The notes beneath the pieces were generated by a model. The model did not search any database and had not been told where the DNA came from. It worked only from the letters and a program-made list of their open reading frames with translations. From assembly GCA_041648455.1 (NCBI GenBank), contig JBAZOZ010000003.1, positions 1 through 56,579 on the forward strand: 56,579 nucleotides of DNA. Reading direction: 5' to 3'. The position numbers were made by a program, and so were the translations under genes. Every line of letters begins with the position of its first letter. Positions within the stretch are counted from its first letter, which is position 1. Shown here piece after piece: positions 1-56,579 of the stretch. The DNA comes from Candidatus Pacearchaeota archaeon (GTDB lineage: Archaea > Nanobdellota > Nanobdellia > Pacearchaeales > GW2011-AR1).

Positions 1-2
1 TA

Positions 3-314
3 AAAAAATTTGAAGTTATTGTTAAAGAAGGTAGATGTCAAAAAATTGGCAACACCTATCAACAAAAAGGAGTTGATACTTTATTAACAATGGACTTATC
101 AAGAATTCCTAAAAAAGAAGACATTGAGAATGTAATTGTATTAACCTCAGACACAGATTTTGTACCCATAATAAAAGATTTAAAAGAAGATGGAATTAAT
201 GTAATACTTGCTTATTTTACAGATAGAAAAAGAAAGTCTGGTTTTTCCTTATCCAATCATTTATGGAAAGCATGTAAAGATAAGATTCTTATTAAAAGAG
301 AGCATTTTATCTAA
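3..314 (+). CDS. NYN/LabA-like (DUF88) predicted ribonuclease, 5' end cut by window edge
   Basis: Frame is open from nt 3. KGVDTLLTMD and VLTSDTDFVPIIKDLKEDG resemble the acidic NYN/LabA core. Confidence 0.55.
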   Translation, partial: KKFEVIVKEGRCQKIGNTYQQKGVDTLLTMDLSRIPKKEDIENVIVLTSDTDFVPIIKDLKEDGINVILAYFTDRKRKSGFSLSNHLWKACKDKILIKREHFI

Positions 315-332
315 TCTTTTTCCCTAAAAATC

Positions 333-385
333 TCCCTAACCCGAACACTTCTGTTTGACATTCGGCGTGGGCGTAACTACTTTTA
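333..385 (+). repeat. Cassette-delimiting repeat, copy A (~55 nt)
   Basis: TCCCTAACCCGAACACTTCTGTTTGACATTCGGCGTGGGCGTAACTACTTTTA lies 19 nt after the NYN stop. First half matches copy B; second half is identical to copy D. Confidence 0.8.
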
Positions 386-452
386 GGTGGGCGTCGAACT
401 TTGGAGAATTTAAAATCAAAAAATTAATAACCTTCTTTTTCTTTCCTATCTT

Positions 453-770
453 ATGAATTTAGAAGAACTCAAAAATAAACTAAGAAAATATAAGAAGAAA
501 GATATTATCTTTACAAAGCATACAGAAATTAGGGCTCTATCTAGGAATATGAACTTAGATGAAATAAAAGAGAACATTATAAATCCTAAAAAATTAGTAT
601 TTTGTAAAGAACAAGATGCCGAAAATCCGAATGAGAAAAAATATGAATGTTATTTTGCATATTCTGAAAATCACTGCCATAAATATGTTCTAGTTTTGAA
701 CGGAAAGATTATTATAGTTACAATAATTGATATAAATAGAAATTGGCAGAGGATTATTCAAAGAAAATGA
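453..770 (+). CDS. DUF4258-like putative toxin
   Basis: 105 aa. IIFTKHTEIRALSRNM..., then a beta-rich C-terminus ending IIIVTIID. ATGA start/stop overlap with the next gene. Confidence 0.5.
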   Translation: MNLEELKNKLRKYKKKDIIFTKHTEIRALSRNMNLDEIKENIINPKKLVFCKEQDAENPNEKKYECYFAYSENHCHKYVLVLNGKIIIVTIIDINRNWQRIIQRK

Positions 771-1108
771 AAAGTTTTGATTACGATTATGATGAGGAAA
801 ATGATTCCCTATTTGTATATCTCCCAAATAAAAAATCAGCGGGAGCTGTGGAATTAGGAAACTTCTTATTTGATTTTGACGAAAATGAAAAATTAATGGC
901 TATTGAAATTTTAGATGCTTCCAAAACTCTTTCTAAACTTTTGTCAAAAATAATTGAGTTATCTAACAATGCAGAATTTAAAGTTGAAGTGACTGATTTT
1001 AGAAATATGAATAGTATCAGATTTTCAATAAAAACTCCTTCTGAAACAGAAACAGTAAATATTATCTTGCCAAATATAAGAGAGAAAAGTCCGGCATTGG
1101 ATTATTAA
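767..1108 (+). CDS. DUF2283-like putative antitoxin
   Basis: MKSFDYDYDEENDSLFVYL ... KLMAIEILDAS pattern. ATG at 767 overlaps the upstream TGA (768-770). The TTG at 743 in the ORF track is less likely. Confidence 0.5.
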   Translation: MKSFDYDYDEENDSLFVYLPNKKSAGAVELGNFLFDFDENEKLMAIEILDASKTLSKLLSKIIELSNNAEFKVEVTDFRNMNSIRFSIKTPSETETVNIILPNIREKSPALDY

Positions 1109-1135
1109 TCCATCTTTAACCTGAATATTTAAATT

Positions 1136-1191
1136 TCCCTAACCCGAACACTTCTGCTTGGCATTCGCCATAGGCGTCCCATTACATTTTA
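1136..1191 (+). repeat. Cassette-delimiting repeat, copy B
   Basis: TCCCTAACCCGAACACTTCTGCTTGGCATTCGCCATAGGCGTCCCATTACATTTTA begins 28 nt after the DUF2283 stop. Confidence 0.8.
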
Positions 1192-1235
1192 TCTAAAAAC
1201 ACAATATTTAAATACTTTGTAATGGTAATATATTC

Positions 1236-2093
1236 GTGAGAATAATAACAAGAAAAAAGGGAAATAAAAAATATTTCTATCTGCAGCATTCTTTAAGAAA
1301 AGATAAGAAAGTTATCACAAAAGAGAAATATCTTGGAACAGAAATTCCTGTAAATGTAGACGAGATTATATCCGTATTTCAGAAAGAAGTGCAAAAAGAT
1401 ATTAATAAAAAACTTGAAACAATAAAAAAGCATTTTCAATCTGAATGGAAAAGAATTCCAAAAAGTGCAAAAGAAAAAGAACTTGAAGAGATTTCCATCG
1501 CTTTTACTTATAACACCAATGCTATTGAAGGCTCCACAATTACTTTAGAAGAAGCAAGAGAGATTATCCATGATAAAATATCTCCAAATAAACCATTAAA
1601 AGATGTTAGAGAAACAGAAGCGCATAGCAAAGTATTTTTGCAGATGTTAAAGAAAAAGGAAAAAATAACAAAAGAATTATTATTGACATGGCATAAAGAT
1701 ATATTTGGTGAAACAAAATCAGATATTGCCGGAAAATTTAGAGATTATCTGGTTAGAGTTGGTTCTTATTTAGCTCCCGATTGGCAAGATGTTGAAAATC
1801 TCATGAAAGAATTTATAGAATTCATTAATAAAAATAAAAAAATGAATCCTGTTGAGTTAGCAGGAAGAGCACATAATAAATTTGAAAGCATTCATCCTTT
1901 TGGAGACGGAAACGGAAGGATTGGAAGACTATTAATGAACCATATTCTTTGGCATAAAAGTTACCCTATGCTCATCATAGAGTATAAAAAAAGAAAATCT
2001 TATTATAAAGCATTTGCTAAAGGTCAAGAAGCTTTTGTTGATTATTTCATAAGAAGATATCTAGCAGTTCATAAAAAAAGATATCTGAAATAA
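1236..2093 (+). CDS. Fic/DOC family protein (AMPylase-type)
   Basis: Canonical Fic motif HPFGDGNGRIGR. GTG start as in the ORF track. Confidence 0.85.
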   Translation: MRIITRKKGNKKYFYLQHSLRKDKKVITKEKYLGTEIPVNVDEIISVFQKEVQKDINKKLETIKKHFQSEWKRIPKSAKEKELEEISIAFTYNTNAIEGSTITLEEAREIIHDKISPNKPLKDVRETEAHSKVFLQMLKKKEKITKELLLTWHKDIFGETKSDIAGKFRDYLVRVGSYLAPDWQDVENLMKEFIEFINKNKKMNPVELAGRAHNKFESIHPFGDGNGRIGRLLMNHILWHKSYPMLIIEYKKRKSYYKAFAKGQEAFVDYFIRRYLAVHKKRYLK

Positions 2094-2137
2094 TCCTACT
2101 CCCCGCACCTCTCAGCCTAGGCGTATGAATTATTTTA
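2094..2137 (+). repeat. Cassette-delimiting repeat, copy C (divergent)
   Basis: TCCTACTCCCCGCACCTCTCAGCCTAGGCGTATGAATTATTTTA starts immediately after the Fic stop. It shares the TCC..C.CAC.TCT...TAGGCGT...TTTTA skeleton with A and B. Confidence 0.5.
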
Positions 2138-2139
2138 TA

Positions 2140-2280
2140 TTATCTTGATTTTTTAATTGCATCAATCTTACCACACGCGTCTCTTAAAATACATCTATTA
2201 CAAATACCTGAATTTTTTGACCATTCTTTTGTTCCATAACAAGCTTTTTTTAAGTGTTGCTGTACTTGACTTTTAACCAT
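2140..2280 (-). CDS. Small 46-aa Cys-containing ORF (hypothetical)
   Basis: MVKSQVQQHLKKACYGTKEWSKNSGICNRCILRDACGKIDAIKKSR, four Cys. Below the ORF-track length cutoff. It fills the cassette between repeats C and D. Confidence 0.3.
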   Translation of the reverse strand: MVKSQVQQHLKKACYGTKEWSKNSGICNRCILRDACGKIDAIKKSR

Positions 2281-2337
2281 TAAAAATGCAATCGCTAATC
2301 ATTTATATATACTCTTACACTTGGATAACTAATCAAT

Positions 2338-2394
2338 TCCCTGTATAAAATGAACAAAATCGTTTGCCTTTCGGCGTGGGCGTAACTACTTTTA
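2338..2394 (+). repeat. Cassette-delimiting repeat, copy D
   Basis: TCCCT...GTTTGCCTTTCGGCGTGGGCGTAACTACTTTTA. The 3' 27 nt are identical to copy A. Confidence 0.75.
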
Positions 2395-2424
2395 TCAATT
2401 AACAAACAGATTTAAAAAATAGAT

Positions 2425-2877
2425 TTGATTAATGAGAGTATGAAAAAAAAGAGCACAAAAACAAAAGCATGCAATAAGAAACTGCATAAGGCTTTTGTCA
2501 AACTTCTTTTGAAATATCCTGTTGCAAATATCAAATTTTCTAAAGGGAGGCTTTCTCTTAATTTTTTTAATCACAGAATCTCAGACAAAATTATTCTCAA
2601 AAAAGAAGAGCATGTTGCAGAATGGAGCAGAAAGAGAAGAGAAATTTTTATAGATAAGAATTTTGGTGAAGGAGAAAAGGAAAAATCGTTCAGAGCATTA
2701 TGTATTCATGAATTAATCGAGAGATTTCTATCTGAAGAGTTTGGGCTTAACGTTGATGAGGAAGCTCATGTTGTTGCCACCAAAAAAGAAAAAGAATATC
2801 TGGAAAGTGTAAAAAGCAATTGGAGAAGTCATGAATTAAAAGTATTCTGGGATTGGCATAAACTTGGAGAACACTGA
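2425..2877 (+). CDS. Hypothetical protein (CIHELIERF ... EEAH)
   Basis: 150-aa ORF; the ATG at 2440 is an alternative start. Its stop overlaps the next ATG (TGATG). Confidence 0.45.
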   Translation: MINESMKKKSTKTKACNKKLHKAFVKLLLKYPVANIKFSKGRLSLNFFNHRISDKIILKKEEHVAEWSRKRREIFIDKNFGEGEKEKSFRALCIHELIERFLSEEFGLNVDEEAHVVATKKEKEYLESVKSNWRSHELKVFWDWHKLGEH

Positions 2878-3590
2878 TGGAATTCGAAAAAGTAAAAATT
2901 AATAAAAAACTTTTTTACTGGACATGGAAAGATTTGGATTTTCTGCCTTATGCATGGCTTGAAAAAAAAGATTTGAAAACCCTGCCGACACCTTTTCTTA
3001 TAACTGAAATACATCCAGATTGCCCGGTTGGCTTTGAAACAAAAGAAAAAAACTGGTTTACTAATATAATAAAACTCCCAGACAGCTTTGATAAATTAAG
3101 ACTGGACAACGACTTAAGAAAAGATTTGAAAAGAGTTGAAAAAAAGAATGCAGATGTAAAAATAATCTATAATGAAAAAGATGCGCTTGACAAAAGCAAG
3201 AAATGGTTCTTAGAATTCTGGAAAGAAAATAAAAAAGATTTTCAAAGAAGACTTAAACTATGGAAAGAAAAATGCTGCACAATAAGTGCATATTTAGGAA
3301 AGGAATTAATAGCAGTCCATATCACAATGAAAGAAAAAGATACAGTTTTTTATCTTGGCTGCTGGTGGAACAGGAAATATAGCTCATTATCTACTCCAAC
3401 TTTCTTACTTAAAAAAGATATAGAAAAAGCGATAAGGGATGGAATGAAGTATTACGATCTTGAAGTTGGCGAAGAATCTTACAAGAAAAAATGGGGAGTT
3501 ATTGAAAAACCTACAAAATATTATGCTGTCCTTACAAAAGAGCTGGCTGATTATCTTGAAATAGAAAATTACGTTAGAATAGAAATGTAA
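2877..3590 (+). CDS. GNAT-fold acyltransferase, FemAB/CelD (BioF2-like) type
   Basis: C-terminal GCWWNRKY...YYDLEVGEESYKKKWG pattern is typical of the FemAB/CelD-like acetyltransferase family. Confidence 0.5.
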   Translation: MEFEKVKINKKLFYWTWKDLDFLPYAWLEKKDLKTLPTPFLITEIHPDCPVGFETKEKNWFTNIIKLPDSFDKLRLDNDLRKDLKRVEKKNADVKIIYNEKDALDKSKKWFLEFWKENKKDFQRRLKLWKEKCCTISAYLGKELIAVHITMKEKDTVFYLGCWWNRKYSSLSTPTFLLKKDIEKAIRDGMKYYDLEVGEESYKKKWGVIEKPTKYYAVLTKELADYLEIENYVRIEM

Positions 3591-3664
3591 ATTACTTTGC
3601 ATTATTCAGCGTAGACATTTCCCCCAAACAAATATTTAAAAACAAATTCCTTTTCTTCTTTTTA

Positions 3665-5161
3665 ATGGACTCAAAAAATAATAAACAATCAAAGAATTTT
3701 TTATTTGTATATCCTTTAAAATTATCTGAATGTTCAAGCATAGAAATTCTTTCGGCAGTTCTTAAAAAAGCCGGACACAACACAAGTTTAATTCTTCATC
3801 ACAATCAAGAAAAATATTTTGAGAATAGATTAAAAAAAAGAATTGAAGAATTCAAACCAGACTTCATCGGATTTTCTGTAATGACAACTGATTATGCCTG
3901 GGCATTAAAAACCGCAAACCTCGTAAGAAAATTCACAGCCGCGCCAATTGTCTTCGGTGGAATACAAGTAACTTCCTGTCCAGAAGAAGTAATAAGCCAT
4001 GACTGCGTTGATTTTATTGTCGTAGGAGAAGGGGAAGGGGCTATATTAGAATTAATTGAAAATCCAAAAAAACAAAACATAAAAAATGTCTGGCTAAAAA
4101 AAGATAAAAGGATAATCAAGAACCCATTAAGGCCTTTAATTCAAAATTTAGATTCAATCCCGTTTTTAGACAAGCAACTCTTTTTAAGAGAAGCTCCGCA
4201 TTTCAAAGAATTATATGTTTGCATGACTGGAAGGGGCTGTCCTTTTTCCTGCACATATTGTTTTAATTGCTTTATGAGAAATTTATATCCTGGAGAAAAA
4301 TGGGTGAGGAAAAGAAGCGTGCAAAATGTTATTGAAGAATTGAAATTAGCAAAACAAAAAATAAATCCAAAAACCATTTTATTTATTGATGATTGTTTTA
4401 CAAGCCACAAAGAATGGCTCTTGGAATTTTTAAAAATATACCAAAAAGAAATCAACCTTCCTTTCAAGGTTCTTACACATCCAAATTTTGTCAATGATGA
4501 GATGTTATCAGCATTAAAAAAATCCAAATGCGTTAGCATTGAATTAGGAGTTCAAACACCGTCGGAAAGAGTAAGGAAAGATATATGCAAAAGAAACGAG
4601 AGCAACGAATTAGTCAAAGAAGTTGTTCAGAAAATAAAAAACCACAAAATGTTCGTTCTAACCGACCATATTTTTCAACTCCCTTCAACAACATTTGAAG
4701 AATATGAAAAAGGTTTGGAGTTTTATATTGACATCAAGCCAAGTAAAATCACCCAATTCTGGCTTCAATATTATCCAAACACAGAAATAGTTGAAATAGG
4801 AAAAAAATACGGCGAATACACGGACAAAGAACTAAAAGAAACAATTAAGGGAAACATTGTCTGGGATGAACACAATCAAAGAAAAATAAAAGCAAATCCA
4901 GAACTCGCATATATAGCAAGATTTATTTGCTGGATTCCGATTTTGCCGAGGAGTGCCAGCAGATATCTTCTGAGAAAAAGATTATACAGAAAAATTTTCT
5001 TCACAGATAATTTAAATGTTGTTCCATACATATTGAAATATCTTTCTTCCTTCAGCACAATCCCAGTCACATTGAGGGCGTTGAAAAGAACAATCATAAT
5101 GAAAAGATATTTAACACAATTGAATAAAGAAGGTGAAATGAATTCGGAATACAAAAATTGA
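3665..5161 (+). CDS. B12-binding-domain radical SAM protein (COG1032 type), paralog 1
   Basis: N-terminal Rossmann-like B12 domain (FIGFSVMTTDY...VFGG) followed by GRGCPFSCTYC (CxxxCxxC). Confidence 0.8.
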   Translation: MDSKNNKQSKNFLFVYPLKLSECSSIEILSAVLKKAGHNTSLILHHNQEKYFENRLKKRIEEFKPDFIGFSVMTTDYAWALKTANLVRKFTAAPIVFGGIQVTSCPEEVISHDCVDFIVVGEGEGAILELIENPKKQNIKNVWLKKDKRIIKNPLRPLIQNLDSIPFLDKQLFLREAPHFKELYVCMTGRGCPFSCTYCFNCFMRNLYPGEKWVRKRSVQNVIEELKLAKQKINPKTILFIDDCFTSHKEWLLEFLKIYQKEINLPFKVLTHPNFVNDEMLSALKKSKCVSIELGVQTPSERVRKDICKRNESNELVKEVVQKIKNHKMFVLTDHIFQLPSTTFEEYEKGLEFYIDIKPSKITQFWLQYYPNTEIVEIGKKYGEYTDKELKETIKGNIVWDEHNQRKIKANPELAYIARFICWIPILPRSASRYLLRKRLYRKIFFTDNLNVVPYILKYLSSFSTIPVTLRALKRTIIMKRYLTQLNKEGEMNSEYKN

Positions 5162-5201
5162 AAATGCTCGCAACAAGTTACTCTAATAAATTATTCATTA
5201 A

Positions 5202-5250
5202 ACTTCAATCTTGCAAAAGTTGAAGTCCCAGAAAATTTCCTATTTTCTGA
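5202..5250 (-). repeat. PE palindromic element, intergenic copy (PE-g)
   Basis: ACTTCAA..TTGAAGT hairpin followed by CAGAAAAT-TTCCT-ATTTTCTG hairpin, in the same order as the other PE copies. Confidence 0.6.
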
Positions 5251-5285
5251 GTCGCCTTCGGCAGATTAATTCACTTTAAAATACC

Positions 5286-5342
5286 TTAATGCATTAGAAT
5301 TCTGATTTAGTGAATAACATGACGAAATCTGTTATGAGCAAT
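5286..5342 (+). repeat. SR-2 short repeat, copy i
   Basis: TTAATGCATTAGAATTC..TTAGTGAATAACATGACGAAATCTGTTATGAGCAAT. Internal hairpin TAACA/TGTTA. Confidence 0.6.
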
Positions 5343-5372
5343 TAATTGTAAACAAAGTGAACAGAATATCTT

Positions 5373-5497
5373 TAATACAGCAAAAATTGTTTTTTGCGTA
5401 AACTCCCTGTTTTAACTCGTGAGAAAGCAAAAACAATTTTTGGAGTGTTCAAGAACCCGAGACACGCCCAGAAATTTATTCCGAGGGTTCTTGACAT
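5373..5497 (+). repeat. 125-nt two-hairpin element, copy 1
   Basis: TAATACAGCAAAAATTGTTTTTTGCG...GCAAAAACAATTTTTGG (about 17-bp stem) plus TCAAGAACCC...GGGTTCTTGA (10-bp stem), ending CTTGACAT. Confidence 0.9.
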
Positions 5498-5535
5498 TTT
5501 TAAACGAATAATTTTACAAAACCAATCTACATAAT

Positions 5536-5546
5536 CTTTATAAATT
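5536..5546 (+). promoter_or_regulatory. TATA-box-like motif upstream of radical SAM paralog 2
   Basis: CTTTATAAATT is centred about 25 nt upstream of the ATG at 5566. Same spacing as other first genes here, which suggests leaderless mRNA. Confidence 0.35.
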
Positions 5547-5565
5547 ATTATAACAAATCTAAATT

Positions 5566-6987
5566 ATGAGAATTTTATTTTTAAGTCCTCCAAGTAAAAA
5601 TGATCTTTTTCCTCCACTGGGAATAGCATACATAACTGCTCTCTTGAATAAAAATAATCACGAAGCGATAATAAAAGAAGGAAATAATAGTTCTTTCAAG
5701 GAACTTTTAGAAGCTGTTAGAAAAACAAAACCAGATATCGTAGGTATAACCATGAATACCAACACAAGATTCGTCGGACTAAAAATTGCTAAGGAAATTA
5801 AAGAGAAATATAAAATTCCAATTGTTCTCGGAGGACCTCACCCAACACTAATGACTGACCAAATTCTAAAAAATTATCCTTTTGTGGATTATATTGTAAG
5901 AAACGAGGGAGAATACACAACACTTAATTTATTGGATTGTTTAGAAAAAAAAACCGAGTTAAAAAAAGTAAAAGGAATTTCTTACAGAACAAACGGAGAA
6001 ATAATCCATAACGAAAATGCAGAACCAATTATAGATTTAGATTCCCTTCCATACCCCGAATATAAATTTTTCAATCTCGCAGGTTATTCCAAAAATCCAG
6101 AACACCCAAAAGAATTATTAAAATATCCTGTAGGAAGTATAATTTCTTCAAGAGGCTGTCCATATAGATGCACCTTTTGTTCCAGTTCTATTTTTTGGGG
6201 AAGTAAAATAAGATTCAGAAAACCCCAATGTGTTGTTGATGAAATGGAACAATTATATAATAAATATAACACAAAGTACATTGTATTTAACGACGATAAT
6301 TTTACCACAGATAAGAAAAGAACAATTGAAATTTGCAAATTGATAATTAAAAAAGGGCTCGACAAAAAAATAGCCTGGCTTTGCAGAGCAGAAGTTAATA
6401 TCGTAGATTTGGAGCTTTTAACCTGGCTAAAAAAAGCAAACTGCCACACCATCGAATACGGCGTCGAAGACGCAAGCCCAGAAGGATTAAAATTTTTTAA
6501 AAAAGCACATACAATGGAACAGGCTTACAAGGCGTTTGAATTAACTAATCAAATTGGACTGGCTACAAGAAGTTACTTTATCATAGGTGGAGATCACGAA
6601 ACTCCCGAGAATATAGAATTAAAAAAACGGGCTATAGAAAAATTAAATCCAACAATAACAACCGCATCATTATTAATTGCATATCCCGGAACAGAAATAT
6701 ATGAAATCGGCAAAAAAAGAAGATTATGGGATGATTCTATCTGGCTCAAACCATGCATCGGAAAAAATTTTCATAACCATATTCCGATATATCCAAGCAA
6801 AAATATGAGTTTGGGACAATTATTTTCAGCGTCGGCAGATATCGATTATTGGTGGAACAGAAAGAAAGGAAACTTCAGTCTAAAAGTTAAGATTAAAACT
6901 CTCAAAGATCTTTTAAGAAAAAGAGATTTTTCAAAAATATACTGGATGAGCAAATCCGTTCTTCTCAGAAGCTTGAATGGTTCTTAA
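5566..6987 (+). CDS. B12-binding-domain radical SAM protein, paralog 2
   Basis: IVGITMNTNTR...VLGGPH B12-like domain followed by SRGCPYRCTFC. Confidence 0.8.
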   Translation: MRILFLSPPSKNDLFPPLGIAYITALLNKNNHEAIIKEGNNSSFKELLEAVRKTKPDIVGITMNTNTRFVGLKIAKEIKEKYKIPIVLGGPHPTLMTDQILKNYPFVDYIVRNEGEYTTLNLLDCLEKKTELKKVKGISYRTNGEIIHNENAEPIIDLDSLPYPEYKFFNLAGYSKNPEHPKELLKYPVGSIISSRGCPYRCTFCSSSIFWGSKIRFRKPQCVVDEMEQLYNKYNTKYIVFNDDNFTTDKKRTIEICKLIIKKGLDKKIAWLCRAEVNIVDLELLTWLKKANCHTIEYGVEDASPEGLKFFKKAHTMEQAYKAFELTNQIGLATRSYFIIGGDHETPENIELKKRAIEKLNPTITTASLLIAYPGTEIYEIGKKRRLWDDSIWLKPCIGKNFHNHIPIYPSKNMSLGQLFSASADIDYWWNRKKGNFSLKVKIKTLKDLLRKRDFSKIYWMSKSVLLRSLNGS

Positions 6988-6991
6988 AAAC

Positions 6992-7116
6992 ATGTCAAGA
7001 ACCCTCGGAATAAATTTCTGGGCGTGTCTCGGGTTCTTGAACACCCCAAAAATTGTTTTTGCTTTCTCACGAGTTAAAACGGGGAGTTTACGCAAAAAAC
7101 AATTTTTGCTGTATTA
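6992..7116 (-). repeat. 125-nt two-hairpin element, copy 2 (inverted relative to copy 1)
   Basis: The reverse complement differs from copy 1 at 2 positions. It starts 5 nt after the radical SAM stop and lies 30 nt beyond the PC4-like gene stop. Confidence 0.9.
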
Positions 7117-7146
7117 ATCTTGCGAAGCAAAAAATTAAAGATTAAA

Positions 7147-7440
7147 TTAATAGTCCGGCATCTCATCGAGGGTTTCTTGATTTTTTGGAAGTTTTTTTGC
7201 TTCCGGCTTGTCTTTCTTTTCAGAATCTTTCATATCTTCCAAATCAATTGAATTAATCATTTCTCTGAATTTCAGAAAATCTGGCGCGAGAATTCTTACT
7301 CCTGATTTTGTGAAACCAGTATATTTGTCGCTTGTAACAAATTCCCTTATTGTCAATCCCACTCTTCCTCCGAAATCGTCAAGTCTTAAGATTATGTCTG
7401 AGGTTTCGTTTTTATTCAATTTTCCAATGTCTTTTTCCAT
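7147..7440 (-). CDS. PC4/p15-like ssDNA-binding transcriptional coactivator family protein
   Basis: RLDDFGGRVGLTIREFVTSDKYTGFTKSGVRI resembles the PC4 fold signature. Acidic/basic C-terminal tail. Confidence 0.45.
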   Translation of the reverse strand: MEKDIGKLNKNETSDIILRLDDFGGRVGLTIREFVTSDKYTGFTKSGVRILAPDFLKFREMINSIDLEDMKDSEKKDKPEAKKLPKNQETLDEMPDY

Positions 7441-7472
7441 GTCTGCTTGAAGAATAAAGATTATTTAAATAT

Positions 7473-8018
7473 TTAGATTATACTTGCTTTTATTATTCTT
7501 ATTTCCTGCAATGGTTTGTCGTTCGAATCTGTTTTGACTTTTCCAATCGCTTCAATAATATCCATTCCATTTATTACTTTTCCGAAAACTGGGTGTTTTC
7601 CGTCGAGATAATTGTTATCTGCTAAATTTATGAAGAATTGACTGCCCCCAGTATTCGGGCCTGCGTTTGCCATTGCTAGTGTTCCTCTGTTGTTTTCATC
7701 TAAATTTGTTTCTGTAAACTCATCTTTTATATTATAACCTGGACCACCCATTCCAGTTCCAGTTGGATCTCCTCCCTGAATCATGAATCCGTCAATAACT
7801 CTGTGGAAAATTACTCCATCATAAAACCCTTGTTTCACAAGTTTTTCAAAATTACCCGCTGTTATGGGCATTTCTTTTGAATAGAGTTCTATTGTTATAT
7901 CTCCTTTGGTTGTTTCTAATAGTATTTTTGTATTCTTGTTTGACATTTTATATACTGTTCCTGCAATTATTAAAATCAAAATTATCAGTGTTATAAATAT
8001 TATTGATTTCTTATTCAT
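7473..8018 (-). CDS. Cyclophilin-type peptidyl-prolyl cis-trans isomerase with N-terminal membrane anchor
   Basis: FHRVIDGFMIQGGDPTGTGMGGPGY and GTLAMANAGPNTGGSQFFI. Hydrophobic N-terminus IIFITLIILILIIA. Confidence 0.9.
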   Translation of the reverse strand: MNKKSIIFITLIILILIIAGTVYKMSNKNTKILLETTKGDITIELYSKEMPITAGNFEKLVKQGFYDGVIFHRVIDGFMIQGGDPTGTGMGGPGYNIKDEFTETNLDENNRGTLAMANAGPNTGGSQFFINLADNNYLDGKHPVFGKVINGMDIIEAIGKVKTDSNDKPLQEIRIIKASII

Positions 8019-8108
8019 GAAAAATAGAAAAGGAATTTGTTTTTAAATTTTTGTTTTCAGCAAAACATTTAATAATCTGTTATTTTTTATAGTTAGGTAA
8101 AAGAGAGC

Positions 8109-8969
8109 ATGGAAGAAGAACAAATTTCAAAAAAAGGGTTGGAAGTATATTTTTATTATTGGACGCTACCTGCGTTTTTTATATTTTTGATTCTAATCAA
8201 TTATGTTGTTCATTATAATATTCCCTCCTTGGATTTGAATTTGATGATTTCTGTTGTTTCTTTTTTGTTTGGTTTTTTAATAACAATTTCTTTTTCGATG
8301 CTTTGGAGCAGAGTTTCTTCGTTGAAGGCATCTCTTGCTATTGAGACTGGAAGACTTGTAAGCCTTTTTGAATTGTCAAAACATCTCGGAAAAAAATTCA
8401 ACGAGAAAGTTAGAGAACACATTGATAATTATACAGTTAATACTTTAAGAGATTACACTAATTATGATGTTGGAAGAGAATCAATTTATGGAATTTATAA
8501 TGATTTAGATGAAATGGAATTAAAAACGGAATCTCAAAAACAGGCGGCTTCTTCTTTTCTTTATATTCTTGGAGAATTCGAGCCATTAAGAGAACAACTG
8601 GAATATTTGACTAAAGGGGGATTATTGTGGGCATTGAAATTTGCAAATTACGCGCTCGCTGTGATTTTAATTTCTCTTTTATTTTTAAACACCGGAAGTT
8701 TATTCAATAACTGGCTTTTTGTTGTTCTCTCGACGGTTATTGTCTTTATAATTTTAATTATTGAGGATTACGAGGCTTTGAGAATCGGCGATTATACTGT
8801 GAACATAAGCAACTCTGAACAAATATTTGATTTGATTGGAGAGAAAAGATATTATCCAAGAAGATTGTTGAAAAGAGTTAGACTCGAAAGAGGACAGGTT
8901 TACAGAGTCGGTGTTTATGACCCGTCGATAAAAAAAGAACGCATAGTTAATATGAGATATAAGAAGTGA
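8109..8969 (+). CDS. Hypothetical multi-pass membrane protein
   Basis: 286-aa ORF with hydrophobic segments near both ends. No motif recognised. Confidence 0.5.
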   Translation: MEEEQISKKGLEVYFYYWTLPAFFIFLILINYVVHYNIPSLDLNLMISVVSFLFGFLITISFSMLWSRVSSLKASLAIETGRLVSLFELSKHLGKKFNEKVREHIDNYTVNTLRDYTNYDVGRESIYGIYNDLDEMELKTESQKQAASSFLYILGEFEPLREQLEYLTKGGLLWALKFANYALAVILISLLFLNTGSLFNNWLFVVLSTVIVFIILIIEDYEALRIGDYTVNISNSEQIFDLIGEKRYYPRRLLKRVRLERGQVYRVGVYDPSIKKERIVNMRYKK

Positions 8970-9147
8970 TTGGATAATTTTTAGTTTGAGATAAATTTAC
9001 TCGCATTCCCACTCACCACAGATAATATATAATTTACTTTGTTCTCATGCAAATGTTCGTAGATTAATTCGCTGAGGAGATTGTTAATGTACATAAATTC
9101 AGAATTATTCGTTTAGCTTAGTTTTTTATTGTTAGGTTATCATTTTT

Positions 9148-9175
9148 CTTGACGGAAATTCGTGACGAAGTCTGA
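9148..9175 (+). repeat. SR-2-related short repeat, partial copy v
   Basis: CTTGACGGAAATTCGTGACGAAGTCTGA matches CTTAACGGAAATTCATGACGAG at 49019. Confidence 0.45.
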
Positions 9176-9224
9176 ATTGGAGTTAAATATTTTATTACAA
9201 ATCAATTTAATACAGAATAAACAA

Positions 9225-9386
9225 TTATATCTGCCCGTTTTGAACGAATTTTTTCATTGCTTGCTCGACGATAACTTGCGGAGCAAAACCTTTTCTGCTG
9301 CACATTTTTACAAATTCATCGTAAACTTTTCTATCGATGTTGTAATCAATTCTTGCTTTTTGCGGTCCCGGTGGATATGATGCCAT
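9225..9386 (-). CDS. Small ribbon-helix-helix (CopG-like) protein, 53 aa
   Basis: MASYPPGPQKARIDYNIDRKVYDEFVKMCSRKGFAPQVIVEQAMKKFVQNGQI shows a beta-strand plus two-helix RHH pattern. Preferred over the opposite-strand track ORF 9162..9380. Confidence 0.45.
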   Translation of the reverse strand: MASYPPGPQKARIDYNIDRKVYDEFVKMCSRKGFAPQVIVEQAMKKFVQNGQI

Positions 9387-9445
9387 GTTTTAATTAATTA
9401 AAATGTATTTATAAATGTTATTTAATTAAAATAGAAAATTATTGA

Positions 9446-9796
9446 TTATTTTTTAATGAAGATTCTAGAATATAATTCTTGAAATTCTCTTTCTCTAGCG
9501 AGTATTATTACGGAATCTCTAATATTTGTTTCTTGTTTATCTAAAAGAACTCTTTTTAATTTCCGTTTTCTTCCTCTTGCTAAATTTGAATCATCAATAA
9601 CTTTTTCAAGAGAGTATTTTGTATTTAGATTTTCAGCAATATATTTTCCAACCTTCTTAAAGAAAGAAGGGGAATTGTTATACAAATTGTTTTTCAATTC
9701 AGATAAATCTATTCCCGTCAATCCAGCAAGATTATGAATTCCTTTTTCATAAAAAGATTTTTCTTCGTCTGTTAAATAGTTTCTTAATTTACCCAT
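9446..9796 (-). CDS. Hypothetical protein
   Basis: 116-aa ORF, no motif recognised. Confidence 0.4.
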   Translation of the reverse strand: MGKLRNYLTDEEKSFYEKGIHNLAGLTGIDLSELKNNLYNNSPSFFKKVGKYIAENLNTKYSLEKVIDDSNLARGRKRKLKRVLLDKQETNIRDSVIILAREREFQELYSRIFIKK

Positions 9797-9895
9797 AGAA
9801 ATATATTTATCAAATGCTTATTAATAATTATTATACTAAAGAGCATAAATAAATTTACTACTTTAATTAAGTACATTCTTGTGATTTTATCTTTT

Positions 9896-10020
9896 TAATA
9901 CAGCAAAAATTGTTTTTTGCGTAAACTCCCTGCTTTAACTCGTGAGAAAGCAAAAACAATTTTTGGGGTGTTCAAGAACCCGAGACACGCCCCGGAATTT
10001 ATTCCGAGGGTTCTTGACAT
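9896..10020 (+). repeat. 125-nt two-hairpin element, copy 3
   Basis: Near-identical to copies 1 and 2. The variable positions fall in the two hairpin loops (CCCTGCTTT; CGCCCCGGAATTT). Confidence 0.9.
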
Positions 10021-10078
10021 TATCTTTAATCGACTTTTATTCTAACCCCACCAGAATTAATAAATTAAATATTTCCTT

Positions 10079-10172
10079 TTATGCATTAATAATTTCTTAG
10101 CGAATAATCATGACAAAGATCTGATTATGAGCAATACATTCTCGCGAACTTTGTGAGCGAGCAATTTCACGA
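10079..10172 (+). repeat. SR-2 short repeat, copy ii (long form)
   Basis: TTATGCATTAATAATTTCTTAGCGAATAATCATGACAAAGATCTGATTATGAGCAAT...GTGAGCGAGCAATTTCACGAAAC. Hairpin TAATCA/TGATTA. Confidence 0.6.
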
Positions 10173-10222
10173 AACCACCTTCTCCAAAACCTTTAAAAAA
10201 ACATTTTCACTTTTCTTATTAT

Positions 10223-10344
10223 ACAGAAAATATGAAAAACAAAAAGTTTTTCATCCCATGGAAATCAAAGATTTCCAAGTCATCCAATTCTCCCGAATTG
10301 GAGACATTCAAAACAAGAAATTTTGAAGGTAGAAAATTTTCTGT
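10223..10344 (+). repeat. Nested palindrome cluster: PE closing stem enclosing four tandem perfect hairpins
   Basis: ACAGAAAAT (10223-10231) pairs with ATTTTCTGT (10336-10344). Inside are ATGAAAAAC/GTTTTTCAT, GGAAATC/GATTTCC, CCAATTC/GAATTGG and TTCAAAA/TTTTGAA. Confidence 0.8.
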
Positions 10345-10369
10345 CCTTTAAACTTCAAAGAAATTCAAA

Positions 10370-10708
10370 GTGAAAAAAAACTCGTGGGTAACAGTCGGAA
10401 TTGTAATTGCAGTAATAATTCTTGCATATTTCTTAATTAATAAACCAAAACCAGAAACTCCTGAAGCAATTACAAAATGCATAGGTGAAAAATCAACATT
10501 GTATGTTCAGCTCGGATGTTCTCATTGCAAAGACCAGGAAGACATGTTTGGAGATAATTTAAAGTATATAAAAATTATTGATTGTTTTTACGAAAGAGAT
10601 AAATGTTTAGAAAAAGAAATTGCAGGAACTCCAACTTGGATAATTAACGGAGAAAAAATAGAAGGGGTTCAAACTATTGAGAAATTAAAAGAGTTAGCAA
10701 ATTGTTAA
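10370..10708 (+). CDS. Membrane-anchored thioredoxin-fold protein (CxxC)
   Basis: N-terminal TM helix, GCSHCKDQ active-site-like motif, GTPTW cis-Pro region. Confidence 0.65.
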   Translation: MKKNSWVTVGIVIAVIILAYFLINKPKPETPEAITKCIGEKSTLYVQLGCSHCKDQEDMFGDNLKYIKIIDCFYERDKCLEKEIAGTPTWIINGEKIEGVQTIEKLKELANC

Positions 10709-11410
10709 ATGGTAGATTTAAATTTTATTAAGATAACGAGTTTGGCTTTAGCCGACGCTGTCAATCCATGCGAGATGGCTGTTCTAATTATGGTTCTTGT
10801 AACAATTTTAATTCAACATCCCGAAAAAAGAAAAAAAGTTCTTTATGCTGGCTTGGCATTCAGTTCTGCAATTTATATTGGATACTTATTCTATGGAATT
10901 GTTCTAATTGAATTATTCAAAACTTTCGCGGAATTTTTGAGAGAGAATTCTTTTTATTTTTATAATGGATTGGCAATTCTGGCAATGATTATTGGAGCAT
11001 TAAATATAAGAGATTTTTTTTATTATAAGAGGGGCGGATTAGCAACAGAGATGCCGATTTTCCTACGTCCAAAAGTAAAAAGAATAATTAGTAGTATAAC
11101 TTCTCCATCTGGAGCTTTTGTGATTGGTTTCATCGTAACAATATTCTTATTGCCATGCACTATGGGTCCATATATAGTTGCATCCGGACTTTTAGCAGAA
11201 ATCGGAATCTTGAAAGCACTTCCTTGGCTTCTTTATTATAATTTAATTTTTATCCTGCCAATGTTAATAATTACTTTCGTTGTTTATTTCGGTTTCAAAG
11301 AAGTCGACGAAGTTTCTGGATGGAAAGAAAGAAATATAAAAATTCTTCATCTAATCGCAGGAATTTTATTGTTTGCTGTCGGTGTTGCTATGTTAATGAA
11401 TTGGATATAA
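10709..11410 (+). CDS. CcdA/DsbD-family thiol-disulfide electron transport membrane protein
   Basis: ALADAVNPCEMAVL and LLPCTMGPY, each a conserved Cys in a TM helix. Start abuts the thioredoxin gene stop. Confidence 0.7.
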   Translation: MVDLNFIKITSLALADAVNPCEMAVLIMVLVTILIQHPEKRKKVLYAGLAFSSAIYIGYLFYGIVLIELFKTFAEFLRENSFYFYNGLAILAMIIGALNIRDFFYYKRGGLATEMPIFLRPKVKRIISSITSPSGAFVIGFIVTIFLLPCTMGPYIVASGLLAEIGILKALPWLLYYNLIFILPMLIITFVVYFGFKEVDEVSGWKERNIKILHLIAGILLFAVGVAMLMNWI

Positions 11411-11419
11411 AAATTCTAA

Positions 11420-11707
11420 TCAATACTTCGATGAATTATCTCTTTCACAAATTTCACATTCATAAATATCATCTCCTCTAGAAAGTCCTCCTCTTGGGCT
11501 TCTTCCCAGATGTTTCATACTCATACAATCACAAGAAGTACATATTTTTTCTCCATGCTCTGTTCTTGGACGAGCCTCCTTTATCTGCTCATGAAGTTTA
11601 GTGATTGCAGATTTATATTGATAAATTTGCTCGAGCAAACCTTTCTTTTTCTTTTCAAATTTTTCACGCTGTGCAATGTACTCTAGCTTTTTATCCCGTT
11701 CTGTCAT
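11420..11707 (-). CDS. Coiled-coil plus zinc-ribbon protein (hypothetical)
   Basis: CTSCDC ... CEIC cysteine pairs after a charged helical N-terminus. Confidence 0.45.
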   Translation of the reverse strand: MTERDKKLEYIAQREKFEKKKKGLLEQIYQYKSAITKLHEQIKEARPRTEHGEKICTSCDCMSMKHLGRSPRGGLSRGDDIYECEICERDNSSKY

Positions 11708-11747
11708 CTTTATTCAACAAGTATATAATTTATAAGAATTATTGTGA

Positions 11748-12047
11748 TTAATAATTAGATAATAAAGAATTATGCCCAAACTGAATTACTAAATCAATTT
11801 TCTTTTCAATTTCTTTTCCTAAAACCGGCGTATCACAAGCACCATAGCAGCTCCCAAGCCAAATCAAAAAATCAACTTCCTTAGTTTTTTCTTCAAGAAA
11901 ATCCACAACTGCAGTCGCATATTGCTTCAATCCATCAGGAAACTGCAATAAAACAAGTTTTGCTTTATTCTTCTTAATTTCATCTAAAACTTTCTCTAAT
12001 TCCAAATCATATCTCTCGTTTAAATCTTCAATGGTGTAGTTTTTCAT
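11748..12047 (-). pseudogene. dph2: Diphthamide synthase Dph2 remnant (N-terminal ~99 aa only)
   Basis: AKLVLLQFPDGLKQYA...GSCYGACD...VIQFGH matches the Dph2 N-terminus. Full-length archaeal Dph2 is about 330-340 aa, and the ORF stops just after the FGH motif. Confidence 0.6.
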
Positions 12048-12125
12048 GATGGGGCAAAAATAATAATCTTTTTATAGCTTTTGTAAAACCAAAAAACATA
12101 AAAACCCAAAAATACTGATAATTTT

Positions 12126-12174
12126 GTCTAACTTCGGTTGGACACGGAAGGGCAGAACTTCGGTTTTCCCTTCC
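12126..12174 (+). other. Two adjacent GC-rich hairpins, each capped by UUCG (read on + strand)
   Basis: GTCTAAC-TTCG-GTTGGAC (7 bp) and GGAAGGG..AAC-TTCG-GTT..CCCTTCC (7-bp outer stem). The direct repeat AACTTCGGTT occurs twice. Confidence 0.5.
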
Positions 12175-12183
12175 ACTTATATT

Positions 12184-12585
12184 CTAAAACATTAACTTAA
12201 TTATATAATAACCAATTCCTGTGCTTAATACTCCAAACAAAAATCCATAACTAATTTTCTTCTTTTCATAATTCAAATAAACCAAAGAGCAAATCAATAC
12301 AAGATAAACTAAAACCGCGAAAATTGTGAATATCTTATCATTATAAAACAAAATTGTAAAAACCAATATCACAAAACTAAGTCCAGAATATAAATTACTC
12401 TTAAATAAAAATGTGAGTATTAAAAACAAACCACCTGCAATAGCAAACTGACTAAGATATTCTAAATCATGAATTATCCAAATTCTCACAAGTACAAGTA
12501 CAAAAAAAGGAATACTCCCCAACGCTAAAAAATCCCGTGCAAATTCCTTGCAAATATTTTGTTTCTTCATGAAATAATTAAACAC
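12184..12585 (-). CDS. Hypothetical integral membrane protein
   Basis: 133 aa, four hydrophobic segments. Confidence 0.5.
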   Translation of the reverse strand: MFNYFMKKQNICKEFARDFLALGSIPFFVLVLVRIWIIHDLEYLSQFAIAGGLFLILTFLFKSNLYSGLSFVILVFTILFYNDKIFTIFAVLVYLVLICSLVYLNYEKKKISYGFLFGVLSTGIGYYIIKLMF

Positions 12586-12599
12586 TTAAACTTTAAAAA

Positions 12600-13027
12600 T
12601 TACTCTTTTTTTACTCTCTCAGCTACAAAAGGTAATCCAAAATTAGAAAGCATTTTCTCCAATCTTCTTAAGGTAAAAGCCATTAATTTTAATTTATATG
12701 GACCATTAGGATAAGGAAAACCAGACATGTCAAGAACCCTCGGAATAAATTCCTGGGCGTGTCTCGGGTTCTTGAACACCACAAAAATTGTTTTTGCTTT
12801 CTCACGAGTTAAAGCAGGGAGTTTACGCAAAAAACAATTTTTGCTGTATTAACAATTCCATCAGGAAAAAAATAATATCCTTCAACAATCTTTTTTCCAC
12901 CCCCCTTAACTTTTTGGTAAACATCTAAAAGAGATTTTTGATAAACAAATCCCTTCAAAGCAGAATTACTATTGATAGTACAATAATTAATAGAATAAAA
13001 AGCTTTAGCTATAATTTTCTTTTTATC
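12600..13027 (-). pseudogene. ORF split by 125-nt element copy 4 (about 100 codons once the element is removed)
   Basis: The upstream frame 13027..12852 ends ...VEGYYFFPDGI plus GT. Removing 12727-12851 joins that GT to G12726 and continues in frame as SGFPYPNGPYKLKL...VKKE stop. No ATG at the 5' end (internal TTG only). Confidence 0.5.
12727..12851 (-). repeat. 125-nt two-hairpin element, copy 4 (inverted relative to copy 3)
   Basis: Full-length copy. It supplies the first 34 codons of track ORF 12600..12830, plus the AT of that ORF's internal ATG (residue 35, completed by flanking G12726). Confidence 0.9.
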
Positions 13028-13032
13028 CTAAA

Positions 13033-13041
13033 CTTTAAAAA
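13033..13041 (+). promoter_or_regulatory. TATA-box-like motif upstream of infB
   Basis: CTTTAAAAA is centred about 28 nt upstream of the ATG at 13065. Confidence 0.35.
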
Positions 13042-13064
13042 CAAATCTATATTGAAGAACATAT

Positions 13065-14822
13065 ATGGAACAAAAAATTCGTCAGCCAATTGTAACAGTA
13101 TGCGGGCACGTTGATCATGGAAAGACATCTATCCTTGATTGTCTTAGAAATAGCTGTGTCCAGGAATCAGAAGCAGGAGGAATCACTCAAAAAATTTCTT
13201 TCACTCTTTATCCCATAAATCAATTAAAAAAAGCCTGCCCTTTGATAGAATCGTCCGGGATAAAACTAAACATCCCAGGATTTCTTTTAATAGACACACC
13301 AGGACACGCAGCATTCATAAATTTAAGAAAAAGGGGCGGCAGCCTCGCTGACTTGGCAGTTTTAGTAATCGACATAAACGAAGGAATAAAACCACAAACA
13401 GCAGAAGTAATTCAAATTTTAAAACTAAATAAAACACCTTTCATCATTGCATTAAATAAAATCGATAACATTTCTGGATGGAGAACTGACAAAAATTTAG
13501 GATTAAAAGAATCAATAGAAAAGCAACCGCAAAATGTCAAGCAAATTTTTCAGGAAAGATATATGACTTTAATCGGCTCGTTAAACAGCTATGGATTCGA
13601 AGCTGATTTATTTTATAACATAGAAGATTTCACAAAAAAAATTGCTTTAGTTCCGTGCAGTGCAAAAACAAAACAAGGAATTCCAGAATTAATTATGATG
13701 CTCTGCGGATTAAGCCAGAAATATCTCGGTGAAAAATTAAAACTCGGTGAAGATGCAAAAGGAGTAATGCTTGAAATAAAAAAAGACAAAGCAATAAATT
13801 ATTGCGAAGCAATTCTCTACGACGGAACACTAAAAAAAACAGACGAGATTGCCGTATCAAATTTCGAGGGAAATCCAATTATAACAAAAATAAGAATCCT
13901 AGAAGAAATAGAACCCCTATGCAAAAAATTTTCTCCAAGAACAAAAGTAACAGCGTCGACGGGATTAAGAATTCAATTAATCACTAAAGAAGAAATTCTT
14001 CCCGGAATGCCATTCGAAATTTACCAAAATAATCTCGAAGAAATAAAAAAAAGATTCAAGAAAGAAATTTCAGAAAATATTAAAACAGAAAAGCAAGGAA
14101 TAATTGCAAAAGCAGATTCTTTGGGAAGTTTAGAAGCACTTTTAGTCTTGCTAAATCAAAGCAACGTGCCCGTCGTAAAAGCAGGAATAGGAAGTATAAA
14201 TAAAACAGACATAATCAACGCCAAAGCAAATTTAGACATAAATGAATTAGACGCAGTCATCGTTGGATTTAATGTTAAAATTGATGAAGATGCCGAAGAG
14301 CTTGCAAGAAATAACAAATCAATTAAAATAATTACAGAAGAAGTTATCTACAAATTAATTGAAAACCTCGTCGAATTCAGAAAAGATAAATCTTCAGAAA
14401 TTGAAAAAAGAAGATTAATGGAACTAACAACAATTTGCAAGGCAAAAATTCTGCATCAGTATGTTTTCAGAAACACCAGCCCGGCAATTTTCGGTGTGAG
14501 AATCGAAGCTGGAAAATTAAAATCTGGATTAAATATGATAAATGAAAAAGGGGAAAAAGTCGGAAGAATAAAAAACATTCAATCCGAAAACAAATCGGTT
14601 GAAGAAGCCGCTCAGGGAATGGAAGTTGCAATTTCAATTCCAGGAATAAATTTTGAAAGAGTTTTAGGCGACAGAGAAACTCTCTATTCAGATATTGGAG
14701 AAGGACAATTCAAAAAATTCAAGAAGAACAAAGATTTGCTTAACGAAGGAGAAAAAAGAACCTTGCAGGAAATTAATGAGATTAAAAAGTTTGGAAGTTG
14801 TCTGCGCTTAGGCGCAGTTTAG
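13065..14822 (+). CDS. infB: Translation initiation factor aIF5B (IF-2 homolog)
   Basis: GHVDHGKTSILD, IDTPGHAAF, NKID GTPase motifs. Length and domain order are typical of aIF5B. Confidence 0.9.
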   Translation: MEQKIRQPIVTVCGHVDHGKTSILDCLRNSCVQESEAGGITQKISFTLYPINQLKKACPLIESSGIKLNIPGFLLIDTPGHAAFINLRKRGGSLADLAVLVIDINEGIKPQTAEVIQILKLNKTPFIIALNKIDNISGWRTDKNLGLKESIEKQPQNVKQIFQERYMTLIGSLNSYGFEADLFYNIEDFTKKIALVPCSAKTKQGIPELIMMLCGLSQKYLGEKLKLGEDAKGVMLEIKKDKAINYCEAILYDGTLKKTDEIAVSNFEGNPIITKIRILEEIEPLCKKFSPRTKVTASTGLRIQLITKEEILPGMPFEIYQNNLEEIKKRFKKEISENIKTEKQGIIAKADSLGSLEALLVLLNQSNVPVVKAGIGSINKTDIINAKANLDINELDAVIVGFNVKIDEDAEELARNNKSIKIITEEVIYKLIENLVEFRKDKSSEIEKRRLMELTTICKAKILHQYVFRNTSPAIFGVRIEAGKLKSGLNMINEKGEKVGRIKNIQSENKSVEEAAQGMEVAISIPGINFERVLGDRETLYSDIGEGQFKKFKKNKDLLNEGEKRTLQEINEIKKFGSCLRLGAV

Positions 14823-14835
14823 AATTTTTATATGC

Positions 14836-14869
14836 TCAGGAATTAAAACAAAACATTCAAAATTCCTGA
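14836..14869 (+). other. Perfect inverted repeat just 3' of infB (possible 3'-end structure)
   Basis: TCAGGAATT-16 nt-AATTCCTGA, 9 bp, starting 14 nt after the stop. Confidence 0.4.
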
Positions 14870-14915
14870 CATAAAAAGGCAAGAAAAAGAAGATTGGGGA
14901 AACTAGAAATTAAAT

Positions 14916-15164
14916 TTATACTATTATCTTTCCTTCTTCAATTTTAAATGTTTCAAGAGTTACCCCACTATCTAATTTATCATTGACATCATCAACAATC
15001 TTTGCTATTCTTAATGATTCATCATTTCTAAATAATTCTTTTCCACAATCAGGACATCTATAAAAATCTGCCTTCAACTTTATCTTTTTAGGATTTCCTA
15101 TTGGAACTAAAATATCTGATTTTTCTTTAAATTCCATATCAGAATTACAAAAATTACATTTCAT
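14916..15164 (-). CDS. YgiT/MqsA-type zinc-ribbon protein (possible antitoxin)
   Basis: CNFC ... CPDCG pairs with the spacing typical of YgiT-type zinc fingers. Confidence 0.45.
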   Translation of the reverse strand: MKCNFCNSDMEFKEKSDILVPIGNPKKIKLKADFYRCPDCGKELFRNDESLRIAKIVDDVNDKLDSGVTLETFKIEEGKIIV

Positions 15165-15214
15165 CTTTATACCTCAGTAATACCATGTTTAATATATTAA
15201 TATACTTTTCCATT

Positions 15215-15586
15215 TTAAATCTTTTTGATTTCCTTCCTTATCTCTTCTTTATTTTCAAATATTTCTTTTTGCCATAAATTTGAGGGAAAAACATTAACTA
15301 GTTCAAAATAACCATTATTTTCTTTTAAAGTTATTGTTATAAAAACACCTGCAGAATTTTTGAATATACAGAAAGTATCACAATATCTTACTCCTTCACG
15401 AACATCTTTCATTAAAACACTTTTAGATGGCTCTTTAAATGATTCCAAAAAATCTCTCAGCAAATCAAAGTGGTGGTTATATCCTATCTGACCTTTTCTA
15501 TCTTTAAACCTCTTGAAAAAATATGGACTTTGGAATGTATCAAAATCCCTATACATTAAAGGCAACATAAATAAAAAAAGATTCAA
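15215..15586 (-). CDS. Hypothetical protein, possible toxin partner of the zinc-ribbon gene
   Basis: 123-aa ORF directly upstream on the same strand. A start at the internal Met (MYRDFD) is plausible. Confidence 0.35.
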   Translation of the reverse strand: MNLFLFMLPLMYRDFDTFQSPYFFKRFKDRKGQIGYNHHFDLLRDFLESFKEPSKSVLMKDVREGVRYCDTFCIFKNSAGVFITITLKENNGYFELVNVFPSNLWQKEIFENKEEIRKEIKKI

Positions 15587-15822
15587 TAAGTTATAAACAT
15601 TATTATTCTCTTCACCAACATCACTTTCATTTTTACACCAACAAAAAGACAGAGAGAGTTTACAGCCCCATCAGTCAAGTGGGGCAAACCCTCTTAACTA
15701 TCAACCATTATAATATGATTATAAGAAAGATATTTATAAATCTTTCGAGACGCTGGTTCTGTAAATTTGTCTAATAAAAGTAGTAAGATAGATTTATATT
15801 AATGAGATAAAAAAATTTGAAA

Positions 15823-15942
15823 GTGGTTAATAATTTCATTAGAAAACATCAAACAATAGGAAGAACTCAGTCGGAGTTAGCAACAGATATTAAGTTGAAT
15901 GGGAATAAGTGGTTAGATTTGATAAAGCTGAGTAAGATCTAA
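15823..15942 (+). pseudogene. Short XRE-type HTH fragment (39 codons)
   Basis: VVNNFIRKHQTIGRTQSELATDIKLNG resembles the first helices of an HTH_3 domain. Too short for a complete domain. Confidence 0.25.
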
Positions 15943-16698
15943 TTACTTTTTAGCAAATTTCCATAATTCCTCAAAATATTCTCTAAAAGAATCAGATACT
16001 TTCTGATCGTGAATTAATATAATTGTTGGGTTTCTTCTAAGAATGACTATCATCGTTTTGTCTGACCAGATATTAATTTCTACAGGAGTTATATTATTAA
16101 TATAACGCAAATGGAATAATTTTGGATATCTTTTATAAACAGGGAGATTTCCTCTCGCTTCTTCATTAAAGATAATTTTCTGCCTTATCTCTTTTTGGCC
16201 TAAAAGATTTATATGCCTTGTGAAAAATTCTCTTACTTTTTCCTCATCTTCCCCTTTGCTTGCACCCATAACATAATTTATATCTCTCTTTCCTAAATTA
16301 TCTCTTAACATTCTATAGACGGTTTCCATTCCTTTCCATCCCTGAAATATTTCTGCTTCTGTTAAATCTCTAACTGTCAGTTGCCTTGATTTTAACTGAG
16401 GAATGATTGATTTTATTTCATCCTCTTGTTGATCAATTTGTTTCTTTCTATCATGTAATAACTCAATTAGTCTTTCTGGATTTACAGCCTTGAAATATTT
16501 GGTATTTGCTTGGACAATATGGCTTACTAATCCTTTATATGACAATCTCTCCAATCCATCATATACCTTAGACGTATGAATTCTTGTTTTTTTAATAATG
16601 GCTCCTGTAGATGTGGAACCTAGCTCAAGTAAAGCTAAGTATATCTTAATTTCATTCTTTGTCAAACCGATTTCTTCTAAAACACTTTCTACGCCCAT
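15943..16698 (-). CDS. TrmB-family transcriptional regulator
   Basis: LTKNEIKIYLALLELGSTSTGAIIKKTRIHTSKVYDGLERLSYKGLV winged-helix N-terminus plus a TrmB-like C-domain. Confidence 0.75.
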   Translation of the reverse strand: MGVESVLEEIGLTKNEIKIYLALLELGSTSTGAIIKKTRIHTSKVYDGLERLSYKGLVSHIVQANTKYFKAVNPERLIELLHDRKKQIDQQEDEIKSIIPQLKSRQLTVRDLTEAEIFQGWKGMETVYRMLRDNLGKRDINYVMGASKGEDEEKVREFFTRHINLLGQKEIRQKIIFNEEARGNLPVYKRYPKLFHLRYINNITPVEINIWSDKTMIVILRRNPTIILIHDQKVSDSFREYFEELWKFAKK

Positions 16699-16793
16699 AC
16701 AGATTTATAGAAGAAAATACCTTTTTAAGCCTTTCTATTCTTCCCCCCATAGGGAAGAACAATATTTAAATATTAGTAATTTATGTAACTACT

Positions 16794-17318
16794 ATGAAAG
16801 AACAAATTAATTCACTAAACGTGAAATGGGAAAAGAAAATGAACGAGATAGATGGAAATCCCTGGTTTAACTTTAAGTATAAAGTAACAACTGGCTCAAG
16901 AGATAATCATAATGTATATGATGCCGTTACACATGGAGAGATAGTTCCACATCCTGTTGGCATAAAGATGACTCTTGATCAATTTTTTGAAGCGGAAAAA
17001 AGAATAAGAAGATCAAGTAGATTCTTAGAATTAGAAGTTCATAAATTAGGATCTCCACAATATGATGCTGAAAGCGTAAGAAGAGTGAATGATTTTGCAG
17101 CAGTAGTTGGAGGAAGAAAAACGAGAGTTATCCCTGATGCGACAACCGATATGGGTTTTGGCGAAATGTATCTTAAAATCTACGCTTGCAGAGATCAAAG
17201 TGGAAATGTTACTATTAAAAACAGTACAGGAAATAAATATGCTAATGAAATCAGTCTCTATGGTTTTACTGAAGGCGGATTTAAAAGAACTGTTGATGAA
17301 TTAGGTTTGCCAATCTAA
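16794..17318 (+). CDS. Hypothetical protein (orphan, visibly less AT-rich than neighbours)
   Basis: 174-aa ORF divergent from the TrmB gene and adjacent to the IS. No motif recognised. Confidence 0.45.
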   Translation: MKEQINSLNVKWEKKMNEIDGNPWFNFKYKVTTGSRDNHNVYDAVTHGEIVPHPVGIKMTLDQFFEAEKRIRRSSRFLELEVHKLGSPQYDAESVRRVNDFAAVVGGRKTRVIPDATTDMGFGEMYLKIYACRDQSGNVTIKNSTGNKYANEISLYGFTEGGFKRTVDELGLPI

Positions 17319-17386
17319 GAAGGAAAACAAAATAAGAAGTATGAAAGGTTTTAGCTCCCTTTAACGTTACAATGCACCCCAACAAA

Positions 17387-18339
17387 TGTATTGGTTCATG
17401 ACATATGTCCCCCCCTAAAATAATTTAGAAAAATCAAAATAAACTTGGCTTGGAGTTTTCTTTTCTAAGCTTGTATGTGGTCTAAAATGATTATATCTCA
17501 TCTTAAATAATTCTGCATCTTTGTTGCAAAATTCAAACTCTTTATCCAGAGTTTGAAAGAATCTTTCTATTTTTCCAGAAGTTGTAGGGCTGTGGATTGC
17601 TGTTCTAATATGCTTAATTCCTCGACGATTTAATGCTCTATCAAATTTAGAATGTTTACTTCTTAATCCGAAAACCAAGCCATTATCTGTTAAAATTTCT
17701 CTCGGTTTTCCATGAATTTTGAACAGAGTGTCAAGTAGATGAATTATAATATTTGTTGACACTCTGTTAAGGGCAAATAATCCTAAACAATATCTTGAAC
17801 AATCATCAATTACAGCAAAGCAATATTTATCTTCAATCTTTTGATCAGAAACATCCATTTGCCAAAGTGAATTTGGATGTTTCCTTTGCCAGCGAATATA
17901 TTTTATTTGTTTCTTTTTATGCGGGTTTGGCTTTGTTAAGTTATGTTTAGATAATATCCTTTTAATACTGGATTCAGATATTTTATTAACAAAACAGGAA
18001 ATTTTTTCAGTACCATAACCTGTTTTGTTTCTAATTGAAATAACTTTTTCTTCAATTTCAGAAGTAGTTTTATAGTGAATTATCGTCGGTCTTTTAGAAT
18101 TATCTTTTAAATTCCATTCAGTTTCATTTAATCTTTTATTCCATCTTTGGAGTGTTCTTTTGCAAACCTCATAGCCAAATTGTGCAAGAAGAATTTTTCT
18201 ACATTGATTTATACTATGTTTCTTAATTCTCAACTTGAAAAATTCTTTTCTAATATCCTCTTTTTTCATAGAAGAAATACAAAAATTAGAACAGAACTAA
18301 TTTCGGTTTAGCCCATGACATATGTCATGGTCTTACACA
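17387..18339 (-). mobile_element. IS481-like insertion sequence (single DDE transposase)
   Basis: Imperfect terminal inverted repeats start with TGT and share CATGACATATGTC (17397-17409 and 18314-18326). CCCCAACAAA occurs on both flanks (17377-17386, 18347-18356). Confidence 0.7.
17415..18269 (-). CDS. DDE (rve/integrase core) transposase, IS481/IS3 type
   Basis: WQMDVSD ... AVIDDCSRY ... ILTDNGLVF ... SPTTSGKIERFFQTL ... YNHFRPHTSL. Confidence 0.85.
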   Translation of the reverse strand: MKKEDIRKEFFKLRIKKHSINQCRKILLAQFGYEVCKRTLQRWNKRLNETEWNLKDNSKRPTIIHYKTTSEIEEKVISIRNKTGYGTEKISCFVNKISESSIKRILSKHNLTKPNPHKKKQIKYIRWQRKHPNSLWQMDVSDQKIEDKYCFAVIDDCSRYCLGLFALNRVSTNIIIHLLDTLFKIHGKPREILTDNGLVFGLRSKHSKFDRALNRRGIKHIRTAIHSPTTSGKIERFFQTLDKEFEFCNKDAELFKMRYNHFRPHTSLEKKTPSQVYFDFSKLF

Positions 18340-18413
18340 CATGTTCCCCCAACAAAAACTTTTAAAAACCTATTTTCTCAATCATATTCATAACTAAATT
18401 TTAATTTAGCAAA

Positions 18414-18444
18414 TTTCGATGCTTTCGAAACTTGTTTTCGAAAC
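18414..18444 (+). promoter_or_regulatory. Tandem TTTCGAAAC palindromes in the rps6e leader
   Basis: TTTCGA at 18414, TTTCGAAAC at 18423-18431 and again at 18436-18444, 22-52 nt upstream of the ATG. Confidence 0.3.
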
Positions 18445-18465
18445 CTCGTCGAGTTCAACGATACG

Positions 18466-18918
18466 ATGTTCAAAATAAATATTTCAGACAAGGAAGGGAA
18501 AACCTACAAACTTGAATTGGAAAGTGAAGAGCTTGTTGGAAAAGAACTTCACAGTAAAATTAATGGAAAAGAAATTCTTCCAACACTGGATGGATACGAA
18601 TTGGAAATAACTGGTGCAAGTGATAAATCTGGTTTTACAGCAATGAAAGGCGTTCAGGGAATAGGATTAAAAAAAGTTCTGCTTAATGTCGGAAAAGCAA
18701 TGCATAAAAAATCTAAAGGAGTAAAAAAGAAAAATCAGAGAACAAAAAAGGGCTTGCGATTAAGAAAAACCGTTCGAGGACAAATTATCTCTCAAGAAAT
18801 AATCCAGATTAATATGAAAGTTCTTAAGGAAGGAAGCAGAAAACTTTCAGAAATATTCCCAGAGCAAAACAAGCCAAAGGAAAAAATTGAAAAAACAAAA
18901 CAAAAAGCAATTGAATAA
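18466..18918 (+). CDS. rps6e: Ribosomal protein S6e
   Basis: ELEITGASDKSGFTAMKG plus a basic C-terminal extension. Confidence 0.8.
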   Translation: MFKINISDKEGKTYKLELESEELVGKELHSKINGKEILPTLDGYELEITGASDKSGFTAMKGVQGIGLKKVLLNVGKAMHKKSKGVKKKNQRTKKGLRLRKTVRGQIISQEIIQINMKVLKEGSRKLSEIFPEQNKPKEKIEKTKQKAIE

Positions 18919-18968
18919 TAATCTTCTTATGTTTTACTACTAAATTTAGACAACTTTTTTTGCGTTAG

Positions 18969-18978
18969 ATTTTTAAAG
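18969..18978 (+). promoter_or_regulatory. TATA-box-like motif upstream of the pyrE-pyrF fusion
   Basis: ATTTTTAAAG is centred about 28 nt upstream of the ATG at 19001. Confidence 0.35.
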
Positions 18979-19000
18979 ATGATTTTTATTGTGTAATAAA

Positions 19001-20455
19001 ATGCAAGAATACAAAAAAGAATTTATAGATTTTTTATTAAAGACGGGTGCATTAAAAGTTTTTGAAAACCCTTCTGATGATAGAACATTGAAAAGTAAAA
19101 GAATTTCTCCTTGGTTTGTTAATATTGGAGATTTTAATGATGGTGAATCTTCTAATGCTTTGGCTGGATTTTATGCTGATGCTGTAATTAATTCTGGAGT
19201 TGAAGCTAACATCTTATATGGTATTCCAGATAAGGGAGTCGGACTTGCTGCACCTATTGCAATTGCTATGGCTGCAAAGGGGCATAATGTTGGATGGTTT
19301 TTCTCAAGGAAAGATGAAAAAACTCATGGAGAGGCTACAAATTTAGGGCCAGAGGATAGAATCAAAAAATTAACAGTGGGAAGAGCTCCAAAAGTAAATG
19401 ATGCAATTGTTCAATTAGATGATGTTTTTACTGCAGGCGATGCAAAATATGAAGCTAATACTTTTTTGAAAAGTCTAGGAAGATCAAATCTACCATTACT
19501 TGCAATTGCTGTTGATAGACAAGAAGTTGCGATTGATAGTATGGAAGCTATTGCAGAATATCAAGAAAAGACAGGAACAAAAGTCATTTCGATTGTAAAT
19601 GCAGTTGATGTTTATAATTTCTTAAAAAATCCTCCTGTTTTACAAAGTGGACAACTCTATCCTGTAAATAAATCTGCTTTGGAAAGATTATCAAATTATA
19701 TAAGAGTTTATGGAACAAAAGATGCACGTACTGCTATTGAAAATGGATTGGAACAAAAAATAATTGGAAGAGATAAAAGTGTTATTCCTGCATGTGATGT
19801 TGAAACTTTAGAACAGTTTGAAGAGCTAGTAAAACAAACTGCCGATGTTGATGGAATTGGTGGATACAAAATAGGATTTGAATTAGGATTAGGGTTTGGT
19901 CTTCCTGCTGTAGTTGCTGCTGTTAGAAAGCATACTGATAAACCAATAATTTATGATCATCAAAAAGCAGGAACAGATATTCCCGATACTGGAAAGAATT
20001 ACGCAAGATTAATGAGAAGAGCAGGAGTAGATACAGTTATATTTTTTCCACAATCTGGGCCAGAGACAGAAAGAGCCTGGATTTATCATGCTTTGGACAA
20101 TGGATTAAATGTTATTGTTGGTGGAAGAATGACTCACCCTGCTTATTCTGTTAGCGAAGGTGGATTTATTACAGATGAGGGTGCTTTAGAGATGTATAGA
20201 ATTGCAGCAAGAGCTGGAGTAAATAATTTTGTTGTTCCTGGAAATAAACCAGATGTTATAAAACAAGTTAGAGATGTTGTTGAAGCGGAAGGAGTTACTC
20301 CAATATTTTATGCTCCGGGATTTATCGCTCAGGGTGGAAAGATTGAAGCTGCTGCGAAAGTTGCAGGAGATTATTTTCATGGAATTGTTGGCCGTGGGAT
20401 CTACCAAGCTAGAGATATGCATGCTGCAGCAGTTGAACATACATCACAACTTTAA
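19001..20455 (+). CDS. pyrEF: Bifunctional orotate phosphoribosyltransferase / OMP decarboxylase (UMP synthase-like fusion)
   Basis: N-terminal half carries the PRPP loop VQLDDVFTAGDA. C-terminal half carries IIYDHQKAGTDIPDTG and the GGRMTHP/GRGIY OMP decarboxylase-like end. The ATG at 19001 is preferred over the track TTG at 18989. Confidence 0.7.
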   Translation: MQEYKKEFIDFLLKTGALKVFENPSDDRTLKSKRISPWFVNIGDFNDGESSNALAGFYADAVINSGVEANILYGIPDKGVGLAAPIAIAMAAKGHNVGWFFSRKDEKTHGEATNLGPEDRIKKLTVGRAPKVNDAIVQLDDVFTAGDAKYEANTFLKSLGRSNLPLLAIAVDRQEVAIDSMEAIAEYQEKTGTKVISIVNAVDVYNFLKNPPVLQSGQLYPVNKSALERLSNYIRVYGTKDARTAIENGLEQKIIGRDKSVIPACDVETLEQFEELVKQTADVDGIGGYKIGFELGLGFGLPAVVAAVRKHTDKPIIYDHQKAGTDIPDTGKNYARLMRRAGVDTVIFFPQSGPETERAWIYHALDNGLNVIVGGRMTHPAYSVSEGGFITDEGALEMYRIAARAGVNNFVVPGNKPDVIKQVRDVVEAEGVTPIFYAPGFIAQGGKIEAAAKVAGDYFHGIVGRGIYQARDMHAAAVEHTSQL

Positions 20456-20518
20456 TTCAAGAACATACATATTTCTTAACACAATAAACATTTTAAACCT
20501 TCATTTTAATTCACACTT

Positions 20519-20953
20519 ATGTCTTTCTTCAATCTTAAGAAAAAAAGCCCAGAGAATGAATCCAGGGTTAAATTAGAAAAATCCTTGGACAAAGTTTGTT
20601 TCGAAAATGGAAATGACAATTTTGGTGATAAAAAGTTTTATGCATTGGTTAGAGGTGCCTGCATGAATTCTATTTTGCACGGAAATCCAAACTTATTAAC
20701 TATTGCGGAAATTTATTTTAATAGATACCAAAAAATGTTCCGCCTTGAAAGTCAGAAAAGAGAAGTTATCGATGAAATCAAGGAAAAATACGCAGCTCTA
20801 ATCGATTTAGCAAGAAAAGGAAAAGACTTTAGAAAATTGGAAGAAAGCGCCATAGATTATATTGAAAGAGTTCAAATCAAAACAGAAATTCCAATAGCAG
20901 TTGAACCAGAAGAAATAATTTATAAAGAGGGTAATGGAAGAAAACCAAAATAA
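20519..20953 (+). CDS. Hypothetical protein
   Basis: 144-aa ORF, no motif recognised. Confidence 0.4.
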   Translation: MSFFNLKKKSPENESRVKLEKSLDKVCFENGNDNFGDKKFYALVRGACMNSILHGNPNLLTIAEIYFNRYQKMFRLESQKREVIDEIKEKYAALIDLARKGKDFRKLEESAIDYIERVQIKTEIPIAVEPEEIIYKEGNGRKPK

Positions 20954-20954
20954 A

Positions 20955-21278
20955 ATGGACGTTCCAACAGAATGTTTATACGATTATTTATTGAGAGATG
21001 TTTATGGAAGTGCGTTAGTCAAAGACAAAAATTATTCTAAATATTTAGAAAATATTTCAAAGGTAGAAGAGTTGAAGGGAATTTATGTTGCATATCAAAA
21101 TGAGAAAATTGTTTATGTTGGAAGTCCAAAAATTAAAAATGATTTTGGTTTGGCGATTGAGAAAATGTTAAAATTAATCCCCGACGACCCCGTGTTAATT
21201 ATGAAAGTCGGAGAGGGTTTTGGAAGATATTTATTAAAAAAAGATTTCTGGGGAAAATCACCGAAAGTATTTTGTTAA
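20955..21278 (+). CDS. Hypothetical protein
   Basis: The ATG at 20955 follows the upstream stop directly. The track start at 20934 would overlap by 20 nt. Confidence 0.4.
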   Translation: MDVPTECLYDYLLRDVYGSALVKDKNYSKYLENISKVEELKGIYVAYQNEKIVYVGSPKIKNDFGLAIEKMLKLIPDDPVLIMKVGEGFGRYLLKKDFWGKSPKVFC

Positions 21279-21312
21279 AGAAGATTTTTAACAGAGTTAT
21301 TCATTAAACAAG

Positions 21313-21321
21313 ATTTTTAAA
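21313..21321 (+). promoter_or_regulatory. TATA-box-like motif upstream of aIF2-gamma
   Basis: ATTTTTAAA is centred about 26 nt upstream of the ATG at 21343. Confidence 0.35.
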
Positions 21322-21342
21322 CCTCTTTCTTCTCGGAAGTGC

Positions 21343-22536
21343 ATGACTAAAAATGAAAATCTTCCGGAATTAAATGTGGGCGTAGTTGGGCATATCGATC
21401 ATGGAAAGACAACTTTGCTCAGCAAACTTACTGGAAAATTTACAGACACGCATTCAGAAGAATTGAAAAGAGGCATAACAATTAAATTAGGTTACGCGGA
21501 TACAACAATTTACAAAGACGGCAATAATTACAACAATCAAAAAAAAGGAACGCCAGTGAGATATATTTCCTTTATCGACGCACCGGGACATGAAATGCTT
21601 ATGGCTACAATGCTCTCGGGAGCCGCAATCATCGACGCTGCAATTCTTGTAATCTCGGCACAAGAAGGAATCAAACCGCAAACAAAAGAACATTTCATGG
21701 CATTGCAGGCAAAAAAAATAAAAAATATAATAATAGTCCAAAATAAAATAGACTTGGTAAGCAAAGAACAAGCGTTAAAAAATTATCACGAAATAAAAAA
21801 ATTCGTAAACGGAACTTTAGCAGAGAATTCGCCAATAATTCCGGTTTCAGCTCAGCAGGAAATTAATATTGATAAAATATTCGAGGAACTTTGTAAAATT
21901 GAAATTCCAAAACGAGATGAAAATTCAAAACCAATTTTTTTGATTGCCAGAAGTTTTGATATAAATCGCCCGGGAACAGAAATAGAAAATCTGCACGGCG
22001 GAGTTTTAGGCGGAATTTTAAAACAAGGCAAATTAAAAGTCGGGGAAGAAATAGAAATCAAACCAGGAATCTCTGAAAAGAAACAAAATAAATTTATATA
22101 CAAAAGCATAGCCACCCAAATTTTATCTCTTCATAAAGGAGATCAGTCAGTTCAGGAAGTCAAACCCGGAGCAAGTATTTCTATTGAAACATCTTTAGAC
22201 CCATTCTTAACAAAAACAGATTCCTTGAATGGAAATCTGGTATCATCAAAAGGAAACCTTCCAGACGCAACAGAAAAGTTAAAAGTAAAATATAATCTTT
22301 TCAAGGAAGTTCTTGGAACCGAAGAGCACAAAATAGTTGACCCCATCAAGACAAAAGAAATGCTTATGCTGAATATTGAGACGACAATAACAATCGGAAC
22401 CGTGGAGAAAATTTCCGGAAATGAAATTGAACTTTCATTAAACGTTCCAATAGTTGCAATAACTGGAAGCAATCTAGGAATAGCCAGAAACATCAACAGC
22501 CACTGGAGGTTAATCGGCTGGGGCGAAGTAATTTGA
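21343..22536 (+). CDS. eif2g: Translation initiation factor aIF2 gamma subunit
   Basis: GHIDHGKTTL, DAPGHE, QNKIDL, domain II/III length. Only one Cys in the whole protein, so the usual zinc knuckle is absent. Confidence 0.9.
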   Translation: MTKNENLPELNVGVVGHIDHGKTTLLSKLTGKFTDTHSEELKRGITIKLGYADTTIYKDGNNYNNQKKGTPVRYISFIDAPGHEMLMATMLSGAAIIDAAILVISAQEGIKPQTKEHFMALQAKKIKNIIIVQNKIDLVSKEQALKNYHEIKKFVNGTLAENSPIIPVSAQQEINIDKIFEELCKIEIPKRDENSKPIFLIARSFDINRPGTEIENLHGGVLGGILKQGKLKVGEEIEIKPGISEKKQNKFIYKSIATQILSLHKGDQSVQEVKPGASISIETSLDPFLTKTDSLNGNLVSSKGNLPDATEKLKVKYNLFKEVLGTEEHKIVDPIKTKEMLMLNIETTITIGTVEKISGNEIELSLNVPIVAITGSNLGIARNINSHWRLIGWGEVI

Positions 22537-22586
22537 TTAGACAATTGTAATTAATAAATAACTAATCAAATTGCTGAGCAGAGGTT

Positions 22587-22627
22587 ATTTGAACAGAGAA
22601 TTATTAATAAATCATAACTGTTCAAAT
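22587..22627 (+). other. 10-bp perfect inverted repeat 3' of aIF2-gamma
   Basis: ATTTGAACAG-21 nt-CTGTTCAAAT. Confidence 0.4.
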
Positions 22628-22685
22628 GGCCAAATAGAAGTGTGAATAAATAAAAATTTATAAACTCTTTTTCTTTGCTTCAATC

Positions 22686-23816
22686 ATGAAAATAGGGGTA
22701 AGATTATCTTTAATATTTCTTGTATTCGGTTCTATATTTTTTCTTCCGGTAATTTTCGCATATAGTAGTGATTCAAGCGAAAATAGCGGAGGATTTTGTG
22801 GAACATCAACCAAAGGCTATTGTAATTATAATTCTGATTGTAAAATTGGGGGGTGTAGCGGACAAGTTTGTGAGAACAGAACACAATCTTCTACAACAAC
22901 CTGTGAATATTTAGATTGTTATAATAAAGTAAAATATAATATGAATTGTGGATGTTTTAATAATAAATGCAAATGGATTTCTAATGAAACAGAAATTGAA
23001 GACGATGATAATGAAATAGAATGTGATAATCATACTTATAGTAATTGTCCAAATGGGTGTATAAAAAAATGTGTTTCTTCTAGCAATTGTGATGAATCTA
23101 ATGAGAGTTGTATAGGAACTGCTGATTGTGATGGAGAAGGAAGTTGTTATGAAAAAGAAGACAAAGAATGGAAAAGAAGAAATATCACAAAAGAAGAATT
23201 TAAAGAAGCGATAAAAGAAAAGAACAGAATAAAATTTGAGAATAAAACAGGAGTTGAATGCCCTGATGAATGCAAATGCACAGGTGTTGTAATGAAATGT
23301 GAATTAGAGGATGGTGGAAGAGAAATGACTGTTTATGCAAGATCAGGAAATATAATCTTTCAAGTAAAAAATATAAATGCAACCACCCAAGTAACTTTAT
23401 ATCAACATAATAAAACTGTTTATGCTGTTTTTAAAAACAACGAAACAAAGACAATAATTCTTCCAGATGAAGTAAAAGCAAGAATAATTGCAAAGTTAAA
23501 GACCAAAGCAGAAATAAGAAATATAACTCTTGATGAAAATGGAACTTATTATGTTATGATGAAGAAAAAGGCACGATTATTCTGGATAATTCCTGTAGAT
23601 GAAAATGCTGACGGACAAGTTGATGCACAAACCGGCCAAGTTATAGTTGTTAAAGGCCCTTGGTGGGGATTTTTAGCTAAGGATGTTAAAGAAGAACAAT
23701 TGCTGGGAGCGAGTTGTGGAACAGTTACTCCCGGTACAAATAATGAATGTTGTCAAAATAAAGGATATAGTTTTTGGGATGAAAGCAAAGCGGAATGTAC
23801 ATTTAGTGGAGAATAA
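22686..23816 (+). CDS. Secreted or membrane-anchored cysteine-rich protein
   Basis: Hydrophobic N-terminus followed by dense Cys clusters (CGTSTKGYCNYNSDCKIGGCSGQVCE...), and a C-terminal CGTVTPGTNNECCQ module. Confidence 0.55.
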   Translation: MKIGVRLSLIFLVFGSIFFLPVIFAYSSDSSENSGGFCGTSTKGYCNYNSDCKIGGCSGQVCENRTQSSTTTCEYLDCYNKVKYNMNCGCFNNKCKWISNETEIEDDDNEIECDNHTYSNCPNGCIKKCVSSSNCDESNESCIGTADCDGEGSCYEKEDKEWKRRNITKEEFKEAIKEKNRIKFENKTGVECPDECKCTGVVMKCELEDGGREMTVYARSGNIIFQVKNINATTQVTLYQHNKTVYAVFKNNETKTIILPDEVKARIIAKLKTKAEIRNITLDENGTYYVMMKKKARLFWIIPVDENADGQVDAQTGQVIVVKGPWWGFLAKDVKEEQLLGASCGTVTPGTNNECCQNKGYSFWDESKAECTFSGE

Positions 23817-23940
23817 AAAGATTGATGGGAATAATCTTATTCTTTAAAATCTTGAAAAAATAATAATAAAAATCATGAAGTAATATTACAAACTTCATTT
23901 AAATCGAAACTTTGTAGGGTTCTTATACATTATCAATCAC

Positions 23941-23996
23941 TTAGCGAAAAACATGAACTTGTTCTGTCTTGAGCAATAAATTTCACGAAGTGCGAA
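23941..23996 (+). repeat. SR-2 short repeat, copy iii
   Basis: TTAGCGAAAAACATGAACTTGTTCTGTCTTGAGCAATAAATTTCACGAAGTGCGAA. Confidence 0.55.
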
Positions 23997-24134
23997 TATT
24001 AAATTACCAACTTAACCTTTCATAAAACTTTATAACTCTTCTTTTTCTTTAAACGATTTCGGTCGGAGGCAATTTAAGAAATCTCCTTCAGTATCAAAAG
24101 GAAAGTTTAAAAGAAAACTAGGAGTTGTCTTTTA

Positions 24135-24911
24135 ATGGGCAAATATTCTCACTCAAAATTATCTGCATTTGAACATTGCAAACTAAAATATAAATTCAAA
24201 TACATCGACAAAATAAAACCAGAAATTGAAAAAACAATAGAAATCCATCTTGGAGAAGTTGTTCACGAAACTTTAGAATGGATTTATAGAAAAGTCATTG
24301 AGAACCAAATTCCTAGCTTGGACAATACACTAAATTTCTTCGCAGAAAAATGGCAGGAAAAATATATTCCGGAAATATTAATTGTAAAAAAAGAGATGAC
24401 CGAAAAAGATTATTTCAGCAAGGGTGTGCAGTTTATATTAGATTATTATATGAAGCATCAGCCGTTTGATGACAATACATTAGAGCTTGAAAAAAAAATA
24501 ATTTTAAAATTAGGAGAACATGAAATTATTGGATTCATCGACCGGCTTGCGTTCAACAAAAAAACAGAAGAATTTGAAATTCACGATTATAAAACATCCA
24601 ACACAATTCCATCAAGAGAAAAAATAGAATCCGACAGGCAACTTGCACTTTACTCAATTGCAATAAAAGAAATTTTCGGCGAAGAAAAAAAAATCTGCCT
24701 GATTTGGCATTACCTTAATTTTGATGAAAAAATATGCTCACGAAGAACAAAAGAACAATTAGAAGAATTAAAAAAAGAAATTGTCTCTGTAATCAATAAA
24801 ATAGAATCTGAAAAAGAATTTCCATATAATAAATCTCCATTATGCAACTGGTGTGAATACAAAAATATATGTCCTGCTTTTCCAAATTCTGCGAGACAAA
24901 AAACTCTTTAA
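24135..24911 (+). CDS. PD-(D/E)XK nuclease with Cas4/AddB-like Fe-S cysteines (stand-alone)
   Basis: N-terminal Cys (FEHCKLKY), IGFIDRL...EIHDYKT nuclease core, C-terminal CNWCEYKNIC. No cas genes or array nearby. Confidence 0.65.
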   Translation: MGKYSHSKLSAFEHCKLKYKFKYIDKIKPEIEKTIEIHLGEVVHETLEWIYRKVIENQIPSLDNTLNFFAEKWQEKYIPEILIVKKEMTEKDYFSKGVQFILDYYMKHQPFDDNTLELEKKIILKLGEHEIIGFIDRLAFNKKTEEFEIHDYKTSNTIPSREKIESDRQLALYSIAIKEIFGEEKKICLIWHYLNFDEKICSRRTKEQLEELKKEIVSVINKIESEKEFPYNKSPLCNWCEYKNICPAFPNSARQKTL

Positions 24912-24995
24912 TCTTTTGTATCGTCCTATTTGCCCGGCGTAGAAAAATTAAAAACCTTTAAATAATCATTTAACTTAATTAAAATATAGAAGAGG

Positions 24996-25316
24996 ATGAG
25001 AATGAAAAAGAAAATTAGGGCGAGAATCATTAATAAAAAAAACAGGGAACTAAAAGTTCCTCTCTGGCTTGTCGATGGATTCAACGGACTCCTTGCATTA
25101 ATGATTTATAATTTTATATTATATCTTTCAAAAATTCTGCGTGCCGAAGGAATACTAGGAAAATTAGAAGAATCATCTGGATATTTTTATTTAAACAGCG
25201 CCATAACCTTCGGAGCAACTAAAACATTAATGATATTAATATTAACAGCAGTTATAGGATTAACATTTATTTTAGGAATAATTATAGGTAATTTCGTAAG
25301 AAGACATAGAAATTAA
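24996..25316 (+). CDS. Hypothetical small membrane protein
   Basis: 106 aa with two hydrophobic helices. Confidence 0.4.
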   Translation: MRMKKKIRARIINKKNRELKVPLWLVDGFNGLLALMIYNFILYLSKILRAEGILGKLEESSGYFYLNSAITFGATKTLMILILTAVIGLTFILGIIIGNFVRRHRN

Positions 25317-25621
25317 TTAAATAATTCAGTTCTAATTTTTTCACAGATTTCTAGATAATTTTCCAAAGAACTGGCATCTCCACCATTACATGAAAGTTCG
25401 AATATCTTTGCTCCAATTATCCCTTTTTCTTTTTTTAATCTTTCCTCATCAATATTAATCAACGCATTAACAAAATGATTAAGATTTTCTATTGGAATTA
25501 TTCTTTCTCCCTCAACACGAGCATAAGAAATAGCTCCATCATAGATTGAATAAAGAATTGAACATAACCTTTTTCGTCTGTCCAAAGATAAATCTCCATT
25601 AACACTATCTGAAATAGCCAT
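25313..25621 (-). CDS. Hypothetical protein
   Basis: 102-aa ORF downstream of gyrA, no motif recognised. Confidence 0.4.
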   Translation of the reverse strand: MAISDSVNGDLSLDRRKRLCSILYSIYDGAISYARVEGERIIPIENLNHFVNALINIDEERLKKEKGIIGAKIFELSCNGGDASSLENYLEICEKIRTELFN

Positions 25622-25676
25622 AAGTTAAAAACAACAAATTACTTTTTAAAAATTATTATTCTTCAACAATCACATT

Positions 25677-25745
25677 ATCACGAACTTCTTGTATTTTTTA
25701 GAAGTTTGTGAGACAGAAAATTCAATTTTCATTTTCTGTAGTATC
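25677..25745 (-). repeat. PE palindromic element at the gyrA 3' end (PE-a)
   Basis: Both PE hairpins are present. The last gyrA codons DTTENEN and the TGA stop lie in hairpin 1 and its loop. Confidence 0.8.
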
Positions 25746-28244
25746 AACAACTTTTATCAAATCACTGACATAATCGCCTTGCTGAAGTTTGACAACTCTC
25801 ACGCCCTGCGTCGCTCTTCCCATAACTCTTATATTTTCTAAAGAAGTTCTTATCACCATTCCTTTTGCTGTAGTAATTATTATTCCGTCATCGTCATTTA
25901 CAGAAATTGTTGTAACAACGTCGCCAGTTTTTTCTGTAACCTTGACATTAATCACTCCTTTCCCAGCACGAGCAGTTTTTCTATAATCCTCGACGGCGGT
26001 TCTCTTTCCATATCCATTTTTTGTAATTGTTAAAATTGCCTGCGTGTCTAAAACCTCCAAAGAAACAACTTCATCGTCGAAAACTTTCTTGTTTTCTGTA
26101 TCTTTTCCTAATTTAATTCCAGTAACTCCATAACTCGCTCTCCCCATTTCTCTAATTTCCTCTCCGTTAAATCTGATTGCCTGTCCTTTTTTTGTTGCGA
26201 GTAAAACCTCTTGTCCTTTCTTAATAATCTCCACACCAATAAGAGAATCAGAATTATCGTTTGGAAGATTCATTGCCCTAATTCCAGACGCTCGTGGTTT
26301 TGAAAAATGTTTTAATGAAATCTTTTTAACAATTCCTTTTTTCGTAGTCATAAATAAACTTTCTGTAAAATCCTTTACTGAAATAACATTTGTAATTGCC
26401 TCGTCTTTTAGATTAAGAAGATTAATCATTGCTTTCCCCTTGCTGTATCTTTCAGCCGCGGGAATTTCATATGCTTTAAGCCACAAAACTCTTCCTCTCG
26501 AAGTGAAAAACATCAAATAATCGTGCGTTGAACAAGTAATTAATTGTTTTACAAAATCACCTGTCGCAAGATTACTTCCAACCATTCCTCTTCCTCCTCT
26601 TTTCTGCTCTTTATATAAGGCTGTATCTAATCTTTTGCAATATCCCTTGTCGGTAATTGTCACAACAACTTCTTTTTTCTGTACAAGATCTTTTTCTTTT
26701 ATTTCTTTAATATTCTGCAAGATTGTAGTCCTCCTATTATCTCCATATTTTCTTTTTAATTCAGAAACTTCTTTCACAATAATCTTTAAAACTTCTTGAA
26801 TATCCCCTAAAATTTTTTCAAGCTCTACAATCTTATCTTTAAGTTCTTTATTTTCGCTCTTTAATTTATCTTGTTCTAAAGAAGTTAATTGCTGTAATTT
26901 AGTTTCTAAAATTGCATCAGCTTGTTTTTTTGTGAGTTTGAATTTGCTCATCAAAGCTTCCATCGCCTCCATTTTTCCCTTGGATTTTTTAATACTAGAA
27001 ATAACTTCATCTATATTTTTCAAAGCAATTAAAAGTCCCTCGACAATCTCCAATCTTTCCTGCGCTTTTTTTAATTCGAATTTTGAACGATTAGTAATCA
27101 TTAGTTTTCTATGTCTTACATATTCTTCCAAAACATTTTTCAAACTCAAAATTTTTGGCTGCCCCTTAACTAAAGCAAGAAAATTAACATTAAAACTATC
27201 CTGCAATCTTGTATATTTAAAAAGAGAATTTATAATAAATTTAGAATTCGCATCCCTTCGCAATTCGAGAACAATTCTTATTTTTCCTCTTGAAGATTCA
27301 TCTCTTAAATCAGAAACATCTTTTATTTTCTTATCTTGAATAAGGCCGGCAATTTGTTCCACTAAAGTTGATTTGTTAATCATATAAGGAATTTCTGTAA
27401 TAACAACTAATTCTTTATTATTCAATGATTCAGTTGTAACTTTTCCCCGCATAATTAATTTTCCTCTTCCCGTCTTAAATAAATCAACCATATCTCCGCT
27501 GACACTTCCACCCGTCGGGAAATCCGGGCCTTTAACAATTTCTGCGAGCTGTTCAATTGTAATTTCTGGATTTTTAATATAAGAGATAATTGAATCACAA
27601 ACTTCAGATAAATTATATGGTGGAATATTTGTAGCCATACCGACGGCAATTCCGGTCGCGCCATTCAGCATCAAAGCAGGAAGTTTTCCCGGCAAAAGTT
27701 CAGGCTCGGTTAAAGAATTATCAAAATTTGGAGTAAACTTCACCGTTTCTTTTTCAATATCTTCCAGCAATTCCATAGCAATTGGAAATAATTTCGCCTC
27801 GGTGTAACGATAAGCGGCCGGCGGATCTCCGTCGATAGAACCAAAATTTCCCTGACCGAAAATTAAAGGATATCTTAAAGAAAAATCCTGCGCCATTCTT
27901 ACTAAAGCGTCATAAACTGCAGAATCTCCATGCGGATGAAATTTACCAATAACATCTCCAACAATCCTCGCTGATTTTTTTGTCTGTGTTCCGGGCTTAA
28001 GCCCCATTTGCTGCATTGAATATAAAATTCTTCTCTGAACCGGCTTCATCCCATCTTCAATCGACGGAATCGCCCGAGAAACAATCACAGACATTGCATA
28101 ATCAAGATAAGATTTTTTCATCTCTTCAGAAATCTCTGTATTGATAACTCCTTTCTCAGATTTCATTTCTTCATTTTCTTTTTTGCTTTCCTTTTCTTCT
28201 TCAATCTCGTCAATTTCTTCGTTTTGTTTTTCTTCGTCTACCAA
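25722..28244 (-). CDS. gyrA: DNA gyrase subunit A
   Basis: [37 protein letters not shown] active-site Tyr region, C-terminal repeat domain. TTG start is preceded by AGGAGGAGGAG. Confidence 0.9.
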
Positions 28245-28309
28245 TTTCTTGCTCCTCCTCCTGAAATTGGAAGGCTAGAAAATTTCTTATTTTCTTTGTC
28301 GTCAGCCAT
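28238..28309 (-). CDS. Candidate 23-codon upstream ORF overlapping the gyrA start
   Basis: GGAGGT-12 nt-[26 protein letters not shown], with the TAG overlapping TTGGTAG at the gyrA start. Out of frame with gyrA. Confidence 0.3.
28241..28297 (-). repeat. PE-related two-hairpin element forming the gyrA leader (PE-b)
   Basis: AGAAAAT-AAGAA-ATTTTCT hairpin, then CCAATTTC-AGGAGGAGGAGCAA-GAAATTGG. The second stem contains the gyrA TTG start and its loop contains the SD-like sequence. Confidence 0.7.
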
Positions 28310-28311
28310 TT

Positions 28312-28443
28312 TTATTTTTTACCTCCCCATTCTAATTTAAATCTTTTAACAAAATCTTCAGTAAATTTATATCTTCCTTTAGCAATTTTTCTTGTATTTT
28401 TTGTTTTGAAAGTTTCAGGTTTTAACTTTAGTATTTTTTCCAT
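28312..28443 (-). CDS. Small basic 43-aa ORF (hypothetical)
   Basis: MEKILKLKPETFKTKNTRKIAKGRYKFTEDFVKRFKLEWGGKK. It fills the gap between the cytidylyltransferase gene and the gyrA leader. Confidence 0.3.
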   Translation of the reverse strand: MEKILKLKPETFKTKNTRKIAKGRYKFTEDFVKRFKLEWGGKK

Positions 28444-28446
28444 TTT

Positions 28447-28923
28447 TTATTCCTGCTCTGCAAGTACGCCTTTCTTTTTCAAAAATTTATCGACTATCTT
28501 TGAAGATGATTGTTTTAATGAAGAATGAATAATAAACTTTCTTGCAAGCGCATCTACAATTTTAATCTTTAATTTTTCACAGATATCTTTTTCAAGAAGA
28601 TGTTGTTTATAATTATCCATTCCAACAGCAAAAACATCCGGTTTTATTCTAGCAAGAGATTTCGACACGCTTCTATCTTTATCTATACTCACAAAAACCT
28701 TATCAACATATTTAATTGATTCTAAAATTATCTTTCTCTCTTTAACGGGCATAAAATAATGTTCTTTTTTTAGCTTGGCTTGCTTGTCATTATTCACAAT
28801 AACAATTAATTTGTCTCCAAGTTTCTTTGCCTCTCTAAGATAATTAATATGCCCTGAATGAATCGGATCAAAATACCCGCTAGCAGCGATGACGATTTGT
28901 TTTTTTGTTTTTTTGGATGTCAT
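28447..28923 (-). CDS. Cytidylyltransferase-family nucleotidyltransferase (TagD / RfaE domain II-like)
   Basis: SGYFDPIHSGHINYLREAKKLGDKLIVIVNND. Confidence 0.65.
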   Translation of the reverse strand: MTSKKTKKQIVIAASGYFDPIHSGHINYLREAKKLGDKLIVIVNNDKQAKLKKEHYFMPVKERKIILESIKYVDKVFVSIDKDRSVSKSLARIKPDVFAVGMDNYKQHLLEKDICEKLKIKIVDALARKFIIHSSLKQSSSKIVDKFLKKKGVLAEQE

Positions 28924-29360
28924 TTTATTTTCATAATCATTTTAATATGTTTAATTCCAACTTCATCAAAAGGTTCATCCTCACTAACAAATCCAAATTT
29001 TTTATAAAAATTTTCTAAATAAGATTGTGCATCAAAATAAATTTCTTTAACATTTTTTGATTTGCAACAGAATATTAAATAATCTAATAATAAATTACCT
29101 AATCCCTTACCTCGATGTTTTTTAACTAATGCAATTCTTTCTAATTTAGCCTTGTCATCAATAAATCTTATTCTTGCGCAACCAACAGGTTCATTCTTAT
29201 AACTAATTAAAATTTGTGTTGCTCCTGAATCATTTCCATCAAAATCTAATTTTTTATTTATCTTTTGTTCTTTTTGAAAAACTTCTTCACGTATTTTAAA
29301 TATCTTTTTCAAACTTTCTTTGTCATTTACTATTCCAATTTCTATTTTCTCCTTCATCAC
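28920..29360 (-). CDS. GNAT family N-acetyltransferase
   Basis: ALVKKHRGKGLGNLLL acetyl-CoA binding motif. 4-nt overlaps on both sides. Confidence 0.7.
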   Translation of the reverse strand: MMKEKIEIGIVNDKESLKKIFKIREEVFQKEQKINKKLDFDGNDSGATQILISYKNEPVGCARIRFIDDKAKLERIALVKKHRGKGLGNLLLDYLIFCCKSKNVKEIYFDAQSYLENFYKKFGFVSEDEPFDEVGIKHIKMIMKIK

Positions 29361-29722
29361 GCTACCTCCTCATCGGAAACTTCTTGATTTCCCCTAGAAG
29401 TTTTCGAGACAGAAAATTTCTTATTTTCTGTATCTTTTTCATCTAAATATTTCATAAATTCATCTTCTGTTAATTCCCTTTCAACAATGTCTTTCCCCTG
29501 CCATTTGCATTTTCTGCATTCCCATTCTTTCGCTCCCTTTCCTTCTTCTCCCGTTAAGACAACACCAACCTCGTCGCTGCCGCACTTTGGACAAATTCTA
29601 AGTCTAAATGTTTTTTCATTTTTGCTTTTTTGCTTTTTTATTCCTTTTGCCTTCTCGTACTCTGCAGGAGAATCGTATCCTTCCAAAATCCATGTAGGCG
29701 TTGAGAGTTTATTTTTTGGCAT
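29357..29722 (-). CDS. Zinc-ribbon protein with PE-encoded C-terminal tail
   Basis: CPKCGS...CRKCKW. The last 25 aa, DTENKKFSVSKTSRGNQEVSDEEVA, come from a PE copy. Confidence 0.55.
   Translation of the reverse strand: MPKNKLSTPTWILEGYDSPAEYEKAKGIKKQKSKNEKTFRLRICPKCGSDEVGVVLTGEEGKGAKEWECRKCKWQGKDIVERELTEDEFMKYLDEKDTENKKFSVSKTSRGNQEVSDEEVA
29372..29434 (-). repeat. PE palindromic element, in-frame copy (PE-c)
   Basis: GAGACAGAAAATTTCTTATTTTCTGTATC on the + strand, plus a diverged hairpin 2. Confidence 0.8.
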
Positions 29723-29724
29723 CT

Positions 29725-30132
29725 TTAATCTAATACCTTAATTTTATTTATTGTTACAACTATTGCACTTTTACAAGGTTCACCCTTATTTATAGGAATT
29801 TTTTTAATTTCTTCCAGCCATTTTCCCGACGTAAATTCTTCTGCTCTCCCCCTAAATTCATAACCAATACAATTTTCTTCCCAATTCCTAGCCCACACAG
29901 CCAATGAAACATTCGGATTTTTCCTAATATTTTCTATAGTTTCAACAAACCAATTATTAGATATGAGCAACTGATTTTTTGATATCACTTTTACAAAACC
30001 AATAGCAATATTATGTGGTTCTTTTTTTTCATTAATCGTCGCTAAAGCTAATGCGTTTTCTTCAATCATTTTTTTCATCCCTTCATTAATCTCTGCTTTT
30101 TTTAATATCGTCCCCATTTTATTTAACCCCAT
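29725..30132 (-). CDS. Pyridoxamine 5'-phosphate oxidase-like FMN-binding split-barrel protein
   Basis: ALATINEKKEPHNIAIGFVKV...NIRKNPNVSLAVW pattern. Confidence 0.5.
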   Translation of the reverse strand: MGLNKMGTILKKAEINEGMKKMIEENALALATINEKKEPHNIAIGFVKVISKNQLLISNNWFVETIENIRKNPNVSLAVWARNWEENCIGYEFRGRAEEFTSGKWLEEIKKIPINKGEPCKSAIVVTINKIKVLD

Positions 30133-30499
30133 ATTTCTTTTTAATTTGTTCTGGAATATTCCCGCTCAATTCTCCTTCAACCCTATAAGAATCAGCTTCG
30201 TCGTGGTGTGTCGAAAGTTCTATAATAAGTGAATCTTCCAATCCTGAAAATCTATGTCTAACCCTTGGTTTAATCCTAATACTTTCATCAGGAACCATAA
30301 TCCGTTCACTATCCCCATATTCCATCAAAACTTTTCCAGACTGAATATAAAATGTTTCATCTTTTTTCTTATGATAATGCAAACTGCATCTCATTCCTTT
30401 TCTCAAGATTAATTTTTTACCGCAATAGTTTTCTGTATTCACCATCCAAATTTCTTCCCCCCAAACCTTTGGAACTGTTTTTGGTTTTAAGTGTTTCAT
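30119..30499 (-). CDS. Cupin-domain protein (mannose-6-phosphate isomerase-like)
   Basis: KVWGEEIW...GKKLILRKGMRCSLHYHKKKDETFYIQSGKV. Confidence 0.6.
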   Translation of the reverse strand: MKHLKPKTVPKVWGEEIWMVNTENYCGKKLILRKGMRCSLHYHKKKDETFYIQSGKVLMEYGDSERIMVPDESIRIKPRVRHRFSGLEDSLIIELSTHHDEADSYRVEGELSGNIPEQIKKKYGVK

Positions 30500-30867
30500 T
30501 TTAAATATCCCATATCCTCTTCAAGAATCTTTATTTGTCTATCTATATTTAATATCATTGCTTCTTGAAATTTTTTCCTATCTCTATAACTATTATTTCC
30601 AACGAATCTATCAGATAATTCACATTTAAAGATAGCCGAAGCAACGTTCGCTCCGAATTCAAATTCATATCCAGCCATCTCAAAATCTCTAAAAGCAACA
30701 TCAACCAATTTTTCTGCTGAATGATAATTTTCAAATAAATTTTCTGGTGTAGAACTCTTAATCATTTCAAGAGAATTAGATTTAGCTAATCTAAATTTTC
30801 TAACATCCGGATTCTCTAATTTTTCAAATCCATTCAAAATTAAATTAATCAAATAAAATCCTATCAT
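30496..30867 (-). CDS. Hypothetical protein
   Basis: 123-aa ORF with 4-nt overlaps to gyrB and the cupin gene. Confidence 0.4.
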   Translation of the reverse strand: MIGFYLINLILNGFEKLENPDVRKFRLAKSNSLEMIKSSTPENLFENYHSAEKLVDVAFRDFEMAGYEFEFGANVASAIFKCELSDRFVGNNSYRDRKKFQEAMILNIDRQIKILEEDMGYLK

Positions 30868-32747
30868 ATATCTAAATTAGCCTCCTTTGCATTTTCCTGT
30901 ATAAATTCTTTTCTTAATTGAACATCGTCGCCCATCAACATTGAAAATGTATGATCTGCTTCAACGGCATCTTCTATATAAATTTTTTTTATTTTTCTCG
31001 TCTTAGGATTCATTGTAGTTTCCCAAAGCTGATTCAAACTCATTTCACCAAGACCCTTGAATCGCGTAACATTTCCGCTCGAAGTTCCTAATTTCTCTAA
31101 AGTTTTTTTTAATTCATTATCTGAATAAACATAATAATCTTTATTTTTTCTGATTCTATATAATGGAGGAACAGCAGCATAAACATTTCCGCCTTCAATC
31201 AAATGAGGCATAAATCTAAAAAAGAAAGTCAGTAAAAGAGTTTTAATATGTTCTCCGTCGACATCTGCATCCGTCATAATTACAATTTTGCTGTATCTCA
31301 ATTTCGAAATGTCAAAATCTTCTCCAACTCCGGTTCCAATCACAGTAATTAAATTTGTAATCTCTTCTGATGAAAGCGCTCTGGCAGGACTTGATTTTTC
31401 AACATTAAGAATTTTCCCTTTCAAGGGCAATATCGCCTGAAACTCTTTGTTACGCGCCTGTTTTGCTGAACCCCCCGCACTTTCTCCTTCGACAAGATAT
31501 AATTCTGTGTCATCAGATTTCTTTTTTGAACAATCTGCAAGTTTTCCAGGCAAACCACCGAGGCCAAATGCATTTTTTCTTCTTACAAGATCTTTTGCTT
31601 TTTTTGCAGCCAATCTCGCGTTGGCAGATTCCAATGATTTAGATGTAATTTTTTTAGCAACAATGGGATTCTCCTCAAAAAACTCAGACAACGCACTCGT
31701 CACGATAGAATCAACAAAACCTTTCATTTCAGAATTTCCAAGTTTAGTTTTTGTCTGCCCCTCAAATTGCGGCTCCGCCATTTTTAAACTAATTACAGCA
31801 GTGATTCCTTCCCTGACATCCTCGCCCATCAAATTTCCATCCTTCAGCAAACCTTTTTTCTTTGCATAATCATTTATTACTCTTGTCAGCGCAGTTTTAA
31901 ATCCAGAAACGTGCGTCCCTCCCTCGACGGTATTAATTGTATTTACAAATCCAAAAATATTTTCCTGATATCCAACATTATATTGTATTGAAATTTCAAC
32001 AACAGAATGATCAATCTCTCTCCTGAAATAAATCGGCTTGTGCAAAACTTCTTTTGACTGATTTATCCATTTTACAAATTCAATCAAACCACCAGAATAA
32101 CAAAATTCTTCTTTCTTGTCCTTCGGTTCATCATACAAAACTATTTTCAACCCGGCATTTAAAAACGCAATTTCTCTAAATCTAATTTCCAATAATTTAT
32201 AATCAAAATCTAAAACTGAAAAAATTTCGGGGTCGGGCCAAAAAATTATTTTAGTCCCCGTTTCATTTTCCTTGCACTTTCCAGCAATTTCTAATTTTGT
32301 CTTCGGATTTCCTCTCGAATATTCCTGATGGTAAATTTTCCCTTCATGTTTTATCTCAACAATTAATTTTTTTGACAAAGCATTTACACAAGACATCCCA
32401 ACACCATGCAATCCTCCAGAAACAGCATAGGATTTTTTGTCAAATTTTCCTCCGGCGTGAAGTTTTGTCATAGCTACTTGAACTGCAGGAACTTTGAATT
32501 GCGGATGAATACCAACGGGAATTCCTCTTCCAATATCTTCAACACTGCAACTTCCATCTTTATTCAAAGAAACTGTTATAAGATCTCCAAAACCAGCCAT
32601 GGCCTCGTCGACAGAATTATCTACTGTCTCGTAAACTAAGTGATGCAATCCATCTTTTCCAGTGCTGCCTACATACATCGCCGGACGTTTTCTAACTCCT
32701 TCAAGACCTTCAAGAACCTTTATTGATTCAGCTTTATATTCTTCCAT
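30864..32747 (-). CDS. gyrB: DNA gyrase subunit B
   Basis: GLHHLVYETVDNSVDEA, LHGVG, EGESAGGSAKQARN, PLKGKILNVE, IMTDADVDGEHI. The ATG at 32747 (GGAG 12 nt upstream) is preferred to the track TTG at 32768. Confidence 0.9.
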   Translation of the reverse strand: MEEYKAESIKVLEGLEGVRKRPAMYVGSTGKDGLHHLVYETVDNSVDEAMAGFGDLITVSLNKDGSCSVEDIGRGIPVGIHPQFKVPAVQVAMTKLHAGGKFDKKSYAVSGGLHGVGMSCVNALSKKLIVEIKHEGKIYHQEYSRGNPKTKLEIAGKCKENETGTKIIFWPDPEIFSVLDFDYKLLEIRFREIAFLNAGLKIVLYDEPKDKKEEFCYSGGLIEFVKWINQSKEVLHKPIYFRREIDHSVVEISIQYNVGYQENIFGFVNTINTVEGGTHVSGFKTALTRVINDYAKKKGLLKDGNLMGEDVREGITAVISLKMAEPQFEGQTKTKLGNSEMKGFVDSIVTSALSEFFEENPIVAKKITSKSLESANARLAAKKAKDLVRRKNAFGLGGLPGKLADCSKKKSDDTELYLVEGESAGGSAKQARNKEFQAILPLKGKILNVEKSSPARALSSEEITNLITVIGTGVGEDFDISKLRYSKIVIMTDADVDGEHIKTLLLTFFFRFMPHLIEGGNVYAAVPPLYRIRKNKDYYVYSDNELKKTLEKLGTSSGNVTRFKGLGEMSLNQLWETTMNPKTRKIKKIYIEDAVEADHTFSMLMGDDVQLRKEFIQENAKEANLDI

Positions 32748-32768
32748 TTGTTTATTATTCTCCTGCAA

Positions 32769-32815
32769 ATGGCAGAGTTAAAAATGCTAATTTTTAAATC
32801 GGATTTTTCTGCCAT
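32769..32815 (-). promoter_or_regulatory. Nested palindrome in the gyrB leader
   Basis: ATGGCAGA/TCTGCCAT (8 bp) encloses TTAAAAA/TTTTTAA (7 bp). It contains the ATG of a 31-codon out-of-frame upstream ORF (MAEKSDLK...). Confidence 0.4.
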
Positions 32816-33149
32816 CTTAAAATTAGTCATCTCCCGATATTTTAGTTTAATATAAATTGATTTTACCGTCGAGAAACGGATAATTAACATAGCAACGCAA
32901 AAATAGTTTAAAAACCTTGCCCCAAGAATTTAATATAATTAAGGCTAGAAAACACCAAATTAAAGAAATAAATCCAAAATCCCCCAATACCAAATAATTT
33001 AAATACAAATATCTTGAAAGAAATATGAAAATACAAAAATTTTTAATTTTTGGTCCTTCCAGATGGAAAACAAAGAAATTTTCCATCCCTAAAAATCGGG
33101 AATATTTTAAGGAAACAAGAAGTTTTAGAAGAAATAGGAAGTTTTTAAT

Positions 33150-33431
33150 ATGAAAAAAATAGCAATAGCACTTTTTATAATTTTATTATTAATTTTATCA
33201 TCTTATTTTTTTCTAAACTCAAGAATAACTGGAAAATCTATTTCTGAAATAAATAACTACCGCACCTTTACAAAAGCAATCTGCAACGAAACAAATTTTT
33301 GCCAAGATTTTATAATTAGTTGTAATGGAAACAAAACTCTCGAAATCAAATCAATAACCGGAGCAGCAGTCCAGCTTCCCTCAAACTGGGAAGACCCGCG
33401 AAACGAAGAGAAAAATAAATTATGCGATTAA
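33150..33431 (+). CDS. Small membrane-anchored Cys-containing protein (hypothetical)
   Basis: N-terminal TM helix and four Cys. Confidence 0.4.
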   Translation: MKKIAIALFIILLLILSSYFFLNSRITGKSISEINNYRTFTKAICNETNFCQDFIISCNGNKTLEIKSITGAAVQLPSNWEDPRNEEKNKLCD

Positions 33432-33835
33432 ACTTCTCCAAGCTCAAACTTTATTTTCTGAACCTTTGATAATTTATCCGTTAATTTTTCTTGTTTCTGT
33501 ACAATTTGTTCTTTAATCGATTTGAACGAGGCTTCTCTCTCAATTAATTTCGCAATTTTCTGTTGAAGAGATTTTTCAGTTTCTCTAGAATTAGAAAGAC
33601 TCTTATCAATATTTCTAATTTCAAAACCAATTGCTTTTTTTTGCCTATTAAGTTCAAGAATTTCTCTGTTAATATCTACTAAAGCTTCCCTTAACATCCC
33701 CCCAGTTCCCATTTTAAGAGAAGAAATTTTCTGTTTTCTCTTCTTAATATTTCTCTTTCCTCTTACAAATCCCTTTTTTTTCTTGGATTCTTTAGAAATT
33801 TTCTTCTTTACTTTCCTCTTTTTTATTCCAAACAT
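33428..33835 (-). CDS. Basic N-terminus plus coiled-coil protein (hypothetical)
   Basis: Lys-rich first 40 aa, then heptad-like sequence. Confidence 0.4.
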   Translation of the reverse strand: MFGIKKRKVKKKISKESKKKKGFVRGKRNIKKRKQKISSLKMGTGGMLREALVDINREILELNRQKKAIGFEIRNIDKSLSNSRETEKSLQQKIAKLIEREASFKSIKEQIVQKQEKLTDKLSKVQKIKFELGEV

Positions 33836-33869
33836 TTTATTATTTAGTAAATTTAATTTATAAAACTTC

Positions 33870-35189
33870 TTATTTTAAATTTTCATAAGCAGATTTTATT
33901 CTCTTCCTTCCTTTTTTATAAGATTCTTTTGAAATATGCTTTTCAGAATATGCTTTTTTCAACACACCCATTCGTACTTTTAATTTTTGTTTAAGTTGTT
34001 CTGTCTCAAATAAATTCTCTTTTTCCCAAGACCTCAGTCTTCTCTCTATATCCTCTTTCTTCCCTTTTTTCTTTAATTCTCTAACCTCCCTATCTTGATT
34101 TTTTCTCTTACTCTGAAAATTCCTAATAAGTTCTCTCTTAATCTTATCCAAATCTTCCATCTCTTTTTTTCTCTTAGAATTATCTTTCAGATTTTTTATG
34201 TTTAATCTAGATTTTTGAATAGCTACTAGATTTCCCTTCAATTCTTTATTCTGCTGTCTTCTAAAATGAACTAGTAAGTCATCCCTTGTCTTAATAAAAT
34301 AAAAAAACAAGATCAAGATTCCAACCAAAAAAAATAATATAACTATCACAAAGAAATTAAAATTATTCGACACAGAAAACTCACCTTTTTTCTCAGATAC
34401 AGAAAATAAATGCCCTGCCGAGGTTTTTGTCCCATTAGAATCTAAATAAGTAATAAAAATATAATTTCCATTAGGAATATCTTTTGGAATATCGATTATT
34501 TTGTTTACTTCTATATTTCCCTTTATAACTAAATTTTCCTCCTCAGATAAAATTATTTCATCGTTTAAACTTTTAATTATATAACTAACATGTGTATTAT
34601 GTAAATCGTTGTTTTCCACATTGTAAATCTTAACTTTCACCCCTAATTTTCCTCCGGGATAAACATCCTCATAATTTTGAATCGTTTCTGTAATAATTGC
34701 AAACTGGCTGTTTTTATCCTCGACACTTAAAATAATTGGAATTCTTTTTTCAGATTTAAGGGAATTTATAACGAGCTGCCCAGAATATATTTTTGCCTCA
34801 CTCTTAGTATCTTTAAAAGAGATTTTAATTTCTTTTGATTCTCCCTCCACTAATTTAAAACTTTCTTCTTCTAGAAAAGCAACATTTTGGAAATTAACAA
34901 GATGGACCTTAAATGTCTGTTCTTCATTTAAATTAGTTATTTTTACAGTAGTCTCTGATGAACCGCCAAAAGAAACACTTAATTTCAAAAGAATTGTATT
35001 AGTATTTATTACAAAATCTTCTTTTTTAAAATTATTCTTCAATACAAAAAATGCAATCAGAATCAAAAAAATAATCCCAATTATCCAAAATTTCTTTTGC
35101 TTCAGAAATTCCAAATTTTTAATCATCTTGAACTCTTCCTGAGTTTGAGAAGTAAAAAATTTCCTATTTTTTTCATCCTCTTTTATCAT
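33870..35189 (-). CDS. Membrane protein with extracellular beta-rich domain and basic coiled-coil tail
   Basis: Two TM segments. The N-terminal EDEKNRKFFTSQTQEEFK is a degenerate PE-encoded peptide. Confidence 0.5.
   Translation of the reverse strand: MIKEDEKNRKFFTSQTQEEFKMIKNLEFLKQKKFWIIGIIFLILIAFFVLKNNFKKEDFVINTNTILLKLSVSFGGSSETTVKITNLNEEQTFKVHLVNFQNVAFLEEESFKLVEGESKEIKISFKDTKSEAKIYSGQLVINSLKSEKRIPIILSVEDKNSQFAIITETIQNYEDVYPGGKLGVKVKIYNVENNDLHNTHVSYIIKSLNDEIILSEEENLVIKGNIEVNKIIDIPKDIPNGNYIFITYLDSNGTKTSAGHLFSVSEKKGEFSVSNNFNFFVIVILFFLVGILILFFYFIKTRDDLLVHFRRQQNKELKGNLVAIQKSRLNIKNLKDNSKRKKEMEDLDKIKRELIRNFQSKRKNQDREVRELKKKGKKEDIERRLRSWEKENLFETEQLKQKLKVRMGVLKKAYSEKHISKESYKKGRKRIKSAYENLK
35127..35180 (-). 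repeat. PE palindromic element, degenerate in-frame copy (PE-h)
   Basis: CTGAGTTTGAGAAGTAAAAAATTTCCTATTTTTTTCATC aligns with the PE core, with a deletion. Confidence 0.5.
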
Positions 35190-35249
35190 CTAACAATATT
35201 AAATTATTTAAATGTTTACACCTCGCAAAGTTTAATTTCAGTTATTATC

Positions 35250-35594
35250 TCATTTATTAAATCCTTTAGAGCCAAAATTGATTAATATCTTTTTAATCTC
35301 ATTAATAGTCTGTTGCTGATCTTTTTTGTCAGACATTCTCACAAACCTTATTAATAAATCGACTAACCTAGATTCGTCCATTATTTTTAATTTATATCCG
35401 TCTGTAATAAAATAAAATCTAAAATTTTTATATCTCAATTCTTTAATTATAATTCCCCCGACATGCCCCAAAGACTTGCCCTTATGAGGATTCTCTTCTA
35501 ACGTTTCTAACAAATCAATAATCTTATGCGCTTCTCCTCTGAATTTTTTCTGGATTTCTTCAAATAAAGATAGAACTATTTCGACCTTGGCCAT
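35250..35594 (-). CDS. RelE/ParE-superfamily-like toxin
   Basis: LETLEENPHKGKSLG...KELRYKNFRFYFI pattern. Overlaps the upstream small gene by 19 nt. Confidence 0.45.
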   Translation of the reverse strand: MAKVEIVLSLFEEIQKKFRGEAHKIIDLLETLEENPHKGKSLGHVGGIIIKELRYKNFRFYFITDGYKLKIMDESRLVDLLIRFVRMSDKKDQQQTINEIKKILINFGSKGFNK

Positions 35595-35788
35595 TTTTCA
35601 TCCAACTCTTTTCTTGCTTCTTCGATTGAAATGTATCCTTCATCAGACATTAAGAAATCTCTCAATTGCTCTTTAACAGCTAAAGAACAAATCCTCCCAA
35701 TAATTTTATCATAACTTTCTCCTTTTATTCCGAATGAGGAAATCTTATCTCTGGTCTCCTTACTTAATTGAATTGTTGTTGTATCCAT
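35576..35788 (-). CDS. Putative antitoxin (small DNA-binding protein)
   Basis: 70-aa ORF immediately upstream of, and overlapping, the RelE-like gene. Confidence 0.4.
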   Translation of the reverse strand: MDTTTIQLSKETRDKISSFGIKGESYDKIIGRICSLAVKEQLRDFLMSDEGYISIEEARKELDEKWPRSK

Positions 35789-35857
35789 ATTAATCTATAG
35801 TAACTATAGATGTTATAGCTTATAAATTTTTCTACTTATTTTAAATACCAAAAAATA

Positions 35858-38800
35858 TTATTTCCCTCTAACACTTTTAATCATGATTTTATTTCTTCTT
35901 ATTGCCAGCCCGATGGTAATCGATATAATCAACAAGGCAAGAACTAAAATTGTCAGCATTTTATCTCTACCTTTGATTCCTTCCTCTTTTATTTTAAATT
36001 GCGAGCTTGCAACTGCAACACCGTCGGAATAAATCAATTCTGCCCCAAAGACATAATCTCCTGGAGAAAGTTTTGAGGTGTCTAACTCTTTCACATAAGA
36101 TTTTTGATCGGTAACAGAGAAAGTTTCTGATTCTGTAAAGACTGTCTGGCCATTGAAATTTTTAATTAAATAATTTATAGTTACATCTATCTTTTCCTTC
36201 ACTCCCATTTGTAAAAGATCTATTTGCGCTTTTATATTCTGGCCACTAGATAATATTTTCAATTCTTTTGGAATAGCTAAAGAAACATCAAATAAACTCT
36301 TTTCGGTTTTTACATTTATATTAACTAATATTTCTGCTGAACTAGCTCCCGAAGTTACAATTATCCTTCCAGTATAAATTCCAGTATCTGCTGGAGCAAT
36401 AATTCTGAACTTCAAATCCTTGCTATCGCCGGCAGAAATTTTAAAAGATGATTGCTCGACGGAAATTATATTATTTATATCTTCTACCTCAATTGTGAAA
36501 GTTTTTTCCTCAAATGCATTATTAGTAACTGTTATTGAATCCGATTCTATCTTTCCCAAGGCTATTGTCTTTTGATAAGAAGAAGAACTTACATCAAATT
36601 GGGGTTTAATTATTACTGGAGCTGCAGTTCCTCCACCGCCTCCGCCACCGCCAGTACCTCCACCAGTTCCTCCACCGCCTCCAGCATTAACAACATAATT
36701 TCTCGTAGCAGATGAATTATAATTGTGTAAAGTTCCATTTCCGTAAGAATTCCAAAAATAAGAATAAGTTCCTGAAGAAGCCACGCTTAAACTCACGTTA
36801 TAAACGTTAGTGGTAAGATTTGTTGCAGTATAATTTATTCCATTAAATGTTAAGATTGCTGTTCCATTGGTTGAATTTATTGAAGCATTAAACCACGCGG
36901 TTCCGCTGTCTGTCAAACTACCGCTGTTGTCCAAGAAATTAGAGAAAGTTGGATACACTGTATCAACAATAAACCTCACACTTGAACTATTTAAATTATT
37001 CACACTATCGTTTGCATAAATTGTAACATTGTTTGCTCCTTCAAACCAACTCATTCCGGTTAGATTAATTGCACAGCTAATAGTGTGATTATTTATTCCA
37101 GAATTATTTGTCCAATAACATGCTTGTGCATCTCCACTCACTGAATAATTTACATCGATGTTTATGTTTGATGTGTTCGAATTATTTGTAGGATAAGATA
37201 TTGAAATATTTGGTGGAATAATATCTGGCGATTCGCTAACATTCAACCAATAAGTTTCACTTGATTGAGTATAATTCTGCGACGCTGAATAAATAATTGT
37301 TATGTTAAAATTAAATATTTGATTAAATGTTGAAACATTGCTTACTTCTCTTGTCTTTTGGTTAATCTGAGTTCTATTTCTAAATAATTGCAATAAATTT
37401 CCGGCATCCCCTGTTATCAAAGTTCCATTCAACAAAGCAGTTGCTCCGTTTGTTAAAGTTATATTTCCTTCTGTTGAATTCAAAGAAAGATTAACTTCAC
37501 TTAAAGTTTTATTCACTTCAATATTCCAATAAGTATTATTCTTGGAATAATTTTGATTTTCCGTCGCTGTTACATTTACAAACCAGACATTGCTTCCCAA
37601 GGTATAATTATATCCTGAAGCAAAAGTTGTTCCATTAACATTAATCGTCGCTGTCGTGGAATTTCCAGACACAGTTACATTCGCTGGTTGAGGATATATC
37701 CTAGATAAATTCCCAGCTACGCCGTTTAACAAAGTTGTTATTGTCTGAGTTGATTGATTTATTTCAACATACCAATGAGTTTCATTTGAAGAATAATTTT
37801 GAGTTTCAACAGCAGACACATTAACATTCCAAACACCAGCGCCAATAGTATAATTTAATCCATTTGTCAATGAAGTCCCGTTTAATTTTATCGTCGTAGC
37901 TGTTTCATTCTGGCTTACTGAAACATTTATTTGCTGAGGATAAATAACAGATAAATTAGCATTAACCCCGTTAAGTAAAGTATAAGTATGCTGATTAAAT
38001 TTATTAACAACCAAGGTTGAATTATCATCGTCATAAGAATAATTTTGGTTTTCTAATTTCTGGCAGGAATAAATATAGGTCCCTCCTCCCAATAATTTTG
38101 TCAATCCATTTTCAGTAGCATTTACATTCACATTATCTCTTAATAAAAAGTTTCCATTGCAAGTTACATTAATGTTAGTTCTATAAATTATTGGAGAAGT
38201 TTCATTTATTGTCAGCGTTGCTGTTTGCGTCGCTATACTTACATTATAACTATAACTATTTGAAATATTATAATTATGCGAAGTTCCATTTCCATAAGCC
38301 CAGAAATAATATGTATAATTATTTACTCCTAAATTCTGAAAAGTAACATTAAATCTATCCTTAGTTAAATTGCTCGCAGAATAATTCACTCTGTTAAACT
38401 CTATCCCAGCTGTTGCATTTGTCGACGATATTGTAATATTAAATGTATAATTCTGCCCTTGCTGGTATGTTGCTGGTTCTGCTGGACGAGATGTTGATGA
38501 AGAAAATAAAGGATATTCATAATCAAGCGTAACATTAACAAACATCAACGATGAATTCATATTTCCCACCGAATCATTAACCGAAATATTCAACAAATAA
38601 AAATTAACCGCTAACGCCGTTGCATTTTCCAAGAAACCAGAATTATTTATTTTAAAGTTAATCGTGTCATTTACCTTATATGCCTGCACTCCTACGCCAG
38701 AATCAGTTGCATTAATATCAGAACCAACAGCATTTCCTACCACTATCGTGATATTCGGTGGAAGTTGAATAAATGTTGGTGCAATTGTATCAACAACGAA

Positions 38801-41800
38801 TTTTACCGAAGATGAATTTAAATTATTCACCGAATCATTTACATAAATCGTGATATTATTTATTCCTTCAAACCAAGTTTGTCCTGTAATATTTGTTCCG
38901 CATGTAATTGTTTTATTATTTATTCCAGACGAATTAGTCCACCAACAGGTTTGAGCATCAGTACTTACTGTATAATTCACATCCAGATTTATATTCGACG
39001 AATTAGAATTATTCACCGGAGTTACAATTGCAATTGCAGGTTGAATACTATCAACATAAAATCTAACATTTGCCGTGTTATTATTTCCTGCTGTATCATT
39101 TATATAAATTGTAATATTATTAATTCCTTCATACCAGCTCTGTCCCGTAATATTTGTTGCACAATCATTTATAGTATGATTGCTTATTCCAGTATTATTT
39201 GTCCACCAGCAAGAACTTAAACCACTTGCATCACTCGCTGAATAATTTACATCTTGATTTATATTTGAAGTATTTGAATTATTAACTGGAATTATTATTG
39301 ATATTGTTGGTGGCGTTGTATCTCCTCCTCCACCCCCAAGAGTATAACTATCCAAGGTCACATTACCAATCATAAATGGACTATAAAACTTATTTGTTCC
39401 TGCTGAATACAAAAAACTCACACTAACATTATTCGGGTCTCCTGTAAAATTATATTGATTTATAATTTTCGTTCCTGAGAAATTAATTGGTTTTGCACCA
39501 TTAATACTAACAGAAATATTACTTCCCAATAATTGCTGGTAATTTGTCAAAGTTATATTCACAGTATTCTCTGTTCCAGCAGAAGAAAGATTAACACCGA
39601 AGGTTTGATTACCATAATTTGAAAATCTTGCACTTTGGTTGTTATAAATATCTAAAATTTGTGAAGTATTTAAGGTGGTATTAAACATCATCACTTCATC
39701 CAACAACCCAGAATAAAGGTTATTCCATTTCTCACTATATCCCAGCATTAACTTGGAACCAGAACCATTATAAAGTGGACTTGCAAAAGTTGCAGAACCA
39801 TTTTTTTCTCCATTTAAATAAATAACTCCTGTTGTGCTGTTATATGTAGCAGTAATATGATACCAAACATTTGTTGACATGGTTGAGGAGCCCGTGACTG
39901 TAGTATATGCAGAGCCATCAGAACTTAATAAAAATAGAGGATTAGTAGCATAACCTACCCAAAATTGAACGCCTCCGCTATCTTTATTAAAAAAAGGAAC
40001 CCATCCAGCTAAATCTCTTGCCTTGACCCAGCCCATTATAGTAAAGTTTTTATTATAAATATTTACTACATCTGATGTTCCAGCATCAATTTGACTTGTG
40101 GCTGCCCCATTAAATCCGTATGCTTGTCCATAAATTCCACCTGTGGTGGTATTTGCCGTCGCTCCAATAACCCCATTATTTCCTTTCTCAGATAAATCAA
40201 AAGCAGTTGATGCCGATACATTATCCGCATCGGCATTCCAATACCCAATTAATTTATTATAAGGAGCAAGTGTTGTAATATTCAAATGAGCGAACCCTGT
40301 TTCTTGAGTGACATTTACATCTACTGAATTATAAGAAGTATCACCGACGATGATTATTGGGTCCACAATATAATCAAACTCAATCCCATTCAAAGAATTA
40401 ATCTTCAAATCAAATTCATCCTCACTATTATCGCCAAGCCCAGTTAAATAAGTTTTATAATATCCTTCTGAAGAAATATTTTCAATTCTTGCAATGCTTT
40501 CATTCCAATTTAATAAATAAACATCAATGTTTCCGGTTTCATTATTCAATGTTTTCGCATAAACCGTAATATCATTATCTTTTGTAAGATTTTGTTCAAA
40601 AGTAACACGAACATAATGAGAATCATTTATCACAGGGCTCCAATTTCCGTCTTGAGCTTTAACAGAATCAGAAATATCCTCAATAAATGTCCTGTTTTCA
40701 TCCAAATGCTCTGCTTTAGAAATTTCAATAATTAATAAATAACTTTGATTACTCAAATGTGGAACATTCCATTCAATATAATCAATTAAAGAATTATTAT
40801 TCAAATCATAATTATTTGTTGAAATTAAAATCTTGCTTCCATTATCCCAATGATAAAGTTTAATCGATGAAGCAGAAATTTCATAAGGCAGTTCACTAAA
40901 TGCAATAATATTTGTATAACCTAATTCATCCGGACCGGAAATAATTATTCTTTTTCCTCCAGAAATATTTTCCTCAACAGAAACTGGTGCGGGAGTCTCA
41001 TATTCAATCTCAAACTCCGTCGCATTTTCATTAATAACAACTTCTTTTGTATTCTGTTTTACATTTTGTTCTACAAATAAATCAGAAATAACATTTCCTA
41101 TAATTGACAAAACATTTTGAACTTCTCCCGTATTAGAAATAACTTCTGCTCTCATAGTATCATTAGTTATAGAATTAATAACTCTAACAGATCCTGCAGA
41201 TTCAGGAATAGAAATATTCACCAAACCCTCTTGATTAAGAACAATTCTTTTTATCCATTTCACCGGTTTTCCGACAACTGCCTTATGCTGAATTGTTTCA
41301 ACTGTTCCATTCAAAATCTCTGTCTCATTTAAAATGCTCGCGTTCTGAATTTTAACTTTATTACTATCTTCAGCTAAAGTAACATTTTCATAAATAAAAC
41401 TAACAATCAAATCACCTTCTTCAACAGGAATATTCAACTTAGTAAAATCAATAATAATTTTTCTTTCACTCTGATTTGTATAACCTGTCGTGACAATCGC
41501 AGTATTATCTTTAATCTCTAATTTAACATCCCCTTCATTTCCTGTGTTCACACTTCCTTCTTTTATCGAAGCTGTTTGTCCTTCCCGCAAGATGTAATTA
41601 AAAGGATTATTCAATGAAACACTTCCGCTAACTTCATCCTTTAATTCCATTGAAACTCTTCCAGTCATTGATAAAAATACATTTGAAAAAAATCCGAAAA
41701 TGTTTTTTACAATTGCTCCAGTTATAGAACTCGATTCTCCAGAACTAGCGATTGATTCACTAGAACCAGAATCCGAACTTGAAGATTCTCCCGAAGATGG

Positions 41801-42715
41801 GGAACTTGAACTCTTCGACGACGAAGTTTCAGTTGATGGTGTTTCACTAGTTTCTCCTGTTATCGCTGAAGTTGCGGTTGTTTCTTCGGGATGGGTGGTT
41901 GAGGTGTCGGATGGCGGGATTGTTGGCTCTTCTGTTAAGATTTCTTCCGTCGGTGTTTCAGTTGTTTCAGGGGTTTCCGTTGGAACATCGCTTGGTTGTT
42001 CTTGAGGAGTTTCTGTTTCGTTTGTTTCAGAAGCTGTTTCATTAGTTTCTCCTATAATTTCTTCCGCAGTTTTATTTTCATCTTTTGTTTTATCCTTGTC
42101 TTCTATAGAAGTTTTGTTTGATTCTATATCTTCAACTTTTTTATCATAAATATTTAAAATAAAAGAAATAGGAATTAACACGAAGCCGTAACCTTCTCCA
42201 CTTCCAGAAATATCTTTTCCAGTTACATAATAATTACCAGAACTAACTTTTTCGTTAATCAATTCTCTTAAAAAATATTCATAAGAATTATTGTTTAAAT
42301 TAATCAAAACTTTTGTATTAGAAGGAATAAATTCATCTTTTTCCAAAACAACTTTCATGTTTCCTTCTAATCTTTCATTACTAGAATAAATATCTTTAAT
42401 ATTTAACGACACTTTTCCAGTTAAATTAAAATTAACAAAAAACAAACTAGTAATAAGAAGAAAACCAATTATCCCAAAGATAAAAAATAATTTTAAAGTC
42501 TTATTTAAATTAAACTCATGAAGTTTGTGAGAAAGAAAATTTTTCCCAGTATTGGTTTTAGTTACAGCACCAATTTTCTTCGAATTAGAAATATATCTCG
42601 TCCTAGTTCGCCCTTTTTTATCTCTATAACTTTCGTAATAATAAGGACCAAAAACCTTGGTTCTGCCAGCTACCCTCTTTTTAACATACCTCTTATAAAC
42701 CATCAATAAAAACAC
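35858..42715 (-). CDS. Giant (2285 aa) surface protein: N-terminal anchor, T/S/E/P-rich linker, LamG-like domain, repeated Ig-like modules, C-terminal TM
   Basis: TM helices near both ends. LamG-like block YWNADADN...WYHITATY...LDEVMMFN (about nt 39640-40250). Very many N-x-S/T sequons. GGGGTGGGTGGGGGGGGT run. Confidence 0.8.
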   Translation of the reverse strand: MFLLMVYKRYVKKRVAGRTKVFGPYYYESYRDKKGRTRTRYISNSKKIGAVTKTNTGKNFLSHKLHEFNLNKTLKLFFIFGIIGFLLITSLFFVNFNLTGKVSLNIKDIYSSNERLEGNMKVVLEKDEFIPSNTKVLINLNNNSYEYFLRELINEKVSSGNYYVTGKDISGSGEGYGFVLIPISFILNIYDKKVEDIESNKTSIEDKDKTKDENKTAEEIIGETNETASETNETETPQEQPSDVPTETPETTETPTEEILTEEPTIPPSDTSTTHPEETTATSAITGETSETPSTETSSSKSSSSPSSGESSSSDSGSSESIASSGESSSITGAIVKNIFGFFSNVFLSMTGRVSMELKDEVSGSVSLNNPFNYILREGQTASIKEGSVNTGNEGDVKLEIKDNTAIVTTGYTNQSERKIIIDFTKLNIPVEEGDLIVSFIYENVTLAEDSNKVKIQNASILNETEILNGTVETIQHKAVVGKPVKWIKRIVLNQEGLVNISIPESAGSVRVINSITNDTMRAEVISNTGEVQNVLSIIGNVISDLFVEQNVKQNTKEVVINENATEFEIEYETPAPVSVEENISGGKRIIISGPDELGYTNIIAFSELPYEISASSIKLYHWDNGSKILISTNNYDLNNNSLIDYIEWNVPHLSNQSYLLIIEISKAEHLDENRTFIEDISDSVKAQDGNWSPVINDSHYVRVTFEQNLTKDNDITVYAKTLNNETGNIDVYLLNWNESIARIENISSEGYYKTYLTGLGDNSEDEFDLKINSLNGIEFDYIVDPIIIVGDTSYNSVDVNVTQETGFAHLNITTLAPYNKLIGYWNADADNVSASTAFDLSEKGNNGVIGATANTTTGGIYGQAYGFNGAATSQIDAGTSDVVNIYNKNFTIMGWVKARDLAGWVPFFNKDSGGVQFWVGYATNPLFLLSSDGSAYTTVTGSSTMSTNVWYHITATYNSTTGVIYLNGEKNGSATFASPLYNGSGSKLMLGYSEKWNNLYSGLLDEVMMFNTTLNTSQILDIYNNQSARFSNYGNQTFGVNLSSAGTENTVNITLTNYQQLLGSNISVSINGAKPINFSGTKIINQYNFTGDPNNVSVSFLYSAGTNKFYSPFMIGNVTLDSYTLGGGGGDTTPPTISIIIPVNNSNTSNINQDVNYSASDASGLSSCWWTNNTGISNHTINDCATNITGQSWYEGINNITIYINDTAGNNNTANVRFYVDSIQPAIAIVTPVNNSNSSNINLDVNYTVSTDAQTCWWTNSSGINNKTITCGTNITGQTWFEGINNITIYVNDSVNNLNSSSVKFVVDTIAPTFIQLPPNITIVVGNAVGSDINATDSGVGVQAYKVNDTINFKINNSGFLENATALAVNFYLLNISVNDSVGNMNSSLMFVNVTLDYEYPLFSSSTSRPAEPATYQQGQNYTFNITISSTNATAGIEFNRVNYSASNLTKDRFNVTFQNLGVNNYTYYFWAYGNGTSHNYNISNSYSYNVSIATQTATLTINETSPIIYRTNINVTCNGNFLLRDNVNVNATENGLTKLLGGGTYIYSCQKLENQNYSYDDDNSTLVVNKFNQHTYTLLNGVNANLSVIYPQQINVSVSQNETATTIKLNGTSLTNGLNYTIGAGVWNVNVSAVETQNYSSNETHWYVEINQSTQTITTLLNGVAGNLSRIYPQPANVTVSGNSTTATINVNGTTFASGYNYTLGSNVWFVNVTATENQNYSKNNTYWNIEVNKTLSEVNLSLNSTEGNITLTNGATALLNGTLITGDAGNLLQLFRNRTQINQKTREVSNVSTFNQIFNFNITIIYSASQNYTQSSETYWLNVSESPDIIPPNISISYPTNNSNTSNINIDVNYSVSGDAQACYWTNNSGINNHTISCAINLTGMSWFEGANNVTIYANDSVNNLNSSSVRFIVDTVYPTFSNFLDNSGSLTDSGTAWFNASINSTNGTAILTFNGINYTATNLTTNVYNVSLSVASSGTYSYFWNSYGNGTLHNYNSSATRNYVVNAGGGGGTGGGTGGGGGGGGTAAPVIIKPQFDVSSSSYQKTIALGKIESDSITVTNNAFEEKTFTIEVEDINNIISVEQSSFKISAGDSKDLKFRIIAPADTGIYTGRIIVTSGASSAEILVNINVKTEKSLFDVSLAIPKELKILSSGQNIKAQIDLLQMGVKEKIDVTINYLIKNFNGQTVFTESETFSVTDQKSYVKELDTSKLSPGDYVFGAELIYSDGVAVASSQFKIKEEGIKGRDKMLTILVLALLIISITIGLAIRRNKIMIKSVRGK
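36945..37232 (-). repeat. Third copy of the ~90-aa repeat module
   Basis: IIPPNISISYPTNNSNTSNINIDVNYS...CYWTNNSG...VTIYANDSVNN...FIVDTVYPTF. Confidence 0.8.
38775..39320 (-). repeat. Two tandem ~90-aa repeat modules inside the giant gene
   Basis: PPTISIIIPVNNSNTSNINQDVNYS...CWWTNNTG...ITIYINDTAGN...FYVDS, then IQPAIAIVTPVNNSNSSNINLDVNYT...CWWTNSSG...ITIYVNDSVNN...FVVDT. Confidence 0.8.
42515..42556 (-). repeat. PE palindromic element, partial in-frame copy (PE-i)
   Basis: GAAGTTTGTGAGAAAGAAAATTTTT on the + strand encodes TGKNFLSHKLHE between the basic N-terminus and the first TM helix. Confidence 0.5.
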
Positions 42716-42769
42716 GTGCTGTAACTATTTAAACGTTATTCTCATGTAGAAAGATGATTTACAGCACAA

Positions 42770-42934
42770 TCAATTATTTTTCTTTTTAGAAATCCATCGA
42801 ACTTTCCTTCGGCTCATCTTCATATTTTTTCTGCATTTTGATGAACAAAGAAATTTCACATTTCCGTCGTTCATAACAAGAGAAAGTCCTTTATGAAAAT
42901 CGTAGTCTTTCCCGCAATAAGAACATTTAGGCAT
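42770..42934 (-). CDS. rpl24e: Ribosomal protein L24e
   Basis: MPKCSYCGKDYDFHKGLSLVMNDGNVKFLCSSKCRKNMKMSRRKVRWISKKKNN. Below the ORF-track cutoff. Confidence 0.8.
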   Translation of the reverse strand: MPKCSYCGKDYDFHKGLSLVMNDGNVKFLCSSKCRKNMKMSRRKVRWISKKKNN

Positions 42935-42935
42935 T

Positions 42936-43268
42936 TTATTTATCTCCCTTCTTTTCTATATAAAGATTATATCTTAAACCTGTAGGAGCACTTCTTGGTT
43001 TTACATACACTTCATAGTTCGTCCCTAAAATTTGTTTTATTCCTTCTGTATTAAAATCACATCTAAATTCTCCAATTTCTCTATCATATGTTCCAGTTAA
43101 TTGTGATTTAATTCTTTTAATGGGAATTGTTATATCGCTTCCATTTAAGCCAAAAACATTAGACAATTCTTTTTTTGATGCGAGTAAAATAATTTCATTC
43201 AAACTTAAATCAACTTCTTCCAAATCTTTTTTAGTCACGATTTGTCTTGGTTTTTTAGAATACATCAT
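42936..43268 (-). CDS. Hypothetical protein inserted between rps28e and rpl24e
   Basis: The ATG at 43268 directly follows the S28e stop. The track start at 43319 would overlap S28e. Confidence 0.4.
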   Translation of the reverse strand: MMYSKKPRQIVTKKDLEEVDLSLNEIILLASKKELSNVFGLNGSDITIPIKRIKSQLTGTYDREIGEFRCDFNTEGIKQILGTNYEVYVKPRSAPTGLRYNLYIEKKGDK

Positions 43269-43269
43269 T

Positions 43270-43566
43270 TTAAGTATAAGCTCCCTTCGAGACTTTTGAT
43301 TTAATTCTTCGTGCTTCAATTTCTGTTTCTCTTAATATTAAAATATCACCGATTCTCACAGGTCCACGAACATTTCTTCTCATGCTTCTTCCTTGGTCTT
43401 TTCCCGCTTGAACCAAACATTTAACTTGAGTAATTTCCCCTCGGAAACCAGTTCTCCCAATTAATTCTTGAACAACCGCAGGCACAGCCACGCCTAAAAT
43501 TTTCTCACTCCCCCTACTTCCGCCTTGTTTTCTTTCTTGATTTTGTTGCTGTTGCGGTTGTTTCAT
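43270..43566 (-). CDS. rps28e: Ribosomal protein S28e (with Gln-rich N-terminal extension)
   Basis: [14 protein letters not shown]...[29 protein letters not shown] lies 10 nt upstream of the ATG at 43566. Confidence 0.8.
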
Positions 43567-43568
43567 TT

Positions 43569-43889
43569 TTATTGTTCCTCCCAACAAAATCCAGATATAT
43601 GATCATTATAATCAACAAATTTTTTACGAACAAATTTACCAATTTTTTTTTGTTTTTTTAATTCTAATTCCATTCTTTTTTCATGACTCCCACTAACACC
43701 TAACTCCCCAACAAAATAATAGCCCATCTTATCATTTAATTCAACTCTAAAAATTTGATTTTCATAATCACTTGAAGCTCTAAAATATCGAAGGTTAACA
43801 TCACCAAAGTGTTTATGAATAAATTTAACATCCCACTTTCTAAGAGGTTTCATCTCTGATTGAACGCTATCTTGTAAGTTTTTAGCCAT
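43569..43889 (-). CDS. Hypothetical protein inserted between rpl7ae and rps28e
   Basis: 106-aa ORF, no motif recognised. Confidence 0.4.
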
Positions 43890-43907
43890 TTTAAAAATTT
43901 CTCCAAA

Positions 43908-44210
43908 TTATTTCAATCCAGCAATATCTTTATCAGCGTCGCCAGCGACAACAATTGCAACTGAAGATGCTTTAACAGAAATACCGACGGCAAGTCCTAA
44001 TTTTTGTTTGCTGTCAACTTCAACACATTTAATTCCTTTTTCTTTACAAAGAAAAGGCAAGTGCTGAACAATTTCTTTCGGCTCGACGTCTGCAGCATAA
44101 ACTACAAGCTTCGCTTCTCCTCTCTCAATTGCTTTTGTAACTTCGTTTGTTCCTTTCTCAATCTTTCCGGACTTTCTCGCTTTCTCAACAATTTTGTAAA
44201 TGTCTGTCAT
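43908..44210 (-). CDS. rpl7ae: Ribosomal protein L7Ae (K-turn binding)
   Basis: [37 protein letters not shown]. Confidence 0.85.
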
Positions 44211-44232
44211 CTTAAAAATTTCCCGTTTTTAA

Positions 44233-44264
44233 CGAGACAGAAAATTTTCCTGATTTTCTGTATC
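44233..44264 (-). repeat. PE hairpin-1 copy in the rpl7ae leader (PE-d)
   Basis: GAGACAGAAAATTTTCCTGATTTTCTGTATC on the + strand, 23-54 nt upstream of the L7Ae ATG. Confidence 0.7.
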
Positions 44265-44380
44265 TTTAATTTTTCCTAAATTTAATGAATTAAACGAAGA
44301 ATAATATCCTCGCCTAAGCTCATTGGATAAAAAAGAATGATAAAATTAGTTTTTAAATGTTTGGATAAATTATTTATTCT

Positions 44381-45826
44381 CTAACTAATCTTTCTCAGAA
44401 AGTTAAAATGCTGTATTGTTTGCGGCTCATGCAATATATCATAAATTATTTTTTTTGCATATGTATTAATCCCAAATTTATATCCGAGGTGTGAAGAACT
44501 CAAAATATTTTTCCAGTTCCTCGGTTTAAGAGAATAAAAATCTTTATGCATATCAATAATCTTCATTTGTAATTCATAAGGTGAAAAATTTTTCGGTTCA
44601 ACTAAAACATGAAATCCGTCGTATAAATTATAATTGTTTGTTAAAATTCTTCCTTGTTGTTTCATTTCTGCAGTAAAATCCGTTCCTGGAAGAGGAACTG
44701 GCGCAAAAAGCTGCACGCTATCCAAATTTTCCCTGCACCAAATTAATGTTTCATCCAAACTTTCTTTAGTGTCTGTATCTTCACCAACAATCATCATTCC
44801 ATGAACCCAAATTCCAAATTTCCTAAATGCTTTTGCAGATTTATCATTTCTGTCGACTGTTGCAGCTTTTCCTATGAGCTTCAAAGTTTCTGGATTTGAA
44901 GATTCAAACCCAACGCACACTCCAAAACCACCCACCCTTTTATATAATTCAAGAAATTCTTCATCTATTTCTCTGCCATTAAATGCAGCATTAATGCTCA
45001 TCTGAGAAGAATAGTCCCGATTATTTAACCCCTCGTCAATTATCCTCTGCAATAATTCTTTTGTCTCTTGTTTTTTAGACGCAAAATTATCATCTCCAAA
45101 AAAAACCATTCTTTGTTTTTTCTGTCTTAATTCGTTCATCACAGAATCATTTGTTCTTCTTCTATATTCTCCCCCGCAAAATCGAGTTACAGAACAAAAA
45201 TCACATCCATAAGGACAACCCCTTGAAGTCGTCACAACATCAATAGTTTTTTGATTCAAGGAATAAACTGGAAATGGTAAATAAGATAATTTTTTTTCTG
45301 ATAACAACTCTCTATCCGGTTCATGAATTACATTTCCATTTATTTTATAACTCACACCCCTTGTGCCTTCAGGAGAACCTTTATTTTCTAGATTAAATAA
45401 TAGCTCCGGCAAAGTTTCATCACCTTCATAGTTAACAATAACATCTGCCCATTCCAAAGTTTCTTCAGGTAAAAAAGTTACGTGCGGTCCCCCAGCAATA
45501 ATAATTCCATTATGATTTGTTTTTTTATATTCAAAAGCAAGTTCCCGTGTTTGCGGAATTGTTCTTGTAATTGCCGATAATAAAAGATAATCTGAAGAAA
45601 CAATTCTTTCCAGATTTTTCCTAGTTAATTTGCTACCATTTCCATTCAAATTTGGATCAATAGATTGTATATCCTTATATTCGTGTTTTAAGAGAATAGC
45701 ATGAAGCAAGGGATTTGCTCTTGCCGGAAGATTGCATCTTGTATAAATATCACTGACTCTTTTTCCATCCAATTTACCGAACGATGTTGGAGGTAATTCT
45801 ATCAAAGTTACCCTAGGTTGCTTCAT
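44381..45826 (-). CDS. B12-binding-domain radical SAM protein, paralog 3
   Basis: IIIAGGPHVT B12-like domain followed by TSRGCPYGCDFC. Confidence 0.8.
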   Translation of the reverse strand: MKQPRVTLIELPPTSFGKLDGKRVSDIYTRCNLPARANPLLHAILLKHEYKDIQSIDPNLNGNGSKLTRKNLERIVSSDYLLLSAITRTIPQTRELAFEYKKTNHNGIIIAGGPHVTFLPEETLEWADVIVNYEGDETLPELLFNLENKGSPEGTRGVSYKINGNVIHEPDRELLSEKKLSYLPFPVYSLNQKTIDVVTTSRGCPYGCDFCSVTRFCGGEYRRRTNDSVMNELRQKKQRMVFFGDDNFASKKQETKELLQRIIDEGLNNRDYSSQMSINAAFNGREIDEEFLELYKRVGGFGVCVGFESSNPETLKLIGKAATVDRNDKSAKAFRKFGIWVHGMMIVGEDTDTKESLDETLIWCRENLDSVQLFAPVPLPGTDFTAEMKQQGRILTNNYNLYDGFHVLVEPKNFSPYELQMKIIDMHKDFYSLKPRNWKNILSSSHLGYKFGINTYAKKIIYDILHEPQTIQHFNFLRKIS

Positions 45827-45915
45827 AAGAATAATGAAAATTTGAAGTTTATAAAAATTTTTATATTATTGCAGACTATATAAAAAAATAAATATACCAT
45901 TTTAGTTCTAAATTA

Positions 45916-46203
45916 ATGTTAGATGAAAAGTTGTTGTATACTGAAATACTTCAAGCAATAAAAAAGCGGGGCGGAGAGAGGCTGCAAATTGTCGAAGGGC
46001 AAGAGGAAATTAATTTTTATCCAGAAGATTTAATCAGAAATTTAAATTCAGAAATCAAAAGATATGAACCAAGCATTAGAAATCTATTAGGAAAAATGGT
46101 TCAGCACGGAATTTTGAATAAAGGCGGAAGTCCTCTGCAATATTCTATAACAAAAAAATTCGAAAAAGAATATGAAAAATTCTGCAAGGGAGAGATTGTG
46201 TAA
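45916..46203 (+). CDS. Hypothetical small protein (possibly winged-helix)
   Basis: 95-aa ORF. Confidence 0.35.
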   Translation: MLDEKLLYTEILQAIKKRGGERLQIVEGQEEINFYPEDLIRNLNSEIKRYEPSIRNLLGKMVQHGILNKGGSPLQYSITKKFEKEYEKFCKGEIV

Positions 46204-46274
46204 AAAAACTTATCTCAATTTAATCTAGATTAATTGTGTATCCTCAAAAAGATAAATTGTTTTAAATCAAAAAA

Positions 46275-46790
46275 ATGTATAAATATATGGGAACTGAAAA
46301 GGGTTTAGAAGAACTTATTAGAGAGCAGGAAAAAATAAACCAAGCTATGAAAAAAAATTACTTAGGAAAACGTAAAGAATTAAACGAAGTTGTTGAAGGA
46401 GTTGTTACAAAAATCACACATTTAACATCACTTCATTATCTAAAAGAAATAGATAAAGGTGAAAGAAACGACTATTTTATTAAGGGGCAAAGAACGATTT
46501 TAAATATAACCCCCATAAATCCAGAACAAATAACCAAAGAGATAATATTTGATGCTGGCTGGATTCAACAGGCACCAATTGGAAGTAGAATTAGAGCGTA
46601 TGTTAATTTAGAAAACGAATTTAAAGATGAAGATGGTAAAATTTTCTATGCGAAAATGTCTCTAGGAGAAAGAATTAGTGCCTATCAATTAGAAATTATA
46701 CAGAATAATCAGTCTGTTATTATCTACAAATTTGATCGTGACGAAAAGAGAGATGAAGAAGAGATAAGAATCTTTGAATTACCTTCTTAA
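46275..46790 (+). CDS. Hypothetical protein
   Basis: 171-aa ORF, no motif recognised. Confidence 0.4.
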   Translation: MYKYMGTEKGLEELIREQEKINQAMKKNYLGKRKELNEVVEGVVTKITHLTSLHYLKEIDKGERNDYFIKGQRTILNITPINPEQITKEIIFDAGWIQQAPIGSRIRAYVNLENEFKDEDGKIFYAKMSLGERISAYQLEIIQNNQSVIIYKFDRDEKRDEEEIRIFELPS

Positions 46791-46793
46791 TTT

Positions 46794-48104
46794 TCATTTC
46801 CACCCAACAATCACGTCATCAGTTCTTTCCCTCGGCAAGATATCCACCTTATCAATCTCTTTTCCTTGAAATTTTATTCCTGCTAAGAACATAATTTCTC
46901 CGAGATAAGCAATCATCGCCCCATTATCAACAAGCAAATCCCGAGAAGGAACAAAAAACTTGCATCCTCTTTCCTCACACATAATTTTGCACATCTCCTG
47001 CAAACGAGAATTGCATGCAACCCCGCCACCCAAAAGTAATTCTTTTTTTCCAGTATGCGCCAGCGCTCTCTCGGCAGTTTCAACAAGCATTGCAAAAACA
47101 GTTTCTTGAAGAGAAAAAGCAAGATCTTCTATTGTGTAATTAACTTCAGAATTTTCTTTGCGTAATTTGTCTCGTTCATTTTCATTCACTCGAAATTTTT
47201 TTGAATTGTTAATATAATTTATCGGAACTTTATCATTATTATCAAAGCATCTAAAATTTTTATCCTTCTCATTTTTTTTAAGCGAAAAATCTAACGTAAT
47301 CGATTTTGAGTCAATAACATCACGAACTCCTTGAGTTCCTGGAGTTTGTGAGACAGAAAATTTCTTATTTTCCGTATCACGAGCATTTTGCGAGTGCAAT
47401 TTTTCAATCAATTGTTTCAATTTAGTCTGGATTCCAGAAAAAGCAACATCCATTCCCTTCACTTTGTAAGGAAGCTCTATATAACCAACGAAATCTTGAG
47501 TTCCCGATTTCGTGGCGCCAAAATTTTTCGCAGAAAAATTTTTAGCGTTTTTATCTGAATTTTCTGCTAATTTTTGTATTGCAGGACCTCCGGGAAAACC
47601 CAATCCAAAAAATCTCGCGATAGTATCAATGAAATTACCTACGCCAATATCTAAAGTTTCTCCAAAAACTCTGTACTTTCCCGACGCATATGCAATAACT
47701 TGCGTATTCGCTCCAGAACAATAAAGCAGAACAGGATCTTTCGCTCCAGTAATTTTTCCAATTTCCAAGTGAGCAACACAATGATTAACTCCAACTACTG
47801 GCTTACTTAATTTTTTAGAAAGTTCTTTTGCAAATTTCATTCCTTCAAGCAAACACGGAGCAAGTCCAGGACCTTGTGAAAAAGCAATCGCATCGATTTG
47901 TTTCTCGTAGATGTTTGCCTTTTCCAATGCCTCAAGATAAATTTTATCTGCAACTCCCCGATGATGTTTCGCACTTTCCGTAGGAATTATTCCTCCACTT
48001 TCTGTTGTATACATATCTCTAACATTCGCTAAAATCTTTTGATTGCTGACAATTCCAATTCCAAAAGTATGTGCTGTTGATTCTATTCCCAAAATAATTG
48101 ACAT
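46794..48104 (-). CDS. kae1: Kae1 (tRNA N6-adenosine threonylcarbamoyltransferase) with two internal insertions
   Basis: GVNHCVAHLE, FSQGPGL, GGGVACNSRL, DNGAMIA. 436 aa against roughly 330 aa for canonical Kae1. Confidence 0.9.
   Translation of the reverse strand: MSIILGIESTAHTFGIGIVSNQKILANVRDMYTTESGGIIPTESAKHHRGVADKIYLEALEKANIYEKQIDAIAFSQGPGLAPCLLEGMKFAKELSKKLSKPVVGVNHCVAHLEIGKITGAKDPVLLYCSGANTQVIAYASGKYRVFGETLDIGVGNFIDTIARFFGLGFPGGPAIQKLAENSDKNAKNFSAKNFGATKSGTQDFVGYIELPYKVKGMDVAFSGIQTKLKQLIEKLHSQNARDTENKKFSVSQTPGTQGVRDVIDSKSITLDFSLKKNEKDKNFRCFDNNDKVPINYINNSKKFRVNENERDKLRKENSEVNYTIEDLAFSLQETVFAMLVETAERALAHTGKKELLLGGGVACNSRLQEMCKIMCEERGCKFFVPSRDLLVDNGAMIAYLGEIMFLAGIKFQGKEIDKVDILPRERTDDVIVGWK
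47319..47378 (-). repeat. PE palindromic element, in-frame copy in Kae1 (PE-e)
   Basis: Encodes DTENKKFSVSQTPGTQGVRD (aa 243-262). 54 of 60 nt are identical to the copy at 49563-49622. Confidence 0.9.
47488..47567 (-). repeat. Degenerate second PE copy in Kae1 (PE-e2)
   Basis: ACGAAATCTTGAGTTCC...GCAGAAAAATTT...GAATTTTCTGC encodes KNFSAKNFGATKSGTQDFVG. Confidence 0.55.
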
Positions 48105-48155
48105 GAAATAATTAGAAAAAGTATTGTTATAAAATTATCTTTTCAAATAAAATCT

Positions 48156-48395
48156 CTATCTAAAAAAATCAAATATTTTATTCAAAAGAGTTTTTTTCTT
48201 TTCGCTATTATACCACTGAAGTTGATACTTTCCCTTATATGTTAATTTAACTTGAGAATCATAAATATTGCACAAACCCCAACGAACCAAGATTTCAAGA
48301 ATATATTTATCTTGGGAATCAATTATTTTTCGCTCTTGATATTTCTCCATAACTTCACAAAACCTCTTCGGTAACATAGAATTAATAAAAAACAA
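48156..48395 (-). CDS. Hypothetical small protein
   Basis: 79-aa ORF. Confidence 0.35.
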   Translation of the reverse strand: MFFINSMLPKRFCEVMEKYQERKIIDSQDKYILEILVRWGLCNIYDSQVKLTYKGKYQLQWYNSEKKKTLLNKIFDFFR

Positions 48396-48448
48396 GAATA
48401 TATAAAATTAATTAAAAAATAAAATAAAAAGTAAAAAACAACAAAAAA

Positions 48449-48589
48449 TTATTTTCTCTTCTTTTTCTTAGCTTTCTTCCTTTTTCCACCACGAGCCATT
48501 ACTGCTTCACAAACGTTTCCTTTACCATCAACATAATAAAGGCGCCCAGGTTTCCTCTTGACAACATTCTTAACAATAACTTTTCCCAT
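48449..48589 (-). CDS. Small very basic 46-aa protein (hypothetical nucleic-acid binder)
   Basis: MGKVIVKNVVKRKPGRLYYVDGKGNVCEAVMARGGKRKKAKKKKRK. Below the track cutoff. Confidence 0.4.
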   Translation of the reverse strand: MGKVIVKNVVKRKPGRLYYVDGKGNVCEAVMARGGKRKKAKKKKRK

Positions 48590-48829
48590 TTTGATTAAAT
48601 AGCAATCAATACCTCCTTTCAATTCTAATAGACTAACAACAATTCTCTTTTTAAATGTTTCGCGACAGCGACGAGAGATTTCATTTTGACTAATCTGAAA
48701 ATAAATAACAAAATGGGATCGCGAGCAGAGAGATTTTGTGGTATAGAGTAATTTTTTATTTATGTTAATTCTCGTGCAAAATCACGAGCAGAGAATACAC
48801 AATTTGAGAATTAGATTAATCAAAATCAA

Positions 48830-48953
48830 AAAAACAATGGGGCACCGCACCATAAATGGTGCGGTTTGTAAAGCCCCTTGTTTTTAGGATGCTCAGAAAT
48901 TAAAAGCAATAAGCTTACGACCCCATTATAAATAATGGGGTTTTAATTTCTGA
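48830..48953. ncRNA. Candidate structured RNA: two adjacent nested stem-loop domains (strand and class unknown)
   Basis: Domain 1: AAAAACAA.GGGGC/GCCCCTTGTTTTT encloses ACCGCACCA-TAAA-TGGTGCGGT. Domain 2: TCAGAAATTAAAA/TTTTAATTTCTGA (13 bp) encloses CCCCATTA-TAAA-TAATGGGG. Confidence 0.4.
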
Positions 48954-49020
48954 CATAAACAAACAGCAAATAATAGATAATCAATTCAATACAATTCAAA
49001 TTTATAAATTAACTATCTTC

Positions 49021-49090
49021 TTAACGGAAATTCATGACGAGCATTTGCATGAGACGAAATAATTTGTTAATCACGAATGCAAGTGCTAGG
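49021..49090 (+). repeat. SR-2 short repeat, copy iv
   Basis: TTAACGGAAATTCATGACGAGCATTTGCATGAGACGAAAT...AATCACGAATGC. Hairpin TCATG/CATGA sits at the equivalent position. Confidence 0.5.
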
Positions 49091-49110
49091 AGGAATCCGA
49101 ATTGAAGATA

Positions 49111-49236
49111 ATGTCAAGAACCCTCGGAATAAATTCCGGGGCGTGTCTCGGGGTTCTTGAACACCCCAAAAATTGTTTTTGCTTTCTCACGAGTTAAAAC
49201 AGGGAGTTTACGCAAAAAACAATTTTTGATGTATCA
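49111..49236 (-). repeat. 125-nt two-hairpin element, copy 5
   Basis: Full-length copy with 1 extra G, starting 11 nt after the DUF192 gene stop. Confidence 0.9.
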
Positions 49237-49247
49237 ATATGCGAACG

Positions 49248-49652
49248 TTAGCGAGCCAATATATTTATAATTTTTTTATATTTCTCATTAAATGGTATTT
49301 CAATTAATTTAACAAAACGTTTTTTTGGCCTTATGCACAATTTCCATGGCTTAATTTTCCTAATTTCTATAACTTTATTTTTATCGTCAAGCCAAACAGC
49401 AATAAACTCTTTACAAAAAAAAGAATGTATTGACGTTTTTGTTGGTTTTTTAAAAATAAAAACAAGAGCGTCAGTATCTTCTTTTCTAAACATCAATCCT
49501 CTAAATTTTTTCCATGGAGAATTGCATACTTCTGCTTCCAATTCAGTTTTTTTCCCTCGGAAATCACGAACTTCTTGTGTTCCTGAAGTTTGTGAGACAG
49601 AAAATTTCCTATTTTCTGTATTAAAAGAAATTCTTTGATTCGTTTTCACCAT
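49248..49652 (-). CDS. DUF192-family protein with PE-encoded N-terminal segment
   Basis: FRGLMFRKE...ALVFIF...IAVWLDDKNKVIEI is a DUF192-like core. aa 11-30, NTENRKFSVSQTSGTQEVRD, come from PE. Confidence 0.55.
   Translation of the reverse strand: MVKTNQRISFNTENRKFSVSQTSGTQEVRDFRGKKTELEAEVCNSPWKKFRGLMFRKEDTDALVFIFKKPTKTSIHSFFCKEFIAVWLDDKNKVIEIRKIKPWKLCIRPKKRFVKLIEIPFNEKYKKIINILAR
49563..49622 (-). repeat. PE palindromic element, best-preserved in-frame copy (PE-f)
   Basis: + strand: ATCACGAACTTCTTGTGTTCCTGAAGTTTGTGAGACAGAAAATTTCCTATTTTCTGTATT. Confidence 0.9.
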
Positions 49653-50019
49653 TTTTTTTATAGTTTAAATAAGTCTGGTACATTTTATTTACATTTCTAT
49701 CAGTAACATGATCGTGATGTTTGAATCCTCCGCCAAATGTAAAAGGAATGTGCATTAACTCGTGAATTATAACTTTCATTTTTTCCTCTTCGCTCATTTT
49801 ATCAAATCTTTCGTGAAGAAATTCAAGAACATAAACAGCTTTAATTCCCAGAGCTTTTTGCATTAATTTTCCAAGAGCGTGGCATCTCGCAATTGTTCCT
49901 CGCGAACTCGTTCCATAACTTCGAAAACATCTAACTCTCTGTATATTAACATGTGGAAACAAAACTTTAGAAATCTCGTCGGCTTTTTCTTGAAGATCAG
50001 ATGCAAATTCGTATTTCAT
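49621..50019 (-). CDS. Putative zinc metallopeptidase (HExxH)
   Basis: VIIHELMHIPFTFGGGFKHHDH. Confidence 0.5.
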   Translation of the reverse strand: MKYEFASDLQEKADEISKVLFPHVNIQRVRCFRSYGTSSRGTIARCHALGKLMQKALGIKAVYVLEFLHERFDKMSEEEKMKVIIHELMHIPFTFGGGFKHHDHVTDRNVNKMYQTYLNYKKNGENESKNFF

Positions 50020-50033
50020 TTTTTCTATTTTAA

Positions 50034-50258
50034 TTAATATATCTTAAAAATTTTAATATTTTTATCAGCTCCGGAAATTAATTCAAAATTTTTTGGGGGG
50101 ATTCCTAATTCGGTAGCAAGTATTTTCGGAATTTCTAAATTAATCTGATTGTGTTCATTAAGTTCAAGTCGCACTAAAAAACGATTATCTCCGAACGATT
50201 CAACTGAAGGTATTAAACTTCCAGGCTTCACCATAACTGTAATTTCTCGGCGATTCAT
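50034..50258 (-). CDS. DUF167 (YggU)-like small protein, divergent
   Basis: VMVKPGS...LVRLELNEHNQINLEIPKILATELGIP...LISGADKNIKIFKI follows the DUF167 pattern loosely. Confidence 0.35.
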   Translation of the reverse strand: MNRREITVMVKPGSLIPSVESFGDNRFLVRLELNEHNQINLEIPKILATELGIPPKNFELISGADKNIKIFKIY

Positions 50259-50319
50259 TTTATTTATATATCAATTTGGAGTATAAAAACTTAAATATTC
50301 ATTTGTATAACTAAATATC

Positions 50320-50505
50320 ATGAGGAGTTTAGAAAAATCCGCTGGACAAGATTTAGAAGAATTTAAAAAAATGATGGAAGAATTAAAACCATATCTTCCT
50401 CCACCGACAAGAATTATCGAACCGAAACCATTGAAATACATATGCAACGATAAGAGAAATACTCACTATCACATCAGAGAAAGAAATCCATTTCCAAATT
50501 TATAA
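50320..50505 (+). CDS. Hypothetical small protein
   Basis: 61-aa ORF, the only + strand ORF in a run of - strand genes. Confidence 0.25.
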   Translation: MRSLEKSAGQDLEEFKKMMEELKPYLPPPTRIIEPKPLKYICNDKRNTHYHIRERNPFPNL

Positions 50506-50510
50506 TAATT

Positions 50511-50729
50511 TTAATCAACAATCTCAATAATTTTATTCCTCGAGGTAAAACCAGATTTTATTTTAACTTCCGCCTTGAAATATTTTTTTAACAATTTTAA
50601 TAATTCTATATTTGCCTTGTTGTTTTCTGCAGGAGATTTTAAATAAACTAAATAAAAATTATCTTTTTTTTCTATTTCTTGTTTTCTAGAATTTGCTTTG
50701 ACCCTAATTTGAATTTTCATCTTTCCCAA
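50511..50729 (-). CDS. DUF167 (YggU) family protein
   Basis: IQIRVKANSRKQEI...YLKSPAENNKANIELLKLLKKYF...IKSGFTSRNKIIEI. Confidence 0.6.
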   Translation of the reverse strand: MGKMKIQIRVKANSRKQEIEKKDNFYLVYLKSPAENNKANIELLKLLKKYFKAEVKIKSGFTSRNKIIEIVD

Positions 50730-51181
50730 GGCTCTTTATACGGCCTTCCCAAAGCAGAATAAATTTCTCTCTCGGTTTTTCCTGCAATTCTTTTTCCGGT
50801 TTTTCTATTGAATAAACCATGATTATTTAATTTAAATCCTTTCATCTTTGCAATAATTCTCAAACCAATTCCAGAACCTTTTTTGCTCGAATATGCAAGC
50901 AATGCAGCACCCCATTCTTCTTCATTTGTATAATATAATTCAACTTTAATTCCATCAACATTCCAAGTAGATTCGTGTTCTCCTCCTTGCAAAAATTTTC
51001 CAAGTTTATTCATTTGTTCAATAATCTTATCCATCTTTTTTGGAATTAAAACTATGTCTATATCTTTTGGATTTTCTTTCTTTCTTCTAACGCTTCCAAC
51101 AACTTCAATTTTTTTGCAAGATGGTTTTAATTCTTTGGCTATTTTCTTAGATAAATTAATAACTCTCTCGCCCCTTTTCAT
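50717..51181 (-). CDS. Minimal family X DNA polymerase / nucleotidyltransferase (palm plus thumb only, about 154 aa)
   Basis: VVGSVRRKKENPKDIDIVLI (GS..RR...D.D), KVELYYT, GFKLNNHGLF, ALGRPYKEPWER. The ATG at 51181 lies 26 nt downstream of a TATA-like motif. Confidence 0.65.
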   Translation of the reverse strand: MKRGERVINLSKKIAKELKPSCKKIEVVGSVRRKKENPKDIDIVLIPKKMDKIIEQMNKLGKFLQGGEHESTWNVDGIKVELYYTNEEEWGAALLAYSSKKGSGIGLRIIAKMKGFKLNNHGLFNRKTGKRIAGKTEREIYSALGRPYKEPWER

Positions 51182-51202
51182 GAAGAGATAAATGAGAGTG
51201 AG

Positions 51203-51212
51203 ATTATAAATT
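51203..51212 (-). promoter_or_regulatory. TATA-box-like motif upstream of the mini Pol X gene
   Basis: AATTTATAAT (minus sense) is centred about 26 nt upstream of the ATG at 51181. Confidence 0.35.
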
Positions 51213-51230
51213 TTCACTTTGTGATTAGAA

Positions 51231-51579
51231 TTATATTAAAGAATTAACCATTAAATCATTTAACGATTTTACAGCTGTTTGAAGAGATTTTTTAGATTCA
51301 TTCATTAATCTTCCTGAAGAAATAGCTTTTGAAACAAGTTCATCGGGCAATTCTATAAATCCAATATACCTTTTGCCTTCTTCTTCAACACTAATCGATT
51401 TTTCTCCTTCTGCTAAAGCTTCTGGAGTATCAGAAAAGAAATCAACTCCCTCTTCGAGGTTTCTATATCCCTATCACTGCACTATTTGGAATATATAATC
51501 TTGTTTGATTCTGGGAGAATCCATGGACAAAATCCATTGTACCTTCACATACCTTAGTGATATATTTGTGAACTTTCAT
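51231..51579 (-). pseudogene. Frameshifted ORF (38 codons, then +1, then 79 codons)
   Basis: ATG 51579...TAG 51463 in frame a. Frame b is open from 51470 to the TAA at 51231 with no start codon of its own (GYRNLEEGVDFF...YIGFIELPDELV...). Confidence 0.35.
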
Positions 51580-51659
51580 AATTCTTAGTATTAAAACCAA
51601 TTTATAAATATTTAGATAATTTAAGTATATTTTTATCTCGTCACAATCTCAAACGCCGA

Positions 51660-51704
51660 CGAAATCTTATTGTTGCTCGCGCGTAGGCGCGTCTTGAGAT
51701 TTCG
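51660..51704. other. GC-rich nested hairpin 3' of the GTPase gene
   Basis: CGAAATCT/AGATTTCG (8 bp) encloses CGCGC-GTAG-GCGCG. Confidence 0.4.
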
Positions 51705-51715
51705 TGGCACAGAAA

Positions 51716-52954
51716 TTATCGACAGATAATTTCTAGTGCATCCCTGTTTTTCAAAACATAATCTTTTCCTTTTGCTTGTTTCGTCCTAGCATCAATTGCC
51801 TTGATAAAATTCTTTCCAAAATCAGTGTGCAAAAAATAAGCAAAATCCAATGCTGTGCTCCCTGGTGGAAGTAAAAAACAATCGGGTAAAATTCTTCCCT
51901 TGGAATCCGCAAGTTTGTGCGCACCAGCAGGAAAAATAGCAATATATTTCAAAAAATCAAATACAGCCAGATTCAAGATTTCCTGAACCCCGGTTCCATC
52001 GTAAACATCAATAACATTTTTTTTAATTTTATCCAGGGCTTGCTTTTGTCCTTCGTTTAGTTGTTTTAAAATCTTAAAATCTTTTTCGCCAGGAATATAA
52101 TCAATCAAACCAGTTTTTGTCGCCTCTCTCAAAGCTAATTCAGAATCCGCAGAACAAGGATAAATTAAATATTCAGGAAATTCATTTTCCATTTTTGTTA
52201 TATTTTCTTTTGCATCCGGGTGGTCACATTTATTCGCGGCAATAATCATAGGCTTGCTCAATTTTCTTAATTCAGAAACAAATTTCATAATTTGCTCGTC
52301 GCTCCACGAACTTGGCCTCTCTGGAAGATTCACTTTTCTCAAAACATCTTTAACTTGTTCTTCATTTACTTTTAATCCAGAAAATTGTTTCGCAACAGAT
52401 TCAGAAAACTTCAAATGTTCCAACTCAGTTTTCCTCGCAAATGTCTTCCAGACTTTAACAAAAATATTATAAAACCATTTATTCAATTCCTCCTCTAAAA
52501 ATCTTACATCGTTGCAGGGATTATAACCTTCCGTCATCTTTCCCTCGACATCTGTCGTTCCTGACGCATCAACAATATGAATAAAAATATCTGCTTGTCT
52601 TAATTCATCTAAGAATTGGTTTCCTAATCCTTTTCCTTCGCTTGCACCAGGAACTAATCCAGCAACATCCATCAAATCCACAGGAACAAATCTTTTATGA
52701 TTAATGCAAAACCCGTGATTCGGATTGCACTGCGTATTAAACTCCTTGTCAATACAATCAACTTTGACATAGCCAACGCCGTGATTTGCTTTTATCGTCG
52801 TGAAAGGATAAGATGCAATTTCAACTTCCGCCAAAGTCGCTGCTTTGAAAAACGTCGACTTTCCAACAGACGGCTTTCCAACAAGTCCGATTAACATGAG
52901 AAATAGAGAAATAGATAGTATAAAAGATTTGCGTGAACAAAAACCAATAAACAA
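51716..52954 (-). CDS. Obg/DRG/YchF-related GTPase with C-terminal TGS-like domain
   Basis: GLVGKPSVGKSTFF, DVAGLVPGA, NKCD. The start is probably the internal Met (MLIGLVGKP). Confidence 0.7.
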   Translation of the reverse strand: MFIGFCSRKSFILSISLFLMLIGLVGKPSVGKSTFFKAATLAEVEIASYPFTTIKANHGVGYVKVDCIDKEFNTQCNPNHGFCINHKRFVPVDLMDVAGLVPGASEGKGLGNQFLDELRQADIFIHIVDASGTTDVEGKMTEGYNPCNDVRFLEEELNKWFYNIFVKVWKTFARKTELEHLKFSESVAKQFSGLKVNEEQVKDVLRKVNLPERPSSWSDEQIMKFVSELRKLSKPMIIAANKCDHPDAKENITKMENEFPEYLIYPCSADSELALREATKTGLIDYIPGEKDFKILKQLNEGQKQALDKIKKNVIDVYDGTGVQEILNLAVFDFLKYIAIFPAGAHKLADSKGRILPDCFLLPPGSTALDFAYFLHTDFGKNFIKAIDARTKQAKGKDYVLKNRDALEIICR

Positions 52955-52957
52955 TAA

Positions 52958-53365
52958 TTATGCCACAAGACGATTTCCTCTTAATTCATCATATCTATGG
53001 CGCGTGCAAACTCTTGATACCTTTAAACATTTATCTGTTAGATGTCTTTGTTTTTCATAACCTAATCTTTCAGCCATTCTAAGTTCTAATGCCATCAAAG
53101 AAGTTTGTTCAAAAAGCCCCACAAAATCTGCCGTACCAAATATCTCCTCTAATGCTGAAAGACTTCGCGCATCTACCAAATATCTTCCTTGTTCAAATCC
53201 TCTGCTTAATCTATAAAAAATTCTAGAAAATTGCCTTAGTTCTCCTTTGCCTTCTGGATCTAGACTATACCCATTCGACAAATTATCCACCGATACTGCC
53301 ACAGATGATGCAAGGTAACCAATATTAAATATTGTTTCAAGCCTATTTGAAAGATGACTAGCCAT
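52958..53365 (-). CDS. Hypothetical protein (orphan, less AT-rich)
   Basis: 135-aa ORF, no motif recognised. Confidence 0.4.
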   Translation of the reverse strand: MASHLSNRLETIFNIGYLASSVAVSVDNLSNGYSLDPEGKGELRQFSRIFYRLSRGFEQGRYLVDARSLSALEEIFGTADFVGLFEQTSLMALELRMAERLGYEKQRHLTDKCLKVSRVCTRHRYDELRGNRLVA

Positions 53366-53453
53366 ATCTAAATTAATGTTTGGGGGTTTAAATAAATATT
53401 TGTGCTAGCTTAAAGATAGAATCCCAGAAAATTTAAGAAAGCTATAAGTCTTC

Positions 53454-55001
53454 TCAATATTTATTCTCCTCTCTCAACTTCATCCTAATTATCTTTCCAG
53501 AATTTGTTTTTGGTAAAGAAGAAACAAATTCTGTCTGTTTCGGATAAGAATGTCCAGCATAATTTTCTTTTACAAAAAATTTCAGTTCCTCTGCAAGTTT
53601 TTCATTAGCATTAAATCCATGATTCAAAACAATGAATGCTTTTATTATCTGTCCTTTTATCTCATCTGCCACACCTATTACAGCAACCTCTTTCACAGCC
53701 TTATGTCTCATTAAAACATTTTCAACTTCAATAGGAGAAACCCTCTCTCCAGAAGTTTTTATTATATCGTCTTTCCTGCCTTCGAAAAAGAAATATCCAT
53801 CCTTGTCTTTTTTTGCCAAATCATTTGTCTTGAACCATCCTTTTTCAAAATAAGATTTATACATTTTATCATGTTTGTAAATTCCAGTCATCATTGCAGG
53901 CCAACCTGGTTTTAAATGGATTGTTCCATCAATTATTTTTGCCTTAATATCCGGAATTGCCTTTCCCATACTTCCATCTTTCTTCTTTAATCTCGGCCAA
54001 TTAGCAATAACAATCGCGCCAGTTTCTGTCTGCCAATAAGTATCGCAAATCTCTATTCCAAGTTGTTTGTAAAAGTCATAAACCGCTGTTGTTAAGGCCT
54101 CTCCGACACTGAATATATTTCTCACTTTTTCAAAGTCTTTTCTCTTAACAAAATTTCTCAACAATCTTAATGCAGTCGGTGCAGTATAAATAACAGAAAT
54201 CTTATTCTCATTCAAGAATTTAATCCATTTCAACGCACCAAAATGTGGAACATAAACATAATTTTCACAGCCAATACTTAATGGAGCAATAATTCCATAA
54301 ACACTTCCAGTAACCCATCCAGGATGCGCAGTGCACCAATATTTATCATCGCTGTTTAATCCTAAAACAAGTTTTGCAGTATAATGCTGCTGAACAATGG
54401 CATAATGAGAGATTTCAATTCCAGCGACGGGAGTGCCAGCAGTTGAAGAAGTAAAAATCATCAAACAGGTATCTTCCTTATTTTTTAAGACCGCCCCGAA
54501 ATTCTCGCTTTGTTTTTTAATTTTATTTTTAAAATCAAAAGAATCAACAACAACTATTTTCATATTCTTAAATTTATTTTTGCTTTTTAATCTTTTTAAT
54601 AATTCTTTATTCGTCACAAGAACATTTGCATCCCCTCTATTTAATCTTAATTCCAAACCATCAGTTTCAAATGCCTCAAATAAAGGAACTGCAATGCTTC
54701 CTTGTTTGATAGCTCCTAAAAAACAAGTATACATTTCTGGAACTTTTGGTAAGAACAAGAAAATTCTAGAATTTTTCTTCACTTTCAAACTTTCCAAATA
54801 ATTCGCAAACTTGTTAACCTCAATCTGCAAATCCTTATAAGAATATTTCAAAACTTCTCCATTTTCATCTTGAAAAACTAATGCAACTTTATTTGGATTT
54901 TGCAAAGCATGTCTATCAACACAACTCTCAATTATATTCATTTTATCATTATGAATTATAATGTCTTTTTCAAATTGTTTCCAAAAGTTATATTCCATCA
55001 T
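53454..55001 (-). CDS. AMP-dependent synthetase/ligase (acyl-CoA synthetase family)
   Basis: IFTSSTAGTPVAG (AMP-binding loop variant), YWQTETG, GWFKTNDLAKKDKDGYFFFEGRKDDIIKTSGERV, LPKTNSGKI. Confidence 0.8.
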   Translation of the reverse strand: MMEYNFWKQFEKDIIIHNDKMNIIESCVDRHALQNPNKVALVFQDENGEVLKYSYKDLQIEVNKFANYLESLKVKKNSRIFLFLPKVPEMYTCFLGAIKQGSIAVPLFEAFETDGLELRLNRGDANVLVTNKELLKRLKSKNKFKNMKIVVVDSFDFKNKIKKQSENFGAVLKNKEDTCLMIFTSSTAGTPVAGIEISHYAIVQQHYTAKLVLGLNSDDKYWCTAHPGWVTGSVYGIIAPLSIGCENYVYVPHFGALKWIKFLNENKISVIYTAPTALRLLRNFVKRKDFEKVRNIFSVGEALTTAVYDFYKQLGIEICDTYWQTETGAIVIANWPRLKKKDGSMGKAIPDIKAKIIDGTIHLKPGWPAMMTGIYKHDKMYKSYFEKGWFKTNDLAKKDKDGYFFFEGRKDDIIKTSGERVSPIEVENVLMRHKAVKEVAVIGVADEIKGQIIKAFIVLNHGFNANEKLAEELKFFVKENYAGHSYPKQTEFVSSLPKTNSGKIIRMKLREENKY

Positions 55002-55055
55002 TCTTTTAACAACAAATCCAAATAGATTTAAATATCTAGCGAATTTTTATACAAG

Positions 55056-56126
55056 ATGAAAAAAGGAGTGGAAAAAGTTGGTGTTGTTAAATGCAGAACT
55101 TACAATCAAAAAGAAGTGGATAAATCTGTTGAGAAAGTTCTTTCTTTAATTGACTTCAAATTCAAAAAAGGAACAAAAGTCCTGATAAAACCAAATGTTG
55201 TGGGTAGTTTTCCAAAAAAACAAATCGCATGCACCACAAATCCGGCAATTATCGAGGCTGTTTGCAAAATTCTGAAAAAGAACGAATGTAAAATTTTTAT
55301 TGGAGATTCTCCTTTCACAAATCCAGAAAATTCTTTCAAAGCATCTGGAATAGAAAAAGTCGCAAGAAAATATGGAAAATTAATAATTTTCGAGCAGGAA
55401 AAACTAATAAAAATAAAAGACAAAAAAGCAAAAACCCTAAAGGAATTTGAGATTGCAAAAATAATCAAGGAAGCCGATTTAATAATTGACATGCCAAAAT
55501 TAAAAACCCACGTGCTCACAAAATACACCGGAGCAATAAAAAACCTTTATGGTTGTATTCCCGGAGGTTTAAAACAAAAAATTCATCTTCAGGGAAAAGG
55601 AGATGAAAACTTTTCTAAAATTCTTGTAGATATTTATCAAAATATAAAACCAAAATTAACAATAATGGACGCCGTTATTGGAATGGATGGAGAAGGACCG
55701 ACATCAGGGAATCCACAAAAAGTTGGTTTGATTCTAGCATCAAAAAATGGAATTGCATTAGACATTGCAGCAACAAAAATGATTGGATTATTTCCGCATG
55801 AGATTAATACAATAAAAGAATCAATTAAAAGAAAATTATATCCAGATTATGATTTCCAGCTTGTTGGTTTAAAACAACTTCCCAAATTTAAATTCGAAAT
55901 TCCTCATGAAGCAAGAAAAACTCAAAAAATGTTAAACAAATTAGGAGAATACAAACCAATTGTCGTAGATGAAAAAAAATGTATCAAATGCAGAACTTGT
56001 GAAAAACACTGCCCTACAAAATCAATTAGTATGACTCCATATCCAATAATTAATAAGAAAACATGTATAAGATGTTTTTGCTGTATTGAAATTTGTCCTC
56101 AAGATGCTTTGGGTTTGAAAAAATAA
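55056..56126 (+). CDS. DUF362-like domain fused to a 2x[4Fe-4S] ferredoxin module
   Basis: C-terminal CIKCRTCEKHCP and CIRCFCCIEICP. The N-terminal about 290 aa resemble DUF362 proteins. Confidence 0.5.
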   Translation: MKKGVEKVGVVKCRTYNQKEVDKSVEKVLSLIDFKFKKGTKVLIKPNVVGSFPKKQIACTTNPAIIEAVCKILKKNECKIFIGDSPFTNPENSFKASGIEKVARKYGKLIIFEQEKLIKIKDKKAKTLKEFEIAKIIKEADLIIDMPKLKTHVLTKYTGAIKNLYGCIPGGLKQKIHLQGKGDENFSKILVDIYQNIKPKLTIMDAVIGMDGEGPTSGNPQKVGLILASKNGIALDIAATKMIGLFPHEINTIKESIKRKLYPDYDFQLVGLKQLPKFKFEIPHEARKTQKMLNKLGEYKPIVVDEKKCIKCRTCEKHCPTKSISMTPYPIINKKTCIRCFCCIEICPQDALGLKK

Positions 56127-56183
56127 AAACCATCAATTTTAACTAATAGTAATTTTTATATAATCTTAATTGTTGGTTTTTTT

Positions 56184-56197
56184 ATGAGCCTGTAGCT
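56184..56197 (+). repeat. 14-nt direct repeat of the tRNA 5' end (ATGAGCCTGTAGCT), upstream copy
   Basis: Identical to 56321-56334. Followed by three contiguous hairpins (56201-56279). Confidence 0.8.
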
Positions 56198-56322
56198 TGA
56201 GAAGAACCAAGGTTCTTCCTCACACCATCTCCTTTCCGACGCTGTGAGGCGATTTTTTAATTGCCTCCGACAAAATCGCATAGGAAGATTATTTGCTAAC
56301 AGACTTATTACAAAAAACAAAT

Positions 56323-56446
56323 GAGCCTGTAGCTCAGCCAGGTTAGAGCACTGCTCTTATATGAGCTCAATCGATTAAGGTTGATTCTCTCTTGATAAAA
56401 ACTCTAAGAGAGGCAGGGGTCCACAGTTCAAATCTGTGCAGGCTCA
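56323..56446 (+). tRNA. tRNA-Ile(UAU): tRNA-Ile (anticodon UAU) with a 49-nt intron at the canonical 37/38 position
   Basis: Acceptor GAGCCTG/CAGGCTC, D arm GCTC..GAGC, anticodon stem CTGCT/GGCAG, loop CT-TAT-A, intron 56362-56410, T arm CACAG-TTCAAAT-CTGTG, discriminator A, no encoded CCA. Confidence 0.75.
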
Positions 56447-56579
56447 TATTTATTGCATGAATAATCGTCCTGGAAAGGTAATAATTATCCAGTAGTAACA
56501 AATAGAAACTTTTTTAAATCAAGAAAATATGTTTATTCATGCTAAATTGGATAAAAAACACATATAGAAAAGTAATTGG

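Follow-up and report, generated by a model that had tools for sequence, protein, structure and literature searches.

What kind of sequence is a folded repeat of about 125 nt that recurs between the genes of an archaeon, and how did its copies come to lie there? The question is raised by a stretch of 56,579 nt from a Candidatus Pacearchaeota archaeon (contig JBAZOZ010000003.1, hereafter the window), in which such a repeat occurs five times. The genomes of DPANN archaea are very small and streamlined, and little of their mobile DNA has been catalogued; this lineage nevertheless holds a recently expanded hairpin element. The reading preferred here, with a probability of roughly 0.55, is that the repeat is a non-autonomous, PATE-like mobile DNA family in a clade of groundwater Pacearchaeota/Nanoarchaeota (DPANN archaea). 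The family is new, but it represents a kind of element already known and does not point to novel biology.

Copies of the Repeat in the Window

A sequence-only reading of the window had described five near-identical copies, and all of them were recovered by repeat finding and alignment, with 95–98% identity and unrelated flanks. Moreover, a 22-mer of the repeat gave 4 matches at three or fewer mismatches against 0.00 expected (100 shuffles). The five positions stood as given before, except that the conserved block begins one T sooner (TTAATACA...), making a unit of 125–126 nt. The copies are:

5372..5497, plus strand: copy 1, flanked by two B12-radical SAM genes, 126 nt long when the left TTAAT is counted; covariance model score 152.5 bits
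6992..7117, minus strand: copy 2, marking the left boundary of an inverted block
9895..10020, plus strand: copy 3, marking the right boundary of the inverted block; covariance model score 160.8 bits
12727..12852, minus strand: copy 4, between a membrane-protein gene and aIF5B
49111..49237, minus strand: copy 5, 127 nt, with one additional C in hairpin 2 and with TTGAT at the left edge, 10 nt past the stop of a DUF192 gene

As had been counted earlier, copies 1 and 2 differ at two positions, and the extra base that had been seen in hairpin 2 of copy 5 is present, being a C in the alignment. The right end of copy 2 lies 4 nt past the radical SAM stop, and its left end lies 29 nt past the stop of the 97-aa (PC4-like) gene.

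Census, Subfamilies and Distribution

At least 21 copies were found in one population, namely the 5 in the window and 16 full-length copies on 10 contigs of the metagenome Ga0265296, and one further copy lies on a Hainich contig. The sources beyond the window are a JGI metagenome, Hainich groundwater assemblies, an NCBI MAG and another JGI sample, and every copy that does not run off the end of the examined DNA is full length with unrelated flanks. In addition, three diverged subfamilies occur in other groundwater Pacearchaeota/Nanoarchaeota assemblies: B (L017), C (MAG JAUSIT01) and D (L025). Subfamily C was recovered by a degenerate search with the hairpin-2 pattern, and subfamily B was reached through a match in a six-frame protein search, a single read-through ORF. 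On the contigs examined there is about one copy per 10–20 kb. Every copy is intergenic and may take either orientation relative to the neighbouring genes; between tandem gene pairs, about 4 copies are sense and about 4 antisense.

The distribution is patchy. About 145 kb of DNA from relatives contains zero copies, and this DNA takes in syntenic intergenic regions in L013 and L014. In one relative, whose DNA identity is about 82% (90% for the aIF5B protein), the syntenic intergenic regions lack the element, and the intergenic region that holds copy 4 is free of it in L013, L014 and L018. In a collinear Hainich relative the element is present, at another position. Searches of viral contigs and of phage and plasmid collections gave no matches to the element, and a 23-mer scan of GTDB genomes gave none either. 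Solo REP-like hairpins with the element's foot are essentially absent, just two being found in 237 kb.

In the same lineage there are at least two more families of small hairpin repeats. An association of the element with a U hairpin motif was considered and dropped, as a weak U match within 120 nt was seen for about 6 of 27 elements, which is not clearly more than a shared intergenic location would give.

Hairpins and Boundaries

The two-hairpin fold had been read correctly from the letters: both hairpins form as described, and the folding z-scores of the two strands are −3.7 and −3.3 as RNA and −4.7 and −4.4 as DNA. On copy 3, the parts of the element are as follows:

9895..9900, plus strand: left-edge motif TTAATA, family-wide T-[T/C]-[A/G/T]-A-[T/C/G]-A
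9904..9965, plus strand: hairpin 1, a 16-bp A/T-rich stem with a 29-nt loop
9972..10017, plus strand: hairpin 2, with a 10-bp outer stem TCAAGAACCC/GGGTTCTTGA
10014..10019, plus strand: right-end motif TTGACA, invariant in 28 of 28 copies

Hairpin 1 begins 9 nt from the left edge, and hairpin 2 finishes 2–3 nt from the right end. The stem of hairpin 1, CAAAAATTGT(T)TTTTGC / GCAAAAACAATTTTTG, contains one bulged T, and its loop holds a small inner helix (CTC/GAG) together with the conserved motif CTGTTTTAACTC. In the interior of hairpin 2, a conserved unpaired motif, GAGACACGC, is accompanied by a 5-bp inner stem, CGGAA/TTCCG, with the loop TTTA, and this hairpin is near-identical across subfamilies A, B and C. 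The two hairpins stand on a common foot, TCAA[A/G]AA...TT[T/C]TTG, which in subfamily A takes the forms TCAAAAA/TTTTTGG (hairpin 1) and TCAAGAA/TTCTTGA (hairpin 2), while in subfamily D both hairpins have the same 7-bp foot, TCAAAAA/TTTTTGA, and each is followed by TTGAYA. The upper stems and loops of hairpins 1 and 2 are unrelated to each other. A loop–loop pseudoknot between CACG of hairpin 2 and CGTG of loop 1 was also considered, and it was dropped because the complementarity is lost in subfamilies B and D.

At the left edge, positions 2–3 of TTRAY(A) vary like the flanking DNA and account for 2 of the only 5 variable A/T sites; the motif is probably derived from the target, that is to say, a transposon-adjacent motif rather than a part of the moved unit. 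A candidate empty site in L013 reads ...GCAAAATTAGT..., with TTAGT at the matching place, against ...GCAAGATTAAT and then ACAG in the window, a single weak comparison between loci whose flanking genes are about 80% identical in DNA. The right-end TTGACA is similar to the motif at the left edge. Its first four bases, TTGA, form pairs with the TCAA in the foot of hairpin 2, and the base that comes after the motif is T, A or C. In L025, a second hairpin unit abuts the TTGACA of the first element directly, which, like the variable positions 2–3 and the L013 site, is suggestive of a left motif that comes from the target.

Terminal inverted repeats (TIRs) are absent, the left end TTAATACAKC and the reverse-complemented right end, TGTCAAGAAC, not matching. 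In the flank profiles of 21 copies no bases recur on the two sides of the element, so no target-site duplication (TSD) was found, and information content is at background level directly beyond TTAAT...TTGACA. The ends and the flank profiles agree with the earlier judgement that the repeat is not a classical MITE.

Sequence Evolution of the Copies

The phylogeny of the copies is a star with a master sequence at its centre. Two copies, L004 and L008a, are identical to the consensus, and the remaining copies are 1–7 private changes away from it. Individual copies undergo an approximately neutral decay from GC to AT, and recent ones show stem mutations that are not compensated, as well as one insertion in a stem and one in a loop. 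Variable sites make up 19 of the 49 G/C positions against 5 of the 76 A/T positions, so that variability follows G/C content and not pairing. The observation that substitutions fall mainly in the loops was correct, and it is largely accounted for by base composition, because the stems, that of hairpin 1 above all, are A/T-rich and A/T sites vary less. Selection on individual copies was set aside, the stems not being significantly poorer in variable sites once G/C content is allowed for.

Between subfamilies, the pattern is one of kept structure. In subfamilies B, C and D all four helices are kept, although 12 of the 35 pairs are changed on both sides; none of 500 shuffles reached 12 such double changes, and slid controls gave 0–3. 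In the hairpin 1 stem 6 of 16 pairs are changed on both sides, and in hairpin 2 the same holds for 2 outer and 3 inner pairs. The four helices evolve by compensatory change between subfamilies, which is a constraint on the active lineage. The structure supported in this way by covariation, in the form of a covariance model, can be used as a probe for the missing transposase or RNA partner.

In DNA palindromes, template-switch (quasi-palindrome) mutation can also give compensatory change without selection. The template/variable repeats of a DGR were considered as well and were rejected, as the substitutions are not adenine-specific and the copies are intergenic.

A Probable Non-Autonomous Mobile Element

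A non-autonomous mobile element had been among the roles first suggested for the repeat, and this suggestion is supported by the star phylogeny, the patchiness, the absence from syntenic regions and the other position in the collinear relative. In the proposed mechanism, the moved unit would be about 119–125 nt long and would encode nothing, consisting of two near-terminal hairpins with a common foot; TTRAY(A) would precede or begin it at the left edge, and TTGACA would form its right end. An enzyme supplied in trans may recognise the folded hairpins in single-stranded DNA and would presumably cut beside both TTRAYA motifs, and it would most likely be an HUH/Y1 transposase of the IS200/IS605 type. 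Insertion would take place in A/T-rich DNA between genes, on the 3′ side of a TTRAY(A) site, and the target would not be duplicated.

PATEs are defined as elements with no TIRs, with near-terminal palindromes, with no target duplication, too short for a transposase, and with a 4–5-bp targeting sequence at the 5′ end (PMC3119063). They are gene-less derivatives of IS200/IS605 (IS605/IS1341-type) elements, described in Haloquadratum walsbyi (PMC3119063) and in Geobacillus (PMC10055086), and both their action in trans and the TAM/TEM logic of IS200/IS605 are set out in PMC10055086. The present element is like them in that it lacks TIRs and target duplication, is too short for a protein, is intergenic and has an archaeal host. 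Moreover, there is a palindrome near each end, the two being related, and a conserved oligonucleotide at the 5′ boundary and at the 3′ end; the copies also correspond to the "homogeneous" PATE families that are >90% identical. It differs from them in that an IS605-type transposon, or a tnpA/tnpB, sharing its ends was not found in the loci scanned, and its palindromes are large compound hairpins with 16-bp and 10-bp stems and structured loops of 26–29 nt. Its left motif is 3–4 nt from hairpin 1, whereas the 5′ distance in PATEs is normally the longer one; its neighbouring copies are not co-oriented, and its host is a DPANN archaeon with a small genome.

Pfam scans for a partner covered 30 ORFs of the window and 98 ORFs from related loci. 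Neither tnpA, tnpB nor another plausible partner was found in the window, at the 11 loci from its population or at those of JAUSIT01 (about 240 kb, from incomplete genomes). The sole transposase found belongs to an rve/IS481-like IS at 17381–18345, which has its own TIRs and is unrelated to the element. The searches also turned up no longer element with the same ends, and BLAST with end fragments returned only a solo left-end fragment of 23 nt (L002, 3139–3161) beside ordinary genes. If the partner is a TnpA/TnpB pair of IS200/IS605, the element offers a compact PATE that occurs naturally in DPANN; if no IS200/IS605 partner exists, its mobilisation mechanism is worth pursuing.

Orientation bears on the mode of movement. 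Ton-Hoang et al. are said to have found in 2010 that IS608 and ISDra2 are strongly biased to the lagging-strand template. Here, 5 pairs of neighbouring copies are opposed and 4 are co-oriented (9 pairs, an indirect comparison that uses neighbouring copies in place of the direction of replication), and with this mixed orientation a strictly IS608-like mode does not fit. Furthermore, the element differs from IS608 in that its left motif is 3–4 nt from hairpin 1 and its right motif overlaps the foot of hairpin 2, and in that its hairpins have large structured loops with covarying inner helices, which are more typical of functional RNA. Co-orientation within a replichore is a property of IS608/ISDra2 and is not part of the PATE definition.

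Comparison with Other Repeats

The earlier suggestion of a REP/ERIC-like structured repeat holds insofar as the repeat is dispersed and structured. It resembles the REP/BIME/REPIN sequences of bacteria, which RAYT transposases (domesticated and IS200-like) move, as a short intergenic hairpin sequence with star-like populations, as a rearrangement substrate and, under the proposed mechanism, as a trans-mobilised single-stranded hairpin. It fails on the features of REPs and REPINs, since REPs are palindromes of 20–40 nt with a conserved 5′ GT[A/G]G, usually in inverted doublets that form one long hairpin, whereas the element has two different hairpins side by side and few solo hairpins, and no Y1 transposase/RAYT was seen in the loci scanned. 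Similarly, ERIC (127 bp) is like the element in its length of about 125 nt, intergenic location, structure and occurrence in either orientation. However, it is one long imperfect palindrome, restricted to enterobacteria, situated in transcribed regions and highly conserved at orthologous sites between species, whereas the element folds into two hairpins that are independent of each other, and its distribution is patchy and burst-like.

Classical MITEs, including archaeal ones, are likewise small, non-coding, multi-copy and intergenic and need a transposase in trans, but they have TIRs and usually target-site duplications, both of which were tested for and are absent in the element. The attC sites of integrons (the 123–126-nt Vibrio cholerae repeats) are of similar length, recombine as a folded single strand and adjoin gene "cassettes". 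In contrast to the element, the ends of attC pair (R″/R′, L″/L′) into a single bulged hairpin and keep one orientation per array, beside intI; the ends of the element are unpaired, its two hairpins are separate, its orientation is mixed, no integrase is nearby, and what lies between copies 3 and 4 is ancestral synteny.

Other Possible Machinery for Movement

The repeat could be a mobile element and still be moved by other machinery, such as a site-specific recombinase acting on a TTRAYA core (IS607-, IS110- or integrase-like), a rolling-circle HUH/Y2 enzyme (IS91- or Helitron-like) or a domesticated RAYT-like enzyme of the kind that serves REP/REPIN elements. This is regarded as unlikely. The terminal motifs, TTRAYA at the left and TTGACA at the right, are imperfect direct copies of each other and could be the two copies of a recombination core; the lack of TIRs and TSDs is compatible with such enzymes, the mixed orientation suits a mechanism that works on double-stranded DNA or independently of replication, and tnpA was not found in the loci scanned. 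The right end, TTCTTGACA, also resembles the CTTGATA nick site of rolling-circle origins of the pC194/phiX174 type. However, serine, tyrosine and DEDD recombinases need no hairpins, yet compensatory change has preserved the four helices here. A long target motif is common to IS110-type elements, while the flanks here share only 5–6 nt; no such recombinase lies beside any copy, and solo REP-like hairpins are essentially absent.

Readings as a Functional RNA

The host may instead maintain the repeats as small structured RNAs or as RNA modules that act in cis, with roles in regulation, termination or RNA stability, so that their multiplicity would reflect function and not transposition. This reading, judged rather improbable, draws on the same fold: all four helices covary, the inner ones included; the unpaired motifs CTGTTTTAACTC and GAGACACGC are conserved; hairpin 2 is almost unchanged from subfamily A to C; and the folding z-scores range from −3.3 to −4.7. 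In addition, T5–T6 tracts on both strands could terminate archaeal transcription. Against it, the copies show no preferred orientation toward the flanking genes, and their flanks are unrelated, hence without a common upstream promoter. Recent copies carry the uncompensated stem mutations and the stem and loop insertions mentioned above, their phylogeny is a star, and the element is patchy among close relatives, whose syntenic intergenic regions lack it. G·T and A·C mismatches number 5 each, and because they are equally frequent neither strand looks favoured.

A role as sRNA, which had been proposed from the letters, or as cis-regulatory element finds no support in orientation, sense and antisense being about equal, nor in a match to Rfam. 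None of the Rfam covariance models, those of ribozymes and omega-RNAs included, matched at its gathering score, the best sub-threshold hits reaching 13–21 bits against thresholds of 36–86. H/ACA, C/D and K-turn readings were rejected by inspection, hairpin 2 being without the two-sided pocket and K-turn of an H/ACA RNA.

It is also conceivable, though again a long shot, that the element, besides being selfish DNA, is an RNA module acting in trans, in which hairpin 2 is transcribed into the flank as a minimal guide scaffold of the omega-RNA type for an RNA-guided or hairpin-specific enzyme of Pacearchaeota, or that the element is moved by a transposase class new to archaea. Either would explain why hairpin 2 is near-invariant including its loops, why the inner helices covary and why no recognisable partner gene was seen. 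As in the omega-RNA/reRNA of TnpB, the right-end hairpin 2 is the most conserved part and ends at the element boundary; a read-out transcript would therefore carry flank-derived sequence. The left-edge motif TTGAT equals the TAM of ISDra2. The element differs from omega-RNA in that the scaffold would be only about 50–120 nt, no tnpB was found, and no Rfam or structural match was obtained.

The Coding Reading and the Assembly

It had been pointed out that one frame begins with TAA and stays open to the terminal ATG, that is, a 41-codon ORF on the other strand. Read as a gene, the repeat would encode, in many copies, a 41-residue peptide on the reverse strand (ATG...TAA), which might for instance serve the neighbouring radical SAM enzymes as a precursor. 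The reverse strand indeed runs from a start codon to TAA exactly over the repeat in 16 of the 20 copies of subfamily A; the variable last base yields ATG, TTG or GTG and never CTG, and on the coding strand copy 2 follows a B12-radical SAM gene at a distance of 4 nt. Nevertheless, this reading is effectively refuted, as became clear when both long frames were translated in all 26 copies. Frameshifts or stops occur in 4 of the 20 recent copies; frames are shifted in copy 5, L010 and subfamily B, L009b has an in-frame stop, internal stops interrupt one short subfamily C copy (L021a) and both long variants, and L007 as well as subfamilies B and C have lost the stop codon. Most substitutions are non-synonymous, with a ratio of about 4 to 2 synonymous ones among the four copies that cluster in the window. 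Gene callers do not call the ORF, the six-frame search across 5.8 billion proteins gave only one read-through ORF, and the majority of copies are not near radical SAM genes.

That the copies are collapsed or misjoined repeats of an assembly is suggested by their high identity and by nothing else, and it is already refuted: the same four copies are present in an independent ENA assembly (L012), independent assemblies, drawn from at least five projects, hold copies with unique flanks, and private substitutions distinguish the copies.

Inversion between Copies 2 and 3

The preferred reading, that of a PATE-like mobile family, is accompanied by one rearrangement at this locus:

7118..9894: inverted block of 2.8 kb, bounded exactly by the inverted copies 2 and 3

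The block holds the 97-aa/PC4-like, PPIase, bestrophin-like, 53-aa and 116-aa genes. Positions 7144–8920 and 9220–9424 of the window match L013 and L014 in reverse, while 10371–14786 match them in the forward direction; relative to Trx/CcdA/aIF5B, the block 7118–9894 is inverted between copies 2 and 3 in comparison with these two relatives. The idea that the repeats serve as a substrate of inversion is borne out by this one 2.8-kb inversion, which lies between copies 2 and 3 and not within the pairs 1/2 or 3/4 that had been highlighted. It is a concrete case of repeat-mediated rearrangement in a Pacearchaeote.

The gene cassette that copies 3 and 4 had seemed to enclose did not hold up: Trx, CcdA, the dph2 remnant and aIF5B have the same order and orientation in relatives without the element, and the block between these copies is ancestral synteny. 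For copies 1 and 2, a cassette that brought in the radical SAM gene is a possible reading. The two adjacent radical SAM genes there are 29% identical, which argues against a recent duplication, and the orthologues of the second gene lie in unrelated neighbourhoods.

Copies of the element and their distribution

By repeat finding and alignment, five copies of a 125-126-nt unit, 95-98% identical, were recovered in the window, as the sequence-only reading had described, except that the conserved block starts one T earlier than it had placed it. Two positions distinguish copy 1 from copy 2, as stated there, and the extra base seen in the second stem of copy 5 is an extra C in hairpin 2.

Copies of the element in the window
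5372-5497, + strand, copy 1
6992-7117, - strand, copy 2
9895-10020, + strand, copy 3
12727-12852, - strand, copy 4
49111-49237, - strand, copy 5

In the alignment, the DNA outside the element is unrelated between these copies immediately beyond both ends, and an element 22-mer with up to 3 mismatches occurs 4 times against 0.00 expected. The G+C of the host genome is about 31%, and the window also holds aIF5B, a dph2 remnant and a presumably intron-containing tRNA gene of 124 nt (56323-56446, +; Rfam 52.9 bits), which was missed by ARAGORN. With the named homologues of aIF5B, these features mark the host as a member of the Pacearchaeota/Nanoarchaeota (DPANN).

A wider census, which had been proposed earlier, revealed many more copies. 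Scanned with an invariant 23-mer, metagenome Ga0265296 yielded 16 on 10 contigs, whose housekeeping genes include alanyl-tRNA synthetase, RNA polymerase B, deoxyhypusine synthase and OapB/OapC, and a Hainich groundwater assembly yielded one; the same 23-mer has no match in GTDB representative genomes or in viral contigs. The first four window copies are reproduced in an independent ENA assembly (L012). Beside the window type (subfamily A), subfamily B is a diverged copy from Hainich well H43 (88-90% identity), reached via a six-frame peptide query; subfamily C comprises five copies in the MAG JAUSIT01 ('Nanoarchaeota archaeon'), found with a degenerate hairpin-2 pattern; and subfamily D, the fourth and most diverged, has a copy on JGI contig Ga0209542_10034870. 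About 145 kb of other relatives contained zero copies, as did phage and plasmid collections. Two of the five subfamily C copies reach a length of 181 nt and have 57 nt inserted in loop 1; the insert folds into hairpins of its own, provides a 7-nt partner GGAGTTT for AAACTCC, and by itself is absent elsewhere in the DNA examined.

Long (181-nt) subfamily C variants in MAG JAUSIT01
L020, 2665-2845, - strand
L021, 2612-2792, - strand

At another locus, L002, a 23-nt solo fragment (3139-3161, -), 22/23 identical to the element's left end (TTAATACATCAAAAATTATTTTT), sits in a 27-nt gap between convergent genes and may be the remnant of a deleted copy.

Ends and hairpins

Both ends are sharp. In the flank profile the conserved part runs from T1 of TTAATACA[G/T]C to ...GGGTTCTTGACA; the next base is semi-variable (T 14, A 6, C 1), and beyond it lies background. 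Neither terminal inverted repeats nor target duplications were detected when the ends and flanks of the copies were compared, in agreement with the sequence-only reading, and its two-hairpin fold was reproduced by folding, with z = -3.7 and -3.3 for the two strands as RNA and -4.7 and -4.4 as DNA. Hairpin 1 has an A/T-rich stem of 16 bp with one bulged T; in its 29-nt loop lie a small inner helix and a conserved motif, CTGTTTTAACTC. Hairpin 2 has a 10-bp stem (TCAAGAACCC/GGGTTCTTGA) enclosing a conserved unpaired motif GAGACACGC, an inner 5-bp stem and the loop TTTA. The two hairpins have a common foot: TCAAAAA...TTTTTGG and TCAAGAA...TTCTTGA in subfamily A, and TCAAAAA...TTTTTGA in both feet of subfamily D, each followed by TTGAYA. 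Family-wide, the left edge reads T-[T/C]-[A/G/T]-A-[T/C/G]-A, and the right end is invariably TTGACA, whose TTGA pairs with the TCAA foot. At the subfamily D locus L025, a solo hairpin-1-like unit at 6117-6150 (ACATCAAAAATTC...GAATTTTTGG) directly abuts the TTGACA end of the copy, and its left arm is closer to subfamily A than to subfamily D.

Sequence evolution of the copies

The subfamily A copies form a star phylogeny, in which L004 and L008a match the consensus exactly, against 1-7 private changes (mean about 2.5%) in each of the others. Copy 1 is nearest to copy 2 and copy 3 to copy 4, a kinship consistent with local transposition or gene conversion. Variable sites make up 19/49 of the G/C positions versus 5/76 of the A/T positions, an excess that is the GC-to-AT decay expected at 31% G+C; because of this decay, variation is seen in the G/C-rich loops and not in the A/T-rich hairpin 1 stem, which also accounts for the earlier, correct observation that substitutions fall mostly in the loops. 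The recent copies L002a, L005 and L007 have uncompensated stem mutations, and recent indels include the stem insertion in copy 5 and a loop insertion in L010.

Between subfamilies the pairing is kept. Covariation, for which a test had also been proposed earlier, was assessed on 28 copies in an alignment fitted to the model: 95.4% of cells are paired and both sides changed in 12/35 pairs (hairpin 1, n=6; its inner helix, n=1; hairpin 2, n=2 plus 3), the changes representing three independent lineages only. Not one of 500 shuffles reached 12, and slid controls gave 0-3. A further caveat is that template switching can also self-correct DNA palindromes. Overall, the multiplying lineage is under constraint and its dispersed progeny are not, which is how a master-copy mobile element behaves.

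Insertion sites

All copies are intergenic and occur in every arrangement relative to genes (upstream, downstream or between them); within tandem gene pairs they lie sense and antisense about equally often. Three adjoin tRNA 3' ends, not clearly above chance. The closest relative by aIF5B is L013 (90% protein, about 82% DNA; same ENA sample), and L014 and L015 are 81% relatives; all three have the window's gene order PPIase, 97-aa/PC4, Trx, CcdA, dph2, aIF5B, and none of them has a copy. Collinearity with the Hainich relative extends from CcdA to aIF5B, and the copy there lies between dph2 and CcdA, a different site from that of copy 4 (membrane-protein gene/aIF5B). Only five A/T sites vary, and positions 2-3 of the left-edge motif account for two of them; 3' of the 97-aa gene L013 reads ...TTGCTTGGCAAAATTAGTGAAATC... 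versus ...TTGCTTCGCAAGATTAAT|ACAG... in the window. Together with the abutting unit at L025, these comparisons tentatively suggest that TTRAY(A) may be a pre-existing target, 3' of which the element would insert.

At L007 a copy (3644-3769) lies directly downstream of the origin-associated oapB/oapC (3101-3505), and a Cdc6 gene lies within one of the four JAUSIT01 loci (L020-L023, 2.8-8 kb each). Judging by these neighbours, part of the family may lie near replication origins.

Inversion and gene cassettes

Comparison of synteny with L013 and L014, a check named by the sequence-only reading, exposed a reversed block. The reverse matches are window 7144-8056 and 8061-8920 with L013 and 7147-7941 and 9220-9424 with L014, and 10371-14786 matches both forward; therefore, the block of 97-aa, PPIase, bestrophin-like, 53-aa and 116-aa genes is turned round with respect to Trx/CcdA/aIF5B. 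It is bounded by copy 2 (-) and copy 3 (+), and since two outgroups have the other arrangement, the inversion arose in the window's lineage. It is most simply explained by homologous recombination between the inverted copies 2 and 3. One inversion can thus be demonstrated as caused by the family. The suspected role as an inversion substrate holds for copies 2 and 3, not within the pairs 1/2 and 3/4 that had been highlighted. The cassette proposed between copies 3 and 4 falls away, because the genes there are in ancestral order. Copies 1 and 2 may have brought in the radical SAM gene between them, whose orthologues stand in unrelated neighbourhoods elsewhere; the radical SAM gene next to it is a paralogue of only 29% identity.

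B12-binding radical SAM paralogues in the 56-kb window
3665-5161, 29% identical to the adjacent 5566-6987
5566-6987, between copies 1 and 2
44381-45826, third paralogue

Mechanism and classification

The family is real and previously undescribed, and consists of small hairpin mobile elements of groundwater Pacearchaeota. Palindrome-associated transposable elements (PATEs), gene-less relatives of IS200/IS605, lack terminal inverted repeats, carry a palindrome near each terminus, insert without duplicating the target, are too small to hold a transposase and have at the 5' boundary a targeting sequence of 4-5 bp (PMC3119063); the anatomy of the element matches this definition. It also resembles the IS200/IS605 family in the TAM/TEM logic of left target-adjacent and right end motifs (PMC10055086). 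Because of these two matches, we infer that the element would be mobilised in trans by an HUH/Y1 transposase, moving as folded single-stranded DNA after cuts next to the two TTRAYA motifs. For this explanation as a whole, single-stranded route included, we put the probability at roughly 0.55. That the element is a non-autonomous mobile element is, as a claim by itself, probable; an IS200/IS605-type mechanism specifically is tentative and somewhat doubtful. Against the HUH/Y1 route count the failure to find tnpA or tnpB in the roughly 240 kb examined and the failure to find a longer element with the same ends. IS608 and ISDra2 show lagging-strand bias; unlike them, neighbouring copies of the element are often opposed (5/9 pairs), and its motifs lie nearer to the hairpins than those of IS608. 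The element is best classed as PATE-like, its partner enzyme being only putative.

Because inner helices and unpaired motifs are conserved too, the element may also have an RNA role; a right-end scaffold resembling omega-RNA, which has been reported for some PATEs, would be one example. The family would matter more if the partner enzyme were unusual or the right half a guide-RNA scaffold. The element is not a known RNA: Rfam gave no match at the gathering score, nor with relaxed thresholds. Nor is it a gene: the open frame noted earlier, ATG...TAA on the reverse strand, spans exactly the repeat in most subfamily A copies, but it is shifted in copy 5, L010 and subfamily B and interrupted by a stop in L009b, in a short subfamily C copy (L021a) and in both long variants, its substitutions are mostly non-synonymous, and gene callers assigned no gene to it.

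Other repeats and genes nearby

A second, more numerous small hairpin family, V (ATACAGAAAAT-nnn-ATTTTCTGTCTCACAAACTTC...GAAGTTCGTGAT), gave 26 nhmmer hits in about 190 kb, and a third conserved hairpin motif, U, of about 60 nt, reads TAGCGAATAATCATGAC...TCTGATTATGAGCAA. The V copies listed are not exhaustive for the window; others lie in L001, L003, L006, L007, L008, L011 and L018.

V and U copies
Window 47312-47394, 49556-49639, 29368-29450, - strand, V
Window 25675-25752, 44220-44266, 28258-28307, - strand, V
Window 10325-10368, + strand, V
Window 10076-10144, 5285-5349, + strand, U
L013 1236-1303, 4079-4141, U

Three window V copies are in frame within ORFs, like Rickettsia palindromic elements: one as an insertion in Kae1/TsaD (TENKKFSVSQTPGTQGVRD), one at the N-terminus of a DUF192 protein and one at the C-terminus of a zinc-ribbon protein. 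Other copies lie at, or just upstream of, gene starts. The 7-bp stem of U varies compensatorily between copies (ATAATCA/TGATTAT, ATAATTA/TAATTAT, ATAACA/TGTTAT); several weak U matches occur in L011, L005 and L017, and weak copies are often 20-120 nt from the 125-nt element.

An IS481/IS3-like insertion sequence (17381-18345), unrelated to the element, has imperfect 29-nt terminal inverted repeats, flanks CCCC(C)AAC and a 284-aa rve (DDE) transposase with an HTH domain (ORF 17415-18269, -), and is missing at the L014 syntenic site upstream of the S6e gene. Small GIY-YIG nuclease genes occur in relatives (L013 888-1139; L026 21072-21326), that of L013 between the bestrophin-like gene and PPIase, where the window spacing is only 4 nt. 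A giant ORF of 2285 residues (35858-42715, -), with no Pfam hits among its neighbours, probably encodes a repetitive surface protein, because it has diverged internal repeats (36945-39323, spaced 1827 nt and 261-270 nt). Finally, a 47-nt sequence, AAATCTCCCTAACCCGAACACTTCTGTTTGACATTCGGCGTGGGCGT, occurs three times (328-374, 1131-1177, 2337-2383, +; 87% and 64% identity) near the starts of consecutive genes in the DUF2283/Fic region.

Follow-up and report, generated by a model that had tools for sequence, protein, structure and literature searches.

When a short dispersed repeat is found within a long open reading frame that is restored upon its removal, the question arises whether a gene has been interrupted, whether the intervening segment is taken out of the transcript or whether the open frame is a product of chance. 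This question is posed by the fourth of five repeat copies in the window, by which we refer to the entire analysed stretch of 56,579 nt, corresponding to contig C3 of a genome (G000) of 0.88 Mb with a GC content of 31% that is distributed over 44 contigs and estimated to be about 90% complete. The reading that we favour, with a probability of roughly 0.6, is that copy 4 reflects the insertion, at the level of DNA, of a non-autonomous two-hairpin repeat into a small accessory gene that is probably real. As an event, the breakage or splitting of a small orphan gene by a small mobile repeat would be ordinary. Together with four other gene-interrupting copies, it serves as a reference case for a family of repeats that ultra-small archaeal genomes carry in abundance.

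The frames at this locus, their stops and the ATG at the junction agree with their description in the initial annotation. On the minus strand, a TAG at 13030-13028 precedes a frame that is open from 13027 over 58 codons up to the repeat and that ends with ...KGFVYQKSLLDVYQKVKGGGKKIVEGYYFFPDGI, followed by GT at 12853-12852. In the uncut sequence, this frame encounters a stop after 14 codons of copy 4, and the upstream ORF with its TTG start (12809..12958) thus consists of 49 residues, of which 35 are contributed by the host and 14 by the repeat. Past position 12727, a G at 12726 leads into SGFPYPNGPYKL...VKKE and a stop TAA at 12602-12600. Removal of 12727-12851 leaves 100 codons in one open frame, which from the TTG at 12958 encodes 77 amino acids, and bears out the claim that copy 4 is located in a long frame that is restored upon its deletion. 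The ATG at 12728-12726, from which translation could restart as had been suggested, is composed of the last two bases of the repeat and the flanking G. A second possible product is provided by an ORF of 76 residues with a TTG start (12600..12830) that begins inside copy 4 and continues into the downstream half. Public gene calls list the 76-residue form at copy 4 and, at the copy on contig C14, a 57-residue form that starts from the junction ATG. The coordinates of these and other features are collected in Table 1.

Table 1. Features of the interrupted frame and its surroundings, copies of the repeat in the window and further ORFs that are interrupted by members of the family
Feature	Location	Strand	Description
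Upstream half of interrupted frame	12853..13027	-	58 codons; only canonical start TTG 12958-12956, giving 35 host codons
Downstream half of interrupted frame	12600..12726	-	41 codons plus stop 12602-12600; ends 14 nt before the GTG of the next gene
Junction ATG	12726..12728	-	possible start of a 42-residue product MSGFPYPNG...
Repeat copy 4, core (putative insert)	12728..12846	+	119 nt: TGTCAAGAA, hairpin 1, hairpin 2, right terminus
Variable base	12727	+	A at this copy; probably derived from the host; its complement provides the T of the junction ATG
Hexamer TATTAA	12847..12852	+	TTAATA on the ORF strand; putative host target motif, outside the insert
Membrane-protein ORF	12184..12585	-	133 aa; directly downstream, same strand, operon-like spacing
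aIF5B	13065..14822	+	IF-2-type GTPase; divergently transcribed; edge of the variable segment
Repeat copy 1	5373..5497	-	intergenic, between two radical-SAM genes
Repeat copy 2	6992..7116	+	intergenic, 4 nt past a stop codon
Repeat copy 3	9896..10020	-	intergenic, between divergent genes
Repeat copy 5	49111..49234	+	
TehB-type SAM methyltransferase	L194/L221		same orientation and phase as copy 4; Pfam 2.5e-17, matched in two stretches
NYN-domain gene	L184		same orientation and phase as copy 4; Pfam 7e-12
Lipoprotein-like ORF	L125		same orientation and phase as copy 4
Toxin-like ORF	L211		opposite orientation
78-residue ORF with ATG start	C14:17064-17188 (G000; locus L018:1332-1693)		same orientation and phase as copy 4

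The interrupted frame is located in a variable segment. Of 60 other family genomes, 59 contain an orthologue of the adjacent aIF5B, with identities of 54-77% over their full length and of up to 81% on partial matches, and the interval between this gene and a conserved Dph2-like mini-gene varies in both length and content across the family. A homologue of the membrane-protein ORF on the other side of the frame adjoins aIF5B in one relative. In the window, an ORF of 99 residues on the minus strand (11748-12047) matches only the first 57 of the 302 positions of the Pfam profile for diphthamide synthesis (Dph2), and in relatives the same ORF, of about 100 residues and with an identical end (...QFGHNE.MPSY-stop), adjoins aIF5B; the ORF may be a conserved mini-gene or, alternatively, a split Dph2.

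Copy 4 is part of a dispersed family of mobile sequences that do not carry genes, as had been recognised in the initial annotation for the segment 12727-12851. The genome contains 31 copies detected by BLAST, of which 30 share 93-100% identity, with the remaining one at 85%. All copies in the window other than copy 4 are intergenic, and the same applies to most copies in the genome, which are found in both orientations and whose flanks differ at every copy. Related copies with identities of 70-89% occur, several per genome, in 20 of 300 other family genomes, and a pattern scan of species-representative MAGs has retrieved at least 103 further loci; among the loci listed, nearly all repeat-bearing MAGs are labelled as Nanoarchaeota, Woesearchaeota or Pacearchaeota, and many originate from groundwater. 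An alignment of 16 diverse copies defines two hairpins with compensatory changes at 15 base pairs across both, which have the foot CAAGAA/TTCTTG and a CTAAAG-type loop in common, with counts of G-U versus A-C not separating the two strands as the one that folds. Many subfamilies carry terminal inverted repeats of 9-10 nt (TGTCAAGAA/TTCTTGACA), and in the main subfamily of this genome, to which copy 4 belongs, a degenerate right terminus reads ...TTTTTGCTG instead of ...TTCTTGACA. A search against Rfam gave no match at the gathering score, with the best sub-threshold hit at 21.5 bits compared to a cut-off of 53 bits. Neither the Y1 transposase (PF01797) nor TnpB (PF07282) is matched in this 90%-complete genome, while both profiles find their targets in control genomes, and no full-length parent with a gene placed between hairpin 1 and hairpin 2 is contained among the at least 103 loci listed. 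At the level of titles and abstracts, the literature on MITEs in DPANN archaea yielded no paper on this repeat family.

Although predominantly intergenic, the family also interrupts recognisable genes elsewhere. A search for other copies with long open frames in both flanks has revealed five further cases, four of which agree with copy 4 in both orientation and codon phase. In the MAG H32-bin099_1, the repeat adds 117 nt in frame and without stops at two loci (L194:1757-1880, equivalent to L221, and L125:2477-2600), and both the ORF of the TehB-type methyltransferase, with 228 open codons, and a second ORF run through the element and would be extended by 39 residues each. An open insert whose length is a multiple of three was found only at these two loci and not at copy 4. 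The ORF on contig C14, where the junction TTAATA/TG is the same as at copy 4, contains a CxxC motif on the upstream side of the repeat and an HGFCxxC motif on the downstream side, an arrangement that presumably resembles the motif CxxC...SHGICPxC at the C-terminus of certain signalling proteins; its search in Pfam, 300 family genomes and a large protein collection has identified a single weak relative (E=0.0075), located beside a receiver-domain ORF in genome G129. Within the genome under study, only two of the other 30 copies are spanned by a frame with at least 30 codons on either side, one of these frames being a plausible small gene and the other running through a tRNA gene. A junction ATG of the kind observed at copy 4 is present in 14 of 94 copies, and in 7 of these it opens a long downstream ORF.

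These interrupted genes bear on the exact extent of the insert. The initial annotation had held that the restored frame fixes the boundaries to the nucleotide, but excisions of 125, 122 and 119 nt, all equal to 2 modulo 3, restore it equally well. We have thus compared models in which 1, 4 or 7 nt of a 126-nt repeat model are assigned to host DNA. The NYN gene aligns without gaps to nine intact homologues only if 7 nt are kept (...DIFFYTAELD... versus ...VFYYNAPLD...), the methyltransferase with 7 nt kept matches a 55%-identical orthologue without gaps (TFPFENYDIIIC versus TYNFEDYNIIIC), and in case of the toxin-like ORF the 1-nt model yields a stop. The seven retained nucleotides consist of a hexamer T-N-T-Y-A-A at the right terminus and a variable base at the left terminus, which across copies is found as A in 57, T in 27, G in 10 and C in 3 cases. 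In an alignment of 93 copies from many MAGs, the hexamer is located beside the right terminus in 93 of 93 cases, with letters that vary (TATTAA, TATCAA, TTTCAA, TGTCAA and others), and as judged from the two orthologue comparisons it is probably part of the host gene. A target-site duplication is absent, as had been proposed initially: the flanks of the 93 copies do not contain a repeat, and the alignments of the NYN and TehB-type genes leave no duplicated bases. The insert proper would thus correspond to TGTCAAGAA...TTCTTGACA, with a length of 117-119 nt and without duplicated host bases. For copy 4, the two comparisons made in other genomes and the universal motif favour 12728-12846 as the most likely boundaries, with an insert of 119 nt. 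The host sequence prior to insertion would then have read ...TTAATATG..., with the terminal A of the repeat regenerating the ATG, and the restored frame, ...PDGIVNMSGFPY..., would comprise 102 codons. Under these boundaries the frame reads ...GIVNMSGF... and includes an internal ATG provided by the host, in contrast to the earlier statement that the restored ORF has none. The codon phase that is shared between the interrupted genes does not require a special explanation, since the motif, which on the ORF strand reads TTRANA, would contain TAA or TGA if divided as xxT-TRA-NAx, whereas xTT-RAN-Axx corresponds to codons that are very common in an AT-rich genome.

The central issue concerns whether the interrupted frame is a gene. 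With the core of the repeat removed, a unique segment of 360 nt separates the start codons of the neighbouring genes, and it contains the stop-free frame of 102 codons, a length that only 10 of 5000 shuffles with preserved dinucleotide composition attained; the phase of the excision is one of three possibilities. In a 3-periodic Markov model trained on the long ORFs of this genome, the joined frame scores 0.051 per nt, which ranks it near the 96th percentile among shadow ORFs, where the 95th to 99th percentiles of the latter range from 0.041 to 0.071 and the 5th to 25th percentiles of real genes from 0.033 to 0.066. This value combines an upstream half with a score of 0.078-0.107 per nt, which is typical of the genes of this genome, and a downstream half with a weak score of 0.016. 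The frame extends over nearly the entire strain-specific segment, and its stop is placed 14 nt ahead of the next gene on the same strand.

A search for intact homologues had been advised in the initial annotation, and none was found in any of the collections covered, while the coding score and the rarity of such a frame in shuffled sequence point towards a gene. With the two halves as queries, no homologue of the joined ORF was detected in Pfam. In a set of 5.8 billion clustered proteins, the 76-residue ORF and the upstream half retrieved nothing apart from the respective query and ORFs that overlie further copies of the repeat, and an exhaustive HMMER search of 1.84 billion representatives with the downstream half gave, as other hits up to an E value of 0.001, only translations of tandem repeats. 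Nothing significant emerged for the upstream half in 300 family genomes, for the downstream half in 24 genomes of the family and 16 of the same order or from tblastn of the joined frame on the syntenic aIF5B loci of 29 relatives. JGI metagenome contigs, searched by protein and by a degenerate pattern, did not contain a homologue, and the genome itself contains neither paralogues nor repeated flanks of the locus. A 28-nt match of the upstream half to C4:46887 is located inside a large surface-protein gene and was dismissed as chance. A contig of 411 nt from another groundwater metagenome, run X4, which represents the closest relative encountered, aligns to 12423-12600 with 8 differences and to 13080-13286 with 36 differences, with 26 unrelated nucleotides in between, corresponding to an identity of about 95% on the side of the membrane gene, whose 5' part it covers, and of about 83% on the side of aIF5B. 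Since it joins 12600 to 13080, this contig originates from a relative that lacks the whole 479-nt segment of ORF and repeat. An empty-site allele was not bridged by contigs of four runs, and in the source-like run X1 the contig breaks at the repeat. On balance, the joined frame is probably a real or recently real accessory gene. The insertion into a formerly intact gene, as put forward in the initial annotation, is thus retained as the best reading and as a probable one, the gene being without homologue in the collections searched.

In the most serious competing scenario, the repeat would have settled in non-coding DNA, with both half-frames as accidents of a strain-specific AT-rich spacer (26% GC) whose in-frame junction is a one-in-three coincidence. 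The typical coding statistics of the upstream half are not easily reconciled with this view, nor are the extension of the frame over nearly the whole strain-specific segment, its end 14 nt ahead of the next gene and the fact that only 0.2% of composition-matched shuffles contain a 102-codon frame in 360 nt. The scenario nevertheless draws on the lack of a homologue in any database searched, the related X4 contig without the segment, the poor score of the downstream half and a 5' end that offers TTG instead of ATG as start. It is also in line with the intergenic location of most copies and with the comparable spanning frame of 98+40 codons at another copy that crosses a tRNA gene, which demonstrates that chance frames of sizeable length do occur. 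We regard it as doubtful, while granting it an appreciable weight. Alternatively, only the 42 downstream codons (MSGFPYPNG...) would constitute a gene, with the repeat hitting its start codon exactly, so as to separate TTAATA from TG, the ATG regenerated by the terminal A of the element and the upstream region serving as leader, in which case nothing would have been interrupted. This possibility would be compatible with the host sequence expected under the 119-nt boundaries and with the recurrence of the junction ATG at other copies that was described above. It is improbable in light of the 58 open in-frame codons further upstream, which would be a coincidence of roughly 0.5-1% as estimated from base composition, the weaker coding score of precisely the half that is supposed to be the gene and the lack of homologues of the 42-residue product. 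A still smaller probability is assigned to the assumption that the open frame was a decayed relic, a partial duplicate or a fragment of a pseudogene, and non-functional before the repeat arrived. It originates from the resemblance of residues 3-32 of the upstream half (12932-13021 on the minus strand) to residues 17-46 of the ribosomal protein uL3, a stretch that is located mostly upstream of the only start codon, a TTG. With an unbiased profile of 28 uL3 sequences, it ranks first, apart from uL3 itself, when 13,151 six-frame ORFs from this genome are searched (E=0.016), and its score was attained by 0 of 1000 shuffles. However, this similarity was noticed post hoc, it encompasses only 30 residues and does not extend, with the rest of the frame showing nothing, it has no counterpart at the level of DNA in the rpl3 of the genome, and 100 open codons would not be expected of a relic.

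The initial annotation had also considered that the element might be removed at the level of RNA, as an archaeal intron of the bulge-helix-bulge (BHB) type or by other RNA processing, leaving the gene functional. Such introns are known from tRNA and rRNA and from a small number of mRNAs, for example that of cbf5. The similarity consists in a short structured insert within an ORF whose excision restores the frame, in a lineage whose genome harbours intron-bearing tRNA genes, and it is strengthened by the observation that three sense-orientation interruptions in two other MAGs share orientation and codon phase with the two found here. The latter is, however, accounted for by the TTRANA target motif. 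A scan for the 3-4-3 motif in 1050 pairs of sites around both junctions found 4/4 central helices in 36 of them, which is about the rate expected by chance, and none of the 1050 combines restoration of the frame with a central helix of 4 bp and both flanking helices, the frame-restoring sites being thus devoid of an hBHBh' motif. In the consensus folds of either strand, the two ends of the repeat do not pair with each other. In addition, most copies reside between genes, in both orientations, and each copy has different flanks. Together with the lack of an Rfam family, these observations have led us to abandon removal from the transcript, to which we attach hardly any probability.

For an insertion at the level of DNA, the consequences can be outlined. 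On the strand of the ORF, the repeat would have landed directly after TTRANA, in this case TTAATA, and its 119 nt, not being a multiple of three, would have broken the frame. The upstream part would terminate 14 codons into the repeat, leading to a 49-residue product from the TTG, whereas the 41 downstream codons would be translatable only from the regenerated junction ATG, as 42 residues, or from the TTG within the repeat, as 76 residues. The gene would thus be broken or split rather than spliced. It would have been an orphan, presumably functional, of roughly 79-102 codons that precedes the membrane-protein gene on the same strand, and the latter, which is now located behind the repeat, may depend on read-through for its transcription. 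As for the underlying chemistry, a single-strand transposition of the HUH type, with the enzyme supplied in trans, appears plausible. In a more far-reaching proposal, which we consider rather unlikely, the family would target TTRANA motifs within genes in a fixed codon phase, giving rise either to a translated insert of 39 residues, in case of the 117-nt version, or to the division of one gene into two pieces, in case of the 119-nt version, with copy 4 and C14:17064 as viable splits. The repeat would in this process supply stops for the incoming frame and regenerate an ATG for the outgoing one.

Returning to the insertion of a gene-less mobile repeat, its properties can be related to those of known elements. 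The closest known elements are palindrome-associated transposable elements (PATEs) and other derivatives of the IS200/IS605 family that lack genes. The repeat shares with them its small size (117-127 nt), the absence of genes and the presence in multiple copies, two similar subterminal hairpins on one strand that are conserved as structure and the insertion without target duplication directly beside a short conserved motif, TTRANA, which resembles the far terminus of the repeat itself (TTGACA). Unlike PATEs, it is found in a genome without Y1 transposase or TnpB and without a full-length parent among the at least 103 loci listed, and its hairpin modules also occur separately and in reshuffled form. 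The 9-10-nt terminal inverted repeats of many subfamilies (TGTCAAGAA/TTCTTGACA) distinguish it further from the ends of IS200/IS605 elements. Such inverted repeats are instead a feature of classical MITEs, to which the family also corresponds in size, copy number, lack of coding capacity and the occasional disruption of genes, although it does not generate the target-site duplication of MITEs and although the right inverted repeat is degenerate in the main subfamily of this genome. The repeat is thus best described as PATE/MITE-like and as moving without duplication of its target. A third comparison concerns the Rickettsia palindromic elements (RPEs), whose insertions into protein-coding genes preserve the reading frame. 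The 117-nt version in H32-bin099_1 behaves similarly, being in frame and open in the TehB-type methyltransferase and in a second ORF, where it would add 39 residues. In contrast, the 119 (or 125) nt of copy 4 cause a frameshift and terminate the incoming frame, and this copy is thus disruptive. Different genomes also do not have a conserved reading frame through the repeat.

The described features illustrate that the family enters coding sequence, that it inserts beside TTRANA without duplication and that the insert probably spans 117-119 nt from terminus to terminus, and they suggest that at least one lineage tolerates the repeat as an in-frame insert in an enzyme. For the annotation of DPANN MAGs, it is of practical relevance that gene callers report fragments, such as the ORFs of 76 and 57 residues, which start within the repeat or at its edge. 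The same properties narrow the search for the transposase that moves these elements.

Several observations concern the repeat itself. An exact ATG...TAA mini-ORF of 41 codons on the plus strand of the 126-nt model (12727-12852) was considered as a conserved feature and rejected as incidental, since 20 of 29 copies in this genome keep it open, compared to 0 of 68 in other genomes. Among the matches listed (loci L118-L220), 56 of 109 hairpin-1 modules are not adjacent to a hairpin 2, and while some loci contain a third module of 50-80 nt between the hairpins, others carry hairpin 2 in inverted form or in front. In many subfamilies (e.g. L075:1501-1627 and C32:5224-5348 of G000), the linker between the hairpins is a perfect palindrome, CTTGAGCATGCTCAAG, which would allow an alternative third hairpin to form between the 3' arm of hairpin 1 and the 5' arm of hairpin 2. 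Two copies of G000 (C17:2620-2744 and C7:22859-22983) are situated 1-10 nt away from the 3' end of a tRNA gene. In the window, where ARAGORN does not report a tRNA, Rfam detects one at 56323-56446 with 52.9 bits across 124 nt, and this tRNA is probably interrupted by an intron of some 50 nt.

Follow-up and report, generated by a model that had tools for sequence, protein, structure and literature searches.

Small palindromic elements, a candidate mobile family, within and between genes of a Pacearchaeota archaeon and other DPANN archaea

The Rickettsia palindromic elements RPE-1 to RPE-10 (Ogata et al. 2000; Claverie & Ogata 2003) are summarized in PMC10969869 and PMC1779305, and the length given in the latter summary is 100-150 bp. 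Correia/NEMIS, ERIC, BOX and RUP repeats are co-transcribed with their neighbors, can carry regulatory signals and occasionally form in-frame fusions (PMC10969869). For DPANN archaea, a bulk census of MITEs records a high density in one Woesearchaeal genome and no more (PMC11602168). Our literature search found no earlier description for DPANN of an element like the one reported here, and a sequence-only reading of the same DNA had likewise known of no equivalent.

The window analyzed here is a whole stretch of 56,579 nucleotides from Candidatus Pacearchaeota archaeon (contig JBAZOZ010000003.1). It carries multiple copies of a short two-hairpin repeat. The repeat probably belongs to a family of mobile palindromes, small and non-autonomous, that is restricted to DPANN archaea of the Pacearchaeota type and RPE-like in behavior.

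The repeat and its fold

Covariance model (CM) R1, run with filters off over the 56.6-kb window at a cut-off of E<0.01, gives 12 matches with E-values down to 4e-14. Ten are on the minus strand (29372-29434, 49563-49622, 47319-47378, 25677-25742, 44209-44264, 35125-35177, 5201-5253, 28237-28298, 32739-32800 and 24857-24922) and two are on the plus strand (10229-10281 and 10310-10371). The same type of search finds 0 copies in 57.7 kb from syntenic relatives. These counts confirm the earlier proposal of a multi-locus palindromic repeat of ~60 nt. With blastn-short, 47319-47378, 29372-29434 and 25677-25722 are recovered at E<=4e-8, besides partial copies. The consensus aligns to 49563-49622 (minus strand) with 2 mismatches and has no match in 100 shuffles, and ACAGAAAAT together with its reverse complement occurs 15 times in the window, against 1.9 expected from dinucleotide shuffles (maximum 7); the shuffled background suggested as a check thus speaks for the repeat. 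The gyrB leader copy (32739-32800), the copy at 24857-24922 and a GyrA remnant (26079-26102) were first found in this follow-up. A copy assigned earlier to the giant surface protein (42515-42556) has to be dropped, with E=0.8 and conservation of the region at the protein level in ortholog L102.

The consensus core runs (G/A)AT-ACAGAAAAT-loop-ATTTTCTGT-CTC, after which come a second hairpin, with TC...GA as its closing pairs, and a final T. This core spans 51-63 nt, and coding copies have lengths of 51, 57, 60 or 63 nt. A long form of ~110-130 nt adds a third hairpin on the 5' side, and a composite 108-nt version is seen repeatedly in unrelated proteins. The unit length of 60 nt read earlier applies to the copy in the zinc-ribbon protein; the Kae1 and DUF192 copies measure 57 nt (19 codons), because one flanking (G/A)AT is target sequence.

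Both hairpins fold as originally drawn. Hairpin 1 is almost invariant between copies. The hairpin-2 region has a minimum free energy of -7.15, whereas shuffles reach -3.2 and control windows -3.7, and double changes are found at 7 of its 9 inner pairs (45 cells versus 12.6±2.9, a value reached by 0 of 500 shuffles). Compensatory change is maintaining the hairpin structure. The wobble pairs conflict on which strand is functional, with an A·C on the sense strand of hairpin 2 and a G·T on the sense strand of hairpin 1 in the Kae1 copy. The element ends, (GAT)ACAGAAAAT... and ...GAAGTTCGTGAT, show no complementarity to each other; each pairs within its own internal hairpin, and there are no terminal inverted repeats. 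An Rfam search of the window and of loci L007, L010 and L030 matches no family to the element.

Coding copies specify a hydrophilic peptide of the TENKKFSVSQTSGTQEVRD type, and the peptide TENKKFSVSQ is repeated in frame across many proteins. A tryptic peptide predicted from translated copies is, for example, FSVSQTSGTQEVR. A search for homologous proteins with a 41-aa tandem element peptide gave no candidates, and a 32-aa peptide from the window has a sole match among protein representatives, the unrelated repeat protein P0121.

Copies in genes and leaders of the window

Three copies on the minus strand lie in frame within genes, as had been proposed, and orthologs have clean empty sites for each. 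The DUF192 copy (49563..49619, 57 nt, CM 77.6 bits) is near the N-terminus, in the context ISFN[TENRKFSVSQTSGTQEVRD]FRGKK. Orthologs L034 and L036 have an empty site here and ortholog L139 has the element at the same site, where the shared element is identical at 53 of 57 nt, versus 69% for the host gene. The zinc-ribbon copy (29372..29431, 60 nt, CM 77.6 bits) is situated four codons ahead of the stop, so that the protein ends YLDEKD[TENKKFSVSKTSRGNQEVSD]EEVA* versus YLDDKG-EEVA* in L034. We considered whether the DUF192 and zinc-ribbon copies could be leaders that are merely read through by ORF calling, and rejected this because the true N- and C-termini of the orthologs flank the insert.

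The third, Kae1 site B (47319..47375, 57 nt, CM 73.3 bits), falls between residues 205 and 208 of P. abyssi 2IVN in the PDB alignment, and Kae1 of L002 supplies the empty site at the nucleotide level, GCTAGTGAT|ATTGTT. The segment containing it (Kae1 residues 245-320) has AF2 pLDDT<50. When this copy is compared with the DUF192 copy, 6 of 60 nt differ, exactly as counted before. A further in-frame insertion on the same strand, site A (47484..47546, 63 nt), lies between 2IVN residues 184 and 185, has pLDDT<50 at residues 186-206 and is missing from L002 and 17 other Kae1 sequences. The degenerate copy previously placed at 47488-47567 is therefore a true 63-nt insertion relative to orthologs; its likeness to the element is weak (CM E=0.26), and it is at best a degenerate copy. 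Mapping onto the solved Kae1 structure, which the sequence-only reading had suggested, places the inserted segments between contiguous residues; in the AF2 model these segments have pLDDT<50.

The gyrase genes have four minus-strand copies or remnants. At the 3' end of gyrA, a 63-nt copy (25677..25739) is called by both blastn-short and the CM (25677-25742). Its enlarged hairpin-1 loop brings a premature stop (VVDTTENEN*), and the former tail NVIVEE* persists downstream; L034 GyrA reads on through ...KVPEHEVINGNGNGEEGK*, and the element is thus the source of the last codons and stop, as supposed. A 24-nt hairpin-1 remnant, GATACAGAAAACAAGAAAGTTTTC, is in frame in the GyrA C-terminal domain (26079..26102), giving GIKLGK[DTENKKVF]DDEVV versus GIKLRSG-DEVV in L034. 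At the 5' end, a diverged 62-nt copy (28239..28300, CM E=9e-5) directly follows the original ATG (28309) and is out of frame, so that gyrA now starts at 28244, after GGAGGAGGAG in the hairpin-2 loop. The same region of L034 is ATGGCAAAAGACGAAGAA, without an insert. What had been read as a copy in the gyrA leader (28241-28297) is consequently a significant copy that is not in-frame coding, but it sits after the original ATG. The fourth is a diverged gyrB leader copy (32739..32800, CM E=0.003) that has the gyrB ATG (32747) in its hairpin-2 3' arm.

Other copies are non-coding or probably so. The rpl7ae leader copy, as previously noted, is directly upstream of the gene on the minus strand (44209..44264, CM E=3e-7), and its terminal AT forms part of the ATG at 44210. 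The rpl7ae leaders of L034 and L035 lack the element, and the close relative L057 has one. A diverged copy in a membrane-protein gene (35125..35177, minus strand, CM E=3e-5) had been taken for N-terminal coding sequence (35127-35180). Since it terminates ...TTCAAGAT|G on the second Met (35126), it is probably a 5' leader instead. The copy 3' of a radical-SAM gene, also anticipated, lies antisense to that gene on the minus strand (5201..5253, CM E=5e-5) and has a different hairpin-2 stem, ACTTCAAC/TTGAAGT. Another diverged minus-strand copy (24857..24922, CM E=0.005) lies antisense to a plus-strand ORF and overlaps its 3' end. Upstream of a thioredoxin-like gene, two adjacent diverged copies occur on the plus strand (10229-10281 and 10310-10371, CM E=3.5e-4 and 2.4e-3) in a stretch with extra hairpins (10229..10371), and TTCAAAGTG closes the second of them, at the GTG start codon. 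The element is thus present where one copy had been placed (10223-10344), and the pair is the better reading of it; a terminal inverted repeat enclosing 104 nt at these positions was likewise discarded because the two adjacent copies fit better.

Relatives and junctions

An exact search for hairpin 1 in 185,579 species genomes gives 30 matches, 22 of which are in Pacearchaeota, Woesearchaeota or Nanoarchaeota MAGs, and several DPANN genomes have 2-3 exact matches each. More than 116 metagenome stretches, chiefly from groundwater or sediment, also have a match. Host proteins are unrelated: Pfam assigns tRNA nucleotidyltransferase (CCA enzyme), PP-loop ATPase, DHHA1, Dus, L30, MetRS, Glu/GlnRS and a Cys-rich domain protein, and NifS, PHP and Kae1 were identified by eye. 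Sense copies within genes are in frame 0 in 15 of 16 cases. Reciprocal empty sites occur for the Cys-rich protein (L114, L118) and the CCA enzyme (L040, L117), and none was found for Dus, NifS or PHP among the relatives' loci examined. A search of IMG/VR for viral carriage gave one chance-like terminator match.

The majority of copies in relatives are non-coding, and their commonest context is the translation start. Leader copies there end ...GAT|G on the start codon, have a Shine-Dalgarno (SD)-like hairpin-2 loop and in many cases a further hairpin on the 5' side, and the genes 3' of them include P1, S8, L23, EF-1alpha, S19e and L14. For 22 of 58 copies, an ORF of 50 codons or more begins with an ATG made up of the terminal AT plus G. 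The purine-rich hairpin-2 loop is positioned 5-13 nt upstream of the start, as a Shine-Dalgarno sequence would be, and an SD-like motif is present in 34 of 49 leader copies (69%) versus 20% of random 25-mers; near window genes generally the figure is 27% versus 20%, which is no enrichment. An upstream ORF that ends at an ATGA overlapping the real start is seen in just 17 of 50 leader copies, and such coupling was rejected as a universal feature. Docking on start codons (at least 38% of copies) may mean a function beyond tolerance. One subfamily is found upstream of L23 in four genomes; this subfamily, and the conservation of the DUF192 copy above that of its host gene, fit selection or gene conversion equally well as recent mobility.

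New copies follow immediately after an AT dinucleotide, and the element's own end is (G)AT: xAT forms the 5' flank of 108 among 123 copies, and 58 of 76 have GAT as their 3' end. At start codons this terminal AT rebuilds the ATG. AT is the sole sequence common to all junctions, with no consistent longer target-site duplication, and a 3-nt GAT duplication was rejected because AAT, TAT or CAT is as frequent as GAT in the 5' flank. A minority of copies have flanking repeats of 10-22 nt, and some targets, such as the Kae1 empty site, resembled the element 3' end already before insertion, so simple cut-and-paste fails to explain the junctions. Hairpin-2 arms in the NifS, PHP and Dus copies match host sequence. 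The 927 kb of relatives' DNA covered (parts of genomes) revealed neither a cognate IS nor a transposase. A tblastn search of the same DNA with an IS608 TnpA query is a weak test and gave nothing credible; its single weak match is ribosomal protein L1.

Explanations and known systems

Spread at the DNA level rather than a shared domain, as was argued from the first copies, is supported by the empty sites in Kae1 (L002), DUF192 (L034, L036), the zinc-ribbon protein and GyrA (both L034). It is also supported by the non-coding copies, the out-of-frame gyrA 5' copy, the compensation in hairpin 2, the lack of copies in syntenic relatives and the in-frame copies in unrelated proteins of other DPANN genomes. 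An ancient peptide motif or domain could account for TENKKFSVSQ recurring in frame across many proteins, and chance likeness might arise in AT-rich low-complexity DNA, but these readings deserve practically no credence: the empty sites of close orthologs and the non-coding copies have already refuted them. Out-of-frame copies and a nucleotide identity of the element above that of its host genes also oppose a motif, and chance is opposed by the shuffles without matches, the word count (15 versus 1.9) and CM E-values down to 4e-14. It is very improbable that the repeats are spliced from RNA, as bulge-helix-bulge or other mini-introns, and leave the proteins unaffected. The elements are strongly structured and this genome has an archaeal intron, of 50 nt in the tRNA at 56323-56446; however, both hairpins are local, and by inspection the Kae1 and DUF192 exon flanks cannot pair as helix-bulge-helix across the junctions. 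Intragenic copies are also nearly all multiples of 3, stop-free and in a single frame, a pattern expected solely under translation, and the frame-breaking gyrA 5' copy is accompanied by a new gene start.

A functional cis-acting RNA module, either a portable 5' leader and initiation region or an mRNA-stabilizing hairpin pair for highly expressed genes, would be kept by selection and spread by recombination, with intragenic copies as accidental by-products. The start codon as the commonest site in relatives, the ribosomal-protein and elongation-factor genes behind leader copies, the enrichment of SD-like loops at SD distance (69% versus 20% background), the hairpin-2 covariation, the one variant ahead of L23 in four genomes and the ATGA overlap in 17 of 50 copies all favor such a module. 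We nevertheless consider it unlikely, given that syntenic relatives have L7Ae, DUF192 and gyrA/B genes entirely without the element, that window genes show no general SD enrichment (27% versus 20%), that copies lie antisense at 3' ends (5201, 24857) and within at least 15 unrelated coding regions, and that genome-specific subfamilies and nested composites suggest proliferation over conserved regulation. Distinctly doubtful is a novel type of homology-guided, possibly transposase-free mobile module that prefers the AT|G of start codons as its docking site, arrives with a ribosome-binding hairpin and has been co-opted as a portable translation-initiation cassette. Its hairpin-2 5' arm, or the element 3' end, would pick targets by base pairing or microhomology, which would account for flanks like the element 3' end and for the hairpin-2 arms that match NifS, PHP and Dus, and DPANN hosts would have co-opted it for strongly expressed genes, ribosomal ones among them.

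If the repeats are mobile elements, as we think probable, they may be mobilized in trans by a putative enzyme that recognizes the invariant hairpin 1, or they could move by template switching at microhomology that is promoted by the hairpins. The observed placement is confined to sense frame 0 in protein loops and termini, the AT|G of starts and other intergenic DNA, and this restriction might reflect selection for harmless sites. Coding copies would be translated. Proteins that would gain 19-20 residues from the element are Kae1, GyrA, aminoacyl-tRNA synthetases, Dus, the CCA enzyme and L30, and the element is a concrete source for many insertions and differences in length that had no explanation in DPANN proteins. 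It also explains MAG annotation errors, such as spurious small ORFs (FQNLSCAFAQIAIKDFENTEN-type 'genes'), wrong starts, extended N-termini and truncated C-termini, and it is usable as a lineage marker for Pacearchaeota populations. Two features hint at an unusual insertion mechanism: the docking on starts of an element that carries its own SD-like loop, and the likeness between flanks and the 3' end.

Correia/NEMIS, ERIC, BOX and RUP repeats are bounded by terminal inverted repeats and duplicate a defined target (e.g. TA for Correia). Like them, the DPANN element is small, multicopy and hairpin-forming, but its ends are not mutual inverted repeats, as those of such repeats or of a classical MITE are. 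AT alone is common to all of its junctions. Recognition by hairpin rather than by terminal inverted repeat would recall REP/BIME-RAYT and IS200/IS605-derived elements (PATEs in haloarchaea), and the xAT| junction fits the insertion of IS200/IS605 elements beside a short specific sequence without obvious duplication. IS608 recognizes its target through a guide sequence, and some DPANN targets resemble the element 3' end. The DPANN element differs from these in having no GTAG-type tetranucleotide, two unlike hairpins and an often intragenic position, and no Y1 transposase was found in the 927 kb, which is a weak test. It differs from a bulge-helix-bulge intron in its local hairpins, in its strong frame and length constraint and in the lack of cross-junction pairing on inspection of the Kae1 and DUF192 flanks.

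The resemblance to RPEs noted at the outset holds for the palindromic form, the genic and intergenic copies, the in-frame insertions and the lineage-wise proliferation. Both are short interspersed palindromes in reduced genomes, both give unrelated housekeeping proteins a conserved hydrophilic peptide through in-frame copies, and both have proliferated in particular lineages with no associated transposase known. The likeness is one of behavior. The host is a Pacearchaeota-like DPANN archaeon, as its Kae1 and L7Ae show, and not one of the Rickettsiales. The DPANN core of 51-63 nt is shorter than the 100-150 bp of RPEs, a range approached by the long leader form alone (~110-130 nt), and it consists of two or three separate hairpins, the first almost invariant. 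Many DPANN copies dock precisely on start codons with an SD-like loop, and we know of no report of this for RPEs. Small, reduced genomes are common to DPANN archaea and Rickettsia, and the analogy suggests that selfish DNA inside protein-coding genes may have originated independently in two domains.

The two-hairpin repeat and its detection

The proposed repeat is real. Its consensus matches 49563-49622 (- strand) with two mismatches and matched none of 100 dinucleotide-preserving shuffles, and a short-word BLAST with it as query recovers 47319-47378 (E = 1e-20), 29397-29434 and 25677-25722, as well as several partial copies. Counting the 9-mer ACAGAAAAT together with its complement gives 15 occurrences versus 1.9 expected (maximum 7). 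Hairpin 1 followed by a second hairpin, whose stem sequence varies, can be folded at every locus listed in the sequence-only reading. A covariance model (R1) built on an alignment of 28 copies (A2) and run with filters off gives 12 matches at E < 0.01 in the 56.6-kb window, including a gyrB leader copy (32739-32800) and a further copy (24857-24922) that were missing from that list. The membership of two listed copies is unsupported: 42515-42556 (E = 0.8), which lies in a region that is conserved as protein in the ortholog on contig L102, and 47488-47567 (E = 0.26). Run over 57.7 kb of sequence from syntenic close relatives, the same model finds no element. The giant 2285-aa surface protein of the window (35858-42715, - strand) carries Laminin_G_3 in its source annotation and an N-terminal GPYYYESYRDKKG-type module conserved in L102 and L036.

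The TC of the invariant CTC and a GA close hairpin 2, with T as the next base in 58 of 76 copies, and the inner stem varies widely in sequence. Taken with no selection for pairing, the 41 nt that lie 3' of hairpin 1 fold with a mean of -7.15 kcal/mol, compared with -3.2 for shuffles and -3.7 for control windows in the same loci. Both-sided changes occur in seven of the nine inner pairs of hairpin 2 in A2, and the 45 both-sided-change cells compare with 12.6 ± 2.9 in shuffles (0/500); slid controls are also much lower. This result carries two caveats: a helix of 8 bp or more was a condition for entry into A2, and the design of the search itself makes hairpin 1 invariant. No Rfam family matches the element in the window or in contigs L007, L010 and L030 of relatives. 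Elsewhere in the window, Rfam matches (52.9 bits) a tRNA gene with an intron of about 50 nt in its anticodon loop (56323-56446, + strand) that ARAGORN missed.

Insertions within genes

The window encodes archaeal Kae1, L7Ae and GyrA/B among its proteins, and its Kae1 is nearest to proteins source-labelled Candidatus Pacearchaeota or Nanoarchaeota. Relative to the solved P. abyssi Kae1 (2IVN), it has two extra segments that sit exactly between contiguous residues 184|185 and 205|208. Its closest relative (P0002, 82% identity, encoded on contig L002 of the same sample) lacks the first segment and, within the second, precisely the element. In the DNA this shows as a clean 57-nt indel between the window (GCTCGTGAT|ACGG...GTTCGTGAT|GTTATT) and L002 (GCTAGTGAT|ATTGTT). 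The AlphaFold model is mediocre overall (mean pLDDT 65). Much of the core is confident, and pLDDT drops under 50 in each of the two extra segments (residues 186-206 and 245-320), a pattern that fits unstructured surface loops, although a thin alignment would also be expected to lower pLDDT. Across Pacearchaeota, an alignment of Kae1 (A1; window gene 46794-48104, - strand) places a hyper-variable insertion hot spot at site B, with protein lengths of 326-464 aa. Other peptide motifs recur there (NLHSxxxRDIxGSxQ...) and may be further element families.

The DUF192 copy, also described earlier as in frame, is a 57-nt in-frame insertion relative to two orthologs. Their N-termini read MVKKARVGFN-YKGRK (L034) and MKKKRVSLN-YKNRK (L036), and that of the window reads MVKTNQRISFN[TENRKFSVSQTSGTQEVRD]FRGKK; these orthologs rule out a mere leader here. 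The copy in the L139 ortholog is identical at 53 of 57 nt and the remaining gene at 69%. This difference is in part selection bias, and it would fit gene conversion, constraint or recurrent insertion. The DUF192 gene (49248-49652) and a putative phage-type metallopeptidase gene (PF18894, 49621-50019, both - strand) overlap by stop and start, and the pair is kept in L034 and L036.

In the zinc-ribbon protein, a 60-nt insertion lies four codons short of the stop (...YLDEKD[TENKKFSVSKTSRGNQEVSD]EEVA* versus ...YLDDKG-EEVA* in L034). GyrA has undergone three events relative to L034. Its C-terminal domain contains an in-frame 24-nt remnant of hairpin 1 (26079-26102), and at the 3' end the enlarged loop of a 63-nt copy provides a premature stop, 3' of which the old tail remains readable. 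A diverged 62-nt copy, not a multiple of three in length, lies shortly 3' of the original ATG. Its insertion has left behind a short uORF (23 protein letters), and its hairpin-2 loop carries GGAGGAGGAG, with a TTG start 7 nt later. The gyrA gene of the syntenic relative L034 (16396-20271) has a LAGLIDADG intein that the window gene lacks.

A scan for exact hairpin 1 plus CTC in one genome for each of 185,579 species found 30 stretches, 22 of them in Pacearchaeota, Woesearchaeota or Nanoarchaeota MAGs and two or three in several single genomes; the bacterial matches look like chance terminators. At least 116 metagenome stretches also match, largely groundwater and sediment contigs, and IMG/VR viruses give one chance-like match only. 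Among about 130 unique copies, 15 occupy sense frame 0 of long ORFs (TENxxFSVS...), one occupies sense frame 2 and essentially none is antisense. Their hosts by Pfam include tRNA nucleotidyltransferase, PP-loop ATPase, a DHH/DHHA1 protein, dihydrouridine synthase, ribosomal protein L30, MetRS, Glu/GlnRS and a Cys-rich small-domain protein; inspection by eye added NifS, a PHP protein, a further Kae1 and a DUF192 ortholog. The orthologous Cys-rich proteins of L114 and L118 carry the element at differing positions with reciprocal empty sites, as do the CCA enzymes of L040 and L117. A composite 108-nt form with extra nested hairpins (TENRKFSVSQPRKPSVFGAQKSNGFSLTSGTQEVRD) recurs across unrelated proteins. 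Empty sites, unrelated hosts and reciprocal positions therefore rule out a shared protein domain and establish the DNA-level spread that had been proposed. The strong constraint on frame and length argues for translation of the coding copies and against their removal by splicing.

Clusters of short stable hairpins occur in the window at 10223-10371 and 33023-33113 (stems such as GGAAATC/GATTTCC and CCAATTC/GAATTGG), and their modules (e.g., AAAACCTTCGGTTTT) are nested inside elements of other genomes.

Copies at start codons

Most copies in relatives, which the sequence-only reading had not seen, are non-coding and lie immediately 5' of a start codon, where the junction reads ...TTCAAGAT|G or ...TTTAAGAT|G. 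The next base is G in 31 of the 58 copies that have a clean hairpin 2 and then T, and in 22 of these 31 the terminal AT plus G forms the ATG that opens an ORF of 50 or more codons. Downstream genes include those for acidic ribosomal protein P1, S8, L23, L14, S19e, EF-1alpha and a Toprim protein, and one ribosomal-protein operon (L007) has five copies within 8 kb. The leader-type copies in the window are those at the rpl7ae, gyrA, gyrB, thioredoxin and, probably, membrane protein genes.

A third, long 5' hairpin is common in leader copies (TTTCAAAATCT...CTGTGC-CUUC-GCACAG...AGATTTTGAAA), and gene callers translate such copies as spurious small ORFs (FQNLSCAFAQIAIKDFENTEN...). In 34 of 49 leader copies, 4-5 nt that match AGGAGGTGATC are found 3-18 nt (mostly 5-13 nt) upstream of the ATG, usually within the loop or 3' arm of hairpin 2, against a background of 20% in random 25-mers and 27% in window genes. 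In 17 of 50, a uORF runs from the displaced original ATG through the element and ends at or beside the real start, often with an ATGA overlap. Long-form elements create such uORFs (e.g., MKFKN...LR*; L007 3299-3454, 5876-6019 and 6945-7118; L010, L030 and others), which gene callers annotate as small proteins.

A K-turn-like motif (CCAATGA...GGCGAGGA / CCGATGAAC...GTGAGG) upstream of rpl7ae (44307-44326, - strand) is conserved in all three genomes (window, L034 and L035) and is possibly an L7Ae autoregulatory site.

Insertion junctions and the nature of the element

The three bases 5' of ACAG are xAT in 108 of 123 copies and the element ends in (G)AT, and all empty/filled pairs can be explained by insertion immediately 3' of AT, the exact point being ambiguous by 2 nt. 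The element has no terminal inverted repeats, and the junctions do not support a 3-nt target duplication. The 12-15 nt 5' of an element are closer to the 3' end of that element than the corresponding flanks of other copies are (4.96 versus 4.45 matches of 12, permutation p ≈ 0.0006), and 8 of 120 copies have exact flanking repeats of 11 nt or longer versus 0.7% in controls. In NifS (L060, 12/12), PHP (L041) and Dus (L092), the host sequence that is repeated makes up the 3' arm of hairpin 2. Host codons before the element recur at its 3' end in these proteins (IYLD..IYLD, AIFTD..AIFAD and YDLID..FDVVD; L060 ~440-540, L025, L041 and L092/L099). In Kae1, however, the resemblance (11/15) pre-exists in the empty allele, and identical element 3' ends also occur beside unrelated flanks; simple target duplication is therefore unlikely. 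The data suggest instead that the target is chosen by similarity or microhomology. The hairpins could promote template switching, or the target could pair, guide-like, with the 5' arm of hairpin 2. A weak test (tblastn with an IS608 TnpA against 927 kb of retrieved sequence) gave no transposase candidate. The descriptive claims carry high confidence, and any specific mechanism of transposition carries low confidence.

A selfish, non-autonomous palindromic element is the best-supported interpretation. Surviving copies would then be the harmless ones, either frame-0, stop-free, hydrophilic inserts in loops and tails or copies that rebuild the start codon and provide a Shine-Dalgarno-like signal. 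For copies at start codons, the hypothesis of a functional leader module is a serious if partial rival, but it leaves unexplained the element-free syntenic relatives, the antisense 3' copies and the intragenic spread.

The element resembles Rickettsia palindromic elements (RPEs; PMC1779305, PMC10969869) in behaviour, as the earlier reading had noted. It differs from them in host and size, and presumably in sequence. Its lack of terminal inverted repeats, and of any apparent target-site duplication of fixed length, sets it apart from a classical MITE; it is probably not a REP/RAYT element, and it is not a BHB intron. Full-text literature searches gave no account of such elements in DPANN archaea; a bulk census reports a high MITE density in one Woesearchaeal genome and no more (PMC11602168). 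The element represents an archaeal, much shorter, multi-hairpin analogue of RPEs with a distinctive docking at start codons.
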